Below are positions 1 through 64,000 of a DNA stretch of 64,000 bases, piece after piece. A program made the position numbers and the translations under genes. The stretch covers positions 763 to 64,762 of the forward strand of contig JBHEOA010000058.1 of the NCBI GenBank assembly GCA_046261835.1. The letters run 5' to 3'. The notes under the pieces were generated by a model. The model worked only from the letters and a program-made list of their open reading frames with translations, was not told the origin of the DNA and did no database searches. This stretch comes from Gemmatimonadota bacterium. GTDB taxonomy: Bacteria; Gemmatimonadota; Gemmatimonadetes; JACCXV01; JAHWKZ01. How positions within the stretch are numbered: the first letter of the stretch is position 1; each line of letters begins with the position of its first letter.

Positions 1-1179
1 GGCCTCCGCGGCTTTCACAATCGCCTCGCGCCGCGATAGCGGAACGTAGTTGGCGATCACTGCCCACACGTCTGCGAGGCCGGAATAGGCCAGCGGGAAT
101 GAAGGATCGGTCGCGATGGCCGCCTCGAATAGCCCAATCGCCGTATTTAGGCCTTCTCGCGTTCTCTCATTCCAGTGGTAGCGCGCGAGCAGATACTGTT
201 CGTACGCTTCGATGCTCTCGGTGCGCCGGCCAGCGATCCGCTCCCGCTCGCGTGGTGACAGATTCATCTCAAGAGCGGCGGCGATCTGTTGTGCGACCTC
301 GGTTTGGATCGCGAAGATGTCTTCCAGGTTGCGGTCATACGTCTCGGCCCACAGGTGCCCGTCGGTGTGCACATCGGCGAGCTGGGCCACGATCCGAACT
401 CGTTCGCCGTGTCGTCGAACGCTTCCTTCGAGAACCGTGGCTACTCCGAGCTCGCCGCCGATCTCGCGGAGCGATTTGGTCGCTCCCCGATATCGCATCG
501 CGGATGTCCGACTGATCACTTTGAGACCGTGGATCCGCGAGAGGGCCGTAATGATGTCTTCGGTGACGCCGTCGGCAAAGAATTCGTTCTCCGGATCGCC
601 ACTCATGTTGAGGAAGGGCAACACCGCGATGGAAGGCTCCGCGGATTCCGCTACCCGATGAGCCGTATCGTCGGCGCTCTCGGGCTCGCACAGCTCGTAT
701 ACGCAGAGGGGCGCGGTCCCCTTCAGTTGCCTTTCACCTAGCGCGCGGAAGGCAAACCCCGGCCTCTGGCGCATCTGACGCCAAACATCCTCGCTGACCA
801 GGATCTGCCCGGGAAGAGCATCCGCCTCCAGCCGCGCGGCTACGTTGATCCCGTCGCCATACAAGTCGCCGTCGGGCACGCCGGTCACGTCGCCTACATG
901 AACCCCTATGCGGACGGCGTTGCCCGTTCGACGCCGAACCTCGTCGCGCAAAACGATTGCGGCGGCGATGGCCGATCGCGTGCTGGGGAAGGCGGAGAGG
1001 ACGCCGTCTCCCATACGTTTTACTACCCTGCCCCGCCGCTCCTCGACGACTTCGCGCACGATCTCGTGGAAGGCCTGAGCCAGGTGGAAAGCACCATCCG
1101 CGTCACGCGCGGCAAGCTCGGAGTAACCAACGAGATCGGCGAACCAGACGGCCGCGAGGTGAGGATCGGTTGCGTTCAC
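1..1179 (-). CDS. Class III adenylate/guanylate cyclase fused to TolB_N (SIAVLPF) and TPR region; C-terminus beyond window start; probable GTG start near 1179
   Basis: Own minus-strand translation gives cyclase motifs AVWFADLVGYSELA, KRMGDGVLSAF, GDGINV. Followed by PSIAVLPFLNMSGDPENEFFADGVTEDII, RYRGATKSLREIGGELGV and a TPR tail. No stop within window, so absent from the ORF track. Confidence 0.75.
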   Translation of the reverse strand, partial: MNATDPHLAAVWFADLVGYSELAARDADGAFHLAQAFHEIVREVVEERRGRVVKRMGDGVLSAFPSTRSAIAAAIVLRDEVRRRTGNAVRIGVHVGDVTGVPDGDLYGDGINVAARLEADALPGQILVSEDVWRQMRQRPGFAFRALGERQLKGTAPLCVYELCEPESADDTAHRVAESAEPSIAVLPFLNMSGDPENEFFADGVTEDIITALSRIHGLKVISRTSAMRYRGATKSLREIGGELGVATVLEGSVRRHGERVRIVAQLADVHTDGHLWAETYDRNLEDIFAIQTEVAQQIAAALEMNLSPRERERIAGRRTESIEAYEQYLLARYHWNERTREGLNTAIGLFEAAIATDPSFPLAYSGLADVWAVIANYVPLSRREAIVKAAEA

Positions 1180-1249
1180 GAATGGCCTCGGGTGAATCTG
1201 TAATCTTGGACTTTCCGAGAAGGGGCGCAATCGGCTGCCCGAGTCCGGC

Positions 1250-1627
1250 CTACAGGGGCGTGAGCCACACCTTGCGCGTCCGCGGTCCGTCGAACTCGCA
1301 CAGAAAGAGCGACTGCCAGCGGCCCAGGCGAAGCTCACCGTCCTCGACCGCGACGAGCGCCGAGGAGCCGACCAGCGACGCCATGACGTGGGCGGGCGCG
1401 TTTCCCTCGGCGTGGTCGTAGTCGGCTGTATCGGGTGCGATCGCTTCCAGCCGCGTCAGGATGTCTCGCGCAACCGCGGGATCGGCGCCCTCGTTGATCG
1501 TGATGCCGCACGTCGTGTGCGGGGTGTACACCATCCATACGCCGTCCTGCTCGCACGCCCGCGCGACTTGATCCGTGATCTCGACGAAGACGCGCTTCGC
1601 GGACGTCCGGAGGGTGATCTCCTTCAT
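1250..1627 (-). CDS. YjbQ/UPF0047 family protein (secondary thiamine-phosphate synthase-like)
   Basis: MKEITLRTSAKRVFVEITDQV...VYTPHTTCGITINEGADP...GRWQSLFLCEFDGPRTR is typical of YjbQ. The internal Met was chosen over the longer ORF 1250..1747. Confidence 0.7.
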   Translation of the reverse strand: MKEITLRTSAKRVFVEITDQVARACEQDGVWMVYTPHTTCGITINEGADPAVARDILTRLEAIAPDTADYDHAEGNAPAHVMASLVGSSALVAVEDGELRLGRWQSLFLCEFDGPRTRKVWLTPL

Positions 1628-1661
1628 CGCGAAAGCCCTCGAGGCGAACTTCGGTCCGAGG

Positions 1662-2117
1662 TCAACCGCCGACGGTGAACTCTTTCGCGCCGACCGGCTC
1701 GTTGGCGAGGAGGACCTCGGCGCGGTAGCGGCCGGGAGCGAGCCCACCGGCCGGGGCGAGGTCGAACGTCACGACCTCCTTACCGTTGAGCGACAGGTAC
1801 CGCCCTTCCTCGCCGACGATCGAGCCGTCCTGGTAGGTGAAGCGGGCGACGACGTTCAGCTGCTCGACGGTTCCGTCGAGCTCCGCCGACAGGAACACCG
1901 AATCGCCCGGCTGGAACGTCGTCGCTTCCTGGGCGATACCCCGCCCCTCCTCGACCGCGGCTCCGATCCGAAGGTCACGCACCGCGACCTGTTGCTCGAC
2001 CGGTGCCTCGTCGCCGCCCGCCGGCATCGGAACGCTCACTTCGGTCTCTTCGCCGCCGCCGCCGCAAGCGAGCGCTAAGGCCAGGAGGACGAACGAAGCG
2101 ATCTCTGATCGACGCAT
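1662..2117 (-). CDS. Hypothetical lipoprotein
   Basis: Signal peptide with lipobox LALALAC; no recognised domain. Confidence 0.5.
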   Translation of the reverse strand: MRRSEIASFVLLALALACGGGGEETEVSVPMPAGGDEAPVEQQVAVRDLRIGAAVEEGRGIAQEATTFQPGDSVFLSAELDGTVEQLNVVARFTYQDGSIVGEEGRYLSLNGKEVVTFDLAPAGGLAPGRYRAEVLLANEPVGAKEFTVGG

Positions 2118-2127
2118 AGGGCCCCTC

Positions 2128-2715
2128 CTACGGAGAGACGATGACCTTGGTCCCGATCGCGACCAGCCCGAAGACGGTCGCGATGTCTTCGTTGTACATC
2201 CGGATGCAGCCGTGGCTCGAGGCGCGGCCCACAGAGCCGCGGTCGCGAGTCCCGTGGATCGCGATCTCGTCGTCGATGTAGAGCGCGTAGTCGCCGAGGA
2301 CGCCGGGGATATAGCGTCGCGGATCTCCAGCCGGAGGAGGTCGCTGGCCCTTCTCGAGCCAGTGCCAATCGGGTGCGTACCAGGTCGGATCCTTCTTCAT
2401 GCGGCCGACCTCGAAGATTCCGGTCGGCGTGTCCCACTCCCAGGATCCGCCGTCGAGCTTGCGCAGCGAGCCACCGGTACCGACCCCAACCGGGAATTCA
2501 TGCAACATCTGGTCTCCCCGGTGAACGGCGATGCGACGCTCGGATACGGTTACGTGGAGCCAGACCTCTTCGGCATCAGGCGCTCGATAGGCGGCCCCCT
2601 GGAGCGCACCGGCGTGGTCGACGATGATCGACTCGCCGAGCGCGAGGAGCGTCTGGCCAGGCAAGTCGACCACAACCACGAGCGATAGAGCGACGGTCAG
2701 GAAGAACTGCGACAT
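2128..2715 (-). CDS. L,D-transpeptidase (YkuD domain)
   Basis: Catalytic signature HGT...SHGCIRM near the C-terminus; N-terminal signal/TM. Confidence 0.8.
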   Translation of the reverse strand: MSQFFLTVALSLVVVVDLPGQTLLALGESIIVDHAGALQGAAYRAPDAEEVWLHVTVSERRIAVHRGDQMLHEFPVGVGTGGSLRKLDGGSWEWDTPTGIFEVGRMKKDPTWYAPDWHWLEKGQRPPPAGDPRRYIPGVLGDYALYIDDEIAIHGTRDRGSVGRASSHGCIRMYNEDIATVFGLVAIGTKVIVSP

Positions 2716-4368
2716 CGATCTCCTAAGATACGTCGTATGCCGTCACCGGGGGGTTTGATGGGGGGCAGCCCCATTCGCTCGCGGAGCCGTACGAAGCGTG
2801 GGTCGTCCCGGATCGGATCCAGGCCGGGATCGAAGAAGATGTCCGGGGTCCTGCCCGCGGACCTCTGTTCGATCGACCGTTCGCACCAATCGAAGGCACG
2901 CTCGCGATCACCCGCGTGGAGGTACGTCACCGCCAGGGGGACGGTCGGCCCCTGTTCCTGCCCTGAAACGAGCGTTTGGTAGATCCGACCCGCACCCTCC
3001 CAGTATCCGCGCTAACCCTGCTCGCGCCAGGCACGCGCGAGTTCGGCGCTCAGCCGCTGGCCTGCCTCGGCCCCGGCCAACATCCGCGCCGTGGCGATCG
3101 CGTCCTCGTAGCGCCGGTCGTAGTAGTAGCCCAAGCCGAGCACCGTCGTGATGATCATCGACTGGGGATCGAGTTCGCGGGCGCGCTCGAGCTCGACGAC
3201 CGCCTCCCGCGTTCGACCAACCGCGTAGAGGTACTCGCCGTACCACTGATGGCCGGTAGCATATCCCGGACTGAGCTCGACCGCACGGATGTAGAGCTGG
3301 TCGGCGCGCTCCCATTGCCACCGCTCGTGAGCCACGGCGCCGAGCGTCGCGTACGCCTCTCCGCTTGTGGGATCGAATGTGAGCGCCTGCCGCGCCGCCG
3401 TTTCGGCACGCTGGGTGCCGTCCTCGCGTGGGTACTCCCCGTATTGGGGCAGCAGGAGGTACGTCTCGGCGATCCCGACGTGGGCCAGCGCGAAGCCTGG
3501 ATCTGCGGCGACCGCCTCCTGGAACAGGTCGAGAGCTCGGTCGAGATCCTCGAACGTTCGCCGGTTCCAGAAATACCGCCCGCGCAGGTACAACTGGTAC
3601 GCTTCTTGGTTCGAGGTCGGCGCTCTTTCGATTCGCTGGCGCTCGTCGCTAGTGAGCTCGATTTCGAGCGCACGCGCGATCGAAGTCGCCACGTCGCTCT
3701 GGATTGCGAATAGGCTCTCGACCTCGCGGTCGTAGCTCTCCGACCATAGGTGAGCATCTGTCGAGGCGTCGACGAGCTGGGCGTTGACCCGGACTCGATT
3801 GCCTTCTCGCCGCACGCTGCCCTCGAGGACGGTCGCGACTCCTAGCTCGCGAGCGATATCTCGCAGGCTCTTGTCTGTCTCCTTGTAGTGCATAACCGAT
3901 GTACGGCTTATTACCGTGAGCCCTTCGACCTTGGCGAGGTGACCGATGATCTCCTAGGTCATCCCGTCGCTGAAGAACTCCTGCTCCGGGTCCCCGCTCA
4001 GGTTGGCGAAGGGCAGGACCGCGATCGAGCCGCTGTCCACCGAGGGAACCTGGGCCGGCGTGCTCATCTCGGCAGACGGGGGTCGCGGGTCCTCGCCGTT
4101 TCTCCGGACCAGTGCCAGCGCTGCGCCGGCAACGATGAGGAGCGCCGCGATCATGAGCAGCTCGGGTCCGCTGGCCCGCTGTTGTCCCCGCTCACCGTGG
4201 TACCATGCCAGGACGAGGATGATTGGAAAGCCAATGGCAAGGAGGATGGTCAGTCCGCGTAAGACCGAAGAGGGCCAGCCGAAGTTGGTTCCGACCGTCG
4301 TCGCCACCTGGAGGACGAGCCACGCACCAGCCAGGTAGGCGAGTGCTCCGTTCTTGGGGGAGTGGGAG
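2697..4368 (-). pseudogene. Membrane-anchored TolB_N + TPR protein (cyclase-less paralogue of the gene at 1..1179) interrupted by two in-frame TAG codons; start not resolved
   Basis: ORFs 3954..5009 (C-terminal part), 3012..3893 and 2697..2930 are all in one frame. Read-through of the TAG at 3954-3956 gives ...SIAVLPFANLSGDPEQEFFSDGMT*EIIGHLAKVEGLTVISRTSVMHYKETDKSLRDIARELGV, the canonical TolB_N continuation. Read-through of the TAG at 3012-3014 gives ...AWREQG*RGYWEGAG...YLHAGDRERAF...DPRFVRLRERMGLPP, the family-typical C-terminus. Confidence 0.6.
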
Positions 4369-4369
4369 G

Positions 4370-6484
4370 TCAGTACCTCGCCAGTTCGCGGATCGCGTCG
4401 CGGATGTCCTCGACCTGCGGAAGGATCGCGTCCTCCAGCGACGGGGCATATCCCACCTGGGTGTCGAGCGCGGCGACCCGCCGCACGGGACCGTCCAGCA
4501 CCTCGAACAGCTCGTCGGCGACCCAGGCCGCGACCTCGGCACCGAAGCCCCACGAGATCGGATCCTCGTACACCACGACGACCTTGTTCGTGCGCCGGAC
4601 CGACCGAGCGACCGCCTCCCTGTCCCACGGCGAGAGCGAGCGCAGGTCGAGGATCTCGCACTCGATCCCGTCCGTTTCGGCCACCTCCTTCGCGGCGACT
4701 AGCGACCGCTGCACGGTCGCGCCGTACGTCACAATCGTGAGATCGTCGCCTTCGCGGACTTTCACCGCGCGTCCGAAGGGGATCATGTAGTCGGGCCCCG
4801 GATAGCGGCACTTGTTGTAGGTCTGGCGGTAGAGATGCTTGTGCTCGAGGAACATGACCGGATCGTCGCACCGGATTGCCGTCCGCAAGAGCCCGTTGGC
4901 GTCTTCGGCCGTGGCCGGCATGACCACCCTGAGGCCGGGGTTGGCAGTGAAGAGGATCATCCCCGATTGGGAGTGGTAAACGGCACCGCCCTTGAGGTAG
5001 CCCCCACATGGAACTCGCACGACGACCGGCGAGGCGAAGTCGCCGTTCGACCGCCAGCGCAGCAGCGCCAGCTCGTTTCGAATCTGCATGTAGGCGGGCC
5101 AGATGTAGTCGTAGAACTGAATCTCGACGACCGGCTTGAGGCCGCGTGTCGCCATGCCGACCGCGCGCCCCACGATGTTCGCCTCTGCGAGCGGCGAGTT
5201 GAAGACGCGGATCGAGCCGTACTTGCGCTGAAGGTTGGCGGTGACCTTGAACACGCCGCCCTTCCCCTTGATCTCGCTCAGCGCCGCCTCGCGCGAGGCG
5301 TCGGCCACATCCTGGCCGAAGAGCACGATCCGTGGATTTCGCGCCATCTCATCGGAGAGACATGCGTTGAGGAGGTCGACCATGGTTGTGGGCTCGCCCT
5401 CGTTGCGGGGATCCGTCGCGAAGGCGTCGGATGTGGGATCGACCTCGGACGAGTAAACATGAAGGGTCGCGGTGTCGGGCTCGGGCTGAATCGCAGCGAG
5501 GGCGCGCTCGGTGGCGGTCTCGATCTCGCGATCGACCTCGTTCCGGACAGCCTCGAGCTCTTCCTCGGTCGCGATCCCTTCGGCCACCAGAAAGCGGGGG
5601 AAGGTGGTCAGGGGATCGCGGGATGCTTCCTCTTCCCGCTCCCGCTCTGGCCTGTAGAGACGCTCGTCGTCGGACAGCGAGTGACTGTAAGGACGAATGA
5701 GGTGGGCGTGGATCAGGCCCGGTCCTTTGCGCCCACGCACGTGAGCGACCGCTCCCTCGAGGGCAGCATACGACGCCAACGGATCGCAACCGTCGCACTC
5801 CGTTACGTAGAGTCCCGGGAACGATCGGACGAGCTTGGAGATCGAGCCCCCGGCGGTTTGGACCTCGACCGGGACGCTGATCGCGTACTTGTTGTCCTCG
5901 ATCAGGTAGAGGACCGGCAGCGCCAGGTTGCACGCGGTGTTCAGCGACTCCCAGAACTCGCCCTCCGAGGTGGTGCCGTCCCCCGAGGTCACGAGCACGA
6001 TGTCGTCGTCACGCACATCAGGGTCGTTTGCCAGCTCCGGGATCCGCTCCTTGCGCATGCGGGCCTCGGCGCACCCGACAGCGTTGAGGAACTGCGTTCC
6101 CGTCGGACTCGAGGTCGACACGATGTTGAGCTCGCGGGAGCCCCAATGAGAGGGCATCTGGCGACCGCCGGACTGAGGATCGTCGGCGGCCCCGACGGCC
6201 TGGAGGAGCTGGGCCTCGACCGAGAGCCCGAGCGCGAGGCACAGCGCGCGGTCGCGATAGTAGAGGTAAAACCAGTCGTAGCCCGGCTTCAGCAGCTGGG
6301 CGGCGGCGACCAGAACCGCTTCGTGCCCAGCGCCCGAGATCTGGAAGAAGATCTTGTTCTGGCGCTTGAGCTGAATTTCTCTGTCGTCGACCCGTCTCGC
6401 CGCGTAAATCGTGCGGTACCAGCGGACGAGCGTAGCTGCGTCGAGGCCGGTTGCCGGCGCGGTTTGCGCGTACGGGAGCTGCAT
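4370..6484 (-). CDS. 2-oxoacid (branched-chain/pyruvate-type) dehydrogenase E1 component, fused alpha/beta subunits (TPP-dependent)
   Basis: 704 aa from the internal ATG at 6484. N-terminal half is E1alpha-like ([17 protein letters not shown]...[15 protein letters not shown]). C-terminal half is E1beta/transketolase-like ([20 protein letters not shown]...FLEHKHLYR). Confidence 0.85.
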
Positions 6485-6623
6485 AAGAGCCGATTTTAGC
6501 CAGGGCCGAAGCACCACGCCACGCGTTTCCGCGTCTAGGGAACTCCCAGCTTGTGGGAAGGCACGGCGTCCGCGCGTTATATTCACCGTTCCAGTCCGGC
6601 CGGCCCTCACTTCCACTCGAAGG

Positions 6624-7265
6624 ATGTCGATGCCCGTAGACGGAAAGACGCGTAAGGACGCGTGGGCGATCGTCGAGGAGTTCACCGACAGCGAGAACCT
6701 GCGCCGCCACATGCTCGCGGCCGAGGCCGGGATGCGAGGCTACGCGCGGATCTTCGGCGAAGACGAAGAGAAGTGGGGCTTGGTGGGGTTGCTGCACGAC
6801 TTCGACTACGAGAAGTACCAGGGCCCGAACGGCCATCCGTTCGTCGGCGTCCAGATCCTCGACAAACGAGGGTGGCCCCGCGAGGTGCGACGCGCGATCC
6901 TGTCGCACGCTGACTACACCGGCGTTCCCCGCGAAACCAGAATGGAGAAGACGCTTTACGCCGTCGATGAGCTGAGTGGTTTTCTCGTCGCGTGCGTGAT
7001 CGTGCGGCCGAGCAAGTCGTTCAAGGATCTCACCGTCGCTTCGGTCAAGAAGAAGATGAAGGACAAGAGCTTTTGCGGAGCCGTCGATCGCGAGGACCTC
7101 AAGCGCGCGGCTGTCGATCTAGGAATCGCCTTCGACAAGCACGTCGAGAACGTGATCAAGTTCCTCGCTCCCATCGAGGAAGAGCTCGGCCTCGGTGCGG
7201 CAGCCGGCAAAGACTCCGCGCCTGCCGCGTCAGTCAAGAAGGCCACAGGCAAGAAGACCAAGTAA
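6624..7265 (+). CDS. HD-domain metal-dependent phosphohydrolase (COG2316-like)
   Basis: [10 protein letters not shown]...[13 protein letters not shown] motifs; start chosen at internal [17 protein letters not shown]. Confidence 0.6.
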
Positions 7266-7289
7266 CTACAAAACGAGTCGATTCGGTCG

Positions 7290-7367
7290 CGTTCCTGACA
7301 GTACGAATGCGCCGGCACGGTCTATCCTTAGGTAGGGTCGCGACCCCGGATAGGGGTCGCTAAATCC
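7290..7367. promoter_or_regulatory. Intergenic region with perfect 12-nt palindrome GGGTCGCGACCC (~7335-7346) and a third GGGTCGC half-site, upstream of lipoprotein gene 7368
   Basis: Seen directly in sequence: ggtagGGTCGCGACCccggatagGGGTCGCtaaatcc. Could be an operator or the terminator of the HD gene. Confidence 0.25.
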
Positions 7368-7901
7368 ATGACCACAGGAGGTGGAATCGTGAGGTACCGC
7401 GCGTTTCTGCCGAGTCTTGGTCTCGCCGCGATTCTGGCTCTGGCTTGCCAGGAGGAGCCACAGGATGCCGGGGACATGGCCCAGGCTCCGGGCACGGCGA
7501 CTGGGCTCGAGGCCCGGTCGGTCGAGGTGGATCTCGAAGCCATCAATGAGAGTGGGGTCAGCGGAACGGCCCGGATCGGGAACAAGGACGATCAGATCCT
7601 CATCGATCTCACGCTAGAGGGAGCGAGCCCGGGCGAGAGGTACGTCGCGTACATCCACCGCGGCGAGTGCCAAAACGACCTCGGCCTGATCTCTCCTGTC
7701 GGGGAGCTGACAGTCAGCGAGGGTCACGAGAAGATCACTGGTTCGATCGACAAGGCCTCGCTGGAGCCGACTCAGAATTACTTCGCGCAAGTCACCACTG
7801 GCGACAACGTGCTGATCGCGTGCGGAAACCTTCCGGGAGAGGTCTACGGCGCGGCGCCGGGCACTGAAAGCGGCACGACTGAACCGCTCAGCTCTCCTTG
7901 A
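7368..7901 (+). CDS. Hypothetical lipoprotein (paralogue of 9626..10155)
   Basis: Lipobox LALAC; core ARIGNKDDQILIDLTLEGASPGERYVAYIHRGECQ resembles the core of 9626..10155 (..HTAMIHDGSCA..). Confidence 0.5.
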   Translation: MTTGGGIVRYRAFLPSLGLAAILALACQEEPQDAGDMAQAPGTATGLEARSVEVDLEAINESGVSGTARIGNKDDQILIDLTLEGASPGERYVAYIHRGECQNDLGLISPVGELTVSEGHEKITGSIDKASLEPTQNYFAQVTTGDNVLIACGNLPGEVYGAAPGTESGTTEPLSSP

Positions 7902-9429
7902 GCGAGGGATCGGAGAAGTTCTCGAGCGTCTCCTTGACGACGACCATAAAGTGGTCGGCGGTCGCGCCGTCGACCACGCGGTGATCGTACGAAATCGAGA
8001 AGTAGGCGCAGGTTCGCACGCCGATCGAGTCGTCGGGTCCCACGACCTTGACCCGCTTCTCGATCGCTCCGACTCCGAGGATCGCGACCTGCGGCTGGTT
8101 GATGATCGGGGTCCCTATCAAGGAGCCGAAGACTCCCGGGTTGGTGATCGTGAAGGTTCCGTCCTGGACTTCCTCGGGCAGGAGCTTCTTGGTTCGCGCT
8201 CGTTCAGCGAGGTCGTTGGCGGTGCGCGCGAGCCCGACCAATGACAGCTCGTCGGCGTGCTTGATGACGGGCACGATCAGGCCGAATTCCTTCCCCTGCG
8301 GGAGCGCAACCGCCATCCCGATGTTGATGTCCTTCTTGAGGACGATGTTCTCGCCCCATACCGAGGAATTGAGCACCGGCCACTCCTTGATGCCTGCGAC
8401 CACGGCCCGGATGATGAACGGCAGGTAAGTCAGGTTGACGCCGGAGTCCTCGAGGAAGCGCGGCTTGTTGAGCCGCCTGAGCTCCGCGACTCTCGTCATG
8501 TCGATCTCGAAGAACGTGGTGACGTGCGCCGAGGTGCGCTGTGACTGGATCATGTGCTCTGCGATCTTCCGGCGCATGATCGACATCGGCACCACTTCGA
8601 CCCGGTCCTTGTCGCCGAAAGGACGCGGGGGCTCACCCATCGCCGCCACGGCGGCCGGCTCGATCGCCGCCGGCGTGGGTCGTTCGAGCTCGGACGGCGC
8701 GGGCCGTGGGACCGGGGGGACCTCGGGCGCGGCGGGTCTCCGGGTCGCGCTGGGCTCGACTCCGGATGCGGCCGGCGCGGGAGCCTTCTCGCGCGCTTCG
8801 ACGTAGGCCAGGATGTCGCGCTTCGTCACCCGCCCCGAGAGGCCGGTACCCTGAACCTCGGCGAGATCGACTCCGTGCTCGGCGGCGATGTTGCGGACGA
8901 GCGGCGATGAGCGTTGGCGTCGCAACTCGGCCTTGGACGGTATCCGGCCGGCGCCTTTGCCATCGCCCTCTTGGCTCTCCACGCGCCCGGGCTCGCGACG
9001 CGGGATCGTGGCTTCGTCTTCGGGTGGCGCTGTGGATGCGGGCTGCGGCTCGGCGTGGGCTTCTGGGACGGGCGCACCGGCGGGGGCCGATCGCGCGCTC
9101 GGTGCCCCATCGGGCTGTGGCTCGGGAGCGGGCGGGGCCTCCGCCTCCTCGGTGACGGGTGTGGAGACCGGACCTCCTGCTGGCACCTCACCTTCCTGGT
9201 AAATCTTCGCCACCACCACACCGACCTCCACCGTCTCGCCTTCCGGGACCACGATCTCGCCCAGCGTGCCAGCTGCTGGCGAGGGGATCTCGGCGTCGAC
9301 CTTGTCGGTCGAGATCTCGAAGAGGTTTTCGTCGCGCTGGACCTGGTCGCCCTCCTTCTTGAGCCACTTGACCAGCGTACCCTCGGCGATCGATTCCCCC
9401 ATCTGCGGCATGATGACGTCGATTGGCAT
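7888..9429 (-). CDS. Dihydrolipoamide acyltransferase E2 component of a 2-oxoacid dehydrogenase complex
   Basis: Lipoyl domain MPIDVIMPQMGESIAEGTLVKW...EISTDKVDAEIPSP. Ala/Pro linkers, peripheral subunit-binding domain, and C-terminal catalytic domain ending SYDHRVVDGATADHFM. Confidence 0.85.
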   Translation of the reverse strand: MPIDVIMPQMGESIAEGTLVKWLKKEGDQVQRDENLFEISTDKVDAEIPSPAAGTLGEIVVPEGETVEVGVVVAKIYQEGEVPAGGPVSTPVTEEAEAPPAPEPQPDGAPSARSAPAGAPVPEAHAEPQPASTAPPEDEATIPRREPGRVESQEGDGKGAGRIPSKAELRRQRSSPLVRNIAAEHGVDLAEVQGTGLSGRVTKRDILAYVEAREKAPAPAASGVEPSATRRPAAPEVPPVPRPAPSELERPTPAAIEPAAVAAMGEPPRPFGDKDRVEVVPMSIMRRKIAEHMIQSQRTSAHVTTFFEIDMTRVAELRRLNKPRFLEDSGVNLTYLPFIIRAVVAGIKEWPVLNSSVWGENIVLKKDINIGMAVALPQGKEFGLIVPVIKHADELSLVGLARTANDLAERARTKKLLPEEVQDGTFTITNPGVFGSLIGTPIINQPQVAILGVGAIEKRVKVVGPDDSIGVRTCAYFSISYDHRVVDGATADHFMVVVKETLENFSDPSLKES

Positions 9430-9625
9430 GAGCGCCCTCCTTGGCGGGCCGGTCGGGGGAAAGAGTGGACGGAGGCGTGGAACGATAGCCAAGGCAGCCA
9501 GACCGCACCACCGGAACAGGGAAGCTCTGTCAACCTTCTGACGGTCGTCCGGGGCCTGACATCACAGACTATGAGCGGGGCCGGTCGCGTCGTGCACAGA
9601 CACGACGAGGAGGGAGAAACAGCGA

Positions 9626-10155
9626 TGTCCACGTTCGAACGATGGGCCGCGGTCGGGTTTCTGACCGGAGCGCTCGTCCTGATGGGCTGCACCTCGGGTC
9701 AACGCCGAGAGACCGAGGAGACCGCGGACGAGGTCGCCGAAGAGACCGAGGAGGTCGCCGGAGAAGTCGCGGAGGAGACGCAGAAAGCGGCCGACCGGGC
9801 GGAGGATTACGTAGATATGGAGACCACGGCCACGATCGAGGGCGTCGGAGGATCGGGCCTGGCGGGCAACGCCGACCTCTCGTTCGACAGCGGCCAGGCT
9901 CGAGTCGAGGTCGAGCTCGCTGGCGTCGCAGATGCCGCCGCTCATACCGCGATGATTCACGACGGCTCGTGCGCGGCGTACGGCGGACCGGTCGTGACGC
10001 TCGACGGCTTCATCTCTCAGGGGGGTGGCCTCGAAAGCGTGACGACGTTCGACGAGAGCCGACTGGTGGATGGGTCGCGCTACGCCGTCGTCGTCCACGG
10101 GCAGGGCGGTGCGGTTGTGGGATGCGGCGACTTCGGGGAGATCGACCGCGGCTGA
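9626..10155 (+). CDS. Hypothetical lipoprotein with acidic linker (paralogue of 7368..7901)
   Basis: MSTFERWAAVGFLTGALVLMGCTSG lipoprotein signal and E-rich linker. Conserved core VELAGVADAAAHTAMIHDGSCAAYGGPV is shared with 7368..7901. Confidence 0.5.
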
Positions 10156-10162
10156 TTCGGAT

Positions 10163-11509
10163 TCAAGACCCGCGTTCTTTCGCCTCGACGCACGGGTCGA
10201 CGAATTCGTCGATTGGCACGGATCGCTCTCCGAGCCCCAGGTACGGCCAAACGTCCTCGGCACGGACCCAGCCCGGTGGCGGATCGACGTTGGAGGCGAG
10301 AAAGCCGACCGAGGAGAGGTACCGCGCCGCCCCGTGCGTCCCCTCCATCGAGACGAAGGGCTCGAAGAGTGAGAGACCGTAGTGCCACCCCTCGTCGAGG
10401 CTCACCAGGACGCTCGCCGGGTGACGGGTGTGATTCCGCACCCCCTGCATCACGCGTCGTTCGAGCTCGGGATAAAGAGAGTCGGGACGGTCGGCGAGGT
10501 CGGTCGGTCCACGCGCGTCGACCGCAGCGAAGCCACCAGGGATGCGCCAGGCCGCGAAGTCCGCGCCTTCCTCAGTGGCGACCGCGCGCGCGACCTCGGC
10601 CTCGGCGCCGCACGCCGTGTAGAGCTGAATCGAGCCGATCAGGCCGTAAGCCGGCGCGACCACGTCGCGCGGCGTCTCGAGGCGGTCGCTCAGTCGGAAC
10701 CCGCCGCTCGCCAGCGCTGAATCGAGGTCGAACCTGCGCGTGGCTCCACGGCTCAACCCGTGGTCGCTCAAGAGCACCACCCTGCGATTGCCTCCACCCC
10801 CGGCGAGCCACCGTTCGAGCATGGCGTCGATCCTTCTCAGATGCGGCCCCAACGCGTCCCAGCCTTCTTCGTGACCGAGACCATCGGTAGCCCCCATGTA
10901 GAGGACGAGCTCGGGCTCGTCGCTTCGCTCGAGGATCTCCGCGATCCGGTCCAGCTCCGCGAGCGCTACGCGTTCGGGCTCCAGGTAGACGAACCCGCCC
11001 CAGAAGCGCGGCGGCTCCCAGTCGAAGACCGCGTGAAACGGGGCCAGATCCTTGTACTCGCCGCTCACCCGCTCTCCCAGCCCCCCGCCCATCTGATTCG
11101 TCCGGCGGTCGAAGAACCTGTCCTCGTAGGCGGCCGAGGACGGGGTGCGGAAGATCGTGGTGAAGCCGACGTCGGTGAGGGAGGGAAACGGCGCGAGCAT
11201 GCGCGCGGCCGGGAAGAAGGCGCGGAAGCGGCCCTCGCGCTGGAGCGCGGCGAAGAGGTCGTAGGGGATCGCGTCGATCGCCAGGATCACGGTCCGGGGC
11301 GGGTCAGATTCCGGTATCGGGGCGCGGATCTCGCGGAACGCTTCGCCGTCGAGGACGCGAAAGAGGTCGGTCCTGCCGTCGCCGTCGAGGTCGGCGTGAC
11401 GAACGGAGGGCTCGTCTCGTGAAGACGCGCAGGCATGGGTCGCGAGCCCGCCGCAGACGAGCATCAAGGTGAGCGTGCGGCGATGCCGGCCCAGGTTGGC
11501 CGCGCCCAT
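10163..11509 (-). CDS. Alkaline-phosphatase-superfamily type I phosphodiesterase/nucleotide pyrophosphatase-like lipoprotein
   Basis: Start at internal MGAANLGRHRRTLTLMLVCGGLATHAC (lipobox). TVILAIDAIPYDLF...YMGATDGLGHEEG...VVLLSDHGL motifs of PF01663-like enzymes. Start codon abuts the upstream gene's stop at 11509. Confidence 0.65.
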   Translation of the reverse strand: MGAANLGRHRRTLTLMLVCGGLATHACASSRDEPSVRHADLDGDGRTDLFRVLDGEAFREIRAPIPESDPPRTVILAIDAIPYDLFAALQREGRFRAFFPAARMLAPFPSLTDVGFTTIFRTPSSAAYEDRFFDRRTNQMGGGLGERVSGEYKDLAPFHAVFDWEPPRFWGGFVYLEPERVALAELDRIAEILERSDEPELVLYMGATDGLGHEEGWDALGPHLRRIDAMLERWLAGGGGNRRVVLLSDHGLSRGATRRFDLDSALASGGFRLSDRLETPRDVVAPAYGLIGSIQLYTACGAEAEVARAVATEEGADFAAWRIPGGFAAVDARGPTDLADRPDSLYPELERRVMQGVRNHTRHPASVLVSLDEGWHYGLSLFEPFVSMEGTHGAARYLSSVGFLASNVDPPPGWVRAEDVWPYLGLGERSVPIDEFVDPCVEAKERGS

Positions 11510-12687
11510 CACTCCGGCGCGCGGGTGCGATACCAGCGGTCGAGTAGCACGCGCTCTTCGACCGTCATCCCGGTCACGTTCCCCATCGGCATCGTCTGGG
11601 TCTCCACGGCACGGAAGTGAATCCGATCGGCCCATTGGAGAACCTCCTCTCGCGTATCGAGGACGACACCCGCCGGCGCGACCGGAAAAGCTGCATCGAT
11701 CGGCGCCGCCGAATGGCACGGGACACAGCGACGCTCGACCACCGCGCGCGCTTCGTCGAAGGAGACCTCTCCCGCCCCTCCCCTCCTGGGCGCGGGCCGC
11801 GTGGCGATCGCCAGCGCGACCAGCACCGTCACGGCAGCCGGAACGAGCCACGCTTCGCGCCTGCCCTGGTGGCGCAGGTTATCGAAGTGGCGCAGCATGA
11901 CCCCCACCAGCGCCACCCCGGCGAGCACGAGCCAGTTCCATGGGTGGCCATAGGTGGCGGGGTAATGGTTGCTGATCATCACGAAGAGGACGGGTAGCGT
12001 GAAGTAGTTGTTGTGGAGCGAGCGCATCGCGGCGTGCCGGCCACGCTTCGCGTCCGGCTCCTCGCCCCGTCCCATGGCCTCGACCATCGCGCGTTGAGAA
12101 GGGATGATCACGAAGAAGACGTTGGCAGCCATGATCGTGCCGAGCATCGCACCTACGTGGATGTACGCCGCGCGTCCGCTCAGGAGCTGGCTCAGCCCGA
12201 AGGCCGCCGCCCCGCCGAGCATGAACATCGCGGCGCCGAAGGCGACCGGACGCCTCGCCAGCGGGGTCCGACACAGCCCATCGTAGACGAGCCAGCCACC
12301 GATCAGGCTCGCCAATCCGACTCCCACCGCGGCGAGCTGAGAGATCTGCGCCACCGCGGGGTCGCGCAGATAGGCGCCCGAGCCCAAGTAATAGACGAGA
12401 ACGAGAAGCGAGGCCCCCGTGAGCCACGTCAGGTACGCCTCCCACTTGAACCAATGGAGCGTCTCCGGCAGCCGCTCGGGAGCGACGGCGAACCGCTCGA
12501 CCCGGTAGAACCCTCCCCCGTGAACCGACCAGACCTCCCCGTCGATGCCGGGTCGCGGTGAAGCCGGCGGTCGGAACGAATGATTGAGCCAGACGAAGTA
12601 GAAGGAGGTCCCGATCCACGCCGCGCCGGCCACGAGGTGGAACCAGCGAGCGAGGAGCTCGAGCCACTGGAGGATATGGGTCTCCAC
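11509..12687 (-). CDS. Polytopic membrane protein with C-terminal cytochrome c domain (CVPCHS); urate hydroxylase PuuD-like
   Basis: Multiple TM helices and a single CxxCH haem-binding motif near the C-terminus. The PuuD assignment is from memory of the family and is uncertain. Confidence 0.45.
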   Translation of the reverse strand: METHILQWLELLARWFHLVAGAAWIGTSFYFVWLNHSFRPPASPRPGIDGEVWSVHGGGFYRVERFAVAPERLPETLHWFKWEAYLTWLTGASLLVLVYYLGSGAYLRDPAVAQISQLAAVGVGLASLIGGWLVYDGLCRTPLARRPVAFGAAMFMLGGAAAFGLSQLLSGRAAYIHVGAMLGTIMAANVFFVIIPSQRAMVEAMGRGEEPDAKRGRHAAMRSLHNNYFTLPVLFVMISNHYPATYGHPWNWLVLAGVALVGVMLRHFDNLRHQGRREAWLVPAAVTVLVALAIATRPAPRRGGAGEVSFDEARAVVERRCVPCHSAAPIDAAFPVAPAGVVLDTREEVLQWADRIHFRAVETQTMPMGNVTGMTVEERVLLDRWYRTRAPE

Positions 12688-12702
12688 GCCGTGCCGCGCG
12701 CC

Positions 12703-13707
12703 TCAGTAGGCGAGGAGCTTCTTGGCGACCTCTATGACGTCGTCTTTGCCCGGCACGTAGAAGTCCTCGAGCGGCGGGCTGTAGGGTACCGGCGTGTCGG
12801 GCGCGGTGACGCGCACGATCGGCGCTTCGAGGTATTCGAACGCCTTCTCGGCGATCGTGGCCGCGATCTCGGCCCCGAACCCACCGGTTCGCGGCGCTTC
12901 GTGGAGGACGATCGCATAGCCGGTCTTTGCGACCGAGGTCAAGATCGTCTGTTCGTCGAGCGGCAGGAGTGTCCGCAGATCCACGACCTCCGCCTCGACG
13001 CCGAGATTCGCCAGCTCGTCGGCCGCGTCCCCCGCCGTGTGGACCATCGCCCCGTACGTCACGATTGTGAGATCGCTTCCCTCGCGATGGACCCGCGCCT
13101 TGCCGAGGGGCACGACGAACTCTTCGGCCGGAAGATCTTCCTTGATCCGCCGATAGAGGAACTTGTGCTCTTGAAAGATGACGGGGTCGTCGTCTCGAAC
13201 CGCTGCCTTGATGAGACCCTTGGCGTCGTACGGAGTAGCGGGCGCGACGAACTTGAGTCCGGCGGTGTGGACGAAGTACGACTCCGCGGAAAGCGAGTGA
13301 AAGGGACCGCCGCGGACGCCCGCCCCGGCCGGGCCGCGCACCACCATGGGGACACCTACTCCCCACCGGTAGCGATTCTTTGCCGCGACGTTGGTCAGCA
13401 TGTCGAAACCGCACGAGATGAAGTCGATGAACTGCATCTCGGCTACAGGCCTAAGGCCCATCATCGCCGCACCCACCGATGCGCCGACGATCGCTCCCTC
13501 GGAGATCGGCGTGTCGATCACCCGCTGTTCGCCGAAGCGGTCGACGAAGCCGTCGGTCACCTTGAAGGCGCCGCCGTAGACCCCGACGTCCTCGCCCAGG
13601 AGGAAAACGCGGTCGTCCCGCTCCATCTCCTCCCACAGCCCCTGGCGGATCGCCTCGAGGTAGGTGGTGGTGCCGCCGCGCGCGGGCTGTTCCGCCTTGA
13701 CGGTCAC
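12703..13707 (-). CDS. 2-oxoacid dehydrogenase E1 component beta subunit
   Basis: TTYLEAIRQGLWEEMERDDRVFLLGEDVG...FQEHKFLYR...[13 protein letters not shown] is a typical E1beta. GTG start at 13707..13705 overlaps the stop of the upstream lipoprotein gene. Confidence 0.8.
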   Translation of the reverse strand: MTVKAEQPARGGTTTYLEAIRQGLWEEMERDDRVFLLGEDVGVYGGAFKVTDGFVDRFGEQRVIDTPISEGAIVGASVGAAMMGLRPVAEMQFIDFISCGFDMLTNVAAKNRYRWGVGVPMVVRGPAGAGVRGGPFHSLSAESYFVHTAGLKFVAPATPYDAKGLIKAAVRDDDPVIFQEHKFLYRRIKEDLPAEEFVVPLGKARVHREGSDLTIVTYGAMVHTAGDAADELANLGVEAEVVDLRTLLPLDEQTILTSVAKTGYAIVLHEAPRTGGFGAEIAATIAEKAFEYLEAPIVRVTAPDTPVPYSPPLEDFYVPGKDDVIEVAKKLLAY

Positions 13708-14054
13708 TGGTTCTTGGAGACGATGATGGTGGCGGTGTTGTCGATCCCGATCGAATCGAGCCAGATCGTGTACGGAGGCCACTGCACCCCGCCGACCCGG
13801 CCAGAGGCGCCGAGATCGACCAAACGCTCGGCGCCTACGTCCCTGACCCGGATACGCGCCTTGGCGACATCGATCGACCGCAACGTGATTCGGAGTCGTC
13901 CGCCATCGAAGAAAACGGGCTCCCCGATTCGCAGCTTGGCCGATTCGCTCCAGCTCTCGGCTCCGCGCGGCGAGCGGTCCTCGCCATTGCCGTCGACCGC
14001 GATGAAGCAGGCAGAGAGCAGCAGGACCGCGCCGAGGAGCGCGAGCCTCCTCAT
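13704..14054 (-). CDS. Small lipoprotein (116 aa), tandem paralogue B
   Basis: MRRLALLGAVLLLSAC lipobox; same length as the adjacent gene; 4-nt overlaps on both sides. Confidence 0.5.
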   Translation of the reverse strand: MRRLALLGAVLLLSACFIAVDGNGEDRSPRGAESWSESAKLRIGEPVFFDGGRLRITLRSIDVAKARIRVRDVGAERLVDLGASGRVGGVQWPPYTIWLDSIGIDNTATIIVSKNQ

Positions 14055-14401
14055 CGCAGACGAGAGATCTGAACGGTCGCGCTGGGTTCCAGGGACGTCG
14101 ACAGAAGTTCGAACCGATACGGTGCGACCGTGCGGGTGGAAAGCGGGCCGCTCGACTGGAGCTCGATCGTCTGCGTAATCCCCCCGACGCGGACCAGGAA
14201 GCTCGCCTGATCGACCCCGATCTGGACCGGCTGGATCTCGATCTCACGACTGTCGGCGATGAATCGCTCGTCGAGTCTGAGGTCCACTTGCTCGGTCCAC
14301 GCGGCATCCGCAGCCGGCTCCATGCGATTTCCCGATACGGTGCTGGTCGTCTGGCAGGCTGTCAGAACCAGTGGGATCAGAAACAGTGCGAAGCGTCTCA
14401 T
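14051..14401 (-). CDS. Small lipoprotein (116 aa), tandem paralogue A
   Basis: MRRFALFLIPLVLTAC lipobox; the internal start at 14401 overlaps the E1alpha stop (14398). Confidence 0.5.
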   Translation of the reverse strand: MRRFALFLIPLVLTACQTTSTVSGNRMEPAADAAWTEQVDLRLDERFIADSREIEIQPVQIGVDQASFLVRVGGITQTIELQSSGPLSTRTVAPYRFELLSTSLEPSATVQISRLR

Positions 14402-15486
14402 CGTGTGATCTCCCGGGTCCAGTCGTGGTAGTTCGGGTGCTGTTCGGACCAGCGTGGGTTGGACCACACGCCGTCGAGCGCGGTCTTTGGATCGGGCATC
14501 GGCGCTGACTCGGCCTCCTCGACTGCGTGATCGAGCTTCTCTCGAATGCGCCCATCGATCATCTCGAGGTGCTCTTCGCCCGCGATTCCCTCCTCGGCGA
14601 GGAAGCGGGCGTAGCGGTCGATGGGATCGCGCGCCTCCCACCATTCGAGCTCGTCCTTGGGAACGTAGCGCTGGTCGTCGTGTTCGGCGTGACCCTTCCG
14701 GCGGTACGTCTTGACCTCGATCAAGGTGGGTCCACCGCCCCGGCGCGCGCGTCGAACCGCCTGATCCGCGGCGTGGTAGCATTGAAGGACGTCGTTGCCG
14801 TCGACCTGGACCCCCGCGCAGCCGTAACCCTTGGCGCGTTCGACCATGTCGCGGTTGCCCATCTGCATCGTGATGGGCGTGGAGTACGCGTAACAGTTGT
14901 CCTCAGCCACCAGAATCACCGGCAGCTTCTGCGCGCAGATGAAGTTCCAACCCTCGTGGCTGGCGCCGGTCGAGAAGCCACCGTCGCCGATGTACACCAT
15001 GCACACCCGGTTTTCGCCCTTGATGCGACTCGCCAGCGCCACGCCGCCCATGACCGGGATCATGTCGCCGAGCATCGACACAGGACCGATGAACCCCTTC
15101 TCGAGGTCGCCGAAGTGGATGTTCAGGTCCTTTCCGCCGGAGGGGCCGGTCCCCTTCGCCATGTACTGCTTGAGGATGTCGACCGGCGCCGCGCCCTTTA
15201 CGAGGATCGAGCCGAGGTTCCGGATCAAGGGCGAGACGAAATCTCCCTCTTCCAGCGCGTAGGCGGTCCCGACCGATTCCGCTTCCTGACCGAGAGAGCG
15301 GTAGACTCCACCCACGACTTTGTTCTGGCGGTAGAGGTTGACCAGCCGCTCCTCCAATCGACGATTGAGGAGCATCCACCAGTACAGGTCGAGGTATCGC
15401 TCGCGCTCGAGCTGGAGCCCTTCGGGAACTTCGATCTCGGGGACTTCGATATCCTGTCCGGCGGTGGTCGGCGGGGTGTCGTTCAT
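14398..15486 (-). CDS. 2-oxoacid (pyruvate/branched-chain) dehydrogenase E1 component alpha subunit (TPP-binding)
   Basis: YWWMLLNRRLEERLVNLYRQNKVVGGVY...CMVYIGDGGFSTGASHEGWNFICAQKLPVILVAEDN TPP-binding signature. Confidence 0.85.
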   Translation of the reverse strand: MNDTPPTTAGQDIEVPEIEVPEGLQLERERYLDLYWWMLLNRRLEERLVNLYRQNKVVGGVYRSLGQEAESVGTAYALEEGDFVSPLIRNLGSILVKGAAPVDILKQYMAKGTGPSGGKDLNIHFGDLEKGFIGPVSMLGDMIPVMGGVALASRIKGENRVCMVYIGDGGFSTGASHEGWNFICAQKLPVILVAEDNCYAYSTPITMQMGNRDMVERAKGYGCAGVQVDGNDVLQCYHAADQAVRRARRGGGPTLIEVKTYRRKGHAEHDDQRYVPKDELEWWEARDPIDRYARFLAEEGIAGEEHLEMIDGRIREKLDHAVEEAESAPMPDPKTALDGVWSNPRWSEQHPNYHDWTREITR

Positions 15487-15604
15487 CGAGGGCGCAAGAT
15501 AGGCCCCTGGAACGCCTGTAGGCGAGATGCTCTAGTCAGACGGCGGACGGGGTTTCCCCAGTGGTTTGGCAAACCGGGCGTTCTTTCCCATTTTCGGCGC
15601 GGCG
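15487..15604. promoter_or_regulatory. Divergent promoter region between E1alpha operon (-) and kynA operon (+); near-palindrome GGTTTGGCAAACC
   Basis: 118-nt intergenic between two divergently oriented start codons; tggtttggcaaaccggg is a near-inverted repeat. Confidence 0.3.
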
Positions 15605-16390
15605 ATGACAGATCCGCCCCTCAACTACACCGGCTACCTCAAGATCGAGGAGCTCCTCTCGCTCCAGGAGCCGCGCTCCGACGAGCACGACGAAATCCTG
15701 TTCATCGTCATCCACCAGGTCTACGAGCTGTGGTTCAAGGAGATGCTCCACGAGCTCGACCACCTCGACCGCGTGCTGGCGCGAGGCGACCTCCCCGCCG
15801 CGCTCCACACCCTCAAGCGGATCCTGACGGTCCTCAAGATCGTGGTCGCTCAGATCGACGTGCTCGAGACGATGACGCCCGTCGACTTCTTCTCGTTCCG
15901 CGATCGGCTCGAGACCGCCAGTGGGTCACAGTCGTATCAGTTTCGGGAGCTCGAGTTCGTGCTCGGGATGAAGGACGCGCGCACGATCGAGGACTATCCC
16001 GAGGGAAGCCGCGGCCGGGCGAACCTCGAGCGGCGGCTCGGCGAGCCGTCGACCTGGGATGCGATGCTGCGCTACCTCTCACGCAAAGGATACGACGTTC
16101 CGCGCGAGGCACTGGAGCGCGACGTGACCCAGTCGGTCGAGCCGCGCGAGGATGTCCAGCGACTGCTGGTCGACGTGTACCACGACGATCGCGGGACCGC
16201 GGAGCTCTGCGAGCGGCTGGTCGACCTGGACGAAGGATTCCAGGAGTGGCGTTACCGGCACGTTAAGATGGTCGAGCGGACGATCGGGCATCATCGCGGA
16301 ACCGGCGGTTCCGCGGGCGTGGACTTTCTCAAGCGGACCCTGTTCCGCTCGGCCTTTCCCGACCTGTGGGCGATTCGCTCCGAGCTGTAG
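15605..16390 (+). CDS. kynA: Tryptophan 2,3-dioxygenase
   Basis: LNYTGYLKIEELLSLQEP...HDEILFIVIHQVYELWFK...GTGGSAGVDFLKRT is the canonical bacterial TDO. ORF also open from 15566. Confidence 0.85.
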   Translation: MTDPPLNYTGYLKIEELLSLQEPRSDEHDEILFIVIHQVYELWFKEMLHELDHLDRVLARGDLPAALHTLKRILTVLKIVVAQIDVLETMTPVDFFSFRDRLETASGSQSYQFRELEFVLGMKDARTIEDYPEGSRGRANLERRLGEPSTWDAMLRYLSRKGYDVPREALERDVTQSVEPREDVQRLLVDVYHDDRGTAELCERLVDLDEGFQEWRYRHVKMVERTIGHHRGTGGSAGVDFLKRTLFRSAFPDLWAIRSEL

Positions 16391-16417
16391 GTCGCCGAAC
16401 GTCCGCCCGACGGTGAC

Positions 16418-17656
16418 GTGGTGACCCGAGCGACGGCGGTGACGCCGGCGGACCTGTACGCGAGCCCCAACGCGATCGCGCCCGATTACTCGCGCTTCCG
16501 GGTCGCCGATCGCCTCCTGCTCTCCGGACACTCGCACCAGGCCTGGCCCGACGTGGGGTTCGAGGGGCAGGAACAAGCCTGGCTCGATGCCGCCGAGCAC
16601 GTCGACGAGAAGTGGGAGCACGCGTTCGCCCGGGCCGAGCGGGTCCGTGAGGGGTACCGCCGCGTGCTCGAAGACCCCGGCGGCGCGGTCGCGCTCGGCC
16701 CCGCAACCCACGATCTCCTGATCAAGTGGCTCTCCTTTCTCCCCCTCGCTGAGCGGCAGCGGATCGTCACGACGGACGGCGAGTTTCACGCCGCGCGGCG
16801 ACAGCTCGACCGGCTCGCCGAAAGCGGGATCGTCGAGATCGTCAAGGTCGGCGCGCATCCGGCGGAGTCGGTGGGCGAGCGGGTCGCGGCCGCCATCGAC
16901 GCCCGGACAGCCGCCGCGATCGTCTCGGCCGTGTTCTACGAGGACGCTCACATCGCGGGAGGCCTTACACAAGCGCTCGATGCATGCCGTCACCATGGCG
17001 CCGAGCTTCTGGTCGACGCGTACCACGCGCTCAACGTCGTGCCGTTCGGCCTTGCGTCGTGGGGCCTCGAAGAGGCGTGGGTCACCGGCGGCGGCTACAA
17101 GTACCTCGAGCTCGGCGAGGGGAACGCATTCCTCAGGATCCCTCCGGGACGCGACCCGCGTCCGATCGTGACCGGCTGGTTCGCCGAGTTCGACACGATG
17201 ACCGACCGGAAGGACCCCGGCCGCGTCGCATGGGGCGGGATCGCCTCCCGTTTCGCCAGCGCAACGTACGACCCGACCAGCCATTACCGCGCGAGCGAAG
17301 TGTTCGACTATTTCAGGGACCGCGGGCTCACACCCGAAATCTTGCGCGAGGTGTCCCAGCACCAGGTGCGGTACCTCGCCGAGCGGTTCGACGCACTGGA
17401 CGTCGACCCGACCGTGGTCGACCGCGATCGATCGGCGCCGCTCGAGCGAAGGGGCGGGTTCCTCGCGTTCCGCTCGCCTCGCGCCGGGGAGCTTCGGCAC
17501 GAGCTTTTCCGTCGCGGCGTATGGTGCGACCATCGCGGCGATGTCTTGCGCCTCGGACCTGCCCCCTATCTCTCGGATCGCCAGCTCGAAGATGCCGTAG
17601 CCGCGCTGCACGAAGCGGCAATGGCATTTATAGACCCGCCGCCTTCAAGGGCTTAG
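16418..17656 (+). CDS. kynU: Kynureninase (PLP-dependent)
   Basis: 412 aa; LLLSGHSHQAWPDVGF...LLVDAYHALNVVP...GGGYKYLELGEGNAF typical of bacterial KynU. Confidence 0.85.
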   Translation: MVTRATAVTPADLYASPNAIAPDYSRFRVADRLLLSGHSHQAWPDVGFEGQEQAWLDAAEHVDEKWEHAFARAERVREGYRRVLEDPGGAVALGPATHDLLIKWLSFLPLAERQRIVTTDGEFHAARRQLDRLAESGIVEIVKVGAHPAESVGERVAAAIDARTAAAIVSAVFYEDAHIAGGLTQALDACRHHGAELLVDAYHALNVVPFGLASWGLEEAWVTGGGYKYLELGEGNAFLRIPPGRDPRPIVTGWFAEFDTMTDRKDPGRVAWGGIASRFASATYDPTSHYRASEVFDYFRDRGLTPEILREVSQHQVRYLAERFDALDVDPTVVDRDRSAPLERRGGFLAFRSPRAGELRHELFRRGVWCDHRGDVLRLGPAPYLSDRQLEDAVAALHEAAMAFIDPPPSRA

Positions 17657-17682
17657 CTTAGAAGGCGAACCTCGTCCATGGT

Positions 17683-18330
17683 TTGTCCCCATCGACATTC
17701 AACGGAGGGCCGCTCGTGAGGGACATCGGGCGCGAGAGTGCGCGCACGGCCGTCGCCACAGCGACCCCGACGCTCGAGGAGACCGTCCGCGGGCGGCGCT
17801 CGATCCGGCGCTATTCGCCACGCGAGGTTCGCGAGGACGTCGTCATGGAGATCCTCGACCTCGCTCGCCACGCCCCCTCTTCGATGGACGGCCAGCCGTG
17901 CTGCTTCATCGTCGTCCGGGAACGGGCGATACTCGAACGGCTGGCGGATATCAAGAACGATCACTGCGCCCTCGACAAGAGAGATGCCTACCCGGCCCAC
18001 TTCGTGGCTTCTGCGCCCGTCGTCGTGGCGATCTGCGTCGAGCGAAAGCGAGCCCACGGTAGAGAACGCGAGAACGGTATCCTGGCCGCGGCGCATCTTC
18101 TCCTCGCCGCGCACGCACGCGGCCTCGGTGGCGTGTACATGACCGCCTACCAGGCCGACGACCCAGGCCTCGAGCGCGAGATCCGGGATCTCCTCGTCCT
18201 GCCACCGTCGGTTGATCCGGTAGCTCTCATACCGCTGGGCTTCCCTGCAGAGGAGCCGGCCCCCAAAGAGCTGCTGCCACTCGCGGAGCTGGTCCACCAC
18301 GAGTCTTACGGCAGTCGAGGGCGCGGATGA
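17683..18330 (+). CDS. Nitroreductase-family (NADH oxidase/flavin reductase-like) protein
   Basis: RRSIRRYSPREVREDVVMEILDLARHAPSSMDGQPCCFIVVRE...GGVYMTAYQ nitroreductase fold motifs. Stop overlaps the next start (ATGA at 18327). Confidence 0.7.
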   Translation: MSPSTFNGGPLVRDIGRESARTAVATATPTLEETVRGRRSIRRYSPREVREDVVMEILDLARHAPSSMDGQPCCFIVVRERAILERLADIKNDHCALDKRDAYPAHFVASAPVVVAICVERKRAHGRERENGILAAAHLLLAAHARGLGGVYMTAYQADDPGLEREIRDLLVLPPSVDPVALIPLGFPAEEPAPKELLPLAELVHHESYGSRGRG

Positions 18331-19525
18331 GCGACGCGTCTGTCTCGGGGATGACCGAGTGTCTCTCTACCGACCGCTTCGTCGGCGCCATCGACCCTCG
18401 ATGGGAGGCGTCGGAGAGTGTCGTCCTGCGGTACCGGAACGCCATGCGTCTGGAGTCGTCGGAGGAGGACGACGCACGCCTCAAGACGCTCTTCGAACGG
18501 ACCAGCATCCGCGAGGGCGTGCGTGTCGTCCCGCTATTCAGCTATCGCGACGTCGATGTGAGCGTCCTCGACGAGACATCTCTAATGCACACCCGCACGC
18601 TCAAGTCGATCGACGGATGCGTGACCACCGCCCACTGCCCCTTCGAGGATATCAACACGTCGTGTTCGAATCGGGCGGCAACACCGGTACGGCGTTGACG
18701 GCGTACGGCACCCGTGTCGGCCTCGAAACGTTCCTCTTCGTCCCCGCCGAAAACGTGGCGCTTCTTGACGGGCGGTTCTTCGACAGCGAAGCGGCGCACG
18801 TGATCGCCGTCGACCGCCCGCGGGACGTCAAGCCGGCAGCCGCGATCTTCGCCCCGCGTCACGGTCTGTCGCGGATTCCGGAGCTCGGATGGCGCATCCA
18901 GGCTTCGACCTTCGTGGGATGCTTTCTGCTCGAGCACCTTTTGGACCATGGTCCGTACGACGTTCTGGCGCAGTCGATCAGCGCGGCGTTCGGCCCGGTC
19001 GGCATCTATCGCGTCCTCGCGTCGCACCAGGAACGGCTGGACCGGCTCCCGTCGTTCCTCGGCGTCCAGCAGGCCGCCAACTGCCCGATGGTTCGCGCAT
19101 GGAAGAACGGCGGCGCGCTCAGCGCCGGCTCATCCAGCCCGCGACCGATCGAGTCCACGACGGAGCTTCTGGCGCGCGTCATGTACGATGGGGAGCCGGG
19201 GACGTACGGAACGCTGGAGCCGCTGCGCCGGATTCTGGTCGACACCGGGGGTGACCTCACCACCGTGGACCACGACGAGTTCCGCCGCGGCTTGTCGACC
19301 CTCGTAGATGGAAGGAGCGTCCTGGATCATCTCGCCGATCGTGACATCGAGATCACGACTCGCGGCGGCGAGATAATCGAGAAAGCCGGGCTCATGGCGC
19401 TAGTCGGCACATTGCGCGAGATCGAGAGTGGCGGGATCGCGCCCGGAAGGCGGGTTCTGGTCTGCATCACCGGCGGAACCGCGCAACCCGGCGGCCCGGT
19501 GAACGTCACGCGGTGGGCGGGATGA
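18327..19525 (+). CDS. Fold-type II PLP-dependent enzyme (threonine synthase/cysteate synthase-like) with an apparent frameshift near 18640-18660
   Basis: ORF 18327..18698 carries the Lys-loop region (LMHTRTLKSIDGC). ORF 18359..19525 in another frame continues with VVFESGGNTGTALTAYGTRVGLETFLFVPAEN...CITGG. The two frames meet at ccccttcgagg. Confidence 0.6.
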
Positions 19526-20442
19526 TCGTCCTGCGAGACGTGACGCTACGCGAGGGGCGCGACGTTCCCGGCGTCGGGTTTACCGTCGTCGCGCGGAGGG
19601 CGATCGTCCAGGCGCTGGCGCGCGCGGGCGTGCCGGAAGCCGAGGTCGTCGCCCCATACCGAGTCGCTGAGGACATCGCCGCAGCTCGGGAGCTCGGGCC
19701 GCCCGAGAGCTCGATCCGCATCTCGGGACTCGTCTACGCGAACCGTCCCGGCTGGCTGAGCGAGGTCGAGTCGGCCTGCGAGGTCCTCGATCGCGTCGAT
19801 CTCGTTATGCCGCTTTCTCCCCACCGCGAGCCACGGGAGGCCCGAGAGAAAGCGGACCGCCTCGTCGATGCGCTGCTCGCTTGCCGCGAGCTCCCTCTCG
19901 AGGTCGGTGCGGGCTTCCCGCACGCGACCCAGGTCGATCCCGATTCGGTGGTCGAGCTCTCGCGGCGGGCGGAAGAGGCCGGGGCGCGCCGGATCACGCT
20001 GTACGACACCAACGGCGGCTCGGAGCCCTTCGGCATCCGGCAGCTGACCGGTCGGGTCGTCGCCGCGGTTTCGGTCCCCGTCTTCTTCCACGCCCATAAC
20101 GACCTCGGCCTGGCCACCGCCAACGCGTGGGCGGCGGCGAGCGCCGGCGCGGCGGGCCTCGACGTCACGGTCAACGGCCTCGGCGATCGCGCCGGCAACG
20201 CCAGCCTGGAGCAGGCGGTCGTGCTCCTGCACTCGAGAAACATATCGACAGGCGTCGATCCTTCCGCGCTCGAGGAGCTCTCTCGTGTCGTCGCCGAGAT
20301 GAGCGGGGTCCCGGTTTCGCCGCTCGCCCCGATCGTAGGACGGCACGTGTTCGACCATGTCTCACCGGCGCACGCCGAGACCCCGACCGAGTTCGAGCCG
20401 TTCGACCCGGCCATGATCGGCGCCACGAGGCGAGTCCGATGA
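19513..20442 (+). CDS. HMGL-like (DRE-TIM) synthase/aldolase domain protein, short form without C-terminal regulatory domain
   Basis: LRDVTLREGRDVPGVGF...ITLYDTNGG...HAHNDLGLATANAWAAASAGAAGLDVTVNGLGDRAGNASLEQ are signature motifs of homocitrate/isopropylmalate-synthase-like enzymes. 13-nt overlap with the upstream gene. Stop overlaps the next start. Confidence 0.7.
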   Translation: MGGMIVLRDVTLREGRDVPGVGFTVVARRAIVQALARAGVPEAEVVAPYRVAEDIAAARELGPPESSIRISGLVYANRPGWLSEVESACEVLDRVDLVMPLSPHREPREAREKADRLVDALLACRELPLEVGAGFPHATQVDPDSVVELSRRAEEAGARRITLYDTNGGSEPFGIRQLTGRVVAAVSVPVFFHAHNDLGLATANAWAAASAGAAGLDVTVNGLGDRAGNASLEQAVVLLHSRNISTGVDPSALEELSRVVAEMSGVPVSPLAPIVGRHVFDHVSPAHAETPTEFEPFDPAMIGATRRVR

Positions 20443-21911
20443 ATGTCGTGATGTTCAATCCGGCGCCGAGAAGCGGCTTCCAGGCGTACCGGCGGGTCGA
20501 GCTCCCGCTGAGCGTCCTCTGCCCCGCGAGCCCGCTCGACCGCGATGGCTATCGGGTGACGATCATCGACCAGTTCGCCAACCCCCATTGGGAGCGCGAC
20601 TTCCGAGCGGCCCTGTCGGAGCGTCCGATCTGTCTCGGGATGACGAGCATGACCGGGCCCCAGATCCTCCGGGCGATCGAAGCCGCGCGCTTCGCCAAGG
20701 AGCTCCACCCGGGCCTGCCGGTAGTTTGGGGCGGGATCCACGCCAGCCTGCTGCCCGAACAGACCCTGAGCCACGATGCCGTCGACGTGGTTGTCGTCGG
20801 AGAGGGAGAGGCGACGTTCGCCGCGCTCGTCCAGGCGCTGCGGGACGGAACGCCGCTTTCGGACGTCGCCGGCATCATGTACAAGGAAGACGGAAAGGTC
20901 CGGTTCACCCCCGAACGGCCCTTCATCGACATCGACAAGGAGCCACCCCTCGCGTATCACCTTCTCGACATGGACGAGTACCGCCGGCGCCTCTTCGGTG
21001 TGGATCATGTGACGTTCAACTCGAGTCGCGGGTGCCTCTTCCGCTGCGCCTTTTGCTGGGATCCGGTCATGCACAAGCGGAAGTGGCGGGCGATGGAGCC
21101 GGAGACGGTCCTCGACCACCTCCAGCAGATCATCCGCGACTACGGGATCCGCGGGTTCCTCTTCACCGACGACCACTTCTTCATCGACATGAAGCGGGCC
21201 CGGGGGATCATCGAGGGACTGGTGCGCCTCAACCTCGACGTCACGATCAGCAAGCTCCAGGTCCGGGCCGATACGATTTGCAAGATGGATACCGAGTTCC
21301 TCGAGCTCATGGTGCGGGCGGGCGTCAAGCGGTTCACCGTGGGGATCGAGTCGGGAAGCCAGCGCGTCCTCGATCTGATCAAGAAGGACATGACGGTGGA
21401 GCAGGCGCTCGAGGCGAACCGGAAGCTCGCCCCCTACCCGATCATTCCCCTCTACCTCTTCATGATGGGGATGCCGACCGAGACGCCCGACGAGCTGAGG
21501 GAAAGCTTCGTGCTCGCCGATCGCATGATCGCCGACAATCCGAAGGCTGCGAAGACGTTCAACATCTACACGCCGTACCCGGGGACGGAGCTGTACGGGA
21601 TCGCGATCCAGCGCGGGCTCAAGGTTCCCGAGCAGCTCGAGGATTGGGCGCGGTTCAACTTCCGGAACGTCCAGAAGGACGCCGACTGGATCGAGCCCGA
21701 GACGAAGCGGTTGGTCGAGTACCTCGATTTCCCGCTCATGTTTCTGGGGGCGAACTTCGTCCACCCCTATCGCGCTACGAACCGTCTCGTCGTCTCACTC
21801 GGAAAGCTCTATGCGCCGGTCGCGCGCTACCGCGTCCAGAACATGGACGTCCGCTTCCCCATCGAGTCGGAGGTCGTCAAGCGGCTCGGGCTCTTCGCTC
21901 GCCAGGACTGA
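20439..21911 (+). CDS. B12-binding domain-containing (class B) radical SAM enzyme
   Basis: N-terminal cobalamin-binding region (ICLGMTSMTGPQI...VVWGGIHAS), then radical SAM CxxxCxxC SRGCLFRCAFCWDP. 491 aa; ATGA overlap with the upstream gene. Confidence 0.8.
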   Translation: MNVVMFNPAPRSGFQAYRRVELPLSVLCPASPLDRDGYRVTIIDQFANPHWERDFRAALSERPICLGMTSMTGPQILRAIEAARFAKELHPGLPVVWGGIHASLLPEQTLSHDAVDVVVVGEGEATFAALVQALRDGTPLSDVAGIMYKEDGKVRFTPERPFIDIDKEPPLAYHLLDMDEYRRRLFGVDHVTFNSSRGCLFRCAFCWDPVMHKRKWRAMEPETVLDHLQQIIRDYGIRGFLFTDDHFFIDMKRARGIIEGLVRLNLDVTISKLQVRADTICKMDTEFLELMVRAGVKRFTVGIESGSQRVLDLIKKDMTVEQALEANRKLAPYPIIPLYLFMMGMPTETPDELRESFVLADRMIADNPKAAKTFNIYTPYPGTELYGIAIQRGLKVPEQLEDWARFNFRNVQKDADWIEPETKRLVEYLDFPLMFLGANFVHPYRATNRLVVSLGKLYAPVARYRVQNMDVRFPIESEVVKRLGLFARQD

Positions 21912-21938
21912 TCCGACGGTACGCGACCCGATCCCGCG

Positions 21939-23128
21939 TTGAGCGCGCCGCCCCTCGTCGTCCTGGGCCTCGATTCGGGGGATCCCGATCTCCTCCTCCG
22001 TTGGGCCGGGGAGGGCCATCTCCCAGCGATCGCCTCCCTGCTCGAACGAGGCGCGGTCGGTCGCCTGACCGGCCCCGAGATGATCAGCGCGCACGGCGTC
22101 TGGATGTCGCTCTGGAGCGGCGTTTCCTTGAGCGAGCACGGCCACTATCTCCGGCGGCCGCTCGTCCCCGGGACGTACGAGACCCGGCGGCTCCACCCGT
22201 CCGAAGCGGGAGCGCCGCCGTTCTGGACCAGACTTCACGAACGACCGCCGGGTTCTCGCCGTCGACGCGCCCGAGACCTGGCCGCTCGCCGGGTTGACCG
22301 GATACCAGCTCACGCAGTGGGGTCATCACAACGCGGGCTTCCCGACCGCCAGCGAGCCGGCACATCTCGTTTCCGACGTTCGCCGTCGCTTCGGCCCGCC
22401 AATCTCCACCAACGAGAGTCGGCCGCTGGCTGCCCTCGCGATGGATCCATCGGCTCGAGGCCCAGCGACGCGGCAAAGGGACGGAATGGAGTCGCACGAT
22501 CGCCTTCCCGATACCGTCCTATTACACGGGTCTCTTCCGCGTCAATCTAGAGGGCCGTGAGCCCCAGGGAATCGTGACGCGGGGTCAGGAGTACGAGGTC
22601 GTCCTCTGGCGGCTCGAGGAGGACCTGCGAATGCTCACCGACGAAGAGAGCGGCGAGCCGGTCGTCGAGAGGGTGACGCGGGCTGTCGACCTTTTCGGAG
22701 GAGAGCCGCCGTTGAAATTGCCCGACCTGTTCGTCGAGTGGCGCGCCGACGGTCAGTTCATGGGTCGAGTCGTTCACCCGCGCGGAACTCTCACCCAACG
22801 GCGGTACGGCTCGCCACGCGGCAATCACCACTCCCGCGTGGGGCAGGTCATCGCGGGCGGCCCGGCCATCTCCGCCCGCGGCGGAATCGAAGACTTTTCG
22901 CCCCTCGATTTCGCGCCTTTGTTCCTGCAGATCATGGGAGAAGCCGTTCCCGCCGGCTCGTCGCGGCGTGCCATCGAGATTTTCCTCGGCCCGGGCCGTC
23001 GGTCCTCGGTTGAGCGCTCGGAAGCCGCGTCGGAGCGGCTCAGGACGGGTCCGGCACGCCGATCGGACGGCCCTGCTCGAGCGCCAGCAACAGGCGCTTC
23101 CGCCACAGACCTCCGCCGTAACCCGTGA
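21939..23128 (+). pseudogene. AP-superfamily type I phosphodiesterase/nucleotide pyrophosphatase-like gene split over three frames (2 frameshifts, ~22240 and ~22435); true 3' end uncertain
   Basis: Frame 0 LVVLGLDSGDPDLLLRW...FWTRL, then frame +1 DRRVLAVDAPETWPLAGLTGYQLTQWGHHNAGFP, then frame +2 WSRTIAFPIPSYYTGLFRVNLEGREPQGIVTRGQEYEVVLWRLEEDLRMLTDEESGEPVVERV...APLFLQIMGEAVP. All are contiguous family-typical segments. Confidence 0.55.
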
Positions 23129-24119
23129 GCCGGCCGTCGCTCCCGATCACCCGGTGGCACGGCACGATGATCGCCACGCGGTTGTCGCCGTTCGCGCGCG
23201 CCACGGCGCGCACCGCTCCTGGATCACCGAGCCGCTCCGCCTGTTCGGTGTAGGAGCGCGTCTCTCCGTAGGGGATCTCGCGGAGCACCCGCCGCACCCG
23301 TTCCTGGAACTCCGTACCGGAGGTCGAAACGGGGACCTCGAACTCACGCCGGCGCCCGGCCAGGTATTCACCCAGCTCGGCCTCCGCGCGGTCAAGCACG
23401 TCGTTCCGGCCCGGCGCGTAGACGGCGTCCAATCGGCCCGCTAGACGCTCGAGCTGGATCTCGAGCATGCGGCGATCGGCGAATTCGAGGAGGACCAAAG
23501 CCTCTTCCGTCGCGGCCGCCACCATCGGCCCGAGAGGCGTCCCGAATCGCGTAAGAAGGACGACCGTGGCACTCCGGCTCCGACCCGGCGACTTCCCGGT
23601 CAACCGCCGGACGGCGTCGTAGAAACCGGAGAGCGACTCGTAGCCGTAACCTGCCGCCGACGCGGCGATCCCGTGGCCGTTCCCCATCGCCCGCAGGGCG
23701 CCACCCAGCCGCAGCCCCCGCTGCCACGCCTGGAACGTCATTCCGTGGTGGCGGAGGAACCAGCGCCGGGCACGGGCTGGATCGATCCCCCGCTCGCGCA
23801 GGTCGGAGTCCCGGATCCGAATGTCGGGGTTCGCGCGGAGCTCTTCGGTCAGAGCTCGCACCCACTCCGGGGCGGACTTGCCGAGCTCGAGGGGTCGACA
23901 CCTGAGGCACGGGCGGTAGCCGCTGAAGAGCGCCTCGCGTGCCGTTCCGAAGAACTCGACGTTCCGGTCGGACGGCTTCCGCGCGGGGCAGGACGGAAGA
24001 CAGAAGATCCCCGTCGTCCGGACGGCCGTGAAGAAAACTCCGTTGTAGCCGGCGTCGCGCTCCGCCATGGCGCGGAGCATCTCCTCACGCGCGGGGAGGG
24101 TCGGGATCTCGAGCTGCAT
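23040..24119 (-). CDS. ada: Bifunctional Ada: methylphosphotriester-DNA methyltransferase/AraC-type regulator fused to O6-methylguanine-DNA methyltransferase
   Basis: N-terminal Zn site FFTAVRTTGIFCLPSCPARKP and HTH. C-terminal MGMT active site IIVPCHRVIGSDGRLTGYGGG. Confidence 0.8.
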   Translation of the reverse strand: MQLEIPTLPAREEMLRAMAERDAGYNGVFFTAVRTTGIFCLPSCPARKPSDRNVEFFGTAREALFSGYRPCLRCRPLELGKSAPEWVRALTEELRANPDIRIRDSDLRERGIDPARARRWFLRHHGMTFQAWQRGLRLGGALRAMGNGHGIAASAAGYGYESLSGFYDAVRRLTGKSPGRSRSATVVLLTRFGTPLGPMVAAATEEALVLLEFADRRMLEIQLERLAGRLDAVYAPGRNDVLDRAEAELGEYLAGRRREFEVPVSTSGTEFQERVRRVLREIPYGETRSYTEQAERLGDPGAVRAVARANGDNRVAIIVPCHRVIGSDGRLTGYGGGLWRKRLLLALEQGRPIGVPDPS

Positions 24120-24196
24120 GCCACTACCCTACCCGACGACGGCGCGGACGTCTACCGAAAACCGGACACCGAATCAGGCGCGAGACCTTGCCGATC

Positions 24197-25104
24197 TCAT
24201 GGCACGCAGCCGTCTCCACTTTCGAGCCACCCCAGGAAGGCGCGCGCGAATGGGGACGACTCGAGATCTCCCCTCTGGAGCGGGAACGGGGTGCTGAGCC
24301 GGTCGCTGTTCGCCAGCAAAGCGAACGAGGCTCCACGGGACGGGACCAGCACGATGAGCGCGGAGTTCCCTATCCATGAGCCAAAGTGCCAGAGGATCCT
24401 GCCACCGGGGCCCTCCTCCACGAACCAACCAAGGCCGTACGGGAGCTCCGCGCCCGAAGGCGTCCGCGCTGGCGAGAAGGCCAGCTCACGACCACCCGGC
24501 GGGTAGAGCCTGCCCGCCTCGATCGCCGCGGCGTACGCGACCAGATCGAGCACCGTGGAGACGAGCCCGGCCGCCGTGCCGACGTTGGTGGGGTAGCTTA
24601 TGGGCCGGCCCTGGGCATCGTATCCCTGCGCGAGCGCGCGGCGGAATCGCCTCCCCGTCGATTCCAGTTCCCGCGGTTCCAGCCAGAGAGGAAGGGGCGG
24701 TCCGCGGCAGCCCTTCCGGTACGATGATGCGCGCGACGACCTCCTCCGCGAACCACCTGCCGGTGGTTCGCAGGACGACCGAATCGAGGAGGGCGTAGCG
24801 GTCGCCGTCGTAGCGGAAGCGAGACCCGGGTGGCGGTTCGGATGTGTGGCTCAGAAGGTGCCGACCCGAACGTCCCCCGAGAGCTGGATCCCATAAGCGG
24901 AGACCGGATCGTCCAACGAGATGCTCCCCTGTGCGGCGAGCTGGAGGAGGACGATCGAGGCGAATGTCTTCGTGAGCGAAGCGATGTGGAAAACCGTTTC
25001 CGGCGTAGCGGGCGTGCCGCCGGCCACGTCGGCAAAACTGAAGCCCTCCGCCCATCGACCAGCACGGCCAGGACGAGCACTCCCGCGATTTGGAAGCGAT
25101 GCAT
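24197..25104 (-). pseudogene. Beta-lactamase/transpeptidase-family serine hydrolase, at least 3 frameshifts and no signal peptide
   Basis: Own translation recovers FADVAGGTPATPETVFHIASLTKTFASIVLLQL (SxxK), RHLLSHTSE, RYALLDSVVLRTTG and LAQGYDAQGRPISYPTNVGTAAGLVSTVLDLVAYAAA spread over three frames. Confidence 0.5.
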
Positions 25105-25127
25105 GGAGAGCAGGAAGGATGTCGGGC

Positions 25128-26669
25128 TCAGCGTGATATCTCCCTCAGCGCTGCGCGGTCGACCTTGCCGAGGTGAGTCCGCGGCAGTACGTCGAGGAAG
25201 ACGACCTCGCGCGGATACTTGTAGGGCTCGAGCCTCTCGCGTACGAAAGCCTGGAGGTCGGCAGCGAGCTGCTCTCGGTCGGCAGCGCATCGGAGAACGA
25301 CACACGCCCGCGGCACCGTGAGCCCGGCTGCGTTGGTTACGCCCACGACGGCGACGTCGGCGACAACCGGATGAGCCAGCAAGCACCCCTCGACCTCCCC
25401 GGGCGAGAGCCATTTCCCGCCCACCTTGAGCATGTCGTCGCCGCGGCCGCTGTAGGTGAAGTAGCCGTCGGAGTCGCGCACGACCATGTCGCCGGAAATG
25501 TACCACTCGCCGCGAAACGCTTCGATCGTGCGCTCCATCCGCTGCCAGTAGCCTATCGCGCGCGAGCCGCCTTTGACCCACAGCCATCCGACCTCGCCGT
25601 CGGGCACGGGACGCCCCTCGTCGTCGCGCACCTCGACGCTGAAGTCGGGCACGACCTGGCCCAAGGTGCCGCGCACCGTGCCGGGGCGGTTGGAGAGGAA
25701 GATGTGCCACATCTCGGCGGTCCCCAGCCCGTCGAGGAGATCGATGCCGAAGGTATCGTCCCATCGGCGATGGAGCTCGACCGGCAAGGCCTCGCCGGCG
25801 CACGTCGCGAACCGCAGCGACGATAGGTCGTGCTGTCGCGCGGCGGGGTGATCGACCATCAGGTGCACCATCTTGGGAACGGTGACCAGCACCGTCGGCC
25901 GGAACCGATCGATCTTCTCGAAAACGACTTCCGCCGTCGCGGCTTCGGCAAAGAGGACGGCGGACCCGCCGACGGAGAACGGGAAGAACAGGTTCGACCC
26001 CATCGCGTATCCGAAATAGAGCTTGGGCACCGAGAGCGTGATGTCGTTCTCGGTGAGGTCGAGAACCCCCTGGCCGTAGCACACTGTCGTGTTGGCGTAG
26101 GATCGGTGGGGCTGCACCACCGCCTTGGGTCGCCCGGTGGTCCCGCCCGAAAAGAGCCATATCGCAGGATCGTCACGATGGGAGGGAAACGTCTCGAGGG
26201 TCGCCGACGCGGCTTCGAGAGAGCGGTCCGTTTCGAGCTCGCCCACGATGAGAAGGTTTTTCAGATGGCGCGCGGTAGTCCGGGCTTCCGTGAATGGTCC
26301 GGTCGCGTCGCGCGCCACGATCGCCGCCGCCGCCCGGGTGTAGTCGAGGAAGTAGTCGATGGCGTCGCGCGGCTGGGCCGGGTTGACCATGACCACCACG
26401 GCGCCAATCTTCAGCGCGCCGAAGAGAGCGGCGACGAACTCGGGCCCATCGGGAAGAGCGACGATCACCCGCTGCTCGGGCTCGACGCCCGCCTCCCGGA
26501 GCACGTTTCCGAACTGGTTCGCGAGCTCCTGGACCTCGGCATAGGTCCAGTCCCGGCGGTCGGTGCGGAGGGCGATGCGGTCGCCCCGCCCCTCGCGAAC
26601 CCGAGCGTCGAGGAGCCAGTCGGCGATGTTGAGGTGAGCGGGCGGCTCGAATCCCATGGTGGCGGCCAT
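25128..26669 (-). CDS. Benzoate-CoA ligase-family aryl-CoA ligase (probable 2-aminobenzoate-CoA ligase)
   Basis: AMP-binding motifs LFSGGTTGRPKAV, YGTAE-like GLGTAEMWHIF, GEWYISGDM, LPRTHLGKVDR. Family layout matches benzoate/4-HBA/2-aminobenzoate-CoA ligases. Context supports anthranilate as substrate. Confidence 0.75.
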   Translation of the reverse strand: MAATMGFEPPAHLNIADWLLDARVREGRGDRIALRTDRRDWTYAEVQELANQFGNVLREAGVEPEQRVIVALPDGPEFVAALFGALKIGAVVVMVNPAQPRDAIDYFLDYTRAAAAIVARDATGPFTEARTTARHLKNLLIVGELETDRSLEAASATLETFPSHRDDPAIWLFSGGTTGRPKAVVQPHRSYANTTVCYGQGVLDLTENDITLSVPKLYFGYAMGSNLFFPFSVGGSAVLFAEAATAEVVFEKIDRFRPTVLVTVPKMVHLMVDHPAARQHDLSSLRFATCAGEALPVELHRRWDDTFGIDLLDGLGTAEMWHIFLSNRPGTVRGTLGQVVPDFSVEVRDDEGRPVPDGEVGWLWVKGGSRAIGYWQRMERTIEAFRGEWYISGDMVVRDSDGYFTYSGRGDDMLKVGGKWLSPGEVEGCLLAHPVVADVAVVGVTNAAGLTVPRACVVLRCAADREQLAADLQAFVRERLEPYKYPREVVFLDVLPRTHLGKVDRAALREISR

Positions 26670-27441
26670 GATATCCGACGGCGCGAACGTGCGGCAATGG
26701 GCGGCCTCGACGTGGGAAGAGCTGAACGAGCTCGATCCCGGACGGCTGGTCGCGATCCTGCCGGTCGGCGCGATCGAGGCGCACGGACCGCACCTTCCAC
26801 TCGCCACCGATGTCGTGATCGCGGAGGCGATGGCGCGCCGTGGGGCGGAGGTCCTCGCCGCGCGGGGTATCGACGCGATCGTGCTGCCGACCCTGGCTTA
26901 CACGGTCGCCGGATTCGCCGCCGGCTTCCGCGGAACGATCTCGGTCCGACCGACGACCGTGATGTCGCTCGTGACCGACGTCGCCGACTCGCTAGCGGCT
27001 CAGGGATTCGCGGGTCTGGTCCTCGCCAACGTGCACTTCGATCCAGAGCACCTCGAAGCGATGCGCGAGACGGTCGAGGCCTCACCTCTTCCCATCGTCT
27101 TCCCCGACCTCACGCGGCGATCCTGGGCGACGCGCCTGGGAGAGGAGTTCCAGAGAGGCGCCTGCCACGCCGGTCAGTTCGAGGGTTCGGTCGTCCTCGC
27201 CGAACGGATGGAGTGGGTGCGGCAGGAGATTGCGCGCGAGCTCCCCGCCGTCGACATCTCGCTGTCGGCGGCGATTCAGCAGGGGAAACGGTCGTTCGAG
27301 GAGGCGGGGCTCGACCGAGCCTACTGCGGCAACCCGGCCGCCGCGACGGCGGACGAGGGACGCGAGACGATCGAGGTGCTGGCGACGATCCTGGCCGACG
27401 CCGTCGTCGAAGCGGGTCTGCCCGCGCCAACAAGGTCATGA
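26668..27441 (+). CDS. Creatininase-family amidohydrolase (start uncertain, possibly GTG ~26689)
   Basis: STWEELNEL...LVAILPVGAIEAHGPHLPLATDV creatininase-family signature. Divergent from the ligase with overlapping candidate starts. Confidence 0.65.
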   Translation: MISDGANVRQWAASTWEELNELDPGRLVAILPVGAIEAHGPHLPLATDVVIAEAMARRGAEVLAARGIDAIVLPTLAYTVAGFAAGFRGTISVRPTTVMSLVTDVADSLAAQGFAGLVLANVHFDPEHLEAMRETVEASPLPIVFPDLTRRSWATRLGEEFQRGACHAGQFEGSVVLAERMEWVRQEIARELPAVDISLSAAIQQGKRSFEEAGLDRAYCGNPAAATADEGRETIEVLATILADAVVEAGLPAPTRS

Positions 27442-28211
27442 ACGCCGCCCTCGCCGGTCGGGGCGCGGTCGTGACCGGTGGCGGGCGCGGGATCGGCGCC
27501 GCGATCGCCCGCGCGCTCGCCGCAGCTGGCGCACGAGTCGTCCTGGCCGCTCGAACGAAGACCGAGGTCGAAGCTGTCGCCGCCTCGATCCGCGACGCGG
27601 GCGGCGAGGCGTGGGCAGTCCCGTGCGACGTCACGACCGAGGCTGGCGTCGAGACCCTCGAGGCCGCCGCCACCGAACGGCTCGGTCAGGTCGACATCCT
27701 CGTCAACAACGCCGGGGCCGCGAACTCCGCGCCGGTCGCCCGGACTTCGCTCGCCGAATGGAATCGCCTGTTCGCTGTGAACGCGACGTCTACGTTTCTC
27801 TGCACGCGCGCTTTCCTCTCCGCCATGATGGAACGGAAACAGGGGCGCGTGGTCAACATCGCGTCCATGGCGGGTCTCGAGGGCGGCCCTTACATCGCGG
27901 CGTATGCGGCGGCCAAGCACGCCGTCATGGGCTTCACGCGGTCCGCTGCCGCCGAGGCCGCTCCGCACGGGGTGACGGTCAACGCGGTTTGCCCGGGCTA
28001 CGTCGATACGGATCTGACGCGGGAGTCGATTGCCCGGATCGTCGCGAGGACGGGTCGCACCGAATCCGAGGCGTTGGCATCGATGCTCACCAGCACTTCT
28101 CAGGATCGACTCATCGACCCCGCTGAGGTCGCCCGCGCGGTGGTACGGCTGTGCGAGGAGAACGTGAACGGACAGGAGATTGTGCTCGAAGGCAAGGGAG
28201 TACCCGCGTGA
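27438..28211 (+). CDS. SDR-family oxidoreductase (3-oxoacyl/3-hydroxyacyl reductase-like)
   Basis: GAVVTGGGRGIGAAIA Rossmann motif; NAG; catalytic YIAAYAAAKHAV. ATGA overlap with creatininase gene. Confidence 0.75.
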   Translation: MNAALAGRGAVVTGGGRGIGAAIARALAAAGARVVLAARTKTEVEAVAASIRDAGGEAWAVPCDVTTEAGVETLEAAATERLGQVDILVNNAGAANSAPVARTSLAEWNRLFAVNATSTFLCTRAFLSAMMERKQGRVVNIASMAGLEGGPYIAAYAAAKHAVMGFTRSAAAEAAPHGVTVNAVCPGYVDTDLTRESIARIVARTGRTESEALASMLTSTSQDRLIDPAEVARAVVRLCEENVNGQEIVLEGKGVPA

Positions 28212-28618
28212 CAGCGCGGCGCGGCCTCGATTTCGTGAACCCGGCCGAGCTGGGGGCGGGACGCGGGTTTTCGCACGGCGTCCTCGCGCCGGCCGGCGCG
28301 CGCGTGCTGTTCGTCGCCGGCCAGACCGCTCCCGGTCCCGAGGGATTCGTCGCGCAGTTCGCGGCCGCGCTCGATCGCGTGCTCGCAGTCGTTCGCGCGG
28401 CTGGCGGCGGCCCCAAAGACGTCGCGCGCATGACGGTCTGGGTGACCGATATGGCGGCGTACCGCGCGAGCCTCCAGCCGATCGGCGAGCAATGGCGCGA
28501 AAGGATGGGACGTCATTACCCCGCGATGGCGCTGGTCGAGGTCACGTCGCTCGTCGATCCGGCAGCCATTGTCGAGATCGAGGCGACCGCCGTCATCCCA
28601 CAGGAGAAAGGCCCATGA
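28207..28618 (+). CDS. RidA/YjgF-family protein
   Basis: VLFVAGQTA...MTVWVTDMAAY...LVEVTSLVDPAAIVEIEATAV; GTG start overlapping the SDR stop (GTGA). Confidence 0.65.
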
Positions 28619-29412
28619 TCGAGCCCCGATCGTTCCGGTACGAGCACGATCGCGAGAGCGGGACCGTGATGATCACGCTGGACCGCCCCCAGCGACTGAA
28701 CGCGCTCACGTTCGAGGTCTACGAGGACCTCCGGGACACGTTCCGCGCGCTGGTCGAGGAGACCGACGTCCAGTCCGTGGTAATCACGGGAGCCGGGCAG
28801 GCCTTTTGCTCGGGTGGGGACGTCGAGGAAATCATCGGCCAGCTCATCGGGCGAAATGAGGAAGAGTTGTACCTGTTCACACGTATGACGTGCGACCTGG
28901 TGCTGGCGATCCGCCGATGTCCCTATCCCGTGATCGCCGCGCTCAACGGCACCGTGGCCGGCGCCGGCGCGGTGATCGCCGTCGCCTGCGATATCCGGAT
29001 CGCCTCGGAGACTGCTCGAATCGCGTTCCTCTTCACCAAGGTCGGGCTCTCCGGAGCCGACATGGGGACGGCATGGCTCCTGCCGAGGATCGTCGGCCTC
29101 GGCAAGGCGACCGAGCTCCTCGTGACCGGGGAATTCATCGACGCCGACGAAGCACTCCGGATCGGCCTGTACAATCGGGTCGTCCCGCCGAAACTCCTGT
29201 TCAACGAGGCGTGTGGGTTCGCGCGGCTGTTCTCCCGCGGACCGTCGGCCTCGATCGCCGTGACCAAGCGGGCTCTGGACGATGAATGGACGATGAGCCT
29301 CGAAGAAGCGCTCGAGAATGAGGCTCGGGTTCAAGCTCAGATGATGACGCATCCCGATTTCCGCGAGGCGTACGACGCCTGGCGCGAGAAGCGCCCGCCC
29401 AAGTTCAGTTGA
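28615..29412 (+). CDS. Enoyl-CoA hydratase/isomerase (crotonase fold)
   Basis: VVITGAGQAFCSGGDV...IAALNGTVAGAGAVIAVACDIRIAS...GLYNRVV crotonase motifs; ATGA overlap upstream. Confidence 0.8.
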   Translation: MIEPRSFRYEHDRESGTVMITLDRPQRLNALTFEVYEDLRDTFRALVEETDVQSVVITGAGQAFCSGGDVEEIIGQLIGRNEEELYLFTRMTCDLVLAIRRCPYPVIAALNGTVAGAGAVIAVACDIRIASETARIAFLFTKVGLSGADMGTAWLLPRIVGLGKATELLVTGEFIDADEALRIGLYNRVVPPKLLFNEACGFARLFSRGPSASIAVTKRALDDEWTMSLEEALENEARVQAQMMTHPDFREAYDAWREKRPPKFS

Positions 29413-30596
29413 TCGATACGGAGACGGTCCGCGCGTTCCTCGACGAACGCCACGTCGCATGGGCCGAGCGTGTGGCAACGTTCGCTCGCGAGCGAATCGC
29501 GCCACTGCCCGACCCGCGCGATGACGCCGCGGCTCGCGATCAGGCGCGCGCGATCCTTTCGCTCTTCGGCGATACCGATCTTCACGCACCGATTCTGGAG
29601 ACCGACCTCCGCGCGATTGCGCTCGCGCGCGAGGCGCTCGCGTGGGCCTCACCCCTCGCCGACGCGGTCTATGCGCTCCAGGCGCTCGGGACGACGCCGA
29701 TCGTCCTCGCGGGGAGCGATGTCCTGCGAAGGCGGTGGCTGTCTGAGGTTTCCGCCGGCCGCGCGATGGCGGCCTTCGCCATGACCGAGCTCGAGGCGGG
29801 CTCCGACGTGGCCGCGATGGCGACGACCGCGCGCAAGGATGGGAGCGGGTGGGTCCTCGATGGAACCAAATCCTTCATCTCGAATGCCGGGATCGCCGAC
29901 TTCTATACCGTGTTCGCGACGACCGACACGTCCCGGGGCGCCAAAGCAATCGCCTGCTTCGTCATCCTGGCGGACACCGCGGGGCTCGAGTTCGTCGGCC
30001 CCCAGGTGCTTTCCGCCCCGCACCCCCTCGGAGAGATCCGCTTCGCGGACTGCCGGGTCGAGGACGACTGCCTCCTGGCCGGCCCCTACGACGGCTACAA
30101 GCTGGGCCTCGCGACGCTCGACCGTCTGCGCGCCACGGTCGCCGCCGCGGCGTGCGGCATGGCGGCGCGCGCGCTCGATGAGGCGACCGCGCACGCACGC
30201 GAGCGACATCAGTTCGGGAAGCCACTCGCCGACTTCCAGCTCGTCCAGGAGAAGCTCGCGCGGATGGCGACCGATCTCGCCGCGGCGCGCCTCCTCACGT
30301 ACCGCGCGGCATGGGCCAAGGACCGTGGCGCCGACCGGGTGACGATGGAGTCGGCGATGGCCAAGTCGTTCGCCACCGAGGCGGCCCAGCGAATCGTCGA
30401 CGACGCGGTCCAGATCCTGGGCGGGCGCGGCGTCCTCGCCGACCACCCCGTCGACCGGCTCTACCGTGCCGTCCGCGCGCTGCGGATCTACGAGGGGACG
30501 ACCGAGATCCAGCGACTCGTGATCGCGCGCCATCTGCTGAACCGCGCGCCGGCCGCCAACCCCGCGGCTTCTCCGCGGAACCCCGCCGCGCCGTGA
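29409..30596 (+). CDS. Acyl-CoA dehydrogenase
   Basis: [15 protein letters not shown]...[42 protein letters not shown]; TTG start overlapping the previous stop. Confidence 0.8.
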
Positions 30597-32848
30597 GGAT
30601 CGTCGCGGTCGGCGGCGGCCCGGCCGGCCTCTACCTCTCGATCCTTCTCAAGCGATCGGATCCTTCTCGCGATGTCGTCGTCCTCGAGCGGAATCCACCG
30701 GACGCGACGTACGGTTTCGGCGTCGTCTTTTCCGACGCCACGCTCGAGGCCCTCTCCGCCGCCGGACCGGAGACGTTCGATGACATCTCGGATCGGCTCT
30801 ACCACTGGGACGACATCGACGTCCACTACCAGGGAGAGATCCTGACCTCGACCGGCCACGGCTTCAGCGGTCTCGAGCGACGCGTCCTCCTCGAATCGCT
30901 CTCCGATCGCGCCCGTTCACTCGGAGTCGACCTCCGGGTCGGAGTCGATGTCGGTGACCCCGAAGCACTGCTCGGCGAGGCCGATCTCCTCGTGGGGGCC
31001 GACGGGGCGAACTCGATCGTTCGCGAGCGACGGGGGGAGGCATTCGAGCCGAGCGTCGACTTGCGCCCCAACCGATTCGTCTGGCTCGGCACTACCCGTC
31101 CATTCGAATCCTTCAAGTTCTACTTCAAGTGGGATGAGCATGGCCTTTGGCGCGTCCACGCTTACCGCTATGCCGAAGACGCCTCGACCTTCATCGTCGA
31201 AGCGACCGAGGAGACCATCCAGAAGGCCGGTCTAGAAGACGCCCCGGAGGCCGAAACGGTCGCCTTCTGCGAAGCCCTCTTCGCCGATGAGCTCGAGGGT
31301 CACCCCCTGATCCCCAACCGCTCGATCTGGCGCCGCTTCCCTACCATCCGCTGCGCGGCCTGGAGCGAGGGTCGCACCGTCCTGATCGGGGACGCGGCCC
31401 ATACGGCTCATTTCTCGGTCGGATCGGGCACCAAGTTGGCCATGGAAGACGCCATCGCGCTAGCGAACGCGCTCGATCGGGCGCCTGATCTTGCGACCGC
31501 GCTCGAGGGCTACGAGGCCGAGCGCCGGCCACAGGTGGAGTCGCTCCAGCGCGCGGCCCAGGCTTCACTCCAGTGGTTCGAGGGGACCGAGCGGTACTGG
31601 GGCACCGAGCCGATTCAGTTCGCCTTCAACCTCCTCACGCGATCGCTCCGTATCACACACCAGGACCTCAAGGAGCGCGATCCCTCGTTCACCGCTCGCG
31701 TGGATCGGTGGTTCGCCGAGCGCGCCTCTGAGCAGAGCGGGGTCGAGGTGCCGCTCGATCCAACCCCGCCACCCCTCTTCACGCCCTTTCGCCTGCGCGA
31801 GCTCGTCCTCCCCAACCGCGTCGTCGTCAGCGCGATGTGCCAGTACAGCGCTGAGGACGGCACGCCCAACGACTGGCACTTGGTCCACCTCGGGAGCCGC
31901 GCCATGGGTGGCGCGGGACTCGTGATCGCGGAGATGACCGACGTCTCGCGCGAGGCGCGCATCTCGCCCGGCTGTACGGGCCTCTACAAGGACGAGCACG
32001 CCGACGCCTGGCGGCGGATCGTCGATTTCGTTCACCAGAGCACCGAGGCGAAGATCGGAATCCAGCTCGGCCACGCCGGGCGCAAGGGGTCGACGCGCCT
32101 CGCATGGGATGGGATGGACGAGCCGCTCGAGGAAGGCGGATGGGAGATCGTGGCGCCGTCGCCGCTACCGTGGTACCCGCACAGCCCGGTTCCCAAAGAG
32201 ATGACGCGCGACGACATGGATCGCGTGAAGGAGGACTTCGCTCTCGCCGCAGGGATGACGCTCGCCGCTGGGTTCGATCTCCTGGAGGTCCACATGGCGC
32301 ACGGCTACCTCCTCGCCTCGTTCCTCTCGCCCGCGACCAACCTGAGGGAGGACGAGTACGGCGGATCGCTCGAGAACCGGCTCAGGTTCCCGCTCGAGGT
32401 TCTCGATGCAGCGCGATCGGTATGGCCCGAGGAGAAGCCGCTCTCGGTCCGTATCTCGGCGATCGACTGGGTCCCCGAGGGGCAGACGATCGAGGACTCG
32501 ATCGCTGTGGCGCGAGCGCTCGTCGAGCACGGCGCGGATCTGGTCGACGTTTCGGCCGGCCAGACGGTGCCGCACGCCAAGCCGCTCTACGGCCGCCAGT
32601 TCCAGACGCCGTTCGCCGATCGCATCCGCCACGAGGTCGGGATCGCGACGATGGCGGTCGGCAACATCTCGTCGTACATGGACGTCAACACGATTTTGGC
32701 CGCCGGCCGCGCCGACCTGTGCGCGATGGCGCGCGCGCATCTGTGGGACCCGTACTGGTCGCGGAACGCGGCGTGGCGGATGGGGTGGAAGCTCCCCTGG
32801 CCCAAGCCCTACGAGTCGCTCGACCGCTACAACCCGAGGTTCGAATGA
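30593..32848 (+). CDS. 2-aminobenzoyl-CoA monooxygenase/reductase-like fusion (FAD monooxygenase N-domain + Old-Yellow-Enzyme NADH:flavin oxidoreductase C-domain)
   Basis: N-terminus [14 protein letters not shown]...[10 protein letters not shown]...[24 protein letters not shown] (PHBH-type). C-terminus [21 protein letters not shown]...[30 protein letters not shown] (OYE). Matches the Azoarcus-type ACMR / salicylyl-CoA 5-hydroxylase layout. Confidence 0.8.
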
Positions 32849-33003
32849 CTGCTCAAGGATCGGGAAAACAGATCCCGCATGATCATTAGTCGATCACCGG
32901 GAGGTTGTTCCACATCCGGGTCTTGAGCTTCCCATGCCAAGCCGTGAATGAAGCGCGCCGGCCCGCTATCGCTCAGTCGGGACCAGCTCGCGCCGTCCCA
33001 CGC

Positions 33004-33540
33004 CTAGAGGTCTCCCAGCACCCTGCGGCCGTCGTTTCCACCGAAGAGCAGGACCCGTCCCCCCGAGGGATCCCAGACCATTTCATGACCGAAGGGCGCC
33101 GGGGGTCCCACGCCGGAATGCTCACGCCAGATGCTCCCATCCCACGTCCAGGTGTCGCCGAAGATCCTCCCGCCTACCCCGCCATTCACGAGCGTGACAC
33201 GTCGCACCGAATCGTACGTGCCTGCGGCCCAGAAGCGGCCTGTCGGGCCAGCCGTGTCAGCGAGGATCCATCGGTTCCCGTCCGTTTCCCACGTCGATCG
33301 CGGCAGCCCGCGACCCGCGCCTTCGCCTCCGAACACGACGAGGCGGCCGCGGCCGGAGTCGAAGGCGGTGGCAGCGGCGAACAGTGATGGAGGGCGAGTC
33401 GACTGCCCGCTGAGCGGAGCATGTTGGATCAGAAGTGACAGAGCCAAAGCGGATATGAGGAAACAGCTGCCGAGAGCGATGCGCGCATAGCGGAGCTCGG
33501 GAAGCGCTTCGAGGGTAGCGAGGTCGACCGAGCCGGACAA
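33004..33540 (-). CDS. Kelch-repeat (beta-propeller) secreted protein
   Basis: Repeated VVFGG..G....DTW.WDG..W Kelch-like motifs; N-terminal signal. Confidence 0.55.
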   Translation of the reverse strand: MSGSVDLATLEALPELRYARIALGSCFLISALALSLLIQHAPLSGQSTRPPSLFAAATAFDSGRGRLVVFGGEGAGRGLPRSTWETDGNRWILADTAGPTGRFWAAGTYDSVRRVTLVNGGVGGRIFGDTWTWDGSIWREHSGVGPPAPFGHEMVWDPSGGRVLLFGGNDGRRVLGDL

Positions 33541-33559
33541 AGCCTGGCCCGAAAAACCC

Positions 33560-34120
33560 GAACCCCATCCCCCTGAGATTCGGCTTCGCGCTCGCCGCGC
33601 TCTTCCTCGGCCGCCTGCTCGCGTGCGCGCGACGCAGCTTGCTCGGGCGAGTCGATGGAGTTGCCGCTGAACGATGGACCGGCGAGGTAGAGGTTGGGCG
33701 CCACGATCTCGCCCCGCGCGGCGCGTTCCTTCAGCTCGAGCTGGCCTGGGAACCCGAGCATGCCGCGCACGGTCGTGATGCCGTTGGCGACGTAGAGGAA
33801 GAGGACCGCTCGATGTGATCAGCCGGAGCGTCGGGCGGCGGGATGTGGCCGTGCATCTCGGCCAGGCCCGGCAAGAGGAAACGGCCGGCGCCGTCGATCA
33901 CGGTGGCGCCCTCGGGCACGGGAGTCGAAGCGGCAGGACCCACCGCAACGATCCTGTCGCCGCGCACGATCACGGTGTGGTCTGGCAGTACGTGCTCCTG
34001 ATCCATCGGAATGACGGAAGCATGGACGATCGCGACGATGGAGTCGGTCGGTGCGGGGGTCGGTTTGTGACCGCTCGAGCACGCGAGTGCGGCGGCGGCG
34101 ATGCTGGCGAGAAGGTTCAC
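33560..34120 (-). pseudogene. N-terminal remnant (~190 aa) of an amidohydrolase-family protein, frameshifted and truncated
   Basis: IVRGDRIVAVGP...ATVIDGAGRFLLPGLAEMHGHIP, then in a second frame GMLGFPGQLELKERAARGEIVAPNLYLAGPSFSGNS. No room for the ~250 aa catalytic remainder before the Kelch gene. Confidence 0.45.
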
Positions 34121-34158
34121 CGGTCAGTCATCCTTTCGAGTGTAGCGAAGTCGCGAGG

Positions 34159-34542
34159 TCACGTCCCAGGTGGCCCCCCATCGATCGAGCGTGCGGTTTC
34201 GACGACGAAGCCGTTCGCGCTGATCTCGCGATAGGCGGTGCGGAGCCGCACGGGTCCCATTCGCGTCTCGACGTCCGCGAACACCTCGAGATCCTTACCG
34301 CCGCTCACTCCTTCCCCCTCGGTAATCAGCAGGAGACCGTGATCGGAATCGACGAAGAGCCGTTGGACCGGGCCCTCGCGCGACAAGCGCATCTCGGCAT
34401 CGACGTCCCACGCCCCGACTAGAAACGAGAGCGCCTCGAGCTCGGGCTGACGACATGTGACGAAGGCGGCCTCTTGGGCGTGGGCGATGTCCGCGGCGAG
34501 CAGGACGAAGAGGACCAAAGCGAGAGAGAGGCGACAACCCAT
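34159..34542 (-). CDS. Small secreted protein of unknown function
   Basis: Signal peptide MGCRLSLALVLFVLLAADIAHAQEA; no recognised motif. Confidence 0.4.
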   Translation of the reverse strand: MGCRLSLALVLFVLLAADIAHAQEAAFVTCRQPELEALSFLVGAWDVDAEMRLSREGPVQRLFVDSDHGLLLITEGEGVSGGKDLEVFADVETRMGPVRLRTAYREISANGFVVETARSIDGGPPGT

Positions 34543-34754
34543 GACCCCAGAGACGAATTGCACCGCCCGACGTTCAAGAGCGCGATACGGAAGATGACCA
34601 GCGCGTAGGCGCGGGCGCCACCGGCGCGCGAGTTGCAGGTGAGCGACACGCTTCCTAGACTCGCAGCGATTCACGCGACCGGAGACCGACGATCCCCCAG
34701 ACGACACTCGACCTCTTCCCCGCGCATGAGGCGCCCCGGCGCGTCCTGCGCGAA

Positions 34755-36260
34755 GTGTTCGGCTTCGACCACTTCCGCCCTGGACAGGCGGAGGTCGTCG
34801 AGGCGGTACTTGCCGGACGCGACTGCATCGCGGTCATGCCGACGGGGGCTGGCAAATCGCTGACATTTCAGCTCCCGGCGCGGATTCTCCCGGGGACCGT
34901 TCTCGTCCTCTCGCCGCTCATCTCGCTCATGAAGGACCAGGTCGACGCGCTGACGGTGCTCGGGTTCCGGGCCACGGCGATCAACTCGGCACTCGATCCC
35001 GCCGAGCGCTCCGCGCGGATCCGCGCCCTCGAAGAAGGACGCTGGGAGCTCGCCTATCTCGCACCTGAAGCGATCGAAGGTTCGCTTCGCCGGTTTCTAG
35101 GGCGCTGTCCGATCTCGCTTCTCGTGGTCGACGAGGCGCATTGCATCAGCCAGTGGGGGCACGACTTCCGGCCCTCCTACCGGCGGCTGGCGGGCCTCAA
35201 GGAGGAGCTGGGTGACGTGCCGGTTCTGGCGCTCACCGCGACCGCCACGCGACGGGTCGCGCGCGACATCGTACGACAGCTCGGGATGCGGTCGCCGGCC
35301 GGCTACAAGGGATCCTTCTTCCGGCAGAACCTGACCCTCTGGGTGCGGAAGAAGGGCCAGGGCGGAAACACCCGACGCGAGATTCTATCCCTGATCCGCG
35401 AGCGAGCCGGAGAGAGCGGGATCGTCTACTGCCTGTCCCGGAAGTCGGTCGATGGGCTGGCGGTCTGGCTCAGGAAGCACGGCGTGCGAGCGGTCCCTTA
35501 CCACGCCGGGATGACCGACGAGGATCGCCACGCCAACCAGGAAGCCTTCGCCCGCGACGACGCCGACGTCATGGTCTCCACCATCGCGTTCGGGATGGGG
35601 ATCGACAAGCCGAACGTTCGGTTCGTCATTCACAAGGATCTGCCCAAGGACGTGGAGTCGTGGTACCAGGAGTTCGGCCGCGCCGGCAGGGACGGCCTTC
35701 CGAGCGACTGCTTCCTCTTCTACTCGTGGGCCGACGTGATGCTCCACGAGCGGTTCCTCACCTCCGTCGACGACCGCGAGTTGCGAGAAGCGAAGCGCCG
35801 GTCGACGGTGCACTTGTTCGACGTGGTCGATCGTGAGACCTGCCGCCACCGCGAAGTCCTGGCCCACTTCGACGAGCGAATCGATGCGTGCGGGGATGCC
35901 TGCGACGTCTGCCGGGGGACGAGCGTGGAGGCGATCATGGCGGAGACGCGCCAGCGAAGGAGGAGCACGCCGGAATCGCTGCACGGCCCAACATCGTCCG
36001 GTGGCGACCTCGTCCCCGGCGAGCTCGCGTCCCCCGACGAGGCGCTCTTCCGGCGCCTGCGAACGGTTCGCAAGGCGCTCGCCGACGCCCAAGGTGTTCC
36101 GGCCTACGTGGTCTTCAGCGACGCCACGCTCCGCGACATGGCTCGTCGCTGTCCGCGCGACGAGATCGAGATGCTCGAAGTCTCGGGCGTGGGGCCCGTC
36201 AAGCTCGAGCGCTACGGGCGCGCATTCCTCGACGCGCTGCATCAAGCCGCTTCGCGGTGA
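34755..36260 (+). CDS. recQ: ATP-dependent DNA helicase RecQ (short form; true start probably upstream non-ATG)
   Basis: [30 protein letters not shown] (motif I), [21 protein letters not shown] (DEAH), Zn-binding cysteines, C-terminal HRDC ([17 protein letters not shown]). Confidence 0.8.
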
Positions 36261-36278
36261 CGGGCTTGAGCGACGTCA

Positions 36279-37622
36279 CTACTCCTCTTCGAATTCCTCC
36301 TCTTCGAGCTCCTTCAGAGCGAGACGGGCGACGTGTTGCGCGGTCGGGTGGAAGCGAGGGTTGAGGGCCACCGCGCGCTCGAGGTTCACACGTGCGGCGG
36401 AACGATTGCCGAGCGCCCGCTCGATGATCCCCGCGTGAAGGAACAAGGTCCCGTCCCGCGTGCCCATCCGGAGGGCCTCCGCGATCGCCGTTTGCGCACC
36501 GGCTAGGTCGCCGGTCAGGTAGCGCGCCCAGGCGAGCTGGTCCCAGCCGTAGACGTCCGGGCGATCGACGATCTCGCGCTCGAGGATCGAGCGCGTCGAG
36601 GCGAGCTCACGGCCGTGCTCTAGGCGGAAGAGCGTCCACTGGCGGGCGTATGGCTCCGACGTCTCGCGCGCGAGACGCTCCACGTCGGCGTAGGCTGCCT
36701 CCGCGCGCGAGGAGTCGCCGAGGGCGGCCCAAGCGTCCCCCACGAGCGCGACCGTCGCCATGTCGGGGACGATGGCTATCGCGCGACGGCCCCACTCGAG
36801 GGCGCCCTGCCAATCCCCGTCGAGCGCCCGAAGACGTGCGCCCGCCGCGAGCAGCCGTGGATCGTCCGGCGCGATCGCCAATCCTACCTCGAGCGCTTTC
36901 CCGGCGGCCTCCAACCGACCGTTCCGTAGCTCTAGATCGACTACCCGCAGATGAAACCACGCGACCTGCTCCCGAGCCAGGTCGGACCGCCGATCCGCCT
37001 CGTCGCGCGCGACCGCGAGAACTCGCCGTGCCTCTTCGGTCCTTCCGTGAATCTCGGCCCAACGCGCGAGTCGCGGCAAGACCGCGAGGTTTCGCCGTTC
37101 GCCACCCAACGTGGCAAACGTCGCGTCTGCCTCATCGTATTTCCCCAACTCGAGCTGGATCTCTCCGAGAAGGGCGCGATGGTGGGCCTGCTCGGGTTCG
37201 CGCGCGACGAGGACCTCGGCCACATCGAGAGCGTCGACGAAGCGATGCTGGGCCAGGAGACTCGCAGCGAGCTGGAGATACGCGCCGCCGTTGTGCGGGG
37301 TCCGAAGCAAGAGCGAACGCCGGGCCATGGCCTCGGCGCGACGGTAGTCCTGGTACTCCCCGGTCTCGCGTGCGCGCTGGAGGTACTGGCTCGCCAGCCG
37401 GGCGTGGTCGAACGCGCTCTCGGGATCCCGCTCGACCCGCCGTTCATAGAACGCGATCTCGCGCTCGCGCAGGGCCCGCTCCGAGGCGGCCGAACGAGCC
37501 GTCACGGCTGTCTCCGCCCGGACCGCCATCCGGCCCCCGCTGCCCCACAGGCCAGCGACCGCCGCGAGGCCGGCGGCCAGAATCAGAAACCATCTCCCGA
37601 GGCGACGCATCGCGCCCAGCAC
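36279..37622 (-). CDS. TPR-repeat protein with N-terminal signal/anchor
   Basis: N-terminal hydrophobic segment, then repeated TPR-like Ala/Leu-rich units. Confidence 0.6.
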   Translation of the reverse strand: MLGAMRRLGRWFLILAAGLAAVAGLWGSGGRMAVRAETAVTARSAASERALREREIAFYERRVERDPESAFDHARLASQYLQRARETGEYQDYRRAEAMARRSLLLRTPHNGGAYLQLAASLLAQHRFVDALDVAEVLVAREPEQAHHRALLGEIQLELGKYDEADATFATLGGERRNLAVLPRLARWAEIHGRTEEARRVLAVARDEADRRSDLAREQVAWFHLRVVDLELRNGRLEAAGKALEVGLAIAPDDPRLLAAGARLRALDGDWQGALEWGRRAIAIVPDMATVALVGDAWAALGDSSRAEAAYADVERLARETSEPYARQWTLFRLEHGRELASTRSILEREIVDRPDVYGWDQLAWARYLTGDLAGAQTAIAEALRMGTRDGTLFLHAGIIERALGNRSAARVNLERAVALNPRFHPTAQHVARLALKELEEEEFEEE

Positions 37623-38159
37623 CTAGTTCGGCGCGGCAAGGTAGGGAAACGTCGTCGAGAACGCCTTGTTGTTGGCGTCCACGTTGTCGGTGCTCAGGCA
37701 TGCCGTCGTGTTGGCCGGATCGAGGAGTGGGCCGAACACGGCCATGAGGGCGACGTCTACGACGTCGTCCGACAGCGTGCGTCCTCCGTACCCGTCTGCA
37801 ACGGCCCAGGTCAACCAGCCGGCGGTCGAGCCCGGCTTCTGAGTCTGGACGACCAGCATGTCGGGCAGGAGCACGCTCGAGATCGTATTGGCCAGAGTCT
37901 GGCTCCGGCCAGCGACCTGGGTGATGAAAAGGACCAGGTCGTCGGTAAAGGCGGCACGGTCTTGAGATGGAACGAGGGTGTTGTGGTGTCCATGCTCGCG
38001 CTTGGCGATCAGCGCCTCGCTGACGAGGGGGTTTCCGAGCCGCTCGATCTGGTTGAACACCACGCCGCCGGGGATGGGTCCGGTCACGTCGTCGTCGGAA
38101 CAGCCGAGCGCCATGGTGAGGGGCGCCGACAAGAGGATCATCATCATGAGAATTCTCAT
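37623..38159 (-). CDS. Lipoprotein resembling the C-terminal half of DUF4331 proteins
   Basis: Lipobox LTMALGC; positioned immediately after the DUF4331-like gene as if split from it. Confidence 0.4.
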   Translation of the reverse strand: MRILMMMILLSAPLTMALGCSDDDVTGPIPGGVVFNQIERLGNPLVSEALIAKREHGHHNTLVPSQDRAAFTDDLVLFITQVAGRSQTLANTISSVLLPDMLVVQTQKPGSTAGWLTWAVADGYGGRTLSDDVVDVALMAVFGPLLDPANTTACLSTDNVDANNKAFSTTFPYLAAPN

Positions 38160-38190
38160 CGTTTCGTCTCCCGCCTGAAAGGTGGAATCG

Positions 38191-38910
38191 CTACCGGCTG
38201 GTCGTCGCCCAGACGCCGATCTTGCCCGTGCCGCCGCCGGTGAGCTCGGATTCGGGCAGCTCGATCACCATCGCCAGCGTGTTGAAGCCGGAGACGAAGT
38301 CGACGCCGGGATCGCGGAAGCAGGACGCCGACGGGGTGTCCGGCAGATCCGCCAGCGCGCCCGTGGAGGGCTGACGGTCAGGCACGATCCGGAAGAACTG
38401 CTCGAGGTCGATGAAGAAGGGATCGTCCCGGATGCCGGCGAAGACCTGCATCCCATTTGCGGAACCGAACGTCTCGTTGATTCGACCACTCGCCGCTGGT
38501 GCGACGTCGAGCTTCGTGTTCAGCATGCCGATCTCGTTCGGCGCGACCGGGCCGCGCACCTCGACCCTCTGATCGCTGCCTTCCCCCTCGAATGTGACCT
38601 GTAGCACCAGGTCCTCGATGGCGTCGTCGTTGTTGTCGATCTTGATCTGGTACAGGAGCTCGGGGTCGAAGGATGCGCTCGCCGACTGTGCCGGCGTCAG
38701 CGGCGAGGACGTGTCCACCACCAGGACGATCCGGTCGTCGTTGGAGCCCGGAAATGCGTACACGTCGTTGATGTCCATGCGCGGGCTCAGCTCGACCTCG
38801 GTCGTGTCCTGATGGTCCGAGCCGACGAGCCGCGTCGCCAGGAATCCGGCGCTGCCCAGAATCGGCACCACCGCCAGGACCGCCAGCGATCGAAGGGTCT
38901 TCCGATTCAT
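38191..38910 (-). CDS. Secreted DUF4331-like protein (N-terminal half of the family)
   Basis: Signal peptide MNRKTLRSLAVLAVVPILG; motifs DINDVYAF and GIRDDPFFIDL resemble the DUF4331 RDDPFF signature (recalled, not verified). Confidence 0.45.
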   Translation of the reverse strand: MNRKTLRSLAVLAVVPILGSAGFLATRLVGSDHQDTTEVELSPRMDINDVYAFPGSNDDRIVLVVDTSSPLTPAQSASASFDPELLYQIKIDNNDDAIEDLVLQVTFEGEGSDQRVEVRGPVAPNEIGMLNTKLDVAPAASGRINETFGSANGMQVFAGIRDDPFFIDLEQFFRIVPDRQPSTGALADLPDTPSASCFRDPGVDFVSGFNTLAMVIELPESELTGGGTGKIGVWATTSR

Positions 38911-39071
38911 CGCGTGCCCTCCTTGAGAGCGGGTTCGATGGTTCGTTCGTGCGTGGAGTACGGAGCAGGGAGGGCGACGGATTGGGGCTGGGACTAAATT
39001 CTTCGAGCAGGCGTCCGATTCGCGGCGCGCTTCGTATATGCAACCAAAGGCTCGATGGATCTCTGACCGAC

Positions 39072-39638
39072 GTGGAGCGCGGAGTGACGTCACCGGAACA
39101 CATCGAGTCGCTGTTGAGCCGAGTCGCGGGGCGTGACTCCCGCGCGCTCGGCGAGCTCTACGACTGCACGGCGCGCTATGTGCTCGGCCTCGTGCGCCGC
39201 ATGGTGGCGGATTCGGATGCTGCGGCAGAGATCGTTCAGGAGGTCTACGTCCAGGTCTGGCGCACGGCGGCGTACTTCGACCCCGCGCGCGCGTCGGGCT
39301 GGTCCTGGCTCGCGTTGCTCGCCCGGAGCCGGGCCGTCGACCGGCTGCGCGCGGAGCGTTCCTATCGAGGCGCCTTGGCCGATTTCGAGGTCGAGCCCGT
39401 GGCGGCCGCGGCCTCCCCCGAGGACGAAGCCGGGCTGGCCGAGAGAAGCCGCCTCGTTCGGTCGGCGATGGCCGAGCTGCCGGCCGAGCAGCGCGAGTCC
39501 TTGGAGCTCGCGTTCTTCGGATGCCTGAGCCATAGCGAGATCGCGGAGCGCACCGAAACGTCACTCGGCACGGTAAAGACCCGTATCCGGGCGGCGATGC
39601 AAAAGCTGGAGCGGGCGCTCGGCCCGGTCCTGAGATGA
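39072..39638 (+). CDS. ECF (sigma-70 family) RNA polymerase sigma factor; start uncertain (ORF opens 38949)
   Basis: Region 2 (ARYVLGLVRRMV...AEIVQEVYVQVW) and region 4 HTH (SLELAFFGCLSHSEIAERTETSLGTVKTRI). Confidence 0.7.
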   Translation: MERGVTSPEHIESLLSRVAGRDSRALGELYDCTARYVLGLVRRMVADSDAAAEIVQEVYVQVWRTAAYFDPARASGWSWLALLARSRAVDRLRAERSYRGALADFEVEPVAAAASPEDEAGLAERSRLVRSAMAELPAEQRESLELAFFGCLSHSEIAERTETSLGTVKTRIRAAMQKLERALGPVLR

Positions 39639-39651
39639 CACGCGGACGGCG

Positions 39652-40422
39652 ATGACCGAAGAAAGATTCGAGGATCTCGCCCTGGAGTACCTGCTGGGGT
39701 CGCTCTCCGCGGAGGACGCGGCCCCGTTCGAGGCCGAACTCACTCGGCGGGGCCCGGAAGGTGCAGCCGTGCTGCGGCGCGTCAGCGAGATGCTGGGCGC
39801 GCTCGCGCTCGCCGCGCCTCCGGCCGAGCCGCCGGCGGAGCTCAGGAAGCGCATCCTGTCGGCGATGGAGGTTGGGCCGCCTGGCGGGACGTCACTCGAG
39901 CCCGTCATCCCGCTCCGCCGCGCGCGTCGTTGGCCCTGGATCGCCGCGGCCGGCATCGCCGCCGCGCTCGCCCTCTGGCTCGGCGTCACGAATACGCGGC
40001 TTCGCGACGAGCGTGCCAGGGTCTTGAGCGACCGCGATCGGCTCGCGGCCGAGCTCGCGGCTGTGCGCGATACGCTTTCCTTCGTGGCCGCGCCCCAGGC
40101 GAGCGTCGTGTCACTGGCGGGGACCGAGGCGGAGCCGCGCGCGCACGCGCGTGTCTTCCTCGACCCCGCGACCGGACGCGCGATTCTCTTCGCGTACGAG
40201 CTTCCCGTGCTGGCGGCGGGGTCGGTCTACGAGCTATGGGCCATCGCGGGCGACACCCCACGCCCGGCCGGGGTCTTCACCGTCGATCGTGAGGGCACGG
40301 GGCGTCTCGAGATCGACGACCCCTCGATCTTCCGCGACGTCGACGTTTTCGCCGTCACCGTCGAGCCAGCTCCCGGAACCGAATCTCCAACGGGGTCGAT
40401 GGTGCTGATCTCGGGGTCCTAG
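39652..40422 (+). CDS. Anti-sigma factor (RskA/anti-sigma-K-like; single TM, C-terminal extracytoplasmic domain)
   Basis: Immediately downstream of the ECF sigma gene. LALEYLLGSLSAEDAAPFEAEL N-terminal anti-sigma motif; TM WPWIAAAGIAAALALWLGV; C-terminal RskA-like domain. Confidence 0.65.
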   Translation: MTEERFEDLALEYLLGSLSAEDAAPFEAELTRRGPEGAAVLRRVSEMLGALALAAPPAEPPAELRKRILSAMEVGPPGGTSLEPVIPLRRARRWPWIAAAGIAAALALWLGVTNTRLRDERARVLSDRDRLAAELAAVRDTLSFVAAPQASVVSLAGTEAEPRAHARVFLDPATGRAILFAYELPVLAAGSVYELWAIAGDTPRPAGVFTVDREGTGRLEIDDPSIFRDVDVFAVTVEPAPGTESPTGSMVLISGS

Positions 40423-40424
40423 GA

Positions 40425-40908
40425 ATGATCGTTTCCCCCGTCGATCTCAGACTCGAGCGCCTCGCCGACCACGTCGACCTCCTAGCGACGATCGCGCGGT
40501 GGCATCACGCCCAGTGGAGCGCCCTATATCCCGGGCTGACTCTCGAGGCGAGGGCCGAGCTGATCGGGCGGCGCGCAACCCGGAGCGGGATCCCCACCGC
40601 GGTTGTCGGGCTTGTGGGGAACGAGCTATCCGGCTCGGCCAGCCTGGTCGAGAGTGACATGGACATCCACCCGGAGATCTCGCCCTGGCTCGCCAGCGTC
40701 TACGTGCACCCAGGGTACCGGAACCGGGGGGATCGCCAGCGCGCTGGTCGGCGAGATCGAACGGATCGCCGCGGCCGAGGGAGTCGGGACTCTCTGGCTC
40801 TGGACCCCCGACCGTGCGCGCCTCTATGCCCGCCTCGGCTGGACGACCGTCGCCTGCGAGCCCTACCGGGGGGTCGAGGCCAAGATCATGCGCAAGGAGC
40901 TCACATAG
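40425..40908 (+). CDS. GNAT-family N-acetyltransferase with +1 G in a 6-G homopolymer (40726-40731)
   Basis: Removing one G joins ...VHPGYRNRG to IASALVGEIERIAAAEGVGTLWLWTPDRARLYARLGW, giving a standard GNAT motif A/B. Confidence 0.55.
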
Positions 40909-40981
40909 AACCGATCCGTCCCCTACGCCAGGATCGCCGACCCATTGCCGAGCCCACTCGTTCAACGAGAATTTGTTCCGC

Positions 40982-41584
40982 GTGAATCTCCCCCCACATC
41001 GAACGAAGACCGCCGTCTTCCCCATTCTCCTACTGGTCGCACTAGGAGCGTCGTGCGGCCCGGGGGCGCGCACGTCGGTTGAACCCGGCGCTTCGGGATC
41101 TCGTCCTTACGTGGATGCCGACGTCCATTTCATGCGGGGGATGATCCACCACCACGCGCAGGCCCTCGTCATGACCGACCTGGTTGCCGCTCGCACCGAG
41201 AATGACGACATCCGCCGCCTAGCCCACCGCATCGAGATCTCGCAAAGAGACGAGATCGCGCGTATGAGGCGCTGGCTCGAATCGCGCATCGAGACGGTGG
41301 AGGATCACTCGCACGGCGACCTCATGCCCGGTATGCTCACGGATGAGGAACTAGACCAGCTCGCTGACGCGACCGGGGCAGAGTTCGACCGGCTCTTCAT
41401 GGAGTACATGATCCGTCATCACGAAGGTGCCCTAAAAATGGTGGAGGATCTCTTATCGACTGAAGGTGCGGGCAAGGAGGCGGAGCTCTTCCAGTTCGTA
41501 TCTCACGTCGACGCCGACCAGCGCGCGGAGATCGCGCGCATGCGCGCAATGCTGAACACATCGACACAGGGAGGCACCGAATGA
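40982..41584 (+). CDS. DUF305-family (ferritin-like) lipoprotein
   Basis: GTG start; lipobox LVALGASCG; FMRGMIHHHAQALVM...FMEYMIRHHEGALKM duplicated DUF305 motif. Confidence 0.65.
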   Translation: MNLPPHRTKTAVFPILLLVALGASCGPGARTSVEPGASGSRPYVDADVHFMRGMIHHHAQALVMTDLVAARTENDDIRRLAHRIEISQRDEIARMRRWLESRIETVEDHSHGDLMPGMLTDEELDQLADATGAEFDRLFMEYMIRHHEGALKMVEDLLSTEGAGKEAELFQFVSHVDADQRAEIARMRAMLNTSTQGGTE

Positions 41585-43332
41585 GGTCGAGATCGAAGAT
41601 CGTTGCAGCCACGCTGGTTTCGGCCACGCTGGTCACTGCCGAGGCCCGTGCGCAGGAAGGCGGGACCGTGGATCCGCGCGCGGCACTCAGAGCCGGCATC
41701 CTCGACGCGGGCGAAGCCGCCCACAACATGGAGCTCGTGGCGACCGTGCCCAAGCCTGAGGGCTTCTACGGGCCGGGCGGAGAGGCCGACATCCTGTTCG
41801 CGAATTCCGACCTCGCCTTCCGCGGCGATCACGTCTTCGTCGGCAACTTCAACGGATTCAACGTTTACGACATTTCCGACCCGGACAATCCGGAGCTCAA
41901 GGTGTCGGTGGTCTGTCCAGGTGGGCAGGGTGATCTCTCGGTACACGGCGATCTCCTGTTCATGTCAGTGGAGATGCCCAATGCCCGGATCGACTGCGAG
42001 CAAGGGACATTCGATAACCAGCCGAGCGACGAGCGGTTCGGCGGCGTCCGCATCTGGGACATCAGCGACCTCGAGCAACCGGAGCAGGTCGCATACATCC
42101 AGACTTGCCGAGGATCGCACACGCACACGCTGGTGACGGACCCGAACGACGACGAGAACGTATACATCTACGTTTCCGGAGCGGCTCCGGTCCGGTCGGC
42201 CGAGGAGCTGCCCGGATGTTCGGGGGCCGAACCCGACCAGGACCCGAACTCCGCGCTCTTCAGGATCGAGGTGATCCGGGTGCCGGTCGACGATCCCGAG
42301 AAGGCCGAGATCGTCTCGACCCCCCGCATCTTCGCCGATCGCGAGAGCGGCGTCATCGCGGGACTCTGGCCGGGCGGCGCTCATGGACCAAATACGCAGC
42401 AGACGGCGCGGACCGACCAGTGCCATGACATCACCGTCTACCCCGACATCGGGCGCGGCGCGGGTGCCTGCTCCGGCAACGGGATCCTACTGGACATATC
42501 CGATCCGGTGAACCCGGTGCGGACCGACGAGGTCATCGATCCGAACTTCTCGTATTGGCACTCCGCCACCTTCAACAACGACGCCACGAAGGTCGTGTTC
42601 ACGGACGAGTGGGGCGGCGGGACGGAGGCGCGCTGTCGTGAGACCGATCCACGGGAGTGGGGAGCGGATGCGATCTTCGACGTGACCGAGGACGGTCTAA
42701 AGCTGGCGAGCTACTACAAGCTGCCGGTCCCGCAGACGGCCGAGGAGAACTGCGTCGCCCACAACGGCTCCCTGGTTCCCGTGCCTGGCCGGGACATCAT
42801 GGTGCAGGCCTGGTACCAGGGTGGAATCTCGGTCTTCGACTTCACCGATTCCGAAAACCCGGTCGAGATCGCCTTCTTCGACCGCGGTCCGATCAGCGCG
42901 GATGTGATGGGTCTGGGGGGTACGTGGTCGGCCTACTGGTACAACGGCCACATCTACGTTTCCGAGATGGCCCGTGGCCTCGACGTGCTCGGGCTGACGC
43001 CGAGCGAGCACCTGTCGCAGAACGAGATCGACGCCGCGAAGCTGGCGGTGGTCGATGAGCTCAACGTTCAGCACCAGGAGCGGATCATCTGGCCTGCGAG
43101 CGAAGTGGTCGTGCGCGCCCTCCTGGACCAGATCGCCCGCGAGAGCGCCGAGAACGCCGCGGGATTCACCGCCGAGCTCGACCAAGCCCTTGCGCGCGAC
43201 GGAGACGAGCGGCGCGCTGCCCTGACTCAGCTCTCCGATGGGATCGAGGAGCATGTCGGCGAAGCGCCGGCCGAATTCAGAAACCGGCTGCGCCTCATCG
43301 TCTCAACGCTCCGGAGGTTGGCAGAGGAGTAA
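41581..43332 (+). CDS. LVIVD-repeat beta-propeller secreted protein
   Basis: Signal peptide. Repeated G..L.V.DIS.P motifs (GFNVYDISDPDNP, GVRIWDISDLEQP, GILLDISDPVNP, GISVFDFTDSENP). ATGA overlap with the DUF305 gene, a commonly seen pairing. Confidence 0.65.
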   Translation: MRSRSKIVAATLVSATLVTAEARAQEGGTVDPRAALRAGILDAGEAAHNMELVATVPKPEGFYGPGGEADILFANSDLAFRGDHVFVGNFNGFNVYDISDPDNPELKVSVVCPGGQGDLSVHGDLLFMSVEMPNARIDCEQGTFDNQPSDERFGGVRIWDISDLEQPEQVAYIQTCRGSHTHTLVTDPNDDENVYIYVSGAAPVRSAEELPGCSGAEPDQDPNSALFRIEVIRVPVDDPEKAEIVSTPRIFADRESGVIAGLWPGGAHGPNTQQTARTDQCHDITVYPDIGRGAGACSGNGILLDISDPVNPVRTDEVIDPNFSYWHSATFNNDATKVVFTDEWGGGTEARCRETDPREWGADAIFDVTEDGLKLASYYKLPVPQTAEENCVAHNGSLVPVPGRDIMVQAWYQGGISVFDFTDSENPVEIAFFDRGPISADVMGLGGTWSAYWYNGHIYVSEMARGLDVLGLTPSEHLSQNEIDAAKLAVVDELNVQHQERIIWPASEVVVRALLDQIARESAENAAGFTAELDQALARDGDERRAALTQLSDGIEEHVGEAPAEFRNRLRLIVSTLRRLAEE

Positions 43333-43363
43333 CCTTCACGAACATGGACAAGGAGATTCGCGG

Positions 43364-43642
43364 TTAGACTCCCGAGAATGGGGTGGGCTCGGCCTGGAGC
43401 CAGCCGCCGTCGGGACCCGGCCGTGAAACCATGAGCGTCTGGGCGTCGAAGTCTTCGTCGTAGGTCGAGAACCAGAGCGCGCCGTCGACGGGATCGATCG
43501 CGGGGAAGGTCTCGTGCCGATCGTCGAGGGAGACGACGCCGGGCTGGACTTTCTCGGGTTCCTGCGCCACGAGGGGGCCGGCGAGCGTCGCCGAAAGCGC
43601 GCCGGTGAAGAGCCACGCCGCGGCCGCCGCGGCGAGCCTCAC
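43364..43642 (-). CDS. Small secreted protein (GTG start overlapping typA stop)
   Basis: VRLAAAAAAWLFTGALSATLAGPLVAQ signal-like N-terminus; GTGA overlap with typA. Confidence 0.35.
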   Translation of the reverse strand: MRLAAAAAAWLFTGALSATLAGPLVAQEPEKVQPGVVSLDDRHETFPAIDPVDGALWFSTYDEDFDAQTLMVSRPGPDGGWLQAEPTPFSGV

Positions 43643-45513
43643 CGCGCTGCCAGCGCCTCCAGCCGTCGCTCTGCGCGCTTGCGGTCGTTCTGGTCGAGGA
43701 TCGCCTTGCGGACGCGCACCGACTTCGGTGTCGCTTCGACCAGCTCGTCCTCGGCGATCCACTCGAGCGCGGCGTCGAGCGTGAGCTCGCGCGGCGCCTT
43801 GAGCCCGACATCCACCTCGCGCGTCGACGAGCGATGGTTGGTGACGTGCTTCCGCTTGGTTGGGTTGCACGGCAGGTCACCCGGCCGCGCGCTCTCGCCG
43901 ACGATCATGCCGGCATAGACCCGGTCCATCGGCCGCACGAAGAGCGTCCCGCGCGCCTGGAGGTTCTCGAGCGCGTACGTCGTCGACTCGCCGCTGTGGA
44001 GCGAGATCATCGCCCCCCGGTCGCGGTGCTCGACTTCCCCACGCCAGGGCCCGAACGCTCGAAACCGGCTGGCCATGACGCCGAGGCCGCGCGTGTCGGT
44101 CAGGAACTCGGTGCGGTAGCCGATCAACCCGCGCGTGGGGATCGTGAACTCGAGCCGCACGAGCCCCGTTCCGTGATTGTGGACGCCGGACAGCTCCCCC
44201 TTCCGTCGCGCGATCTTCTCGTAGATCACGCCCTGATACTCCTCAGGCGCATCGATCACCAGGTCCTCGATCGGCTCGAGCACCTCGCCGTCGGCCCTCT
44301 CGTGCGTGATCACCTCGGGGCGCGAGACGCAGAGCTCGATCCCCTCGCGCCGTATCTCTTCGATCAGGATCGCGAGGTGGAGCTCCCCGCGACCGGAGAC
44401 CTTGACGCCATCGGGCCGGCCCAGGTCTTCCACCTTGAGGGCCACGTTGACCTTGGCCTCACGCTCGAGGCGATCCTTGATCTGGCGCAACGTGACGGCC
44501 TTCCCCTCACTGCCGGCGAGAGGCCCCGAGTTCACCAGGAAGAGCATCGACACGGTCGGCTCCTCGATCTCGAGCGGCGGGAGGGCGGAGCCCTCGAACG
44601 ACGGATGCGACAGCGTATCGCCCACCCCGACATCTTCGAGCCCCGCGATCCACACGATATCCCCGGCCGTGATCTTCTCGACCGGCTCGCGCTCGATCCC
44701 GCGGGTCGTCCACAGGTGGGACGAGCGCCCGTTCTCGCGCGCGGCGATGCCGAATGAAGCGCGCTCCTCGTCCTCCCACCGGACGACGGTGCGGACGAGG
44801 GGGTCACCGGCGCGGTGGGTTCCCTGGAGCACTCGGCCACACCCGATCCGGCCCAGGTAGTCGCTCCAGCCGAGCGTCGAGACCTGCATCCGGAATGGCG
44901 CATCGAGAATCACCGCGGGCGGAGGTACATGATCGACGATCGTCTGGAACAGCGGGGCCATTCCATCGCGCGCATCGTGGAGCTCGCGCATGAACCACCC
45001 ATGGAGGCCCGAGCCGTACAACACCGGGAAGTCCGCCTGCTCGTCGGTGGCCCCAAGCTCGATGAATAGATCGAAGGTGTCGTGGAGCGCCTCGTCAGGG
45101 CGTGCGTTCGGCCGATCGACCTTGTTGAAGATGACGATCGGCTTGAGACCCAGGCGCAGCGCGCGCATCAGGACGTACCGCGTTTGGGGCATCGGCCCCT
45201 CGTTGGCGTCGACGAGAAGCAGCGCTCCGTCGACCATCGACAGCACGCGCTCGACCTCGCCCGAGAAGTCGGCGTGCCCGGGCGTATCGACGATGTTGAT
45301 CCGGTACCCCTCCCACTCGACGGTGCAATGCTTCGAGCGAATCGTGATCCCGCGCTCGCGCTCGAGGTCGTCGGAGTCCATCACGCGCTCCGCCACGTCG
45401 GCGTTTTCGCGGAAGGTGTGCGCCGCCCGGAAGACCGCGTCGATCAGCGTGGTCTTGCCGTGATCGATGTGCGCGATGATCGCAAGGTTGCGGATGCGTT
45501 CGGGCGCCGGCAT
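43639..45513 (-). CDS. typA: Translational GTPase TypA/BipA
   Basis: IRNLAIIAHIDHGKTTL...DTPGHADF...NKVDR G-domain, and BipA-specific C-terminal domain. Confidence 0.9.
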   Translation of the reverse strand: MPAPERIRNLAIIAHIDHGKTTLIDAVFRAAHTFRENADVAERVMDSDDLERERGITIRSKHCTVEWEGYRINIVDTPGHADFSGEVERVLSMVDGALLLVDANEGPMPQTRYVLMRALRLGLKPIVIFNKVDRPNARPDEALHDTFDLFIELGATDEQADFPVLYGSGLHGWFMRELHDARDGMAPLFQTIVDHVPPPAVILDAPFRMQVSTLGWSDYLGRIGCGRVLQGTHRAGDPLVRTVVRWEDEERASFGIAARENGRSSHLWTTRGIEREPVEKITAGDIVWIAGLEDVGVGDTLSHPSFEGSALPPLEIEEPTVSMLFLVNSGPLAGSEGKAVTLRQIKDRLEREAKVNVALKVEDLGRPDGVKVSGRGELHLAILIEEIRREGIELCVSRPEVITHERADGEVLEPIEDLVIDAPEEYQGVIYEKIARRKGELSGVHNHGTGLVRLEFTIPTRGLIGYRTEFLTDTRGLGVMASRFRAFGPWRGEVEHRDRGAMISLHSGESTTYALENLQARGTLFVRPMDRVYAGMIVGESARPGDLPCNPTKRKHVTNHRSSTREVDVGLKAPRELTLDAALEWIAEDELVEATPKSVRVRKAILDQNDRKRAERRLEALAAR

Positions 45514-45614
45514 AAGTCTCGAATCTGTCGCGGTTTCGGGCAAAAAAGAAGCGCCCCGGGTGGGCGCATCGTGAACTACTTCAAATATACCGTTCCTTTA
45601 CCTCCGAAGCCAAC

Positions 45615-46580
45615 CTAGACCGACCCCAGCAGATCGGCGACCTGTTCGGGGTCCTCCTTCAGGTCTCGCCCGGCGACGAGCCGAAAACTCTCGGTCTGTG
45701 ACGCCAGCTGGCTCACCACCTCGAAGTGACGCGGGATCGCCTCCGAGTCCAGCGTGAAGACCAGGCTCTGGGCGAGCAGTCGAGGCACGGCAAGCATCGG
45801 ACTCAGCGGTACGAGCCGGCTCTTCTTCGCCGAGGTGATCTCCGGAAAGAAGAGCAACCGAGGCACGCAAGACTCGACCCCGCGGTCCGGGAAGAGCGCA
45901 TGCATGTCGAGCCGCCGCTTCCCCACATGGGGATCCACGCCCCCATGCTCGCCTACCTCGGGAAAGCTGCGGGCCAGCGCCGGATCGAGGTAGAGATCCC
46001 GCCGGAGAGGCAACGCTTCCACTCGGCCGTCACGGCATCTCAAGAACACAGCGTCGTCCGCGAGATACTTCCACCCCCGCCGTACGAGGCTATAGGTGTG
46101 GGTGGACTTGCCGCTTCCGCCCGCGGCCACGAACAGGTAGCCGACGCCTTCCCGAATTACCGCAGAAGCGTGAAGGCCGTAATACCCCCGCCGCCTCATG
46201 AGCAGCAGGAGGCTGTAGATGAGGAGATCCTCGCGCACATGGGCCGGCTCGGGCGGGAGCACTCCTTCCGCGACTCCCGCCTGAGTATCGAGACGGATCG
46301 AATGATTCTCACAGCTGAGATGGATCCAATTCCCCTCCACCCGAGCATGAATGCTGTCGACCTGGGGAGGGCCCTGCGCCTCCTCCGCTCCAGAGGCCAC
46401 CGGTGAGTGAGCCGAGAGCCGAAGCACGATGCCATCCTGATTCGGTACCGGATCCGAGGGGATGAAACCGAGGCTCTCGAGAAGTCTGTGAACGGCTCTC
46501 TTGACCGGAGGACTGTCCGCTCGCAGATCGAGCTGAAGACCGTGCAGCGAGTAACTCTCTCGAATGCTATCCACCATCAA
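45615..46580 (-). CDS. HPr kinase C-terminal-domain-like P-loop protein (HprK-related kinase)
   Basis: GLHASAVIREGVGYLFVAAGGSGKSTHTYSLVRRGWKYLADDAVFL matches the HprK C-domain P-loop. N-terminal ~130 aa unrecognised. Confidence 0.55.
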   Translation of the reverse strand: MMVDSIRESYSLHGLQLDLRADSPPVKRAVHRLLESLGFIPSDPVPNQDGIVLRLSAHSPVASGAEEAQGPPQVDSIHARVEGNWIHLSCENHSIRLDTQAGVAEGVLPPEPAHVREDLLIYSLLLLMRRRGYYGLHASAVIREGVGYLFVAAGGSGKSTHTYSLVRRGWKYLADDAVFLRCRDGRVEALPLRRDLYLDPALARSFPEVGEHGGVDPHVGKRRLDMHALFPDRGVESCVPRLLFFPEITSAKKSRLVPLSPMLAVPRLLAQSLVFTLDSEAIPRHFEVVSQLASQTESFRLVAGRDLKEDPEQVADLLGSV

Positions 46581-46655
46581 GACTCCGCGAGTGATGATGA
46601 AGTATATCCCGTCGTGATAGGACGGACCTTCGCGGGACGACGGCGCACCAGCACC

Positions 46656-47231
46656 TCAACGCTCCATCACGATTCCAAGTGCCCGAGCCGCGTCGACGAC
46701 CGCTGGATGTTCGACTGCGAGAGGCTCAGGCTCGCTGTGCTCGATCGCCGTATCGAGCCGGTCGCTGAACAGGACGACCGTGTGCCACTCCCCGAAGAAC
46801 GCCGACCACCAGCGAAGCCCCCACCACCCTGCCGCGTGAATCGTGGCGGCAATTCCCTGAGTGACGTGCCGCTGCCGCGATGCGATCCGGTCGGGCGCCA
46901 GATCGAGCTCCACCAGCGTACCGGGCTCGCACAGGTCGACGACCCGAGCTCTCTTGGCCTCGGTCAGGGTGAAGCCTACGAGCGCGAGCTGCTTCGTTTC
47001 GATGACGAGGTCAGCCGGCTCGAGCAACTGACCACGATAGCCCTGTATCCACTCGGCCACCGCGTGATCCGGCGTCTCCGCCAGATAGAGGACGCTGCCC
47101 ATCGTAAACGGCAGATCGAAGCGTCCCTCGCCTTGATCCGGCGGGATGAACGTCGGCGACCAGCGCATGCCTTCGCGAGCCTTCGGATCCCAAGGAAAGA
47201 CGCGCCACGCTACGGTGGCGGCCGGGCTCAC
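46656..47231 (-). CDS. RES-domain toxin (RES-Xre type II toxin-antitoxin)
   Basis: Size, position downstream of an Xre/DUF2384-like gene, 4-nt overlap, and conserved R..E..S-type layout. Confidence 0.65.
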   Translation of the reverse strand: MSPAATVAWRVFPWDPKAREGMRWSPTFIPPDQGEGRFDLPFTMGSVLYLAETPDHAVAEWIQGYRGQLLEPADLVIETKQLALVGFTLTEAKRARVVDLCEPGTLVELDLAPDRIASRQRHVTQGIAATIHAAGWWGLRWWSAFFGEWHTVVLFSDRLDTAIEHSEPEPLAVEHPAVVDAARALGIVMER

Positions 47232-47590
47232 GCGTAGGCGCCGCTCTTCAGGGCCTGGACCGCGGCCACGACCTCGGAGAGGTTGCCTTCACGGAGCACG
47301 TCGATTGGACGCCGATTTCCCAGATGGGCATTGAATCCCTCGAGCCATTTTCGGATGGACGTGGGCTGGAGGTATCCGGAAAGCAGCTCGACGACAGCGT
47401 CGAGGCCGACCAGCCGATCGGCGGCTTCCGGGCTGGGCTCGGTGCGTCCCTCTCGCCACCGGCGAACCTGGGAGCGGTTGACGCCGATCGCATCGGCGAT
47501 GGCGGAATCGGAGGGAAAGGCCCGCCGGGCGGACTCGATCCGGATGACGATCGGCGGGGCTTCCTTGCGGGCCGTCGAAGCGCGTGCCAT
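47228..47590 (-). CDS. Xre/DUF2384-like antitoxin of the RES-Xre pair
   Basis: HTH (AIADAIGVNRSQVRRWREG) and C-terminal DUF2384-like segment (KWLEGFNAHLGNRRPIDVL). Confidence 0.6.
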   Translation of the reverse strand: MARASTARKEAPPIVIRIESARRAFPSDSAIADAIGVNRSQVRRWREGRTEPSPEAADRLVGLDAVVELLSGYLQPTSIRKWLEGFNAHLGNRRPIDVLREGNLSEVVAAVQALKSGAYA

Positions 47591-47656
47591 GTGCAACAGT
47601 TTACGTTGCGCGCCGGGAAACGTCAACGGGGCCTCGGGCCCCCCGCCTGGCCAGCC

Positions 47657-48181
47657 TCAGCGCGGGATCGCCAGATCGACCGTGCCCGCCTCGACCTCCG
47701 CCACGCCACTGTCGGGACGCAGGTAGATCGCGATACGGTACCGACCGTCCGGGAGCCCGTCGTCCAGGATCTCATAGGCGCTCACCGTCGGCGTCTTGAA
47801 CTCGCGCGACTCGCCCGAGCGGAGCTCCATCTCGACCAGCGCCATAGTGCAGGCGACCTCGGTGGCCTGGTCCCAGACCGGCGTCGACTCCCCCGGGCGG
47901 TAGGCACGCAGAAGCACCACGCAGCCGTCGGGAAAAACGACGGTACGGGTCGAGCTTCCGCGATTCGTGATCGTGGCCTCCCCGACGAGCTGGACCGGGA
48001 AGGACTCCATGACCAACACGTCGCCGCTGTACTCCATCTCGTTCTGGACGATCGTGCCCGTGCGCGGCGCCTGGTCGCCGTCGCGGCCGCCATTGTCCGG
48101 CGAGGTGGACGACGCACACCCGGCGGCGAGCGTCGTCCCGACCCATCCGAGAATCATCGCCATCTTTCCTATTCGCTTCAT
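47657..48181 (-). CDS. Hypothetical lipoprotein
   Basis: Lipobox TLAAGC. Confidence 0.45.
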   Translation of the reverse strand: MKRIGKMAMILGWVGTTLAAGCASSTSPDNGGRDGDQAPRTGTIVQNEMEYSGDVLVMESFPVQLVGEATITNRGSSTRTVVFPDGCVVLLRAYRPGESTPVWDQATEVACTMALVEMELRSGESREFKTPTVSAYEILDDGLPDGRYRIAIYLRPDSGVAEVEAGTVDLAIPR

Positions 48182-48255
48182 ATGACTACTCCCATTCAGG
48201 TTATGCCGTTTATCTCAAGTGACCCATGATCTCATCTCGAAGCGCCCTCATCTCA

Positions 48256-48810
48256 TCATACCCCTGAGGTCCCGGCCGATTCCCCCTCCACCATCGTCGC
48301 GCGATCGATCCGGTCGAGTTTCGGGAACTCGCGGGCGAGATATACCTCTCCTTCGGTGTGAATCCGATCCTGCCGTGGCCCCTTACCCTGCGGCGGCCCC
48401 TCACCGTAATCGGAGTACAGGCGGTCGATCACGTCCATCCCCTCGACGACTTTCCCGACCGGCGCGAATCCCATGGAGTCGAGACGGGTGTTGTCGCGCA
48501 GGTTGATGAAGAGCTGAGTCGTGCGGGTGTTCGGTCCGGAGGTGGCGAACGTCAGCGTACCGCGCGTGTTGCTCGCCTCGACCGAATCATCGGGGATCGA
48601 CCTCCCGCGCCACTTCGCGGAGATCTTCGGATCAGCCGCGATCCCGAACTGGACGACGAAGTCGTCGAGCACCCGGAAGAACCGGGCTCCGTCGAAGTAT
48701 CCCGCCTCCACCAGCTCCCGTAACCGCTCGGCGCCTTCCGGAGCCCAGTCCGGATGCACCTCGACGATCACGTCACCTTGAGTCGTCTCGAACCGGATAC
48801 GGAACGTCAT
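48256..48810 (-). CDS. Cyclophilin-type peptidyl-prolyl cis-trans isomerase
   Basis: FFRVLDDFVVQFG...TLTFATSGPNTRTTQLFINL...GKVVEGMDVIDRL cyclophilin motifs. Confidence 0.8.
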   Translation of the reverse strand: MTFRIRFETTQGDVIVEVHPDWAPEGAERLRELVEAGYFDGARFFRVLDDFVVQFGIAADPKISAKWRGRSIPDDSVEASNTRGTLTFATSGPNTRTTQLFINLRDNTRLDSMGFAPVGKVVEGMDVIDRLYSDYGEGPPQGKGPRQDRIHTEGEVYLAREFPKLDRIDRATMVEGESAGTSGV

Positions 48811-48853
48811 GTCACTCAATCGACCTGCCTCGTGTGGAGTGATTCGAGCGTCG

Positions 48854-49726
48854 TCAATACAACTCCGCCAGCATGCAGCGGGCGCTGCCTCCGCCGTACG
48901 TCTCGATCGTTTCGAGATCGGCGCTGACGATTTTCACGAGGGCCTCGAGCACCCCGCGCTGCTCCTGCGTGAAGGTCCGCCAGGCTCGCTCCGACATCAC
49001 CAGAAAGCGATCGCCTTGCGCGTTCTCGAGCTCCAACGCGTTGGCGCAGAACGCGTGGAGCTGATCGAGCCCGATCTCGATCACGACCCGGCCTGAACGC
49101 GACAGCTCCTCGAGCACCCGGTGCTGGGCGTCAGTCGGCTCGATCGCAGCGATGCATGCGATCGCGTACCCCGTCCCCAGCGTCAGCACCACGTTCGTGT
49201 GGTAGATGACGCGCCCGTCGCGATCGCGCGCCGTGAATACCACCGGTCGGTAGCCGAACCGCTCGGCCCACGTCTCGACGAGCTCGGCGTCGGTGCGCGA
49301 GGAGGTACTTGCATACACGTCGCGCGCGGGCTCATCAATGACGAGGCTTCCGGTGCCCTCGAGGAAGCGGGCGCCCGCTTCTTGGGCCGTCAAGTCGACC
49401 GGCTCACCGTACCGGTCGCGCAGCCAGTCGACGATCGCGCGCGTCCGCTCGCGGCGGCGGCTGGGCGCCATCATGGGATAGAGGATCCACGAGCCCGAGG
49501 GATGGGTCGAGAACCAGTTGTTCGGGAAGACTGCGTCGGGGGGAAGCGCTCCGTTCGGGGCGAATGTGACGACTTCGATGCCCCGCGAGTCGAGCGCAGC
49601 TCGCAGCGCCCGGAACTCCTCGCGCGCTCGCGCTTCGACGACGGCGGGATCGCCTTCGGCCGGCGCCTGGAACGCATTGTCCAGCGCCGTCTCGGGGTTT
49701 GCGCCGAAGCCGATCGGCTCGACCAT
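48854..49726 (-). CDS. Amidinotransferase-superfamily hydrolase (DDAH/arginine deiminase-related, CtlX-like)
   Basis: C-terminal catalytic Cys motif ETYGGGSARCMLAELY and DDAH-like pentein fold length (290 aa). Confidence 0.6.
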   Translation of the reverse strand: MVEPIGFGANPETALDNAFQAPAEGDPAVVEARAREEFRALRAALDSRGIEVVTFAPNGALPPDAVFPNNWFSTHPSGSWILYPMMAPSRRRERTRAIVDWLRDRYGEPVDLTAQEAGARFLEGTGSLVIDEPARDVYASTSSRTDAELVETWAERFGYRPVVFTARDRDGRVIYHTNVVLTLGTGYAIACIAAIEPTDAQHRVLEELSRSGRVVIEIGLDQLHAFCANALELENAQGDRFLVMSERAWRTFTQEQRGVLEALVKIVSADLETIETYGGGSARCMLAELY

Positions 49727-49747
49727 GAGGACCGCGCGGGCCGGCAG

Positions 49748-50173
49748 CTAACCCACCTCCCGGTAGATCCAGGCACCGAGAATCGAGGCGAGCATAACCT
49801 CGAAGAATCCCCAGACGATGACGATCAGGAAGAGCTCGGTCGGCAGGAAGTCCCAGACGACGTTGCCGAGAAAAGGCCACAGCCATCCCAGGACCCAGAC
49901 CAGAAACCCCGCGCGCAGAGCGGTTCGAGGGTCCGCGCCGAAGCGCGGTCGCATCGCGGCATAGGTCCAGACGAGAACGAGCCCCAGGATGAATACCATC
50001 GCCGCCGAGATCGCGGCGTCACCGGGGCCGTAGCCTTCGATCCCGCGCGCCTGGCGCGCGGCGTCCCAGCGCGAGCGGAGCACGATGCGGTGGAGAATGT
50101 ACTCGCCCACGTCCATGACGATGCCGGCGATCGCCCCGCCGAGCGCCACGCGTCCGAGCCGTATCCCGTGCAT
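49748..50173 (-). CDS. Small 4-TM membrane protein, tandem paralogue 1 of 3
   Basis: Shared motifs G.VAG.V.N.GEY.L and WLYAAMRPRFG.GPKTA with the two upstream genes. Confidence 0.5.
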   Translation of the reverse strand: MHGIRLGRVALGGAIAGIVMDVGEYILHRIVLRSRWDAARQARGIEGYGPGDAAISAAMVFILGLVLVWTYAAMRPRFGADPRTALRAGFLVWVLGWLWPFLGNVVWDFLPTELFLIVIVWGFFEVMLASILGAWIYREVG

Positions 50174-50176
50174 GCG

Positions 50177-50635
50177 CTAGCGCACTTCGACCGTCGAGGT
50201 CGCGGCCGCCGGCTTCTCCTGATAGAGCCAGGCTCCGATCAAGGTCGCGATCGGGATCTCGAACAACCCCCAGATCAGCGTGATCGTGCTGATGTCTCGG
50301 GGGAAGAGACCGATGGCCTGATTCCACGCCCAGAACGTACCACTCAGAACGAGCCACAGGACGAGACCGGTGATGAACGCAGTTTTAGGGCCGGGTCCGA
50401 AGCGTGGTCGCATCGCAGCATACAGCCACACGGCCACGATCCCGAGGACGAACGTCACGGCGACGAAGATCGCGATCGTCGAGGTGGACTCTTGTGGCGG
50501 TTTTCCGAGCGCCTCATACGCCGCGCGCCACTTTTCCCCGAGGATCGGCTCGTTGAGGATGTACTCGCCGATGTTCCAGACGAGTCCCGCCACGAGTCCC
50601 CCCACGATCACTCTGGCCATGTTGATCTTGCCCAT
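50177..50635 (-). CDS. Small 4-TM membrane protein, tandem paralogue 2 of 3
   Basis: MGKINMARVIVGGLVAGLVWNIGEYIL...VWLYAAMRPRFGPGPKTA; 3-nt gap to paralogue 1. Confidence 0.5.
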   Translation of the reverse strand: MGKINMARVIVGGLVAGLVWNIGEYILNEPILGEKWRAAYEALGKPPQESTSTIAIFVAVTFVLGIVAVWLYAAMRPRFGPGPKTAFITGLVLWLVLSGTFWAWNQAIGLFPRDISTITLIWGLFEIPIATLIGAWLYQEKPAAATSTVEVR

Positions 50636-50645
50636 GCCCCCCCTC

Positions 50646-51089
50646 CTACCGAGCAACCGAAGCGGCCGGCGCAGTCGGCTCTTCCTTGTAGAGCCATCCG
50701 CCGACCATCGCCGCAATCAGGTACTCGAAGAACGCCCACACCGCGCCGATCATCATGAGGCGGGAGGGATAGACGGGGTTGAGAGCGTTCCAGACGTAGG
50801 GCGGGATCGCTAGCAGAAACCAGGTGAAGATCCCGGCGATCGCTGCTGTCTTGGCCCCCGGCCCAAAGCGCGGCCGGATGGCTGCATAGAGCCAGACCAG
50901 CGCGATCCCGATCACGAATCCGAGCAGGACGAGAACGCCGATCTCGGCGCCGGTCATGGGCGGCACGCTAACCGCCTCCGCCGCGGCCTCCCAGTCCTCC
51001 GCCAGGATGACTGCATTGAGCAAATACTCTCCGATGTTCAGGACCAGACCGGCTACGAGACCGGCTCCGATGACGCGACCCACGCTCAT
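50646..51089 (-). CDS. Small 4-TM membrane protein, tandem paralogue 3 of 3
   Basis: MSVGRVIGAGLVAGLVLNIGEYLL...VWLYAAIRPRFGPGAKTA. Confidence 0.5.
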   Translation of the reverse strand: MSVGRVIGAGLVAGLVLNIGEYLLNAVILAEDWEAAAEAVSVPPMTGAEIGVLVLLGFVIGIALVWLYAAIRPRFGPGAKTAAIAGIFTWFLLAIPPYVWNALNPVYPSRLMMIGAVWAFFEYLIAAMVGGWLYKEEPTAPAASVAR

Positions 51090-51231
51090 GCGGCCCCTCC
51101 GTTTTGTGGGGATGAACGATCGTGATCACCCAGCGGGGCGACACGCTCGTCAGCGCACGGTAACGGGAGACAGCATGACGAAGCAAGGCCGCACCCATGC
51201 CGGCCGCGGCGGAAGGGCTGCGCGCGGGCGC

Positions 51232-51672
51232 TTAGCGCGTGACGGTCAGCTCGACTCGGTAACGCGTGGGATCGATAGGGGGATCAGCTGCCCTGGGGAC
51301 GGGATCGACGTCGACCAGCCGCACCGTGATCCCCAGTATCGCCCGCTCGCGGGGCTCGATCCCGGTGTTGAGGACGACCGGCTGGGGCGCGAACTCCGCG
51401 ATCCGACTCGACACCTCGAGCCTGACCGCCGCGTTTCCTTGCCACGGACACTGGACGTCGGTGGGACAGCGGGAGTCCTCGGTCACCCGGTCGAAGTGGA
51501 TCAGGACCTCGGTGCCACCGACGTGAGCGGTCTCGCCCGGAGCGAGCGTGAACGCGTCTCCCTGCGAAACCTCGATCTCCAAGCCGGTCGTTCCCTCGCG
51601 CACACCGGTCGAGCCTTCGCCGTAACAGGCGATCGCAACCCAGACGAGGAGCACGAGGAAGGACCATCTCAT
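51232..51672 (-). CDS. Hypothetical lipoprotein
   Basis: Internal start MRWSFLVLLVWVAIAC (lipobox); C-rich short domain. Confidence 0.4.
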   Translation of the reverse strand: MRWSFLVLLVWVAIACYGEGSTGVREGTTGLEIEVSQGDAFTLAPGETAHVGGTEVLIHFDRVTEDSRCPTDVQCPWQGNAAVRLEVSSRIAEFAPQPVVLNTGIEPRERAILGITVRLVDVDPVPRAADPPIDPTRYRVELTVTR

Positions 51673-51751
51673 GGGGAACAAACTACTCCATAGCACCAGG
51701 AGTTGCGCGTTCGGAGCGCTCGATCGACCGCTTTGAGCTAGGTCCGCAGGG

Positions 51752-52318
51752 CTACTCCCGGGGGATTCCGATGAAGCGTGGGATTCGACGCGCGTAGGCC
51801 TCATACCTATCGCCATAGGTTCGCCGGAGCCAAGCCTCCTCTGCGAAAGGACCGAGCACGAGCCCCACGACAGCAAGCACCGCGGCGATCCACAGTAGCC
51901 GCGAGTTGGCGAGGATGGCAAACCCCAACGTCGCAAGAATGTCGCCGACATACTGCGGGTTGCGGGAGTAGCGGTAGGGTCCGCGTTCCTGGAAGGGGCC
52001 GCCGAGGCCCGACGAGACCGGGCGACCCAGCGCGCGGACGCCCCAGTCGGCGATCCCGAGCCCGAAGGCGACAAGAGCGCCGCCCACCAGGATCCGTTCG
52101 TCGGCCTTCCAAAGGAACGTATTCCAATCGAGCCACGCGAGCGCGATCGCGGCCGCGACGCCCACGATCACGGGCCAGAACGTTACGTGGAACTGCCAGG
52201 TTTCCTTGCCGGGTGGTGGCCAGACAGGCTTCTCCGGCCGAAGGAGCGAGCCGACGACGGCCGCGAGCAGGATGACCTCGCACGCGATCGTGATCGCGAA
52301 GGCGACCCAGGTTTCTAC
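51752..52318 (-). CDS. Isoprenylcysteine carboxyl methyltransferase / phospholipid methyltransferase-family membrane protein
   Basis: ERGPYRYSRNPQYVGDIL...AEEAWLRRTYGDRYEAY ICMT/PEMT signature; multi-TM. Start trimmed to avoid overlap with the VOC gene. Confidence 0.6.
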   Translation of the reverse strand, partial: VETWVAFAITIACEVILLAAVVGSLLRPEKPVWPPPGKETWQFHVTFWPVIVGVAAAIALAWLDWNTFLWKADERILVGGALVAFGLGIADWGVRALGRPVSSGLGGPFQERGPYRYSRNPQYVGDILATLGFAILANSRLLWIAAVLAVVGLVLGPFAEEAWLRRTYGDRYEAYARRIPRFIGIPRE

Positions 52319-52680
52319 TTGGCGCTCTCGTCGGGCTGCATGATCCCGTGGACGTTTCCGTCGGGGTCCTTGAAGTAGCAGAACCAACCCACCCCCGCAA
52401 CCGCCATCTTATCCGTCACCATCGTTCCGCCTGCCGACTTCACCTTCTCCCGGTACCTCTCGAGGTCAGGCACGTCGAGCGTGTTGATGACCGGGGGCGC
52501 CTCGGGCATTCGTCGCATGAAGCCGCCGTTGATCCCCGGTCCGTCGGTCCCGGTCGTCACGAGCCAGTACTCGACCGGTCCCTGCCATTTGTTGAACTTC
52601 CAGCCGAAGACGTTTCCGTAGAACTTCGCCAGCTCCTCGGGGTCGTCGGACATGATCTCGAAGTGAACGATGCGGGGCAT
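52315..52680 (-). CDS. VOC (glyoxalase/bleomycin-resistance) family protein
   Basis: MPRIVHFEIMSDDPEELAKFYGNVFGWKF...WFCYFKDPDGNVHGIMQ. Confidence 0.65.
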   Translation of the reverse strand: MPRIVHFEIMSDDPEELAKFYGNVFGWKFNKWQGPVEYWLVTTGTDGPGINGGFMRRMPEAPPVINTLDVPDLERYREKVKSAGGTMVTDKMAVAGVGWFCYFKDPDGNVHGIMQPDESAK

Positions 52681-52710
52681 GGGGCCTCCTGGGTTGGGGT
52701 GAAATGTCCG

Positions 52711-53544
52711 CTACCGTTTCGGCTCGGCGACGAATTCCAGCCACGCGTTGAGCGCCAGGGCATCGAGTGCGCGGTGCGCGAGTCGGCGCACCGGGTTTCG
52801 CCGCTTGACGGCCGCACTGGTGCCAGCATAGAGGACGCGGAAGCCATTCTTCTCGAGTAGCCGGTTCAGCGTCTCCCTATCGAAGTACCACAGATGGTGC
52901 TCGGGGCTCAGGTGCTTGAAGGGTCGAGGCTTCAAGCCCGAGCGACTCAGAAAGCTCTTCCACCGTGACATGAAGCTCGCCTCATTGGGAAGCACCAGGT
53001 GAAGAATGCCGCCGTCCCCGAGGAGCTCGGCGACGCGCGTGAGAAAAGCATTGGGGTCGAGAACGTGCTCGAGGACGTGGTGGACGGTAACCACATCCCA
53101 GCGGTCCAGGTCGAGCTCGGCGATATCCCCCAGATAGAGGTCGATTCCGTGCGTAGCCAGGCGTTCGCGGTTGACATCCGTGATGTCGGTGCCGCCGAGC
53201 CGACCCACTCCCGACATCTTCGAGAGATGGATGAGGAAGTGACCGAGCCCAGTTCCGATATCGAGGACGCAGGGGTTGGACGCTCGCGTATAGTGCAGGA
53301 ACGTGGTCGCGTATCGGTGGCTGGTCTCGGCGCTGTACGCAGCGATCTCTGGATCGATCCTACGCCGACGGTCTTCGTCGAAGTACGGGTCGCCATAGAT
53401 CGCCAGGATTTCGGCCTCTGACGGCCGCGGGTTCATGTACCTGAGCCCGCAACGACGACAGTGGACGATCGTGTAGCCGGCGTAGTGGCGCCCCCAGAAC
53501 TCGTCGTCAGCGATCTCGCAGATCGGGCAGCGGACCGGCTCCAC
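52711..53544 (-). CDS. Class I SAM-dependent methyltransferase with N-terminal zinc-ribbon
   Basis: CPICEIADDEF...CRRCGLRY zinc ribbon; VLDIGTGLGHF motif I; DVVTVHHVLEHV. Confidence 0.65.
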   Translation of the reverse strand: MEPVRCPICEIADDEFWGRHYAGYTIVHCRRCGLRYMNPRPSEAEILAIYGDPYFDEDRRRRIDPEIAAYSAETSHRYATTFLHYTRASNPCVLDIGTGLGHFLIHLSKMSGVGRLGGTDITDVNRERLATHGIDLYLGDIAELDLDRWDVVTVHHVLEHVLDPNAFLTRVAELLGDGGILHLVLPNEASFMSRWKSFLSRSGLKPRPFKHLSPEHHLWYFDRETLNRLLEKNGFRVLYAGTSAAVKRRNPVRRLAHRALDALALNAWLEFVAEPKR

Positions 53545-54570
53545 TCAATCCGGCTCGAAGTAGGGATCGAGCGCAAAGGGATCCTCGAAAAAGCGGGAGT
53601 GCCACTGGGGGGCGACCAGGTCGAGGAGGAGCGCGGTCGCGGCGCCGAGCGGATAGAACGCGACTCGGCGGTCGTTCGAGAGGGTCGACATCTGCAGCCC
53701 CTCCAGGATTTCGCGACGCAGTCGCGCCGCCGCCTCGGCGTACGGCTCGTGGTCCGGCAGCGGATCGGGCGGCTCGCCTTGGAGCGCCGCGAGCTCGGCC
53801 AACCGAAGCTCGGTGTAGCGTGCCACACCTTCCTGCCAGAGCTGGAACTGGAAGTATCGGTAGTCCTCCTCGGAAAGCGTCTCACGGAACCGCTCGCGCG
53901 CGGAATGATACGCCTCCAGACGGTTCGCGAAGTCAGGGGTCCCGGCGAGCTCGAGCGTACGCAGGAGGTGGCTCGCGAGATCGACGTACCGCCCGCGCAC
54001 GTTCGGGTCTTCGTACGGGAACGGGTAGTCGAGCATCCATTGCCCCGTCGTGTCGCCGTGCGCGAGGTCGAGCTCGGCGACGCCGTCGAAGTAGTCGGGC
54101 TGGGACATCTGGAGCTGATGGAAGCGTTCGTGGAGGACCGAGAGCACCCATGCGGTCGTTCCCTTCCCCGTCGCCTCGGCGGTTCCCACCACGATCGTCG
54201 GAACGCCGCCGACCGCCGGGAACGAGGCGAGGAAGTGGGGCGGGAAAACGGCGGCGCGATGGAAAACTGCGACCCCGAGCTGGGCATTGTCACCGAGCTG
54301 AGCGAAATCATCGGACGGTCGCGGGTGGCCGATCAGGAACTCGTCCGTTGAGGTGACGAGCAGAAGGGCGAGCGGGATTTCGTTCCAGCCAGGCCAGAGC
54401 GAGTCACCGACCAGGCTCGAGACGCGCATCGATTCCGCGATCTGCGCCCGTTCGCCGGAGGGGATCGAGGGATCCGTGAGGGCCGTCGCGCTCGGCGGAG
54501 GCCCGACCTGTGCGATCAGCTCGGCGACCAGAGCGAACGTCAAGAGGGAGATGAGCGAACAGGCCCGCAT
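53545..54570 (-). CDS. Secreted protein with HExxH motif (HERFHQLQ); possible metallohydrolase
   Basis: Signal peptide MRACSLISLLTFALVAELIA; single HExxH; otherwise unrecognised. Confidence 0.4.
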   Translation of the reverse strand: MRACSLISLLTFALVAELIAQVGPPPSATALTDPSIPSGERAQIAESMRVSSLVGDSLWPGWNEIPLALLLVTSTDEFLIGHPRPSDDFAQLGDNAQLGVAVFHRAAVFPPHFLASFPAVGGVPTIVVGTAEATGKGTTAWVLSVLHERFHQLQMSQPDYFDGVAELDLAHGDTTGQWMLDYPFPYEDPNVRGRYVDLASHLLRTLELAGTPDFANRLEAYHSARERFRETLSEEDYRYFQFQLWQEGVARYTELRLAELAALQGEPPDPLPDHEPYAEAAARLRREILEGLQMSTLSNDRRVAFYPLGAATALLLDLVAPQWHSRFFEDPFALDPYFEPD

Positions 54571-54592
54571 CGGCTTCAGTACACCAGCCTGT

Positions 54593-55096
54593 TCATGTCG
54601 GTTCTACCAGCGTCGCGACGATGCGCTCGACGATCCGCTCGGGCGGAGCCTCGGCATCGACGACGAGCGCTTCGTCGGGGCCGGGCGCCTCGAGATCGGC
54701 GAATTGGCTCTCGAGCAGCTCGGGTCCTGCGAAATGGTTCTTCCGCCCGGACAGCCGCTCGGCGATCACGGACCGCCCAGCCGCCAGGTGGACCAAAGCG
54801 ACCTCGGGACGATCTGTGCCGAGCCGCCGACGGTACGCACGCTTGAGCGCCGAGCAGGCGACGACCGCCGGTTTACCCAACGAGAGCCGCTCATCGATCT
54901 CCCGCCGCACCGCCTCGAGCCACGGCAGCCGATCGTCGTCCGTCAAGGACTCGCCTCGTGACATCTTGGCGACATTTCCGGCAGGGTGGAAATCGTCGGC
55001 GTCGACGAAGTCCCAACCCAGCTCGTTCGCCAAGCGCCTTCCGATCGTCGTCTTGCCGGCACCGATCACACCCATGAGTACGATGACGCGACCCGT
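54593..55096 (-). CDS. gntK: Gluconokinase (shikimate-kinase-like P-loop); start probably GTG upstream of the listed Met
   Basis: RVIVLMGVIGAGKTTIGRRLANELGWDFVDADDFHPAGNVAKMSRGESLTDDDRLPWL is the canonical GntK N-terminus. Confidence 0.65.
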   Translation of the reverse strand, partial: TGRVIVLMGVIGAGKTTIGRRLANELGWDFVDADDFHPAGNVAKMSRGESLTDDDRLPWLEAVRREIDERLSLGKPAVVACSALKRAYRRRLGTDRPEVALVHLAAGRSVIAERLSGRKNHFAGPELLESQFADLEAPGPDEALVVDAEAPPERIVERIVATLVEPT

Positions 55097-55211
55097 CTCA
55101 ATCCTCCTCGGCCGGCCGCGGTTCGATACGGACGATCGGACGGCGCCTCGGTTCCAGTGCCATCAGGTGATCGTAGATCGCGACGAGATCCTGGTCATGC
55201 ATCGCGGCGTA

Positions 55212-56084
55212 TCACGCCCAGGGCATGGGGCTTTCCGGCCCTTCTCCCCCACCCGGCGGAGGCACCGTGTTGGGCCGACTTGCAGCCCCCTTGAAGCGAG
55301 TCATGAATCGCTCCTTCGTCCACGTCCCGATGCCCGTCACCGAATCGGGTGTGATGTTGGCGGATCGAATGATCCATTCGTCCGTCCAGAACTCGTGGCC
55401 GCCACCGAAGGCGAGCTCGTGCTGGAGGTTCGGCGGCTCGCCGGGCGTGTGGCAAAATTCGCAACCCGAGATCGCTACGAGATACCTGCCATACGCCGGT
55501 CCATCCGACACGGACGGCGTCCGCTCCGGCGTCTCCGCCGATCGCGCAGAGAATCTGGCGATCACGCTGAAGGGAAGCCCCAATGGCTTGCGGGGGTGCT
55601 CCACCGGGATGGGCTCGAGCGATCGGAGATAAGCGATCAGAGCCTCCAGATCCTCGCGCGACATGATGCGATAAGCATCGTAGGGCATGGCGGGGAAGAG
55701 CGCCTTGCCGTCCTTGCGGATCCCGCTCGCGATGGCCCGCGCGATCTCGCCGTTGGTCCAGTCGCCCAGCGCCGCCGGCGTGATGTTAGGCGGGAAGAAA
55801 GGGGCGCCCTCCTCGACCCACGACATGTTCTCCTTTCCGAGCCCACCTTCCACGATCGGACTTCCCGGCGCGTCCGTATCGCGCATGGCGTGGCATTCGA
55901 CGCATTGAGCCAGGTTGTGGAAGAGGTAGCGCCCGCGTTCGATCGTCGTGGGGGTCATGGCTACCTCGAGGTCGGCCGGCGGCTCGGATTTCGGATAGAC
56001 GATCAACACGTAAAGCAACGCGAGCACGACGAGCGACAGCACGCCGATGACCAGGTAAGCAAGGACCCGTAAGAGCTTTCGCAT
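55212..56084 (-). CDS. Membrane-anchored dihaem c-type cytochrome
   Basis: N-terminal TM; two CxxCH motifs (CVECH, CEFCH). Confidence 0.65.
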   Translation of the reverse strand: MRKLLRVLAYLVIGVLSLVVLALLYVLIVYPKSEPPADLEVAMTPTTIERGRYLFHNLAQCVECHAMRDTDAPGSPIVEGGLGKENMSWVEEGAPFFPPNITPAALGDWTNGEIARAIASGIRKDGKALFPAMPYDAYRIMSREDLEALIAYLRSLEPIPVEHPRKPLGLPFSVIARFSARSAETPERTPSVSDGPAYGRYLVAISGCEFCHTPGEPPNLQHELAFGGGHEFWTDEWIIRSANITPDSVTGIGTWTKERFMTRFKGAASRPNTVPPPGGGEGPESPMPWA

Positions 56085-56103
56085 TCCCCTTCCTTCGACC
56101 GAT

Positions 56104-57507
56104 CTAGAAGTGGATCGCCGCGCCGTGCGCCGCGTGAGCGGCCTCGTGCACCGACTCGGCGAGGGTGGGGTGGGCGTGGATCGTGTGGATCAGCTCCTCG
56201 ACCGTGCCCTCCAGCCGCAGGACCGCGCCCGCTTCGGCGATCAGCTCCGTCGCCTTGTAGCCGATGATGTGAACGCCCAGCACCTCGTCGTGCACTGCCT
56301 CAGACACGACCTTGACGAACCCCTCGGTGTGGCCGGCGATCTTGGCCCGGCCGCTGGCCAGGAACGGGAATTTGCCGACCCGGACCTCATATCCCTCTTC
56401 GAGCGCCCGCTCCTCGGTGAGGCCGACGCTCGCGACCTCCGGGTCGCAGTAGGTGCAGTTGGGCGTCTCGCGGTAGGGGACCGGGTGGACTTCACGACCC
56501 GCGATCCGCTCGACGACCATGACACCTTCCATCGAGGCGACGTGGGCCAGCCATGGTGTCGGGTTGACGTCGCCGATCGCGTAGATCCCCGGCTCGGCGG
56601 TCTCGCACCACTCGTCGACCGCTACGTAACCGCGTTCGGTGCGGACCCGCGTGTTCTCGAGTCCGATCGCCTCGGTGACCGGAGCGCGGCCGATCGCGAC
56701 CAGCAGGTATTCAGCCTCGACCATGCCTCCGCCCTCACCCGACAGCGCAACCCCGACGCGTTCGCCGCGCCGGTCGGCCCCCTCGAAACGAGTCGATGTT
56801 CTGACATCCATCCCCCTCTTGCGGAACGCTTTAGCGAGTTCAGTCGCCACTTCTTCGTCCTCGATCGGGAGGAGCTGAGGGATGGCTTCCACCAGGGTGA
56901 CGTCGGCCCCGAACGCGCGATAGATCGAAGCGAACTCGACCCCCACCGCGCCCGCCCCGATCACGACCAGGGACCGCGGCATCGCCGGGAGCTCGAGGAT
57001 GTGGTCCGAGGAGAGAATCCGCTCGCCGTCGAACGGAGCGCCCTGGATGGGTCGTGGCACCGAGCCCGTGGCGATCACGATGTGCCGCGTCGCGAGCGTG
57101 TGCGCGCGGGCGCCGTCGGTATCCTGGTGCACCGCGACCTCACGGGGAGTTTCGATCCTGCCCCAGCCCTGAATCACCTCGACCTTCCACTTTCTGAGGA
57201 GGCCCGTGACTCCACCCGCGAGCTGGCGCACGATCCCACCCTTGCGCTGCTGGACCTTCGACCAGTCGACTCCGACCTCGCCGATCACGAGACCGAACTC
57301 GTCGGCGTGGAGCATCTCCTGGTAGCGGGCTGCGTTCTCGAGGAGCGCTTTGGTGGGAATGCAGCCGCGGTGAAGGCAGGTCCCGCCTTGAAAGGGGTCC
57401 TTCTCGACGAGGGCGGTCCTCAACCCGAGCTGGCCCGCGCGGATCGCCGCCACGTAGCCGCCGGGGCCGCTACCGATGATCACGACGTCGTAGTGCGGCT
57501 CGGCCAT
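56104..57507 (-). CDS. lpdA: Dihydrolipoyl dehydrogenase (E3)
   Basis: YDVVIIGSGPGGYVAAIRA...GGTCLHRGCIPTKALL redox-active disulfide; C-terminal HAHPTLAE. Confidence 0.9.
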   Translation of the reverse strand: MAEPHYDVVIIGSGPGGYVAAIRAGQLGLRTALVEKDPFQGGTCLHRGCIPTKALLENAARYQEMLHADEFGLVIGEVGVDWSKVQQRKGGIVRQLAGGVTGLLRKWKVEVIQGWGRIETPREVAVHQDTDGARAHTLATRHIVIATGSVPRPIQGAPFDGERILSSDHILELPAMPRSLVVIGAGAVGVEFASIYRAFGADVTLVEAIPQLLPIEDEEVATELAKAFRKRGMDVRTSTRFEGADRRGERVGVALSGEGGGMVEAEYLLVAIGRAPVTEAIGLENTRVRTERGYVAVDEWCETAEPGIYAIGDVNPTPWLAHVASMEGVMVVERIAGREVHPVPYRETPNCTYCDPEVASVGLTEERALEEGYEVRVGKFPFLASGRAKIAGHTEGFVKVVSEAVHDEVLGVHIIGYKATELIAEAGAVLRLEGTVEELIHTIHAHPTLAESVHEAAHAAHGAAIHF

Positions 57508-57700
57508 GGATCACGCCTGTATGGAGTTAGGGAAATGGAGCCGCGAAGCTAGGAGGATCGCCGACGGGACGTCAAACGACTGTTTCCGCCACGCGCTCCG
57601 AACCGAAAACGAGTCCAACCCTGGCGGCGGCTCCCTCGTCTAAGGGAATGGGCGAGGTGATCCACGCCTGTTTCACTACGCGAACCCTGGAAGGGCAAGC

Positions 57701-58527
57701 ATGCGGTTACGCCGAACGACGGTCACGATCCTTCTGATCCCTATCGTCTTTCCCTTTTCTCACCGCCTGCTCGAGGCCCAGGAGGCCCAAGCCACCAGTA
57801 GGGACGCGGAGTGGCTCGCGGATTGTCGCGAGAGAGATGAACACGGGGACGACGACGACCCTCGCGCCTGCGAGGTCATCATTGACAGTGTGCCCGGGGC
57901 CGCGGAGATGATCGTCGTCGAGTCGACGCGGAACGGGGGTGTCAAGGTTCGGGGATGGGAGCGAGCCGGAATCGAGGTCCACGCCCGCATCCAGGCTCAG
58001 GGCGATACACCGGCCGCCGCGCTCGAGCGGGTTCGCAGCTTCCGCCTGGACCTCGCTCCTGGGCGAGTGCGAGCCGTGGGCGATGAGGATCGTGAAGCGG
58101 TCTCGTTCGAGATCCTGGTCCCCCGCCGCTCAGGGCTCGAGGTCGAGACCCACAACGGGCCCCTCGGCGTCCATGGGGTGGAGGGTACGATGCGGCTCGG
58201 GACTCAAAACGGCCCGCTCGCGCTGGTCGGTGTCGGTGGGCAGGTGACCGCGCGCGTCAAGAATGGTCCGAGCTCGACGGCGACCGCTGGCGAGGGGCGG
58301 GACTCGACGCCGAGACCGTCAACGGTCCGGTCAAGCTCGAGATCCCCGAGAACTACTCGGCCGACCTCGAGGTCGGGACCATTCACGGCCCCTTCGACGT
58401 CGACATCCCGCTCACTCTCGAGCCGGGCGTCCGATTCCCCGGTCACGTACGCACGCGACTGGGTGGCGGTGGTCCGCGGGTTCGGGTCGTGACGACGAAC
58501 GGCCCGATCGTCGTCCGTCGATCCTAG
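57701..58527 (+). CDS. DUF4097-family (putative adhesin, beta-strand repeat) secreted protein with frameshift ~58275
   Basis: Repeats NGPLGVHG, NGPLALVG, NGP..., then after a frame change TVNGPVKLEIPENYSADLEVGTIHGPFDVDIPL...VVTTNGPIVVRRS ending at 58527. Confidence 0.5.
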
Positions 58528-58579
58528 GGGCATCCGGTTGTGGGCTGCCTTCCGTAGATCGACCAGCGACGAGCGGGTG

Positions 58580-58978
58580 TCAGTCGTCGCGCGGAGTGAA
58601 ACTCAGGGCGCCGGAGTTGATGCAGTAGCGAAGGCCGGTCGGCCGGGGGCCGTCGTCGAAGACATGACCGAGGTGGGCGTCGCACCGTGCGCATAGAGCC
58701 TCGGTGCGGCGCATCAGCATCGAGCGGTCCTCGGCGGTAGCGACCGCCGCGCCTTCAGCCGGACGTCTGAAGCTCGGCCAACCGGTGCCGGAATTGTACT
58801 TATCGCGAGCGTCGAACAACGGTTGACCGCACGCCGCACAGCGATAGACCCCGTCCTCGTGATGGTCCCAATATGCCCCGGTGAACGGTGGCTCCGTCCC
58901 CTTCTCTCGCGTGATGTGATACTGCTGGGGGCTGAGCTCCCGGCGCCATTGATCATCGGATTTCCGCACCTTGTCCAT
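58580..58978 (-). CDS. msrB: Peptide-methionine (R)-S-oxide reductase
   Basis: CAACGQPLF...CARCDAHLGHVFDDGP...RYCINS signature. Confidence 0.8.
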   Translation of the reverse strand: MDKVRKSDDQWRRELSPQQYHITREKGTEPPFTGAYWDHHEDGVYRCAACGQPLFDARDKYNSGTGWPSFRRPAEGAAVATAEDRSMLMRRTEALCARCDAHLGHVFDDGPRPTGLRYCINSGALSFTPRDD

Positions 58979-59004
58979 CGGGCCTTCGGTTCCGTTTGTC
59001 GGGC

Positions 59005-59367
59005 TCAAGAGGGCTGGAGCCGCGCGGTGAGCCGCTCCGGGATCACATGGCATTCGTCGGCCCTAACGGTGACCCCGGTGACGCGCCACGGGCGGTATCC
59101 CGGTGCCGTGACGGTCACGTCGTAGGTCCCCGGCCGCTCGAAGACCCCGAAGAGCTGGCCAGGCTCGAAGCTCTCCAGTGTGTCGGCGAAGGCCTCCTCG
59201 TTCGCGATTCCGCTGCCAGCCACTTCCCTACCACTCAGTGAATCGACGACCGTGACGTTGATCCCGGCGCGAGCTTCGAGGGTGCAGGCGACATCGGTCC
59301 GCGTTCCGTTGCAGGCTAGGGCAACGATGACGAGGATGACCAGCGTTAGCGGCGTGAGTCGGATCAT
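59005..59367 (-). CDS. Hypothetical lipoprotein (carboxypeptidase-regulatory-like fold?)
   Basis: MIRLTPLTLVILVIVALAC lipobox. Confidence 0.4.
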   Translation of the reverse strand: MIRLTPLTLVILVIVALACNGTRTDVACTLEARAGINVTVVDSLSGREVAGSGIANEEAFADTLESFEPGQLFGVFERPGTYDVTVTAPGYRPWRVTGVTVRADECHVIPERLTARLQPS

Positions 59368-59427
59368 CGAAATGAATATACTTACCTCCCAACGTGGTGT
59401 TCCGATCGGGAACCGTGAAGGAGGGGG

Positions 59428-60336
59428 ATGATGCGGGTATTCATCACCGGCGGCTCGGGTTACATCGGCTCCAAGGTGGTCCAGGCATTCGTCGCGGCGG
59501 GGCACGAGGTGACCGCTCTGACCCATTCACCGGAGAACATCCCGGAGCTGGAATCGCTCGGTGCGACGCCGGTTCGGGGAGACGTGCAGGACCCGCTCGG
59601 ATGGTCGGAGATGGCGGCCGGCCACGACGAGCTCGTCCACCTCGCCCTCGACGATGGTTCTCCGGTCGATGCCGACCTGGGGGTGATCGATGGGCTCCTG
59701 GAGGTCGGCCGCACGACGGTCGGCAGGAACTGCCACATGATCTATACCTCGGGGTGCTGGGCCCTGGGCGAAACTGGCGACGAGCCGGCCGACGAAACGG
59801 TGTCGCTCGATCATCCCGCCCCGATTGTAGCATGGCGGCCGGCGCACGAGGCTCAGGTACTCGGCTCCTCCGACGAGACGTTCTTTACCGCGGTCATCCG
59901 GCCCGGGATCGTCTACGGCGGTCGCGCCGGTTTGCTGGCGCCGCTCTTCGAGTCGGCTGCCGAGAACGGCGCCGCCGAGTATATCGAGCGCGGCGACAAT
60001 CGCTGGTCGCTCGTCCATCGCGACGATCTGGCCCGACTCTACCTCGAGGTGGCCGAGAAGCGCGCCAGCGGCGTTTTCCACGGGGTCGACGGCATGGCGC
60101 TCCCGGCTCGCGACGTCGCCCAGGCGGCGAGCCGCGCGGCAGGAGCGGGTGGCAAGACGAAGTCGATCACCCTGACCGAAGCCCGGCAGCGACTGGGCCC
60201 GGCCGCTGACGCTCTCGTGCTGGACCAGGTGCTCGTGGGCAAGCGTTCGCGGGAGCTGGGATGGGAGCCCCGCCGAACTTCGTTCATCGACGAGGCCGAC
60301 GGGGCGTTCCGGGAGTGGAAGCTGGGCCGCTTCTAG
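59428..60336 (+). CDS. NAD-dependent epimerase/dehydratase-family (extended SDR) protein
   Basis: MRVFITGGSGYIGSKVV Rossmann N-terminus. Confidence 0.7.
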   Translation: MMRVFITGGSGYIGSKVVQAFVAAGHEVTALTHSPENIPELESLGATPVRGDVQDPLGWSEMAAGHDELVHLALDDGSPVDADLGVIDGLLEVGRTTVGRNCHMIYTSGCWALGETGDEPADETVSLDHPAPIVAWRPAHEAQVLGSSDETFFTAVIRPGIVYGGRAGLLAPLFESAAENGAAEYIERGDNRWSLVHRDDLARLYLEVAEKRASGVFHGVDGMALPARDVAQAASRAAGAGGKTKSITLTEARQRLGPAADALVLDQVLVGKRSRELGWEPRRTSFIDEADGAFREWKLGRF

Positions 60337-60340
60337 AGCG

Positions 60341-60791
60341 TCATTCCCCGGTTCGCAAGGGCTCGAGCGCCAGAACGCGATAGCCGCTCTCTTCGTCGAT
60401 CGCGCTTTCCGAGTAGTCGACGGAAACCGCGATCGGGTAACCGAGTTCCGGGTGGAATTCGACGTGGATCGAGGCAGCGTCTTGCTCGACCGCCTCCTCG
60501 ATGAACTCGAAGAGGCCCTCGACATCAGGGAAGAAGCGCTCGAAGTCGCTTGGCACCGGCTCGCCGCTCTCGACATAAGAGCGCGTGATCTCACCGAAGC
60601 GCTTCTGGACGACTACGTCCCCGCGCCTCCTGACCGCAGAAGCAGTCGTGCTGGAGAGTCAGAGCGTAGTCGCCGTATCCCTGCTCGCTCCACCGTTCGC
60701 GGGCCGCGGCCAGGTCCTCCCTACCCCTCTTCTCATCGCAATCGAACCCAAGCGTGAGCAAGGTGGCCACCGCGATCGCGGGGGTCCTCAT
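60341..60791 (-). CDS. Small lipoprotein with apparent G-homopolymer indel (~60630)
   Basis: MRTPAIAVATLLTLGFDC lipobox. ORFs 60591..61019 and 60341..60556 join if one G is removed from gcgcGGGGacg, giving ...CFCGQEARDVVVVQKRFGEI.... Confidence 0.35.
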
Positions 60792-61156
60792 CGCTCGATC
60801 GGGTAACCGGCCCGCACCCAACCGCCGAAACCGCCGTCCATCGAGGTAACGTTCGTGTAGCCCATCCGCTGAAGGCTCTCGGCCGCGAGCGCCGAGCGCG
60901 AACCGCCGCCGCAATAGAGCACGATGTCGGATTCGGCGTCGGGGATCGCCCGTTCGATCTGGGTTTCCAGGATTCCGCGGCTGAGCCAGCCGGCGCTCGG
61001 AACGTGACCGCGCCCCCACTCGCTCTCTTCGCGCACGTCGATCAGATAGAAGCGCTCGCCGCGGTCGAGGCGCGCCTTGATCTCATCGACCGACGCCTCC
61101 TTGATCCGCGCCTTCGCTTCCTGGACGAGGCTCGCGAAACGGTTCGGCTGCTGCAT
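60788..61156 (-). CDS. Rhodanese-domain sulfurtransferase
   Basis: FYLIDVREESEW..GHVPSA...IVLYCGGGSRSALA active-site Cys loop. Confidence 0.7.
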   Translation of the reverse strand: MQQPNRFASLVQEAKARIKEASVDEIKARLDRGERFYLIDVREESEWGRGHVPSAGWLSRGILETQIERAIPDAESDIVLYCGGGSRSALAAESLQRMGYTNVTSMDGGFGGWVRAGYPIER

Positions 61157-61177
61157 CTCGAAGACTACCCGTCCCGG

Positions 61178-61963
61178 TTAATCCTGATCATCCGGCGGTA
61201 TGCTCTCCCCCCCTTTGAACGGCTGGACCCTTACCTTCCTCCGGTGATCGGGCCAGGGCGTCCCATCTGGCAGCTCTCCTTTACTGTACCATCCTTGAAA
61301 TTTGATCGACCGGACATCCGTCTCACTCATCGGGCTTCTTATCTGCCCTTCCTTCTTGGCTTTTGGAATGATCTTGCTGAATCCTCGTCTGCCGAGTGCA
61401 TATCGATATTGCTTCACTAGATCAGTATCATTACTAAGATTCCTAAACTCTGGTACGAACTCTTCAACGTCTCCTATTCTTACCGGGAAGAAGAAACAAT
61501 ATGGTTCTCCAATAGAGAACGTTACCCGATGGTTCGGGCGCGTGAATTTCCAGTTCATGGTGAACGAAAAAGGCATCCAATCCGTCTCGATGGCGGCCGA
61601 TAGAGCTTGGATCCCGTCCTTGAAATGATTCGGCGGCCCCGTAACCCATAGGCCGTACCCCGGGGGCGTTCGGATTACGAAATGTTGCCCAAAGGTCAGA
61701 ATCCCATGACCAAAATGACCTTTGACATCCAGCGGAGCATCACCCTTCTTTTGAACCACCACATCTGCCGGCGCGAGGCCTCCGTTCCATTCGGCCTCGA
61801 AACTCTGCAAGCAGCGAATTTCCCACCCATGAGCGTTTGCGATCGAGAGAGGCAGGCATCGATACGCGAAGGCTTCCGTCGTCTCATCCATCCAATCTCG
61901 GCGATGGTTGGCGGGACGAATATCGTACCGATAATTATCCTCTACGTAACACTCGAGTTTCAT
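61178..61963 (-). CDS. Hypothetical protein (unknown family) on low-GC island
   Basis: 261-aa ORF, no recognised motif; H-rich segment HFGHGILTFGQHF. Confidence 0.5.
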   Translation of the reverse strand: MKLECYVEDNYRYDIRPANHRRDWMDETTEAFAYRCLPLSIANAHGWEIRCLQSFEAEWNGGLAPADVVVQKKGDAPLDVKGHFGHGILTFGQHFVIRTPPGYGLWVTGPPNHFKDGIQALSAAIETDWMPFSFTMNWKFTRPNHRVTFSIGEPYCFFFPVRIGDVEEFVPEFRNLSNDTDLVKQYRYALGRRGFSKIIPKAKKEGQIRSPMSETDVRSIKFQGWYSKGELPDGTPWPDHRRKVRVQPFKGGESIPPDDQD

Positions 61964-62277
61964 TTGATTTATCCTTCGAACTGTGGGTGAAGAATCTAGT
62001 CTTAGGATTAAATCGCGATCGAAAATTTGGACAGCCGGGGTTTCGTTTGAACCTAGTTTGGCAAGAAGGCCGAGGTCAAGGAGCCGGACTTCGGCCTACC
62101 GGGCTGCGCTGTGGGGCACGCGTCGCGCGGCATGGCACTTGCTTAGCTTTCCCGATTTGCTGAAGCGATTTATGTTCGTCACCTGTTTCCTACGTTTGTT
62201 CCTACATTGGCGCGAATGGGTCGGACTCCTCTCCACTCTCCAAAGCATACGAATGAGGCGATGGGGGCGTCACTTTC

Positions 62278-63300
62278 ATGAAGCGCGACCAACTCCTTGA
62301 CTACGTCAAGACGCACTCCTTCCCCCACGCTCTCTTCTATCATACCAACATGCCGGGGGAAATCGGCCGTCTGCTCACTTCTTTGAGGCCCATCAGCTAC
62401 TTCCCGCCCTATCCATGGGGTCAATGGTTATATCACCAGGTATACGCGGCCCGATGTTCATCCCTGGAAGGCGACGTCATAGAGTTTGGAGTCGGAAGAG
62501 GAGGGATGTCCATCTTCTTGGGCCACCTTGCGAAGACCTCCGCCAAGAAGGTATTCGCGTTAGATAGCTTCCAGGGCTTGCCCCCCAGCCTCACACCTAT
62601 GGATAATCCTTATTTCAAAGCTGGGGATTACGGCCGTGCACAGAACTATGATCAAGAGTTATATGATCTTGTCTTACGGAGCATCCGCCAACATGAATTG
62701 CAAGATACGGTCATACCCATCCGAGGATTCTTCGCCGAATCAGTCAAAGAGATAGCAGAAGATCAACGCTTCTGCTTCGCGCACATCGACGGGGATCTCT
62801 ACGAATCGGTACATGTGGCTTTGAAGAATATCTATGACCGCGTCGTAGAGGGGGGCGTCATCGTCATCGATGACTTCTTTCACCCGGCTCAAGGGCCTGC
62901 CAGAGCAGCCTCAGACTATTTCAACGAACGGGGCATCTATCCACTTTATCACGTTTCCTTCCCTTACTCTGTCTTTATCCTCAAGGGCCAAGGTGCCGAT
63001 TCCGTAGATTACCCTCGCAGCGTCGACGGTAATTCATACTCCTTCGAATGGTTGCGAACTGATGAACACTTTCTGTCGGCCTTGGACGCTTGCATAGAAG
63101 AAATGAGCCGTGACGCCGCGCTCCTGGCGTTATTCAAGGAACCCATCAAGAACGCGGAGATGTTGCGAGGTGTCTTGACGACATCGTTGCCCCGTAGCTC
63201 GGATATCTATGAGTATTGGAGGTCGTTGTACGAATTCTGGGACACCATCGCCAGCATGACCCATAAGCGAGCTCAGGGGCGGGATCCGCTCTACGCCTAG
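62278..63300 (+). CDS. TylF/MycF (macrocin O-methyltransferase)-family class I SAM-dependent methyltransferase
   Basis: IEFGVGRGGMSIFL...ALDSFQGLPP...HIDGDLYESVHVALKNIYDRVVEGGVIVIDDF resembles Methyltransf_24 / TylF. Confidence 0.7.
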   Translation: MKRDQLLDYVKTHSFPHALFYHTNMPGEIGRLLTSLRPISYFPPYPWGQWLYHQVYAARCSSLEGDVIEFGVGRGGMSIFLGHLAKTSAKKVFALDSFQGLPPSLTPMDNPYFKAGDYGRAQNYDQELYDLVLRSIRQHELQDTVIPIRGFFAESVKEIAEDQRFCFAHIDGDLYESVHVALKNIYDRVVEGGVIVIDDFFHPAQGPARAASDYFNERGIYPLYHVSFPYSVFILKGQGADSVDYPRSVDGNSYSFEWLRTDEHFLSALDACIEEMSRDAALLALFKEPIKNAEMLRGVLTTSLPRSSDIYEYWRSLYEFWDTIASMTHKRAQGRDPLYA

Positions 63301-63303
63301 GAG

Positions 63304-64000
63304 CTAAAGGTCCTCGAAGAGGGTTGGCGGACGATTCTGCCGGTCTTCCGGCCCACCCGCCGCGTGCGCCGGAGGGGTCGCTCCCTCCCCGGGCTCAGGC
63401 GGGGCGACGGAAGGCGCGCCGCGCCGAAACAACGCCCGGCCGAGCGCACGAACGTAGGGCGTTCGACCGCGCTCGACTCCCGCCATATGAGCACGGGCCG
63501 TCGCCACTTTGGAGTCCAGGTTGTCGAGGAAGTGAAGGACGATCGCCTCTAGGGTCTGAGGCTGGACGGGGCTCCCCCACTCGTACTCCCCCTGATGCGA
63601 AAGTATGAGGTGTCCGAGGTCGGTCCGACGAGCGGCGGGGAAACCCGAGTAACGCGCCAGTCGCTCCTCGACCATCGCGTAGCCGAGGGCGATGTGGCCG
63701 AGGAGCGCTCCTTCCTCGGTGTAGGGGAACCCCGGCTCGACGGCGAGTTCGCGTGTCTTGCCGATGTCGTGGAAGAAGGCGCCGGCCATCAAGAGGTCAC
63801 GGTCGAGTTCCGGGTAGTGGTCAGCCGCCCGCTCGCACATCCGCATGACGGAGAACGTGTGCTCGGCGAGCCCGCCGACGTACGCGTGGTGATGGGTCTT
63901 GGCGGCGGGCGCCTCAGCGAACGCGTGCGCGAATTCGCGGTTGTCCAGGAAGTCGCGGATCAGTCGACGAAGCTCGGGATCCCGCATCGTGAGCGTGAGG
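63304..64000 (-). CDS. HD-domain protein of the YhaM (3'-5' exoribonuclease)-like family; N-terminus beyond window end
   Basis: FAEAPAAKTHHHAYVGGLAEHTFSVMRM...FFHDIGKTRELA...ILSHQGEYEWGSPV HD motifs. YhaM-like proteins have an upstream OB fold, so the gene likely continues past 64000. Confidence 0.6.
   Translation of the reverse strand, partial: LTLTMRDPELRRLIRDFLDNREFAHAFAEAPAAKTHHHAYVGGLAEHTFSVMRMCERAADHYPELDRDLLMAGAFFHDIGKTRELAVEPGFPYTEEGALLGHIALGYAMVEERLARYSGFPAARRTDLGHLILSHQGEYEWGSPVQPQTLEAIVLHFLDNLDSKVATARAHMAGVERGRTPYVRALGRALFRRGAPSVAPPEPGEGATPPAHAAGGPEDRQNRPPTLFEDL

Follow-up and report, generated by a model that had tools for sequence, protein, structure and literature searches.

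A probable young pseudogene of a TolB-like/TPR membrane protein carries two in-frame TAG codons in a Gemmatimonadota genome

Introduction

Recoding of the amber codon (UAG) is known from pyrrolysine decoding, from suppressor tRNAs and from the TAG-reassigned codes of phages. Ordinary bacterial pseudogenes, in which members of expanded families are broken by nonsense and deletion, form a second group of described cases. A third point of comparison is the Gemmatimonadota family of TolB-like/TPR paralogues, which comprises stand-alone forms of about 560–600 aa as well as fusions with adenylate cyclase, Ser/Thr kinase and winged-helix domains. JGI names its members TolB-like protein/Flp pilus assembly protein TadD or Tfp pilus assembly protein PilF; "TolB-like" is used here as the JGI/COG label carried by the homologues and not as a Pfam assignment.

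The window, by which we mean the whole 64-kb stretch of DNA that was analysed, carries on its minus strand a gene of this family that is interrupted by two in-frame TAG codons. We conclude, with a probability of about 0.92, that the locus is a recently inactivated, non-functional copy (a pseudogene) of a Gemmatimonadota TolB-like/TPR membrane protein.

Locus and protein family

The interrupted gene lies between an E1 dehydrogenase gene and a YkuD transpeptidase gene, and the features of this region are as follows.

4370–6484, minus strand: E1, fused alpha/beta, of a 2-oxoacid dehydrogenase, 704 aa; 100% identical to P0121 / MFN2420518.1; synteny anchor
2697–4367, minus strand: probable pseudogene remnant of a TM-TM / TolB-like / TPR protein, from single-frame translation, family matches and the alignment with P0373
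3954–3956, minus strand: first in-frame TAG, at the position of Glu in the conserved FFSDGMTEEII motif, presumably by GAG to TAG (G to T)
3012–3014, minus strand: second in-frame TAG, at the position of Glu in REQGERGYW, presumably by GAG to TAG
2128–2715, minus strand: L,D-transpeptidase (YkuD), downstream neighbour; Pfam YkuD 146/146

The protein that E1 matches at 100%, MFN2420518.1, belongs to a Gemmatimonadota metagenome-assembled genome (MAG). The E1 open reading frame extends over 780 codons (4370–6712, minus strand); homologues and NCBI start at MQLPYAQ (704 aa, from 6484), and the 76 codons upstream of that start are probably not translated.

Single-frame translation of the minus strand from 4367 to the TGA at 2699–2697 is open except for the TAG codons at 3956–3954 and 3014–3012. 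An earlier note on this DNA had placed the start at 4368, whereas the true codon boundary is 4367; its end at 2697 agrees. Its observation that both TAGs lie in one frame is borne out by the translation and by family homology that runs colinearly through both stops without a frameshift, with E-values down to 1e-137, far beyond chance. When read through, the protein has 7188 family matches at E ≤ 1e-3, the best at 1e-137, with 92–97% query coverage and 40–49% identity. At the column of the first TAG, 107 homologues carry mostly acidic residues, with E in 48/107 and D in 43/107.

Several Pfam TPR families match the read-through protein above their cut-offs, namely TPR_2 (5e-12), TPR_17, TPR_19, TPR_11 and TPR_14, and the PDB structures matched by a profile of the family are all generic TPR ones. 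The single non-TPR Pfam match, to FlgO (PF17680), is sub-threshold at 21.7 bits against a cut-off of 22.6. A TolB_N domain, which the earlier note had given in its title, must be dropped, as Pfam finds no match to TolB_N (PF04052) at E ≤ 10 and offers just the sub-threshold FlgO. In the intact protein, a pair of N-terminal TM helices is combined with a TolB-like/FlgO-like domain and TPR repeats.

A paralogue at the start of the window (1179 to 1, minus strand) carries a Guanylate_cyc domain. Previously described as intact, it is indeed open over its visible part of 393 codons (1179 to 1), and the word holds for that part, since the gene runs off the window. The possibility that the pseudogene is a recent duplicate of this cyclase gene is ruled out by their identity of 52% over 228 aa. 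Cyclase–TPR paralogues following YjbQ are patchily distributed, being present in the window (1–1179, minus strand) and in the related loci L161 (5856–7775) and L164 (6485–8398) and absent in L162 and L165, although the dS between L161 and L162 is only 0.08. Genes of the TPR family appear to turn over quickly around the E1–YkuD–YjbQ operon.

The first TAG sits within a CCTAGG palindrome, one of only four in the window (3953, 40418, 58523 and 63296). We considered this motif as a methylation or error site and set the idea aside, the four window copies being accompanied by no supporting sign. The tetranucleotide CTAG is rarer than expected across the whole window, with 42 observed against about 68 predicted from trinucleotide counts.

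Intact orthologue and further defects

Relatives of the locus were found via E1 and 90% clusters, and share the synteny E2–HD–E1–YkuD–...–YjbQ. P0373, an intact 587-aa protein from an ENA metagenome contig, belongs to the same 90% cluster as the 117-aa N-terminal fragment and is 91% identical to the window translation over 531 aligned residues. P0373 is uninterrupted and has a full N-terminus; relative to the window copy it contains 38 more residues, has a normal stop and ends 19 residues sooner. The earlier note had proposed comparing the interrupted codons with those of orthologues, and P0373 supplies this comparison, with Glu at both TAG sites (DGMTEEII and REQGERGYW). Most simply, each TAG would derive from GAG by a single substitution, the ancestral codon being read back from the P0373 protein. 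A search of a 5.8-billion-protein database returned no further close orthologue, the next best match to the middle segment being 51% identical, and a search of the read-through protein against metagenomes likewise gave no orthologue, with best matches at 45–51% identity.

A close relative, L166, shares the E1 neighbour of the window, the two E1 proteins being 98.3% identical at the amino acid level with a dS of 0.127. The L166 contig ends 72 nt past the E1 stop and includes an intact start, MSSVFSDLRNRK; at 36 nt past the E1 stop it reads ATG AGC TCC GTC TTC TCG GAT CTC CGC AAC CGT AAG, and the window has no ATG there. The N-terminus of P0373 (MSSVFSDLRNRKLVQWALAYL) is the same as that of L166 over the 12 residues available in the open reading frame after the E1 stop. 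On the strength of these 12 shared N-terminal residues only, we assume a common population for P0373 and L166.

Alignment to these relatives and to the family reveals three further defects.

4331–4372, minus strand: 5' deletion junction, at about 4345/4344, where the shared 5'-UTR motif CGGAGC is fused straight to the ALAYL codons
3081–3089, minus strand: point where 38 codons (114 nt), about one TPR hairpin, are deleted in frame, from an anchor-gap comparison
2743–2759, minus strand: +2 frameshift within A/C runs (ATCAAACCCCCC) immediately upstream of the original stop, from comparison with the end of P0373

We infer the exact deletion and frameshift junctions from the P0373 protein and not from DNA. 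The description of the interruptions as substitutions and not indels holds for the two TAGs; the earlier note had missed the 5' deletion, the 38-codon deletion and the 3' frameshift elsewhere in the gene.

As a result of the 5' deletion, the start codon is gone, as are the first 16 codons (MSSVFSDLRNRKLVQW). In L166, L167, L161 and L162, CGGAGC is followed by ATGAGCTCC..., which is missing in the window; the E1 stop TGA (4372–4370) falls within the junction region. An N-terminus of the form M..L..RLK.RKLVQW ahead of ALAYLAGAW is typical of most of the 107 homologues (540–660 aa), and is present with its start codon in P0373 and L166, where the window has unrelated residues. No in-frame ATG, GTG or TTG occurs between 4553, deep in the E1 gene, and 4307, within the first TM helix; with no canonical start left, the conserved N-terminus cannot be expressed. 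Initiation from a CTG at 4373, which overlaps the E1 TGA, was considered and rejected, since the relatives show the true ATG and N-terminus that are deleted in the window.

The in-frame deletion corresponds to the P0373 segment AATEMTEEVLNPYGALLLALQETHRFPEAIETLSTMMR (AATEM...STMMR), and leaves 12 residues between the flanking anchors compared with 38–74 in all 107 homologues. At the 3' end, the original TGA (2745–2743) is out of frame, and the reading frame continues for 19 codons to the TGA at 2699–2697, overlapping the YkuD start. Removal of 2 nt from the ATCAAACCCCCC run (2759–2748) gives an ending of ...GLPPINPR and a stop, compared with ...GLPPSNPR in P0373.

Genomic neighbourhood and gene loss in relatives

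In relatives without the TPR gene, YkuD directly adjoins E1. L164, L163 and one more contig have no TPR-gene remnant between E1 and YkuD, and L163 has a small opposite-strand SnoaL gene in this position. L161 and L162, whose E1 proteins are 90% identical to that of the window with a dS of about 0.9, also have no TPR gene and keep a remnant of only about 40 nt, consisting of ATGAGCTCCCGCTTC (MSSRF) and 23 nt identical to window positions 4320–4298 (codons LVLQVAT). L167 retains a remnant of about 95 nt, which begins ATG AGC TCC GTC TTC GAG GAT CTC CGT ... GTCCAGTGGGCGATCGCC and is followed directly by the YkuD leader. Because the breakpoints differ between L161/L162 and L167, the TPR gene was deleted independently in these lineages. 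An ACGACG microhomology at the L161/L162 breakpoints was examined as a possible cause and is suggestive only, as that strand of the window has 70 copies of the hexamer.

The 23-mer was found in the window and L161/L162 alone among the 164 loci compared. This 23-nt island (L161 4757–4779, L162 8156–8178, window 4298–4320) is perfectly conserved although dS is about 0.9; it is in frame with YkuD in L161 and L162, and the JGI call for YkuD begins at its GTG. After YkuD, a 151-aa protein (1662–2117, minus strand) keeps its position in L165 and L167, its orthologues having no Pfam family; in more distant relatives the same slot holds a fatty-acid desaturase (L164) or an SSF transporter (L163).

Among the 80 GTDB species-representative loci listed for E1, a set that does not include the close relatives and in which all are at most 70% identical, none shares the window neighbourhood, and a tblastn search for the TPR gene in these 80 loci gave a single unrelated match at 32% (L027). 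It is conceivable that the E1–YkuD slot is a hotspot for both gain and loss of sensor-type TPR paralogues, and that an expressed fragment, such as the 293-aa product described below, has a role of its own; we regard this as very unlikely, and with respect to a hotspot the data show repeated loss only.

Alternative explanations

In the public record, parts of the locus are annotated as two proteins.

3957–4307, minus strand: hypothetical protein ABR527_03970 (MFN2420517.1, 117 aa, GTG at 4307 in the first TM helix), from exact look-up
3012–3893, minus strand: hypothetical protein ABR527_03965 (MFN2420516.1, 293 aa), from exact look-up

The C-terminal 77-aa open reading frame is unannotated there. 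It could be argued from the NCBI annotation of both hypothetical proteins, and from the ATG and high GC3 (0.79) of the 293-aa open reading frame, that the pieces live on as separate proteins, one a membrane fragment of 117 aa, the other a soluble TPR fragment of 293 aa initiated at ATG 3893. This is very unlikely, as the 117-aa call starts inside a conserved TM helix and the 293-aa open reading frame inside the TolB-like domain, neither of which is a family-typical boundary. Moreover, no promoter- or terminator-like sites were found in the 2000–5000 region, the database contains no further protein that combines such a fragment architecture with high identity, and high GC3 is expected of a young pseudogene anyway.

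Marginally less probable still is an assembly or consensus artefact, in which the real gene would be intact and the defects would be base-call errors or the product of a chimeric MAG consensus. The source is a MAG, and the 3' frameshift lies in homopolymer runs, a typical site of error, but all five differences would need to be errors, and deletions of about 55 nt and 114 nt are not base-call errors. In addition, a same-frame-neighbour scan of the 64 kb, which covered stops and not frameshifts, detected no internal stop in any other window gene, and related lineages truly lack the TPR gene.

Turning to decoding of TAG, a crude GC3-based gene map of the window gave about 46 TGA, 19 TAG and 2 TAA terminators, so that TAG accounts for about 28% of 67 calls. 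In six of the TAG-ended genes (UPF0047, YkuD, DUF4331, kynureninase, lipoamide dehydrogenase and RskA_C) the stop lies at most 10 residues from the end of the Pfam profile. TAG is a normal terminator in the genome of the window, and the earlier opinion that genome-wide amber reassignment is unlikely is upheld by the roughly 19/67 crude calls that end in TAG, six of them checked against Pfam ends. No tRNA genes, and with them no tRNA(CUA), are present within the 64-kb window. In the pseudogene, 56% of the possible single-base nonsense changes yield TAG, and two of two stops being TAG has a p of about 0.31; given this share in a GC3-rich gene, nothing can be read into the identity of the two stop codons.

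Four other pairs of same-frame open reading frames separated by TAG (15536–17656, 36279–38264, 48854–50716 and 52315–54603) were considered as read-through candidates and rejected, the downstream open reading frames having their own start and belonging to a different family. A tryptophan 2,3-dioxygenase gene followed in the same frame, across a single TAG, by a kynureninase gene forms a kynurenine-pathway pair (15566–17656, plus strand). Tandem same-frame paralogues encoding small membrane proteins (about 141 and 179 aa; 49748–50716, minus strand), each ended by TAG, lie upstream of a gene that is amidinotransferase-like by translation alone.

That the gene is functional and its ambers are read through or suppressed (through a suppressor tRNA, pyrrolysine-like decoding or context-dependent leakiness) would suit two TAG stops in an otherwise open frame with conserved residues kept, but this is the least probable reading, to the point of being negligible, because the conserved N-terminus has no start codon from which to be expressed, TAG is a verified and common terminator in the window, the close orthologue P0373 has Glu and no TAG at either site, two TAGs are expected by chance, no tRNA is found in the window, and the 38-codon deletion and frameshift have nothing to do with decoding. 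Of the two options left by the earlier note, an inactivated paralogue or read-through, recent inactivation is strongly supported by the Glu of the orthologue and the three additional defects, whereas read-through is not supported, given the missing start, the normal use of TAG and the non-conservation of the two TAGs.

Timing and course of inactivation

Mismatches at conserved family columns amount to 3/66 in the pseudogene, typical of intact members, and polarising the changes with a family outgroup assigns 25 to the window and 21 to P0373 (p=0.66). Nonsense changes make up about 3.7% of random substitutions in the pseudogene; at this share, two of them are compatible with a brief neutral phase, which can be accommodated in the dS of about 0.13 between the window and L166. 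Setting the five defects aside, conservation appears to match that of a working member, and sequence alone cannot separate a recent loss from a selected gene. Purifying selection probably maintained the gene for most of its existence, until a recent loss; a sister strain keeps the same gene intact, and the pseudogene is its counterpart in the window.

We propose that an ancestor had the intact TPR gene in the position between E1 and YkuD, and that the five defects arose in the lineage of this MAG. The first, a deletion whose size we estimate at 55–60 nt, took the ATG with the ribosome-binding region ahead of it and the 16 initial codons. The others are a Glu (GAG) to TAG change at 3954–3956, an in-frame deletion of 114 nt that takes one TPR hairpin, a second Glu (GAG) to TAG change at 3012–3014 and a +2 frameshift just before the stop. 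We infer both the order of these five events and the lack of expression. Taken together, five independent disabling defects, an intact orthologue and loss of the gene in relatives point to ordinary gene decay and not to read-through.

Comparison with known systems

In practical terms, ABR527_03965 and ABR527_03970 should become one pseudogene in the annotation. As a negative result, the in-frame ambers at this locus are no evidence of recoding in Gemmatimonadota. The locus also provides a small, clean case of family turnover, with the gene intact in one strain, carrying five defects in another and surviving as remnants in distant relatives.

The likeness to amber recoding systems extends to the in-frame TAG and nothing more; here TAG is a common terminator, is not conserved in the orthologue and is accompanied by no tRNA(CUA) in the window. 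With the Gemmatimonadota TolB-like/TPR paralogue family, the window remnant is colinear over 95% of its length, and it keeps the family motifs ALAYLAGAW...LAWYHGE and AVLPF.N.S.D...FFSDG.TEEII, the TPR block and the C-terminal DPRF..L..R.GL. The copy differs from working members in the loss of the start codon and first 16 codons, in the two ambers, in the missing TPR hairpin and in its shifted 3' end. With ordinary bacterial pseudogenes the locus shares several independent disabling defects, an intact sister orthologue and complete deletion in other relatives, and from them it shows no notable difference, the window copy being young and as yet without an excess of missense changes. We read the locus as an ordinary pseudogene, still young, that derives from one dispensable member of a family which has expanded.

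Follow-up and report, generated by a model that had tools for sequence, protein, structure and literature searches.

A conserved Gemmatimonadota gene cluster for tryptophan-derived anthranilate, with a creatininase-family accessory gene beside its aryl-CoA ligase

Gene content and layout of the locus

The window analyzed here, a stretch of 64,000 nucleotides from a Gemmatimonadota bacterium, carries a seven-gene cluster and, 7.5 kb from the 3' end of its ligase gene, a kynA and kynU-like pair. Families were assigned with Pfam and NCBIfam, setting bit scores against the curated cutoffs:

15566–16390, plus strand: kynA, tryptophan 2,3-dioxygenase (TDO; Pfam Trp_dioxygenase, E 1.4e-60)
16418–17656, plus strand: divergent kynureninase-like PLP enzyme, kynU-like (Pfam KYNU_C only, 33 bits)
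25128–26657, minus strand: "group 2" aryl-CoA ligase of the benzoate-CoA ligase family, predicted anthranilate-CoA ligase (AMP-binding; TIGR02262, 461 bits against a cutoff of 375)
26658–26667: 10-nt spacer between the divergent ligase and CRE start codons
26668–27441, plus strand: CRE, creatininase-family metal hydrolase, proposed aryl-formamidase (PF02633 Creatininase, E 8.5e-52)
27438–28211, plus strand: SDR oxidoreductase of the 3-hydroxyacyl/oxoacyl-CoA type, core lower-pathway gene (adh_short, E 3e-66)
28208–28618, plus strand: Arg-less RidA-family protein ("PAM" subtype), which is predicted to act on the ACMR product as an enamine/imine deaminase (PF01042, Ribonuc_L-PSP, E 1e-15)
28615–29412, plus strand: enoyl-CoA hydratase/crotonase-family protein, PRK08258 type (ECH_1; NF006107, 359.6 bits against a cutoff of 330)
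29409–30596, plus strand: acyl-CoA dehydrogenase (Acyl-CoA_dh_1/M/N domains)
30593–32848, plus strand: FAD monooxygenase/old-yellow-enzyme (OYE) fusion, ACMR/"salicylyl-CoA 5-hydroxylase" family (NF006101/PRK08255, 1105.4 bits against a cutoff of 1078)

Gene identities and operon structure can be stated firmly. All seven cluster genes lie on the strands first given to them, and the stated ends hold to the nucleotide, with the ligase stop at 25128 and the fusion stop at 32848. As the original prediction had it, the minus-strand ligase gene is divergent from a six-gene operon, which runs on the plus strand in the order CRE, SDR, RidA-like, enoyl-CoA hydratase, acyl-CoA dehydrogenase and fusion. 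Each of its junctions is, as also claimed, a 4-nt overlap (5/5: ATGA at 27438, GTGA at 28208, ATGA at 28615, TTGA at 29409 and GTGA at 30593). The fusion protein, given as 752 aa, has 751, and the boundaries now assigned to the SDR (27438–28211) and to RidA (from 28208) replace the first long-ORF boundaries, 28126/28151. The starts of the ligase (26657) and CRE (26668) were placed by orthologue N-termini; the spacer between them is 8 nt in L006, L009, L017, L023, L030 and L037. A promoter-like -35/-10 pair for the ligase lies within the 5' end of CRE (26697–26668: TTGCCG, 18-nt spacer, TATCAT).

The family scores of ligase, hydratase and fusion exceed the curated cutoffs, supporting the assignment to an aerobic 2-aminobenzoyl-CoA type cluster. 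The fusion combines the Pfam domains FAD_binding_3 and Oxidored_FMN, and its translation contains the motifs GGGPAG, GADG and GDAAH as well as the OYE motifs MCQY and HMAHGY; in a tree it forms its own clade, with no pointer to a preference for 2-aminobenzoyl-CoA or salicylyl-CoA. The SDR, which is found in all type-A clusters, shares 54% identity with that of the Ralstonia cluster, and the hydratase 47% with its Ralstonia orthologue. In NCBIfam the dehydrogenase comes nearest to cyclohexane-1-carbonyl-CoA and glutaryl-CoA dehydrogenases, each time under cutoff. The RidA protein aligns with the cluster RidAs of Ralstonia, Ruegeria, Paracoccus, Burkholderia, Haladaptatus, Arthrobacter and Rhodococcus; at one site, presumably the Arg position of canonical RidA, nine of the ten sequences have Met and the Haladaptatus protein Leu.

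A fusion gene of this kind is normally accompanied by an SDR, RidA, hydratase and dehydrogenase. Together with the fusion and a ligase they make up the standard set of Ralstonia, Ruegeria, Paracoccus, Burkholderia, Gemmatirosa and the haloarchaeon Haladaptatus. The Azoarcus cluster, in the description by Schuhle et al. of 2001, reportedly includes, besides three enzymes of beta-oxidation, a "putative translation inhibitor protein", a designation of the RidA family. Hence the description of the accessory genes as atypical does not hold for the SDR and RidA, core partners of the fusion in Proteobacteria, the haloarchaeon and Gemmatirosa. It does hold for CRE, a real extra, which recurs elsewhere and is not unique to this genome.

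Conservation of the unit and linkage to kynA and kynU

The unit is conserved and linked to the kyn genes. Of the 50 Gemmatimonadota-type loci whose sequence extends 5.6 kb or more upstream of the fusion gene, 49 repeat the arrangement of a ligase divergent from CRE, SDR, RidA, hydratase, dehydrogenase and fusion, which is therefore not due to chance. Clustering of the ORFs across 80 loci yielded only nine conserved families, all from the kyn pair and the cluster. The pair directly abuts the cluster in 60 of these 80 loci, and in 31 of the 31 with adequate flanks on both sides. Since kynA and kynU accompany every adequately flanked locus, the predicted route from tryptophan through anthranilate to 2-aminobenzoyl-CoA is strongly supported.

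KynA scores 291.5 bits against TIGR03036, under the equivalog cutoff of 390.7, and the divergent kynU-like protein has no NCBIfam match and, by phmmer, no PDB match. A profile built from 26 kynU-like orthologues finds the Pseudomonas fluorescens kynureninase 1qz9 as its best match (E 3e-21), and the YKY PLP-lysine motif is invariant. In relatives the kynU-like gene always adjoins kynA, and a TDO-KynU fusion protein occurs (P0301).

CRE recurs beyond Gemmatimonadota, in Krumholzibacteria, Myxococcota and other lineages. Two of these loci (L102 and L103) have a colinear operon of kynA, kynU, fusion, SDR, hydratase, in part dehydrogenase, RidA, ligase and CRE, while in L101 kynA/kynU are divergent from SDR, RidA, hydratase, dehydrogenase, ligase, CRE and fusion. 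Kyn genes are absent within 10 kb of four CRE-containing clusters (L097–L100) and of a ligase-CRE pair in Minicystis.

Compared with the clusters of the Azoarcus evansii abm type (Ralstonia, Ruegeria, Paracoccus, Burkholderia), the fusion, ligase, SDR, PRK08258 hydratase, dehydrogenase and Arg-less RidA are orthologous, with identities of 38–54% and of 35% for the ligase. Unlike those clusters, the present one has no MarR regulator, hot-dog thioesterase or ABC transporter, its ligase, 28–36% identical to the classical type, belongs to another group and is divergent from the operon, there is an additional creatininase-family gene, and in most relatives kynA/kynU lie in or beside the unit. The actinobacterial clusters (Arthrobacter pAL1, Rhodococcus BG43 and the Streptomyces SdgC type) share the fusion family (52–54% identity), an aryl-CoA ligase and the RidA subtype, but have thioesterases, a cupin and a fumarylacetoacetate-hydrolase family protein (FAH) in place of SDR, hydratase and dehydrogenase. 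Such a gene set implies that a hydroxylated aromatic acid is set free and cleaved by a dioxygenase instead of being processed in the manner of beta-oxidation.

These comparisons bear on whether the cluster might instead degrade salicylate or another benzoate derivative through salicylyl-CoA 5-hydroxylation. NF006101 is indeed named bifunctional salicylyl-CoA 5-hydroxylase/oxidoreductase, and the ligase, a member of the benzoate-CoA ligase family, scores equally against benzoate-CoA ligases and an anthranilate-CoA ligase. Yet kynA/kynU adjacency is near-universal, a RidA-type deaminase is sensible only with an amino substrate, and the gentisate dioxygenase, cupin, FAH and thioesterase set of the actinobacterial clusters is missing; a salicylate route is highly improbable.

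The creatininase-family hydrolase and its ligase partner

CRE falls far under the NCBIfam equivalog cutoffs of creatininase, MftE and IolN. Residues E37, H39, D48, H123, D125, H167 and E172 are invariant in 38 orthologues and presumably match the metal and catalytic residues of creatininase. Wherever it was examined (Gemmatimonadota, Krumholzibacteria, Pendulispora, Minicystis, L094 and L099–L103), the gene adjoins the ligase, always beside the distinct group-2 type and never with the classical anthranilate-CoA ligase type. This ligase, whose neighbours in the PDB are benzoate-CoA ligases together with 4wv3, an anthranilate-CoA ligase, shares 38–43% identity with the ligases of other clusters that contain CRE and 33–36% with the classical anthranilate-CoA ligases of CRE-less clusters. 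The CRE-associated ligases thus form a group apart from the Arthrobacter-type enzymes of CRE-less clusters, which have been verified experimentally (PMC3534580). CRE is an accessory enzyme and, with the group-2 ligase, makes up a conserved module of two genes.

The original prediction suggested that the creatininase may open a lactam or amide ring after ACMR. The ACMR product is a carbocyclic enaminone and not a lactam, so such an opening has no substrate in the known chemistry. A generalized form of this idea has CRE act on a lower-pathway CoA ester, by hydrolytic deamination of the fusion's cyclic enaminone or by C-C hydrolysis opening a 2,5-dioxocyclohexane ring. In its favour, CRE leads the operon with its translation coupled to that of the SDR, kyn genes are missing near several CRE clusters, and CRE is fused to the SDR in two sequences and to RidA in one. 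IolN, a creatininase-family protein annotated as a ring-cleaving hydrolase of the cyclic ketone 3-dehydro-scyllo-inosose, is also among its weak NCBIfam matches, but at 30 bits against a cutoff of 245. Against such a role, the CRE-less clusters of Ralstonia, Ruegeria, Paracoccus, Burkholderia, Gemmatirosa and Haladaptatus retain the five lower-pathway genes, with orthologous SDR, RidA, hydratase and dehydrogenase, and the lower pathway therefore appears complete without CRE. Moreover, CRE co-varies strictly with ligase type and with no lower-pathway gene, and Minicystis has the ligase-CRE pair alone. The ring-opening claim is accordingly not supported, and its generalized form is unlikely.

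The slot of CRE after the ligase is that of the hot-dog thioesterase in the Ralstonia and Rhodococcus clusters, which suggests another possible role: proofreading or CoA rescue in place of the small thioesterase, freeing CoA from dead-end esters such as 5-hydroxyanthraniloyl-CoA. The order ligase-thioesterase in Ralstonia and ligase-thioesterase-fusion in Rhodococcus can be set beside ligase-CRE-fusion in L101, and the hot-dog thioesterase, present in Ralstonia, Paracoccus and Burkholderia, is in no CRE cluster examined. However, we know of no thioester hydrolase in the creatininase family, Ruegeria has neither CRE nor thioesterase, Haladaptatus has only a MaoC-type hot-dog protein and no annotated thioesterase, and the sample holds few independent lineages. 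We regard this role as very unlikely.

The reading that we tentatively prefer, at slightly less than even odds, is that CRE may be an aryl-formamidase feeding the ligase and filling the pathway's missing deformylation, as gene context and analogy suggest. Apart from one possible case, the operons of about 80 loci lack an accompanying canonical kynurenine formamidase gene, and no cyclase-type KynB is among the conserved ORF families of the 80 loci. The motif HxGTHxDxPxH has a single match in the 1.49 Mb scanned; in one Gemmatimonadota locus (L076), which also has CRE, a gene of the PF04199 cyclase family lies 2.4 kb from the ligase. KynB (cyclase family, PF04199) and the alpha/beta-hydrolase type formamidases catalyze the reaction proposed for CRE, hydrolysis of an N-formyl aromatic amine, and share its context near TDO and kynureninase genes. 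Unlike them, CRE has another fold and family (PF02633) and stands beside a CoA ligase, not between kynA and kynU. In Ruegeria an alpha/beta hydrolase of the HSL family lies beside TDO, next to the corresponding cluster, so lineage-specific hydrolases do accompany TDO at these clusters. A CRE-KynU fusion protein (P0200) also speaks for this reading, though it is a singleton on an error-prone contig; since the CRE-SDR and CRE-RidA fusions also exist, fusions as such do not point to the kyn branch in particular.

The analogy is with BrbF (SMc02977) of Sinorhizobium meliloti, together with the archaeal ArfB. BrbF was annotated as a creatinine amidohydrolase by homology to the Pseudomonas putida creatininase, of the family that Pfam assigns to CRE, and is experimentally a formamidase that cleaves the N-formyl group, ortho to a carbonyl, off an aromatic amine as formate (PMC9478397). 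Its role, unlike that proposed for CRE, is in riboflavin biosynthesis on a pyrimidine nucleotide (PMC9478397). CRE shows no special closeness to BrbF, the plasmid search having given no rhizobial matches.

CRE might also be an amidase for other N-acyl-anthranilates (N-acetyl or N-acyl) from quinolone, quinaldine or indole breakdown, feeding the ligase independently of tryptophan. Strict adjacency to the ligase and the ligase-CRE pairs without kyn genes would fit, and N-formylanthranilate arises in indole and 3-hydroxy-4-quinolone degradation (PMC6221969, PMC3167764). The aqdC1 gene cluster of Rhodococcus BG43, with its alpha/beta hydrolase, adjoins the ligase/fusion cluster, and quinaldine genes lie near that on Arthrobacter pAL1. 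Nevertheless, no quinolone or indole oxygenase genes lie near any CRE cluster examined, and kynA/kynU are the sole recurrent upstream-pathway genes, leaving this source decidedly unlikely.

A proposed route from tryptophan

Taken together, we read the locus, with a probability of about 55%, as encoding the whole catabolic sequence that leads from tryptophan via 2-aminobenzoyl-CoA to aliphatic CoA esters. KynA would open the indole ring to N-formylkynurenine, the divergent kynureninase-like enzyme would take off alanine, and deformylation would give anthranilate. Here CRE, standing in for the absent KynB, would act on N-formylanthranilate (or N-formylkynurenine) and pass free anthranilate to the group-2 ligase for conversion to 2-aminobenzoyl-CoA. 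We infer the substrates and order of the lower steps: the FAD/OYE fusion would hydroxylate and reduce the ring to 2-amino-5-oxocyclohex-1-ene-1-carbonyl-CoA, the Arg-less RidA-type protein would strip the amino group from the enamine/imine, and SDR, crotonase-family protein and acyl-CoA dehydrogenase would carry out beta-oxidation-like ring opening and shortening. In anthranilate-grown Arthrobacter, CoA esters matching hydroxyanthraniloyl-CoA and cyclohexanedione-carboxyl-CoA have been detected (PMC3534580).

The unit is a conserved cluster of soil bacteria (Gemmatimonadota), predicted to degrade tryptophan-derived anthranilate as its CoA thioester, by a mostly known pathway.

Gene content and layout of the cluster

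Genes between 25128 and 32848 were called by codon-position GC and ORF analysis, in a window whose GC content is 65–69% over most of its length, and Pfam and NCBIfam bore out every gene family named in the original prediction. The layout it described, with a ligase gene divergent from a six-gene operon, also stood, apart from the boundary between the SDR and RidA genes, which we corrected.

Genes of the cluster and the kyn pair (window coordinates, strand, assignment)
25128–26657, minus strand: ligase, benzoate-CoA ligase family TIGR02262
26668–27441, plus strand: creatininase-family hydrolase (CRE), CREATININASE-family gene, PF02633
27438–28211, plus strand: oxidoreductase (SDR), Pfam/NCBIfam
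28208–28618, plus strand: RidA-family protein, Pfam/NCBIfam
28615–29412, plus strand: enoyl-CoA hydratase family protein, NF006107/PRK08258 (360 bits, cutoff 330)
29409–30596, plus strand: acyl-CoA dehydrogenase, Pfam/NCBIfam
30593–32848, plus strand: fusion enzyme of 751 aa, NF006101
15566–16390, plus strand: kynA
16418–17656, plus strand: kynureninase-like gene

All five intra-operon junctions are, as predicted, 4-nt start/stop overlaps. A special meaning for them was rejected, since they are what ordinary translational coupling looks like in a genome of 67% GC, and short gaps are often found in orthologous operons. The Rfam scan of the 14–35 kb region of the window returned no RNA element.

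The start codons of the divergent ligase and CRE genes are 10 nt apart in the window and 8 nt apart in related loci L006, L009, L017, L023, L030 and L037. A sigma-70-like −35/−10 element for the ligase (TTGCCG, 18-nt spacer, TATCAT) lies inside the first CRE codons (window 26655–26700), its end lying about 10 nt upstream of the ligase ATG. This arrangement suggests leaderless or near-leaderless promoters, embedded face-to-face. From the end of the fusion gene to recQ (32850–34750) no gene is well supported; the weak ORFs of this stretch, whose matches (Kelch, amidohydrolase fragments and the like) stay below threshold, are possibly gene remnants.

Conservation and comparison with known clusters

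The fusion protein was scanned against one genome per species, and the window proteins were then mapped onto the loci by tblastn. The scan returned 80 loci with 65–79% identity to the window fusion, nearly all from Gemmatimonadota MAGs. Of the 50 loci that extend 5.6 kb or more upstream of the fusion gene, 49 have the exact order LIG(−), CRE-SDR-RidA-ECH-ACAD-FUS (ligase, CRE, SDR, RidA, hydratase, dehydrogenase, fusion). Sixty of the 80 loci carry the kynA-kynU pair, which immediately follows the fusion gene in 45 of them and lies upstream of the ligase in the other 15; where both flanks are long enough (31 loci), the pair is always present. In the window, as in the second of these subgroups, the pair is upstream of the ligase, but 7.5 kb of unrelated genes intervene. 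All-against-all clustering of the ORFs of these loci gave only nine conserved families, the flanks being housekeeping genes.

In the window, the stretch from 17683 to 23128 carries, on the same strand as kynU and with tiny gaps or overlaps, nitroreductase-family, PALP-like, HMGL-like and B12-binding radical SAM genes and two ORFs without a Pfam match, after which comes ada on the opposite strand. This block, possibly co-transcribed with kynA-kynU, is missing from all 80 related loci, indicating an insertion specific to the window genome. Two Planctomycetota-labelled MAG contigs (L078 4362–6581; L080 5545–7785) carry a fusion gene of 65% identity with no partner genes nearby; among the genes around it are those for an M48 peptidase and an OMP beta-barrel, and a 421-aa ORF without a Pfam match.

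The kynA product (tryptophan 2,3-dioxygenase, TDO) scores above the Pfam cutoff and at 291.5 bits against TIGR03036 (equivalog cutoff 390.7), with an E-value of 5.5e-87 over its full length. The kynureninase-like protein reached 33 bits for KYNU_C, with no NCBIfam match and no single-sequence PDB match. A profile of its orthologues, in which the YKY motif of the PLP lysine is invariant, found kynureninase 1qz9 first (E 3e-21) and cysteine desulfurases next (1e-7). The gene represents a very divergent kynureninase-like family that is widespread (Ignavibacteriales, Arenicellales, Gemmatimonadales) and always beside TDO; a TDO-KynU fusion of 664 aa exists once (P0301; L095 9222–11200). Kynurenine and N-formylkynurenine are its candidate substrates.

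The fusion enzyme joins an N-terminal FAD aromatic monooxygenase (FAD_binding_3) and a C-terminal OYE/FMN reductase (Oxidored_FMN) in one ORF, and scores 1105.4 bits (cutoff 1078) against NF006101, "bifunctional salicylyl-CoA 5-hydroxylase/oxidoreductase", over profile positions 1–748 of 768. Both halves, as read from the translation, have intact cofactor and catalytic motifs (GGGPAG, GADG and GDAAH; MCQY and HMAHGY in the OYE part). A PDB search for a full-length structure of this family (ACMR) gave separate OYE and VioD-like domains only. In a neighbour-joining tree the clade of the window fusion falls outside the proteobacterial clade as well as the actinobacterial one; standing alone, it could not be placed as anthranilate- or salicylate-type by the tree. 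The context of kynA/kynU and RidA favours an amino substrate, 2-aminobenzoyl-CoA, over salicylyl-CoA.

We compared the clusters around the fusion gene in Ralstonia solanacearum, Ruegeria pomeroyi, Paracoccus denitrificans, Burkholderia sp., the haloarchaeon Haladaptatus and Gemmatirosa, a cultured member of the Gemmatimonadota whose unannotated record was mapped by tblastn. An SDR, a hydratase, an acyl-CoA dehydrogenase, a RidA-family protein and a ligase are present in all six, so the SDR and RidA, which the original prediction had called atypical, are core partners of the fusion gene. The RidA proteins of fusion clusters, the actinobacterial ones included, align well, and 9 of 10 carry Met (PAM subtype) at the position of the active-site Arg of canonical RidA, with Leu in Haladaptatus. 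The window RidA scores 32.9 bits against canonical RidA (TIGR00004, 2-aminoacrylate deaminase), for which the cutoff is 106.

For the Azoarcus cluster, Schuhle et al. (2001) reportedly list a MarR-like regulator and an ABC binding protein besides three enzymes of beta-oxidation, together with a "putative translation inhibitor protein", a name that stands for the RidA family. As in this type (type A), the window has the ligase, fusion, SDR, hydratase, acyl-CoA dehydrogenase and RidA clustered. It differs in that the MarR regulator and the transporter component are absent from 25128–32848 and from the conserved Gemmatimonadota unit, and in that its ligase is not a classical group 1 2-aminobenzoate-CoA ligase. 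The plasmid clusters of Arthrobacter pAL1 and Rhodococcus BG43 (L085 4481–11394; L086 3972–11376) share the fusion enzyme, ligase and RidA subtype, but lack the SDR, hydratase and dehydrogenase and carry thioesterases, a cupin and an FAH-family protein in their place, which points to a different downstream route via a free hydroxylated aromatic acid. The window cluster is of the beta-oxidation type and not of the actinobacterial type. With this type A gene set and the kynA-kynU linkage, assignment to the 2-aminobenzoyl-CoA pathway is well supported. The pathway is already known in kind.

The expected product of the fusion enzyme is 2-amino-5-oxocyclohex-1-ene-1-carbonyl-CoA (PMC4539516). It is plausible that the Arg-less RidA hydrolyses the imine tautomer of this product to a dioxo ester. 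Anthranilate-grown Arthrobacter contains a CoA ester, C7H8O4, that fits cyclohexanedione-carboxyl-CoA (PMC3534580). The ring would then be opened and shortened by the crotonase-family protein, the SDR and the acyl-CoA dehydrogenase. GapMind omitted the 2-aminobenzoyl-CoA route "due to a lack of knowledge" (PMC9007349).

The creatininase-family hydrolase and its partner ligase

CRE is a clear PF02633 member (E 8.5e-52), distant from solved structures (best PDB E-values only about 1e-11). It scores 81.7 bits against creatininase proper (EC 3.5.2.10, TIGR04448; equivalog cutoff 235) and 86.3 bits against the mycofactocin peptidase MftE (TIGR03964; cutoff 172), and no mycofactocin (mft) families occur among the Pfam/NCBIfam matches of window genes at about 14–38 kb. 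Across 38 orthologues, E37, H39, D48, H123, D125, H167 and E172 do not vary; by comparison with P. putida creatininase they are the putative binuclear-metal ligands and catalytic residues, the catalytic histidine included. The fold and metal site are clear from the sequence, and given this invariance CRE is probably an active enzyme.

A full HMMER search over 1.84 billion representatives found 127 clusters at E ≤ 1e-30, and a further search, started from a distant member, gave contexts in other lineages, listed below. The original prediction was right that the creatininase is a real accessory gene; it is far more widespread than that prediction could show, extending beyond the Gemmatimonadota to several other lineages. 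By tblastn against plasmids, only homologues of about 30% identity in unrelated contexts were found (haloarchaea, Listeria, Alicyclobacillus).

Gene orders around CRE in other lineages
Krumholzibacteria L098: FUS-SDR-ECH-ACAD-RidA-LIG-CRE
Pendulispora rubella L097: RidA-MarR-ECH-ACAD-OYE-LIG-CRE
Minicystis rosea L096: LIG-CRE only
L099 and L100: SDR-RidA-ECH-ACAD-LIG-CRE
L101: kynU/kynA divergent from SDR-RidA-ECH-ACAD-LIG-CRE-FUS
L102 and L103: kynA-kynU-FUS-SDR-ECH-(ACAD)-RidA-LIG-CRE

In Pendulispora rubella, a 472-aa protein with the OYE domain (Oxidored_FMN) only (L097 6889–8307) occupies the position of the fusion enzyme, so that the monooxygenase half is either missing or encoded elsewhere.

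The window ligase scores 461.4 bits against TIGR02262, above the subfamily cutoff of 375.25. Its identity to group 1 ligases, among them the verified Arthrobacter enzyme, is 33–36%, and it groups with the ligases of other CRE clusters. In an identity matrix, CRE-cluster ligases form one group (59–71% within each of its two clades, 38–43% between them) and those of CRE-less clusters another (42–79%), with only 28–36% between the groups. The Arthrobacter ligase, of the CRE-less group, is experimentally an anthranilate-CoA ligase (PMC3534580). CRE adjoins the ligase in all contexts examined, with a 4–10 nt overlap in 7 of 9 non-Gemmatimonadota contexts; in Gemmatimonadota, where the ligase is inverted, the two start codons are 8–10 nt apart. 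This invariable adjacency and the clean split of the ligases indicate that CRE and the group-2 ligase form a conserved two-gene module. The literature searched contained no paper tying a creatininase-family protein to the 2-aminobenzoyl-CoA pathway.

Candidate roles of the hydrolase

The conversion of tryptophan to anthranilate requires a formamidase, and no conserved cyclase-type KynB, the canonical kynurenine formamidase, was found near these operons in the loci compared. A scan for the HxGTHxDxPxH motif over 1.49 Mb, covering the window and related loci only, found one PF04199 gene, in L076, and the fusion-kynA gaps of L047, L048 and L061, where kynB was sought, held only ankyrin-repeat or unannotatable ORFs. 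CRE is the sole hydrolase of the colinear operons L102 and L103, and in Ruegeria another hydrolase (alpha/beta, HSL family) stands beside TDO, next to the equivalent cluster. Experiments showed BrbF, annotated as a creatinine amidohydrolase, to be a formamidase whose substrate is an N-formyl aromatic amine (PMC9478397). Our leading reading, to which we give a probability of about 45%, is that CRE would be an aryl-formamidase delivering anthranilate to its partner ligase. It is proposed to work like KynB and not to belong to its family, being a PF02633 protein as opposed to the PF04199 cyclase fold with its HxGTHxDxPxH motif.

Bacteria are known to form N-formylanthranilate as an intermediate (PMC6221969, PMC3167764). 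It would fit as the substrate of CRE, which is found beside the ligase and not between kynA and kynU. KEGG lists a kynureninase reaction from N-formylkynurenine to formylanthranilate. A more specific version, which we regard as unlikely, reorders the kynurenine branch, so that the kynureninase-like enzyme would cleave N-formylkynurenine directly to N-formylanthranilate and alanine, and CRE, as a third, non-homologous aryl-formamidase, would deformylate the former just before the group-2 ligase or in complex with it.

One CRE-KynU fusion, P0200 (658 aa), runs through both domains in a single frame, uninterrupted by a stop codon. We downgraded it as decisive evidence, since it is a singleton, its contig is rich in frameshifts, and CRE is also fused to SDR (P0125/P0511, 515 aa; two sequences on two contigs) and to RidA (P0127, 422 aa; one). 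Against a formamidase, five of the CRE contexts lack kyn genes within 10 kb, L076 carries both CRE and a cyclase-family gene, and CRE occupies the slot that a small thioesterase takes after the ligase in Ralstonia and Rhodococcus, CRE clusters being without such a thioesterase. In view of these points and of the SDR and RidA fusions, CRE may instead act in the lower pathway, for example in enaminone deamination or C–C ring hydrolysis. IolN, to which CRE has a weak NCBIfam match far below the equivalog cutoff, is annotated there as a cyclic-ketone hydrolase. Yet CRE-less clusters keep all the lower-pathway genes, so that the core chemistry is apparently independent of CRE.

The PF04199 gene of L076 (1314–2159, minus strand), the sole KynB-like gene found, lies on the same strand as the ligase, 2.4 kb away, with a DinB-like gene and a 541-aa ORF without a Pfam match in between.

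The steps after the 2-aminobenzoyl-CoA monooxygenase/reductase and the feed-in from tryptophan are poorly defined, and the window and its relatives present a compact, widely conserved nine-gene unit. The distinct ligase and the creatininase-family hydrolase are paired in several uncultured soil phyla and in the cultured myxobacteria Pendulispora and Minicystis. If the reordered kynurenine branch were true, the TDO-KynU adjacency and fusion, the CRE-KynU fusion and the invariant CRE-ligase adjacency would each reflect consecutive steps. If CRE is a formamidase, it would supply a missing tryptophan-catabolism gene of abundant soil bacteria, and a new activity for a family routinely mis-annotated as "creatinine amidohydrolase".

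Follow-up and report, generated by a model that had tools for sequence, protein, structure and literature searches.

Three tandem DUF1761-like membrane protein genes upstream of a putative citrullinase gene: a lineage-specific expansion in Gemmatimonadota

In a Gemmatimonadota bacterium, three adjacent genes for small, mutually similar membrane proteins lie directly upstream of the genes for a pentein-fold hydrolase and a cyclophilin, which raises the question of whether the five genes form a conserved membrane system around the hydrolase or whether the three have multiplied locally. The window, i.e., the whole stretch of 64,000 nucleotides analyzed here (contig JBHEOA010000058.1, positions 763 to 64,762), had initially been annotated in favor of the former, with a possible multi-subunit transporter or membrane complex coupled to a guanidino-modifying enzyme. 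The features of the locus are given below in window positions.

51090-51231, minus strand: intergenic sequence of 142 nt upstream of paralogue A
50646-51089, minus strand: paralogue A, open reading frame of 147 aa, DUF1761-like 4-TM membrane protein
50177-50635, minus strand: paralogue B, open reading frame of 152 aa with ATG at 50635, DUF1761-like 4-TM protein
49748-50173, minus strand: paralogue C, open reading frame of 141 aa, DUF1761-like 4-TM membrane protein
48854-49726, minus strand: CtlX-type pentein-fold hydrolase (putative citrullinase), 290 aa, PF19420
48256-48819, minus strand: cyclophilin-type peptidyl-prolyl isomerase (PPIase), 187 aa, PF00160

All five genes were confirmed on the minus strand at the positions first assigned to them, with spacers of 10 nt between A and B, 3 nt between B and C, 21 nt between C and the hydrolase, and 34 nt between the hydrolase and the PPIase. 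The strand is common to 18 consecutive genes of unrelated functions, so the co-orientation of the triplet with the hydrolase is little informative. A GGAGG Shine-Dalgarno sequence was found 8 nt upstream of the ATG of A. For B, the open reading frame listing extended the gene to an upstream TTG (50716), from where it would run into A; the ATG at 50635 is preceded by AGGAGG, and the resulting start MGKINMARV agrees with the family consensus N-terminus MxxINxxRV. The 3-nt gap suggests translational coupling of C to B. As the only sizeable gap upstream of the gene run from A to the PPIase, the 142-nt region is where a promoter would most likely lie; the promoter/terminator scan returned neither a sigma-70-like consensus nor a terminator there, and Rfam returned no match of any kind, riboswitches for guanidine or other ligands included. 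The tRNA scan was uninformative for the triplet region.

Identity was 48% between A and B and 36% between A and C, tblastn between the copies gave E-values of 1e-24 to 1e-39, and the family HMM matched all three at about 1e-59 to 1e-63. By sequence comparison, the paralogy of A, B, and C is far above chance level. With these identities and spacers of 10 and 3 nt, the small 4-TM protein has genuinely been triplicated in tandem, and no fourth copy was found in the window by tblastn or the family HMM. Both sequence motifs reported earlier were recovered, GLVAGLV.NIGEY.L in A and B, with the variant GAIAGIVMDVGEYIL in C, and W(L/T)YAA(I/M)RPRFG..(P/A)(K/R)TA in all three. A neighbor-joining tree placed A, B, and C in three separate clades, with C on a long branch as the copy that has diverged most. 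The core is kept in C, comprising the N-terminal Arg, the GEY Glu of TM1, the RPRFG loop, the FE Glu of TM4, and the Y.E motif. Against the orthologues of the closely related locus L001, dN/dS amounted to 0.14, 0.13, and 0.14 for A, B, and C, respectively, so that each copy is under purifying selection.

No Pfam or NCBIfam model matched A, B, or C at its curated threshold. The DUF1761 profile (PF08570) scored 22.9 bits in A (E 1.1e-4), 22.4 bits in B (E 1.5e-4), and 17.8 bits in C (E 4e-3), all short of the gathering threshold of 31 bits, and the alignments were near full-length (model positions 5-121 of 123). The same sub-threshold, near full-length match occurred in 41 of 86 relatives, and precomputed PF08570 matches were present on a few close relatives (P0033, P0058, and P0060). 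DUF1761 proteins are comparable in length (~125 aa) and in their four hydrophobic helices, and hydropathy and the AlphaFold2 model place the triplet within the DUF1761 range of about 120-150 aa with four TM helices. In contrast, the signatures GEY, WLYAA.RPRFG.G.KTA, and W.FFE are the family's own and occur in no curated model. From these profile alignments, A, B, and C are likely remote relatives of DUF1761, while formal Pfam membership fails.

The initial description of an unrecognized family therefore stood with respect to curated models above threshold, but not with respect to public sequences, among which thousands of members and the sub-threshold DUF1761 matches were found. The family comprises more than 7,600 homologues, all annotated as hypothetical, and 2,211 clusters at 50% identity. 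Its members come chiefly from Acidobacteriota, Gemmatimonadota, and some Alphaproteobacteria. A sizeable membrane family of more than 2,000 such clusters without a curated model is hereby brought to notice. Weak secondary Pfam matches were to other uncharacterized membrane DUFs such as DUF2177, and the literature on DUF1761 and DUF2177 held expression lists and heliorhodopsin neighborhoods only, with no function given. A profile search of PDB sequences returned nothing below E 3, and the Pfam, NCBIfam, and PDB profile searches showed no similarity of A, B, or C to any known transporter family. Matches to holin_4, PycTM, FPN1, CbtA, GlnX, and FtsH in NCBIfam and Pfam were rejected as noise, with E-values of at least 0.002 and short TM stretches only.

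Hydropathy showed four hydrophobic segments in each of the three proteins, in agreement with the four TM helices first predicted for them and with the AlphaFold2 model of A (pLDDT 92.7, pTM 0.84). The model contains four TM helices (residues 3-28, 47-75, 79-103, and 109-134) and a short loop helix. Over A, B, C, and 83 relatives, net charge was +1.1 at the N-terminus, -1.3 in loop 1, and +2.9 in loop 2, and the topology common to the three paralogues is an N-in/C-in four-helix bundle. The cytoplasmic loop RPRFG.G.K is strongly basic and invariant. E21 (GEY, TM1) and E122 (FE, TM4), two glutamates inside the membrane, are near-invariant (83 of 86 sequences each), while R72, R74, Y68, Y134, and E136 were conserved in all 86. 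Natural two-domain fusions of the family were also found (P0121, P0139/P0272, and P0281). They are rare, and P0121, found once on a contig of 2 kb, could be an assembly artefact. The AlphaFold2 model of P0272 reached a pTM of 0.77 over 312 aa, with a deep alignment for one of the two domains only, and implies a compact 8-TM pseudo-dimer. Together, the common N-in topology and the rare fusions suggest that family proteins form parallel oligomers, and the multi-subunit membrane complex of A, B, and C that had been proposed is plausible on the same grounds.

Among known small membrane systems, the SMR/Gdx transporters (EbrAB, YkkCD) are likewise small and have four TM helices, the first of which carries an essential Glu embedded in the membrane; they are often encoded by adjacent paralogues that form heterodimers. 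A, B, and C share with them the small 4-TM build, the membrane Glu in TM1, and the adjacent paralogues. SMR heterodimers, however, are antiparallel with opposite charge bias, whereas A, B, C, and the 83 relatives show one charge pattern and are all N-in, and head-to-tail natural fusions of two 4-TM domains argue for a parallel arrangement unlike that of SMR. In length, the three exceed SMR proteins by about 35 residues, and no SMR family match appeared among their Pfam/NCBIfam hits at E up to 1. The amide and urea channels AmiS and UreI have 6 TM helices and are encoded in amidase and urease operons. The likeness lies in a small membrane protein gene beside a C-N hydrolase gene, which is CtlX here and another enzyme in a few other lineages. 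Such adjacency is rare in the family by raw count, unlike in the AmiS/UreI operons, and A, B, and C gave no AmiS/UreI Pfam match.

The hydrolase matched PF19420 at E 9e-80. The NCBIfam CtlX model NF046062 aligned over its full length with 330.7 bits (E 7e-99), about 3 bits below the equivalog cutoff of 334. The motifs FPNN (in DAVFPNNWF) and HTN (in IYHTNVV) were present and invariant in four orthologues of the lineage. The catalytic Cys of the pentein hydrolase lies near the C-terminus in GGGSARCM, within the ending GGGSARCMLAELY, and is invariant in the lineage alignment. CtlX, a putative citrullinase, is set apart from guanidino-acting penteins by FPNN instead of FTRD and HTN instead of HLD, with Asn at the positions of the guanidino-binding Asp residues; the conversion of citrulline to ornithine is putative even in the founding members (Price et al. 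2022, PMC9007349). From its motifs, the hydrolase is re-annotated as a CtlX-type putative citrullinase. The pentein fold first assigned to it was upheld by the PF19420 match and the GGGSARCM Cys, while its description as a guanidino-modifying DDAH/amidinotransferase had to be given up, with Asn at both substrate-binding Asp positions. The PF19420 label “DDAH_eukar” was discarded as a clue to the substrate, as it reflects the fold family.

In proteobacterial examples of CtlX, ocd or aruFG lie adjacent, whereas neither adjoins the CtlX gene of the window; none was found among the genes scanned at 41.6-64 kb, nor in the syntenic loci. An AGCS Na+/amino-acid symporter stood beside CtlX in L002, L091, the P0021 contig, L094, L118, L130, and L160, while none was found in the window and L001 lacks it as well. 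This symporter is the likelier partner of CtlX, lost from this genome segment, and its recurrence offers a lead for the unproven CtlX pathway. As a metagenome query, the CtlX protein by itself retrieved no confirmed relative, and an alignment was used in its place; the comparison set consisted of 80 CtlX loci from metagenomes.

Within the lineage of the window, one syntenic slot holds one (A), two (A and C), or three (A, B, and C) copies. The A type is the sole copy in the one-copy CtlX-linked loci L002 and L003, C occurs in two- and three-copy loci, and B is restricted to three-copy loci. Wherever CtlX occurs in the lineage, it directly follows the family gene or genes, at a gap of 17-22 nt. 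The arrangement of triplet, hydrolase, and PPIase was conserved in the close relatives (L001, L087-L090, and the P0021 contig) but not beyond the lineage. In L004, the family gene occurs but CtlX does not; L094, conversely, has CtlX and AGCS but no family gene. Across other species, exactly one family copy was present in 80 of 80 genome loci, without CtlX within 6 kb, which largely corresponds to the known single-copy family that the initial annotation had set against its own proposal. Reciprocally, the family gene was absent from all 80 CtlX loci. Neighbor clustering placed no neighbor family in more than 8 of the 80 family loci, so that no universal partner emerged, and the operon-like neighbors were heterogeneous. 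As a genomic system, the triplet is a lineage-specific expansion in a narrow Gemmatimonadota lineage rather than a new conserved machine. With CtlX motifs in the enzyme and the linkage absent from both sets of 80 loci, the idea of a transporter coupled to a guanidino-modifying enzyme is removed as unsupported, though the 17-22-nt adjacency leaves room for a local functional link with CtlX inside the lineage.

The explanation we favor, to which as a whole we give about an even chance, is one in which A, B, and C, as functional tandem paralogues, belong to a large uncharacterized family of ~140-aa, DUF1761-like inner-membrane proteins, expanded within the lineage, form an oligomer, and adjoin CtlX incidentally. 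In the fixed slot, copy number grew from A to A and C and then to all three, each kept as an orthologous clade. The family proteins would act as parallel oligomers, so that A, B, and C probably form one hetero-oligomer here. The buried pair E21/E122 would be the working center, most likely one at which a small solute is bound or conducted in a proton- or cation-coupled manner. Co-transcription of the triplet with the downstream CtlX gene is probable, and their adjacency would be a synteny accident of the lineage, or an association that is local and optional at most. Oligomerization and function can be approached by experiment through E21, E122, and the RPRFG loop, through the fusions, and through a lineage in which the copy number is one, two, or three.

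It is possible, if unlikely, that A, B, and C instead act independently, as sub-functionalized or redundant homo-oligomers or monomers of a housekeeping membrane protein that was duplicated locally, with neither a hetero-complex nor a link to the neighbors. Elsewhere, a single family gene suffices in all 80 loci, the one to three copies among close relatives indicate that B and C are dispensable, and unrelated genes in a long co-oriented series make up the neighborhood. Against such independence, each paralogue persists as its own orthologous clade under a dN/dS of about 0.14, and C retains all core residues despite its high divergence. In addition, the 3-nt spacing of B and C, probably translationally coupled, is typical of stoichiometric partners, and the natural fusions pair a canonical domain with a divergent one, like A or B plus C. 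A role tied to the neighbor is rather improbable, namely that the three proteins are a multi-subunit transporter or channel for the CtlX reaction (citrulline in, or ornithine, carbamate, or ammonium out), perhaps replacing AGCS. The tight one-strand spacing of 10, 3, and 21 nt, the position directly upstream of CtlX in the lineage, and the missing AGCS in the window and L001 would fit such a role, as would family genes directly upstream of other C-N hydrolases in three further synteny groups, i.e., Amidohydro_1 with an amino-acid permease (Pyrinomonadaceae), Amidase (L028), and Amidohydro_2 (L007/L080). These adjacencies are, however, few by raw count, partly non-independent, and drawn from phyla rich in amidohydrolases. 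The mutual absence in the two sets of 80 loci, the separation of the two genes in L004 and L094, and the lack of resemblance to any known transporter family also argue against this role. Compensation for the loss of AGCS by extra copies was rejected, as the P0021 contig holds three copies and AGCS together, and the triplication thus preceded that loss.

Very improbable, in our judgment, is a non-transporter such as a membrane-embedded enzyme, an anchor, or an assembly or regulatory factor (e.g., lipid- or quinone-facing), in which the Glu, Tyr, and Arg residues would be a catalytic or binding site. The compact conserved set of E21, Y68, R72, R74, E122, Y134, and E136, the size of the 4-TM monomer, which is small for a transporter, the missing transporter match, and the secondary matches to membrane DUFs such as DUF2177 are consistent with it, but no catalytic motif of known membrane enzyme families was detected, and R72 and R74 are predicted in the cytoplasmic loop, outside the membrane-embedded core. 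Likewise a long shot is a wider conjecture in which DUF1761-like proteins are small parallel-oligomeric, proton- or cation-coupled modules whose paired 4-TM bundles mimic the proton-relay core of RND proteins via the two Glu. They would serve small nitrogenous solutes of C-N hydrolases (CtlX, amidases, and amidohydrolases), with A, B, and C as a heteromeric citrulline/ornithine version after the loss of AGCS. The RND superfamily itself (MmpL, HpnN, TriC, NPC1, and Dispatched) differs from A, B, and C in sequence family and in its 12-TM architecture with periplasmic domains.

The PPIase lacks a signal peptide and passed PF00160 with 89.5 bits against a gathering threshold of 21.7 (E 3.6e-25). 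Its gene lies after CtlX/AGCS in L001 and L002 and before the family gene in L004, and it is probably a syntenic neighbor rather than a functional part.

Three consecutive genes, A, B, and C, encode small membrane proteins of one family and are followed by a pentein-fold hydrolase and a cyclophilin (PPIase).

Genes of the cluster
50646-51089, minus strand: A, 147 aa
50177-50635, minus strand: B, 152 aa, ATG at 50635
49748-50173, minus strand: C, 141 aa
48854-49726, minus strand: pentein-fold hydrolase, 290 aa
48256-48819, minus strand: cyclophilin, 187 aa

The start of B was set by the AGGAGG ahead of its ATG and by the consensus N-terminus of the family. Gaps of 10, 3, 21, and 34 nt separate A from B, B from C, C from the hydrolase, and the hydrolase from the cyclophilin, respectively. 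In the alignment A is 48% identical to B and 36% to C with 44 invariant columns among the three, and inter-copy tblastn matches had E = 1e-24 to 1e-39, while neither tblastn nor the family HMM found a fourth copy in the window. Four hydrophobic segments were found by hydropathy, and the AlphaFold2 model of A (pLDDT 92.7, pTM 0.84, alignment of 86 homologues) contains four long helices and, in the first loop, a short one. Every detail of the tandem triplication described in the initial annotation was borne out by ORFs, gaps, identities, hydropathy, and this model.

The family had also been called unrecognised, which holds in that it has no curated model, but it is large and widespread. A, B, and C gave near full-length, sub-threshold matches to Pfam DUF1761 (E = 1e-4 to 4e-3, 17.8 to 22.9 bits versus a cutoff of 31) and no meaningful match in NCBIfam. 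Among 86 family members, weak Pfam matches were to DUF1761 in 41 and to DUF2177 in 13. More than 7,600 of the 8,000 candidates scored in a profile search were homologues, all annotated as hypothetical and spread over Gemmatimonadota, Acidobacteriota, Calditrichota, and further phyla. When all cluster representatives were searched with an HMM, 2,211 clusters matched with E no higher than 1e-3, of which 1,323 had 1e-10 or lower. The family is a distant offshoot within the DUF1761 superfamily, and A, B, and C add new members to this known, uncharacterised group through expansion at one locus. Nothing on the function of DUF1761 or DUF2177 was found in the literature.

In the window's own sub-lineage of Gemmatimonadota, the family genes occupy a fixed syntenic slot with PEMT and small hypothetical genes before and the hydrolase, a CtlX-type putative citrullinase, after. 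The contents of relatives' loci (L numbers; P0021 is a homologous protein) differ in copy number and in the presence of an AGCS Na+/amino-acid symporter.

Family genes and neighbours in the window and its relatives
Window and L001: three family genes (A+B+C); CtlX present; AGCS absent; PPIase present
L087-L090: three (A+B+C); CtlX present; contig ends before AGCS and PPIase
P0021 contig: three; CtlX, AGCS, and PPIase present
L091 and L092: two (A+C); CtlX present; AGCS present in L091, contig ends in L092; contig ends before PPIase
L002 and L003: one (A-type); CtlX and AGCS present; PPIase present in L002, contig ends in L003
L004-L006: one; CtlX and AGCS absent; PPIase upstream of the family gene

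A, B, and C formed three separate orthologous clades in a neighbour-joining tree, and their dN/dS against L001 (0.14, 0.13, and 0.14) was close to that of CtlX (0.15) and PPIase (0.17). By slot contents, clades, and dN/dS, the triplication is an old one in this lineage that selection has kept, and its taxonomic range is narrow.

Outside this lineage, neither the triplication nor its linkage with the hydrolase was conserved, and the outcomes that the initial annotation named as refuting it were largely observed: the family is single-copy, and the hydrolase is separable from it in relatives. Across 80 family loci from 80 different species (mostly Acidobacteriota and Gemmatimonadota, some Alphaproteobacteria, a few Zixibacteria and others), tblastn and the family HMM found exactly one family gene within +/-6 kb in every case. 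CtlX was found within +/-6 kb in none of the 80, and a cyclophilin in one, distant at 5 kb. The commonest neighbour family occurred in at most 8 of the 80 loci, such clusters reflecting local synteny, and Pfam scans of operon-like neighbours on both sides gave a heterogeneous set. Conversely, in 80 loci from metagenomes that encode relatives of CtlX (37-59% identity), no family gene was found. Within the lineage, L004-L006 lack CtlX.

The hydrolase matches PF19420 (E = 9e-80) and scored 330.7 bits against the NCBIfam CtlX equivalog, just under the cutoff of 334. CtlX is defined by Asn in place of both guanidino-binding Asp residues, FTRD→FPNN and HLD→HTN (Price et al., PMC9007349). FPNN, HTN, and the catalytic Cys are present in the window hydrolase and invariant in the lineage orthologues, from which a ureido or amide substrate is predicted, and not the guanidino group proposed with the earlier DDAH/amidinotransferase assignment. 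The proposed reaction of the putative CtlX is citrulline to ornithine and carbamate. AGCS (Na_Ala_symp) is the recurrent CtlX neighbour in several lineages. Its gene immediately follows CtlX in the same orientation in L002 (7362-9116), L091 (5251-6393), L094 (7029-8792), L130, and L160, is on the opposite strand in L118, and also accompanies CtlX on the P0021 contig, which suggests an uptake-and-hydrolysis module. No AGCS gene occurs in the whole window, and it has been lost from both the window and L001. Compensation for this loss by the triplication was rejected, since the P0021 contig carries AGCS together with three family genes.

The best explanation is a composite, held at about even confidence as a whole: a lineage-specific tandem expansion, from A to A+C to A+B+C, of a DUF1761-like inner-membrane protein with four TM helices, which is normally single-copy and is probably a parallel oligomer around a conserved intramembrane glutamate pair, with the triplet upstream of CtlX by local synteny and AGCS as the more general CtlX partner. 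Within it, the identity and evolutionary history of A, B, and C are well supported. A transporter dedicated to and coupled with CtlX is improbable given the separability of the two, although C-N hydrolases do lie directly downstream of the family gene in a few loci. Four Pyrinomonadaceae genomes (L010, L025, L042, L044) carry an amino-acid permease, the family gene, and Amidohydro_1 in that order, and the family gene is directly upstream of Amidase in L028 and of Amidohydro_2 in L007 and L080. Four C-N hydrolase superfamilies, CtlX included, are thus found downstream, in loci that are few, partly non-independent, and from amidohydrolase-rich phyla. A recurring weak link may exist, and these adjacencies keep the coupling hypothesis alive at low probability.

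Net charges over 86 sequences (N-terminus +1.1, loop 1 -1.3, loop 2 +2.9, loop 3 -0.3) place, by the positive-inside rule, both termini and the invariant RPRFG.G.K loop on the cytoplasmic side (N-in/C-in), and A, B, and C share one topology. E21 (GEY motif, TM1) and E122 (FE motif, TM4) lie within hydrophobic helices and are each kept in 83 of 86 sequences, Y68, R72, R74, P108, Y134, and E136 are invariant, and A, B, and C retain all of these residues. An ion- or solute-coupled role is a tentative reading, and a non-transport membrane role is very unlikely. Rare family proteins have two domains head-to-tail, namely P0121 (325 aa), P0281 (309 aa), and, from two different clusters in the protein collection, P0139 (332 aa) and P0272 (312 aa). 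Because each domain has four TM helices, such fusions require a parallel arrangement. P0139, P0272, and P0281 combine one canonical and one divergent domain, the divergent one first in P0281, a pairing that echoes A or B with C. The AlphaFold2 model of P0272 (pTM 0.77, pLDDT 81.7 over 312 residues, second-domain alignment two sequences deep) would imply a compact 8-TM unit. The chances of a hetero-oligomer of A, B, and C are evenly balanced, and independent paralogues forming no complex are rather unlikely.

Co-orientation with the hydrolase and cyclophilin, the other basis of the earlier proposal, is real in that all share a strand but is little informative, since the minus strand carries 18 consecutive genes of unrelated function (43639-57507). 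From the typA side these include typA/BipA, an HPr-kinase-like gene, a RES/Xre toxin-antitoxin pair, a BsuPI-like gene, PPIase, CtlX, C, B, and A, followed by a small hypothetical gene, PEMT, glyoxalase, a methyltransferase, a 341-aa hypothetical gene, and, at the far end, a gluconokinase-like SKI-family kinase, cytochrome c, and a dihydrolipoamide-dehydrogenase-like gene. L001 and L002 share synteny with much of the block. Since the gaps are short, A through CtlX are likely co-transcribed. In the 142 nt upstream of A (51090-51231), a promoter and terminator scan detected neither a sigma-70-like consensus nor a terminator. No Rfam elements or tRNAs were found in the window.

Other features of the window
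46656-47626, minus strand: RES-domain toxin (191 aa, PF08808, E = 9e-13) and Xre/MbcA/ParS-type antitoxin (132 aa, PF09722 plus HTH_3), genes overlapping by 4 nt
47657-48181, minus strand: 174-aa protein, hydrophobic N-terminus, weak BsuPI (protease-inhibitor) match, E = 9e-4
51232-51681, minus strand: hypothetical protein of about 149 aa, no Pfam match
60001-64000: GC content lower at the window end (0.58-0.60, against about 0.66 before), with genes including a rhodanese and an HD-domain protein

The pair at 46656-47626 looks like a type II toxin-antitoxin system within the co-oriented block and also occurs in L001, where both genes flanking the cluster (47657-48181 and 51232-51681) are conserved.

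Follow-up and report, generated by a model that had tools for sequence, protein, structure and literature searches.

Positions 61170-63300 of the 64-kb stretch of DNA analysed here (the window) hold a real accessory insert of foreign composition, consisting of two intact, divergent ORFs that are both under purifying selection. One encodes a protein of the DUF6065 family and the other a TylF-type O-methyltransferase. The best explanation we can offer, and we favour it tentatively, is that this islet is a foreign accessory insert built in two steps, and that the two products most likely act on one hydroxyl-bearing substrate. As a genomic feature the islet is an ordinary small foreign insert; its value is that of an entry point to two families without experimental data, DUF6065 and the FKBP-fused TylF-like methyltransferases. 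The features considered below are as follows.

59428..60336, forward strand: NAD-dependent epimerase/dehydratase-family gene, part of the conserved backbone, which bounds the variable slot on its other side
60341..60730, reverse strand: DUF6174 gene in two reading frames, part of the ancestral slot content (profile matches)
60788..61156, reverse strand: rhodanese gene of host-like GC, ancestral immediate downstream neighbour of the HD gene (Pfam)
61170..63300, no strand: low-GC islet
61178..61963, reverse strand: DUF6065 (PF19541) gene, 261 aa, with a predicted dUTPase/dCTP-deaminase-like beta fold (ORF and Pfam)
61964..62277, no strand: divergent intergenic spacer, 314 bp, GC 0.53, presumed promoter region for both genes
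62278..63300, forward strand: gene for a TylF-type metal-dependent SAM O-methyltransferase, 340 aa
63304..63987, reverse strand: 3' part of a YhaM-like (OB-fold and HD) gene, cut by the end of the window (HD domain match)

The islet has a GC content of 0.525 against 0.667 elsewhere in the window (2-kb windows, sd 0.016; z = -9.1), and its tetranucleotide distance to the remaining sequence corresponds to z = +19.6, so that by both measures it lies outside the variation of the rest of the 64 kb. No 500-bp window across the 64 kb falls below 0.58 GC apart from those of the islet. The first-pass annotation had put the compositional shift at about 18 percentage points; its abruptness is borne out, but not its size, the mean fall over the islet being ~14 points and values of ~19 points being reached in single 300-bp windows only. 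The two ORFs are confirmed on opposite strands around the spacer, as are the rhodanese and YhaM-like flanks, and the islet's boundaries fall within a few bases of the ends of the flanking genes. The AT-rich codon usage noted earlier across both genes is equally evident: GC3 is 0.56 for the DUF6065 gene and 0.63 for the methyltransferase gene compared with 0.73-0.84 (about 0.8) for neighbouring genes, and codon-usage correlations with host genes are 0.44 and 0.69 for the two islet genes, while every host gene tested reaches at least 0.83. Between themselves the two genes correlate at r 0.52, no closer than either to the host; as to a common donor the comparison is uninformative.

Comparison with relatives suggests how the islet came about. 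The islet sits in the tail of what was ancestrally one co-directional operon, pyrR-pyrB-pyrC-YhaM-like HD-rhodanese-DUF6174. In the relative L091, DUF6174, rhodanese and HD genes are contiguous, the latter two 11 bp apart, with neither DUF6065 nor the methyltransferase present. The sister lineage (L089 and L002) has DUF6065 by itself at this site and carries another copy next to pyrR, and in L093 a member of the DUF6065 clade lies upstream of pyrR; the window copy, P0002, P0004 and the two L089 copies form an exclusive clade. From 49.2 to 64 kb the window is collinear with L089 save for the rhodanese/DUF6174 segment and the segment comprising spacer and methyltransferase gene. The sister lineage thus has a diverged DUF6065 copy at the same locus, the gene being absent from the site in two more distant relatives, and the methyltransferase is missing there from L089, the P0244 relative and L091 alike. 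We consider that the islet was probably assembled in two steps, DUF6065 first: the DUF6065 gene would have arrived as a member of the clade held in common with the sister lineage, where its copies sit just after HD or just before pyrR, and the methyltransferase gene, together with most of the 314-bp spacer, would then have entered between HD and DUF6065, in antisense orientation and in this species alone. The methyltransferase has a single close relative (98%), from the same species (L001, 96% nucleotide identity), and the best non-conspecific match is at 51%; the window DUF6065 is 50-58% identical to copies of other bacteria. Phage origin of the latter is not supported, viral copies being only 30-46% identical and cultured phages having none.

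The pair had been taken for a horizontally acquired tailoring mini-cassette. The foreign-looking insert stands, but not a conserved pair or signatures of mobility: DUF6065 adjoins a TylF-like methyltransferase in none of 79 genome loci and none of 65 viral loci, and within the 64-kb window we found no meaningful direct repeats flanking the islet, no tRNA genes or Rfam elements at it, and no integrase or transposase among its neighbours. A role in defence was dropped, as PADLOC returned no hits. With small integrase-less islets at variable inter-operon slots the present one shares the abrupt composition shift, lineage-restricted content and tight gene-to-gene boundaries. It differs from them in that its DUF6065 gene is not recent, the sister lineage keeping a diverged copy at the same site, and in that all DUF6065 clade copies remain unameliorated.

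The 261-aa protein, earlier thought to have no recognisable family, matches Pfam DUF6065 (PF19541) over nearly its full profile (positions 1-235 of 236, E 3e-82) and retains every invariant column of the family; the universally conserved residues are R22, W24, C36, N43, N112, E126, N137, R193, Y226 and H240. The family comprises ~2,200 clusters at 50% identity from at least five bacterial phyla and uncultivated phages (none was found in cultured phages), and it is absent from the searchable literature, searches for DUF6065 and PF19541 giving nothing relevant. Structure prediction yielded a dUTPase/dCTP-deaminase-like beta-barrel fold at moderate confidence (pLDDT 75). To the trimeric dUTPase/dCTP deaminase superfamily the predicted likeness is one of fold, identity being ~12% and profile matches to Dut or Dcd insignificant: a Pfam search of the protein gave no dUTPase/DCD match, the family profile gave no match to PDB sequences, and hhalign against verified E. 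coli Dut and Dcd gave a probability of 0.1%, with the five dUTPase motifs undetectable. A resemblance by eye of 'PLSIANAHGW' to dUTPase motif II 'PRSGLGHKHG' was set aside, since it is the top hhalign segment but at that same probability. DUF6065 is moreover longer than these enzymes by 100 residues, with a conserved segment, RxWM...AYRCLPL..AN..GW, at its N-terminus and a helix and tail at its C-terminus; phages that have it also carry canonical dUTPase, and it is found fused to hydroxylases and transferases, not to nucleotide enzymes.

These partners are consistent across the family. Among 71 long DUF6065 representatives, fusions are to Cupin_8/JmjC (12), PF13640 (10), sulfotransferases (~8), glycosyltransferases (~5) and PqqD (3), and in no case to a methyltransferase. 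The JmjC partner is fused to or immediately downstream of DUF6065 in 18 of 79 genomes, a PF13640 oxygenase lies immediately downstream in seven viral loci, and in rhizobia such as Sinorhizobium autotransporters with poly-Pro runs of 16-51 residues are found 67-171 bp upstream; in a sphingomonad the order is autotransporter-DUF6065-JmjC. The uncharacterised DUF6065-JmjC/Cupin_8 and DUF6065-PF13640 fusions and operons of Alphaproteobacteria and phages hold the same domain as the window protein, at 40-55% identity and with the same invariant residues. In contrast to them, the window protein is stand-alone, the 64 kb contain no 2OG or JmjC oxygenase, and it neighbours a methyltransferase, a kind of partner unseen with DUF6065 elsewhere.

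The assignment of that neighbour to the TylF family holds, with 89.3 bits to PF05711 (TylF/MycF/NovP; cut-off 23) over profile positions 89-249 of 264 and with the glycine-rich SAM-binding motif, the Asp triad and the DGD catalytic/metal motif all kept: the segments VIEFGVGRGG, HIDGDLYES and VIVIDDFF can be aligned with the motifs of SpnH, and G65, G71, G75, G76, D171, D173, D198 and D199 do not vary across the subfamily. The fold is that of solved PF05711 members. The protein nevertheless belongs to a distinct subfamily, which is uncharacterised. Of its 340 residues ~180-195 align with the sugar O-methyltransferases TylF, MycF, NovP, SpnH and CalS11; unlike in those enzymes, the N-terminal lid that shapes the sugar-substrate pocket (PF05711 positions 1-88) is unmatched and replaced by a subfamily-specific helical N-terminus with the motif FPFDLF...PPYPWGQWLY, a conserved helical C-terminal module of ~100 aa is added, and many members bear an N-terminal FKBP domain. 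The subfamily can be defined by FPFDLF, PYPWGQW and DGNxYSLDWL. In its genomic neighbourhoods are 2OG oxygenases, an ATP-grasp ligase or regulators, and in no case genes for deoxysugars or polyketides; PKS, glycosyltransferase and sugar genes are absent from the homologue contexts, and no deoxysugar, macrolide or aminocoumarin cluster surrounds the islet, where window neighbours and the largest ORFs are housekeeping. The proposed tailoring of sugars or polyketides is not supported. PF13640 oxygenases adjoin the subfamily in four of five contexts, and the oxygenase beside the closest full-length relatives (P0126/P0131) is BLAST-homologous to the DUF6065-fused oxygenase domains. A literature search for TylF with 2OG gave nothing relevant.

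Let us suppose, then, that the two products work together. DUF6065 may be a frequent partner, through substrate binding or an extra catalytic step, of systems that hydroxylate a substrate and then decorate the hydroxyl; it looks like such a partner because it is fused or adjacent to JmjC/Cupin_8 proteins, P4H-type 2OG hydroxylases, sulfotransferases and glycosyltransferases. The methyltransferase, which retains both the Asp triad of Mg2+-dependent O-methyltransferases and the SAM site, would contribute an O-methyl decoration. A protein or peptide is the likelier substrate, as hinted by the FKBP fusions of the methyltransferase, the prolyl-hydroxylase-type and JmjC partners, the PqqD fusions and the poly-proline autotransporters; the main alternative would be a pyrimidine nucleotide or nucleic acid. 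PF13640 2OG oxygenases are associated with both families, but the link is indirect and PF13640 a very large family. A broader and rather doubtful extension would make DUF6065 the signature of a widespread, undescribed 'hydroxylate-and-decorate' system in which JmjC or P4H-type 2OG hydroxylases are combined with interchangeable sulfo-, glycosyl- and, here, methyltransferases, with proline-rich secreted proteins or peptides as likely targets, or pyrimidine nucleotides or DNA in phages; were this true, the window would hold its first methyltransferase-type variant. Whatever the case, DUF6065 now has a predicted dUTPase-like fold, a defined set of universally conserved residues and a consistent circle of partners (JmjC and P4H-type hydroxylases, sulfo- and glycosyltransferases, PqqD, poly-proline autotransporters), and the methyltransferase subfamily is found beside oxygenases of the same kind. 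Were the two truly linked, they would mark out a bacterial and phage pathway, open to testing, in which O-modification depends on hydroxylation, and would show that dUTPase-fold proteins have been recruited to tasks outside nucleotide metabolism.

The chief alternative is that the slot between the epimerase and HD genes gathers accessory genes, and that DUF6065 and the methyltransferase are unrelated, separate arrivals doing independent work. We regard this as quite possible, if somewhat improbable. The adjacency could be coincidence because the slot is a demonstrably variable hotspot, its content being unlike in every relative examined (TonB_C/DUF6174/rhodanese; DUF2283/72-aa/DUF6174; DUF6065 only; and the window's own set). 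In the sister lineage DUF6065 copies function without the methyltransferase, and DUF6065 is described as alone in all five clade members; none of the five methyltransferase contexts includes DUF6065, and none of the hypothetical proteins in methyltransferase-containing clusters is a relative of it. The absence of the pair from the ~150 other loci and the codon usage of the two genes, which is not especially alike, point the same way. Against coincidence, both families are rare and each is separately tied to 2OG hydroxylases of a related type, the habitual DUF6065 partners are O-directed transferases, the divergent genes have one low-GC spacer in common, and two such genes would a priori not be expected to come together by chance, even at a hotspot.

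A joint action on nucleotides or nucleic acids is in our view unlikely. Here DUF6065 would be a divergent enzyme of the dUTPase/dCTP-deaminase type with a pyrimidine (deoxy)nucleotide as its substrate, and the methyltransferase would add its methyl group to a hydroxyl of the nucleotide so produced or of RNA or DNA. Such a module would account for the position of DUF6065 by the pyr operon and in phage replication modules, but pyr adjacency is limited to one phylum and may reflect an inherited position. The dUTPase motifs lack sequence support, phages bearing DUF6065 also have the canonical enzyme, and the fusion partners (JmjC, P4H-type, sulfotransferase, glycosyltransferase, PqqD), together with the poly-Pro autotransporters, favour proteins or glycans.

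That the genes are native, their low GC arising from amino-acid content or gene-specific selection, is very improbable: the five clade copies do hold GC 0.48-0.54 despite saturated synonymous divergence (pS 0.69-0.79), an outcome not expected from simple amelioration of a single old acquisition, and residues with AT-rich codons abound in the DUF6065 protein (GC2 0.43), but GC3 is low as well, the methyltransferase is missing from every relative, the rhodanese-HD junction is uninterrupted in more distant relatives, and low GC is not intrinsic to DUF6065, because across 79 genomes the family is at host GC (median gene-minus-flank difference -0.004).

A few observations concern the surroundings of the islet. 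The 314-bp spacer has no Rfam match and no similarity to regions upstream of the DUF6065 copies in L089 and L092; its sigma-70-like matches are weak, none of them convincing. The HD gene is the last conserved gene of the pyrR-pyrB-pyrC-HD block, and its full-length orthologues, located after pyrC, carry tRNA_anti-codon (OB-fold) and HD domains, the YhaM architecture; a metagenome scan with the HD protein gave relatives at 44-49% only and was uninformative on locus history. Epimerase orthologues at 79%, 72% and 55% hold the same position in relatives, and the rhodanese is 65% identical to that of L091. The DUF6174 gene is split, ORF 60341-60556 matching profile positions 60-121 and ORF 60591-61019 (aa 103-134) matching positions 2-33, by a frameshift, pseudogene formation or an assembly error; both fragments match the DUF6174 protein of L091.

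The islet at 61.17-63.30 kb, an accessory insert lacking an integrase and occupying a variable slot, is a feature of a familiar type. Ordinary in itself, it nevertheless gives access to two uncharacterised families for which clear hypotheses can be put to the test. Its two divergent open reading frames are as described in the first-pass annotation:

61178-61963, minus strand: DUF6065 gene, 261 aa
314 bp between the two genes: divergent spacer, low GC (0.53)
62278-63300, plus strand: TylF-type methyltransferase gene, 340 aa

The DUF6065 gene is co-directional with the operon tail and ends 21 bp short of the rhodanese start, and the methyltransferase gene is antisense, 3 bp separating its stop from that of the YhaM-like HD gene. 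We found the islet edges unmarked by repeats, tRNAs, RNA families or mobility genes. Comparison of the window with the conspecific L001 shows purifying selection on both genes: dN/dS is 0.05 in the methyltransferase, which has 31 synonymous and 6 non-synonymous differences, and 0.18 in the DUF6065 fragment.

Relatives recovered via the flanking epimerase share a backbone in which an lpd-like gene, MsrB and the epimerase are followed by a variable slot, the HD gene, pyrC, pyrB, pyrR, a second slot and a 2-hydroxyacid dehydrogenase. In L091, a more distant relative whose epimerase is 55% identical, TonB_C, DUF6174 and rhodanese occupy the slot, all of host GC and co-directional with the pyr genes, with 11 bp between rhodanese and the HD gene; in a relative with 72% epimerase identity, the slot contains DUF2283, a small ORF and DUF6174. 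The sister lineage L089/L002 (epimerase 79%; flanks 75-81% identical in nucleotides and collinear with window 49.2-64 kb) carries a DUF6065 gene alone in the slot, 63 bp past the HD stop, and a second copy between pyrR and the dehydrogenase, both of GC ~0.53:

L089 15780-16574 and 10928-11710: DUF6065 paralogues, low GC, 65% identical, bracketing the pyrR-pyrB-pyrC-HD operon

Since the window order is DUF6174 (split over two frames), rhodanese, DUF6065, methyltransferase and HD, the low-GC pair interrupts an ancestral rhodanese-HD junction inside the operon tail. In a distance tree, the window DUF6065, that of a 73% relative (L092), both L089 copies and the L093 copy, which lies upstream of pyrR, form an exclusive clade, which makes DUF6065 a resident of this lineage. 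By comparison, the methyltransferase has a conspecific match only, in L001 (98% aa, 96% nt), no other match exceeding 51%.

Several other features of these loci deserve mention. In L004, too, DUF6065 adjoins the pyrR-pyrB-pyrC-HD operon. The window DUF6174 gene (60341-60730, minus strand), between epimerase and rhodanese and intact in relatives, has its C-terminal part in ORF 60341-60556 and its N-terminal part inside ORF 60591-61019; it is frameshifted, a pseudogene or misassembled in the MAG. A 173-aa ORF at 59005-59526 (minus strand) weakly resembles CarboxypepD_reg/PEGA, scoring under the Pfam threshold. It takes up the whole gap between MsrB and the epimerase, running into the called ends of both genes, and may be spurious or lineage-specific, as the gap is only ~120 bp in relatives. 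In L089, 17726-20921 (~1 kb from the second DUF6065 copy) encodes PqqD, an asparagine-synthase-like protein, a GerE/sigma-70-r4 regulator and a second Asn-synthase, a set resembling a lasso-peptide-type cluster and also present in the relative carrying P0244; PqqD also occurs among DUF6065 fusion partners.

The 261-aa protein, previously described as lacking any recognisable family, is a full-length DUF6065 (PF19541, E 3e-82), as the annotation of the source Gemmatimonadota MAG also calls it. The family is highly conserved (~50% identity across phyla) and large (~2,200 clusters at 50% identity; 544 species genomes), with no mention found in the literature searched. It is predicted to be built on a dUTPase-like scaffold but should not be classed as a dUTPase. 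Half of the best representatives are multidomain, and the partners in 71 long DUF6065 proteins include Cupin_8/JmjC hydroxylases (12), PF13640 P4H-type 2OG oxygenases (10), Stf0 or other sulfotransferases (~8), glycosyltransferases (~5), PqqD (3), SapC (3) and a nucleotidyltransferase. A JmjC partner is fused or directly downstream in 18 of 79 genomes, and a PF13640 oxygenase lies directly downstream at seven viral loci.

Model score, motifs and fold place the methyltransferase in the TylF family, but it lacks the family's lid and membership in a biosynthetic cluster, the window holding housekeeping genes only; because of these absences, the proposed role in sugar or polyketide tailoring is unsupported. 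PF13640 oxygenases stand beside its subfamily in four of five contexts (two rhizobial clusters, also holding an ATP-grasp ligase, a desaturase and GFA, and two Pyrinomonadaceae loci). BLAST shows homology to DUF6065-fused oxygenase domains for the oxygenase adjoining the closest full-length relatives, but none for the rhizobial oxygenases. Those closest relatives, in the Pyrinomonadaceae loci L082 and L096 (8001-15096), are followed by an FHA-GAF sigma-54 activator, the PF13640 oxygenase and a Ser/Thr kinase with Tricorn/PD40 repeats, an order kept in two samples. A conserved transposase-flanked cluster in L095 (R. leguminosarum plasmid, 7407-14207) and L098/L099 (Bradyrhizobium, 3121-9983) resembles a small, uncharacterised biosynthetic pathway: alongside a TylF-like methyltransferase it encodes 2OG-Fe(II) oxygenases, a fatty-acid desaturase, a PGM1-like ATP-grasp ligase, a GFA-family protein and a hypothetical protein of 299 aa. 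At least 14 homologues (P0123-P0166; L083 8001-9488) carry an N-terminal FKBP peptidyl-prolyl isomerase domain, and dinoflagellates (Symbiodiniaceae) also have homologues, annotated as macrocin O-methyltransferase.

Whether the two genes act as a unit is a matter on which direct evidence speaks against and indirect evidence for. A methyltransferase homologue was found at none of the 79 genomic and 65 viral DUF6065 loci, DUF6065 at none of the five methyltransferase-centred contexts, HMM search included, and the sister lineage has DUF6065 without the methyltransferase; chance adjacency at an insertion hotspot is possible, if somewhat less likely than a functional pair. On the other hand, the partner and neighbour patterns point to a recurring network linking DUF6065 with a 2OG hydroxylase and an O-directed transferase, to which the window would add a methyl variant, and we tentatively consider a functional DUF6065-methyltransferase pair quite possible.

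Hints of a protein or peptide substrate come from the FKBP and PqqD fusions, the partners of JmjC and prolyl-hydroxylase type, and the upstream autotransporters. Autotransporter genes precede DUF6065 by 67-171 bp on the same strand, some with poly-proline runs of 16-51 residues, and their products are candidate substrates of the system. Such loci are L094 (S. medicae pMl3, 4442-7723; gap 9 bp), L030, L035, L056, L072 and L081, the order in L030 and L035 being autotransporter-DUF6065-JmjC; the runs measure 16 to 51 prolines in L056, 43 in L072, and 20 and 11 in the S. medicae locus, and L078 carries, immediately downstream of DUF6065 but on the other strand, a homologous ORF containing 73 consecutive prolines. 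Action on nucleotides or nucleic acids would agree with the dUTPase-like fold, the flanking pyr operon and the setting in phages, and we consider it unlikely. The phage setting comes from 65 uncultivated viral contigs (IMG/VR; median GC 0.37), DUF6065 being absent from 50,697 cultured-phage records; there it usually sits within a replication/nucleotide module beside a canonical dUTPase, with PolB within 5 kb at 30 of the 65 loci, canonical dUTPase at 19, DUF1599 at 19, a DNA-methylase-like gene at 17, SpoU at 13, DnaB at 12 and UvsX at 9.

As to the origin of the islet, low GC is not family-wide (median gene-minus-flank difference -0.004 in 79 genomes), yet all clade copies stay at 0.48-0.54 despite saturated synonymous sites and dN of 0.24-0.40 (backbone genes, 0.11-0.15), which does not comfortably fit either a single old acquisition with amelioration or repeated independent capture. 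In the window itself the anomaly is genuine and abrupt: GC drops from ~0.66 to ~0.50, the interval averages 0.525 against 0.667 (sd 0.016) in 2-kb windows elsewhere (z = -9.1), and its tetranucleotide distance from the rest lies 19.6 sd above background; the shift stands, but its mean size is ~14 points rather than the 18 initially claimed. A native origin of the islet genes is hardly credible. Only this interval in the whole 64 kb has 500-bp windows below 0.58 GC, third-position GC is 0.56 (DUF6065) and 0.63 (methyltransferase) against 0.73-0.84 in neighbours, and codon usage correlates with the host gene set at 0.44 and 0.69, respectively, and at 0.83 or more for each of ten host genes.
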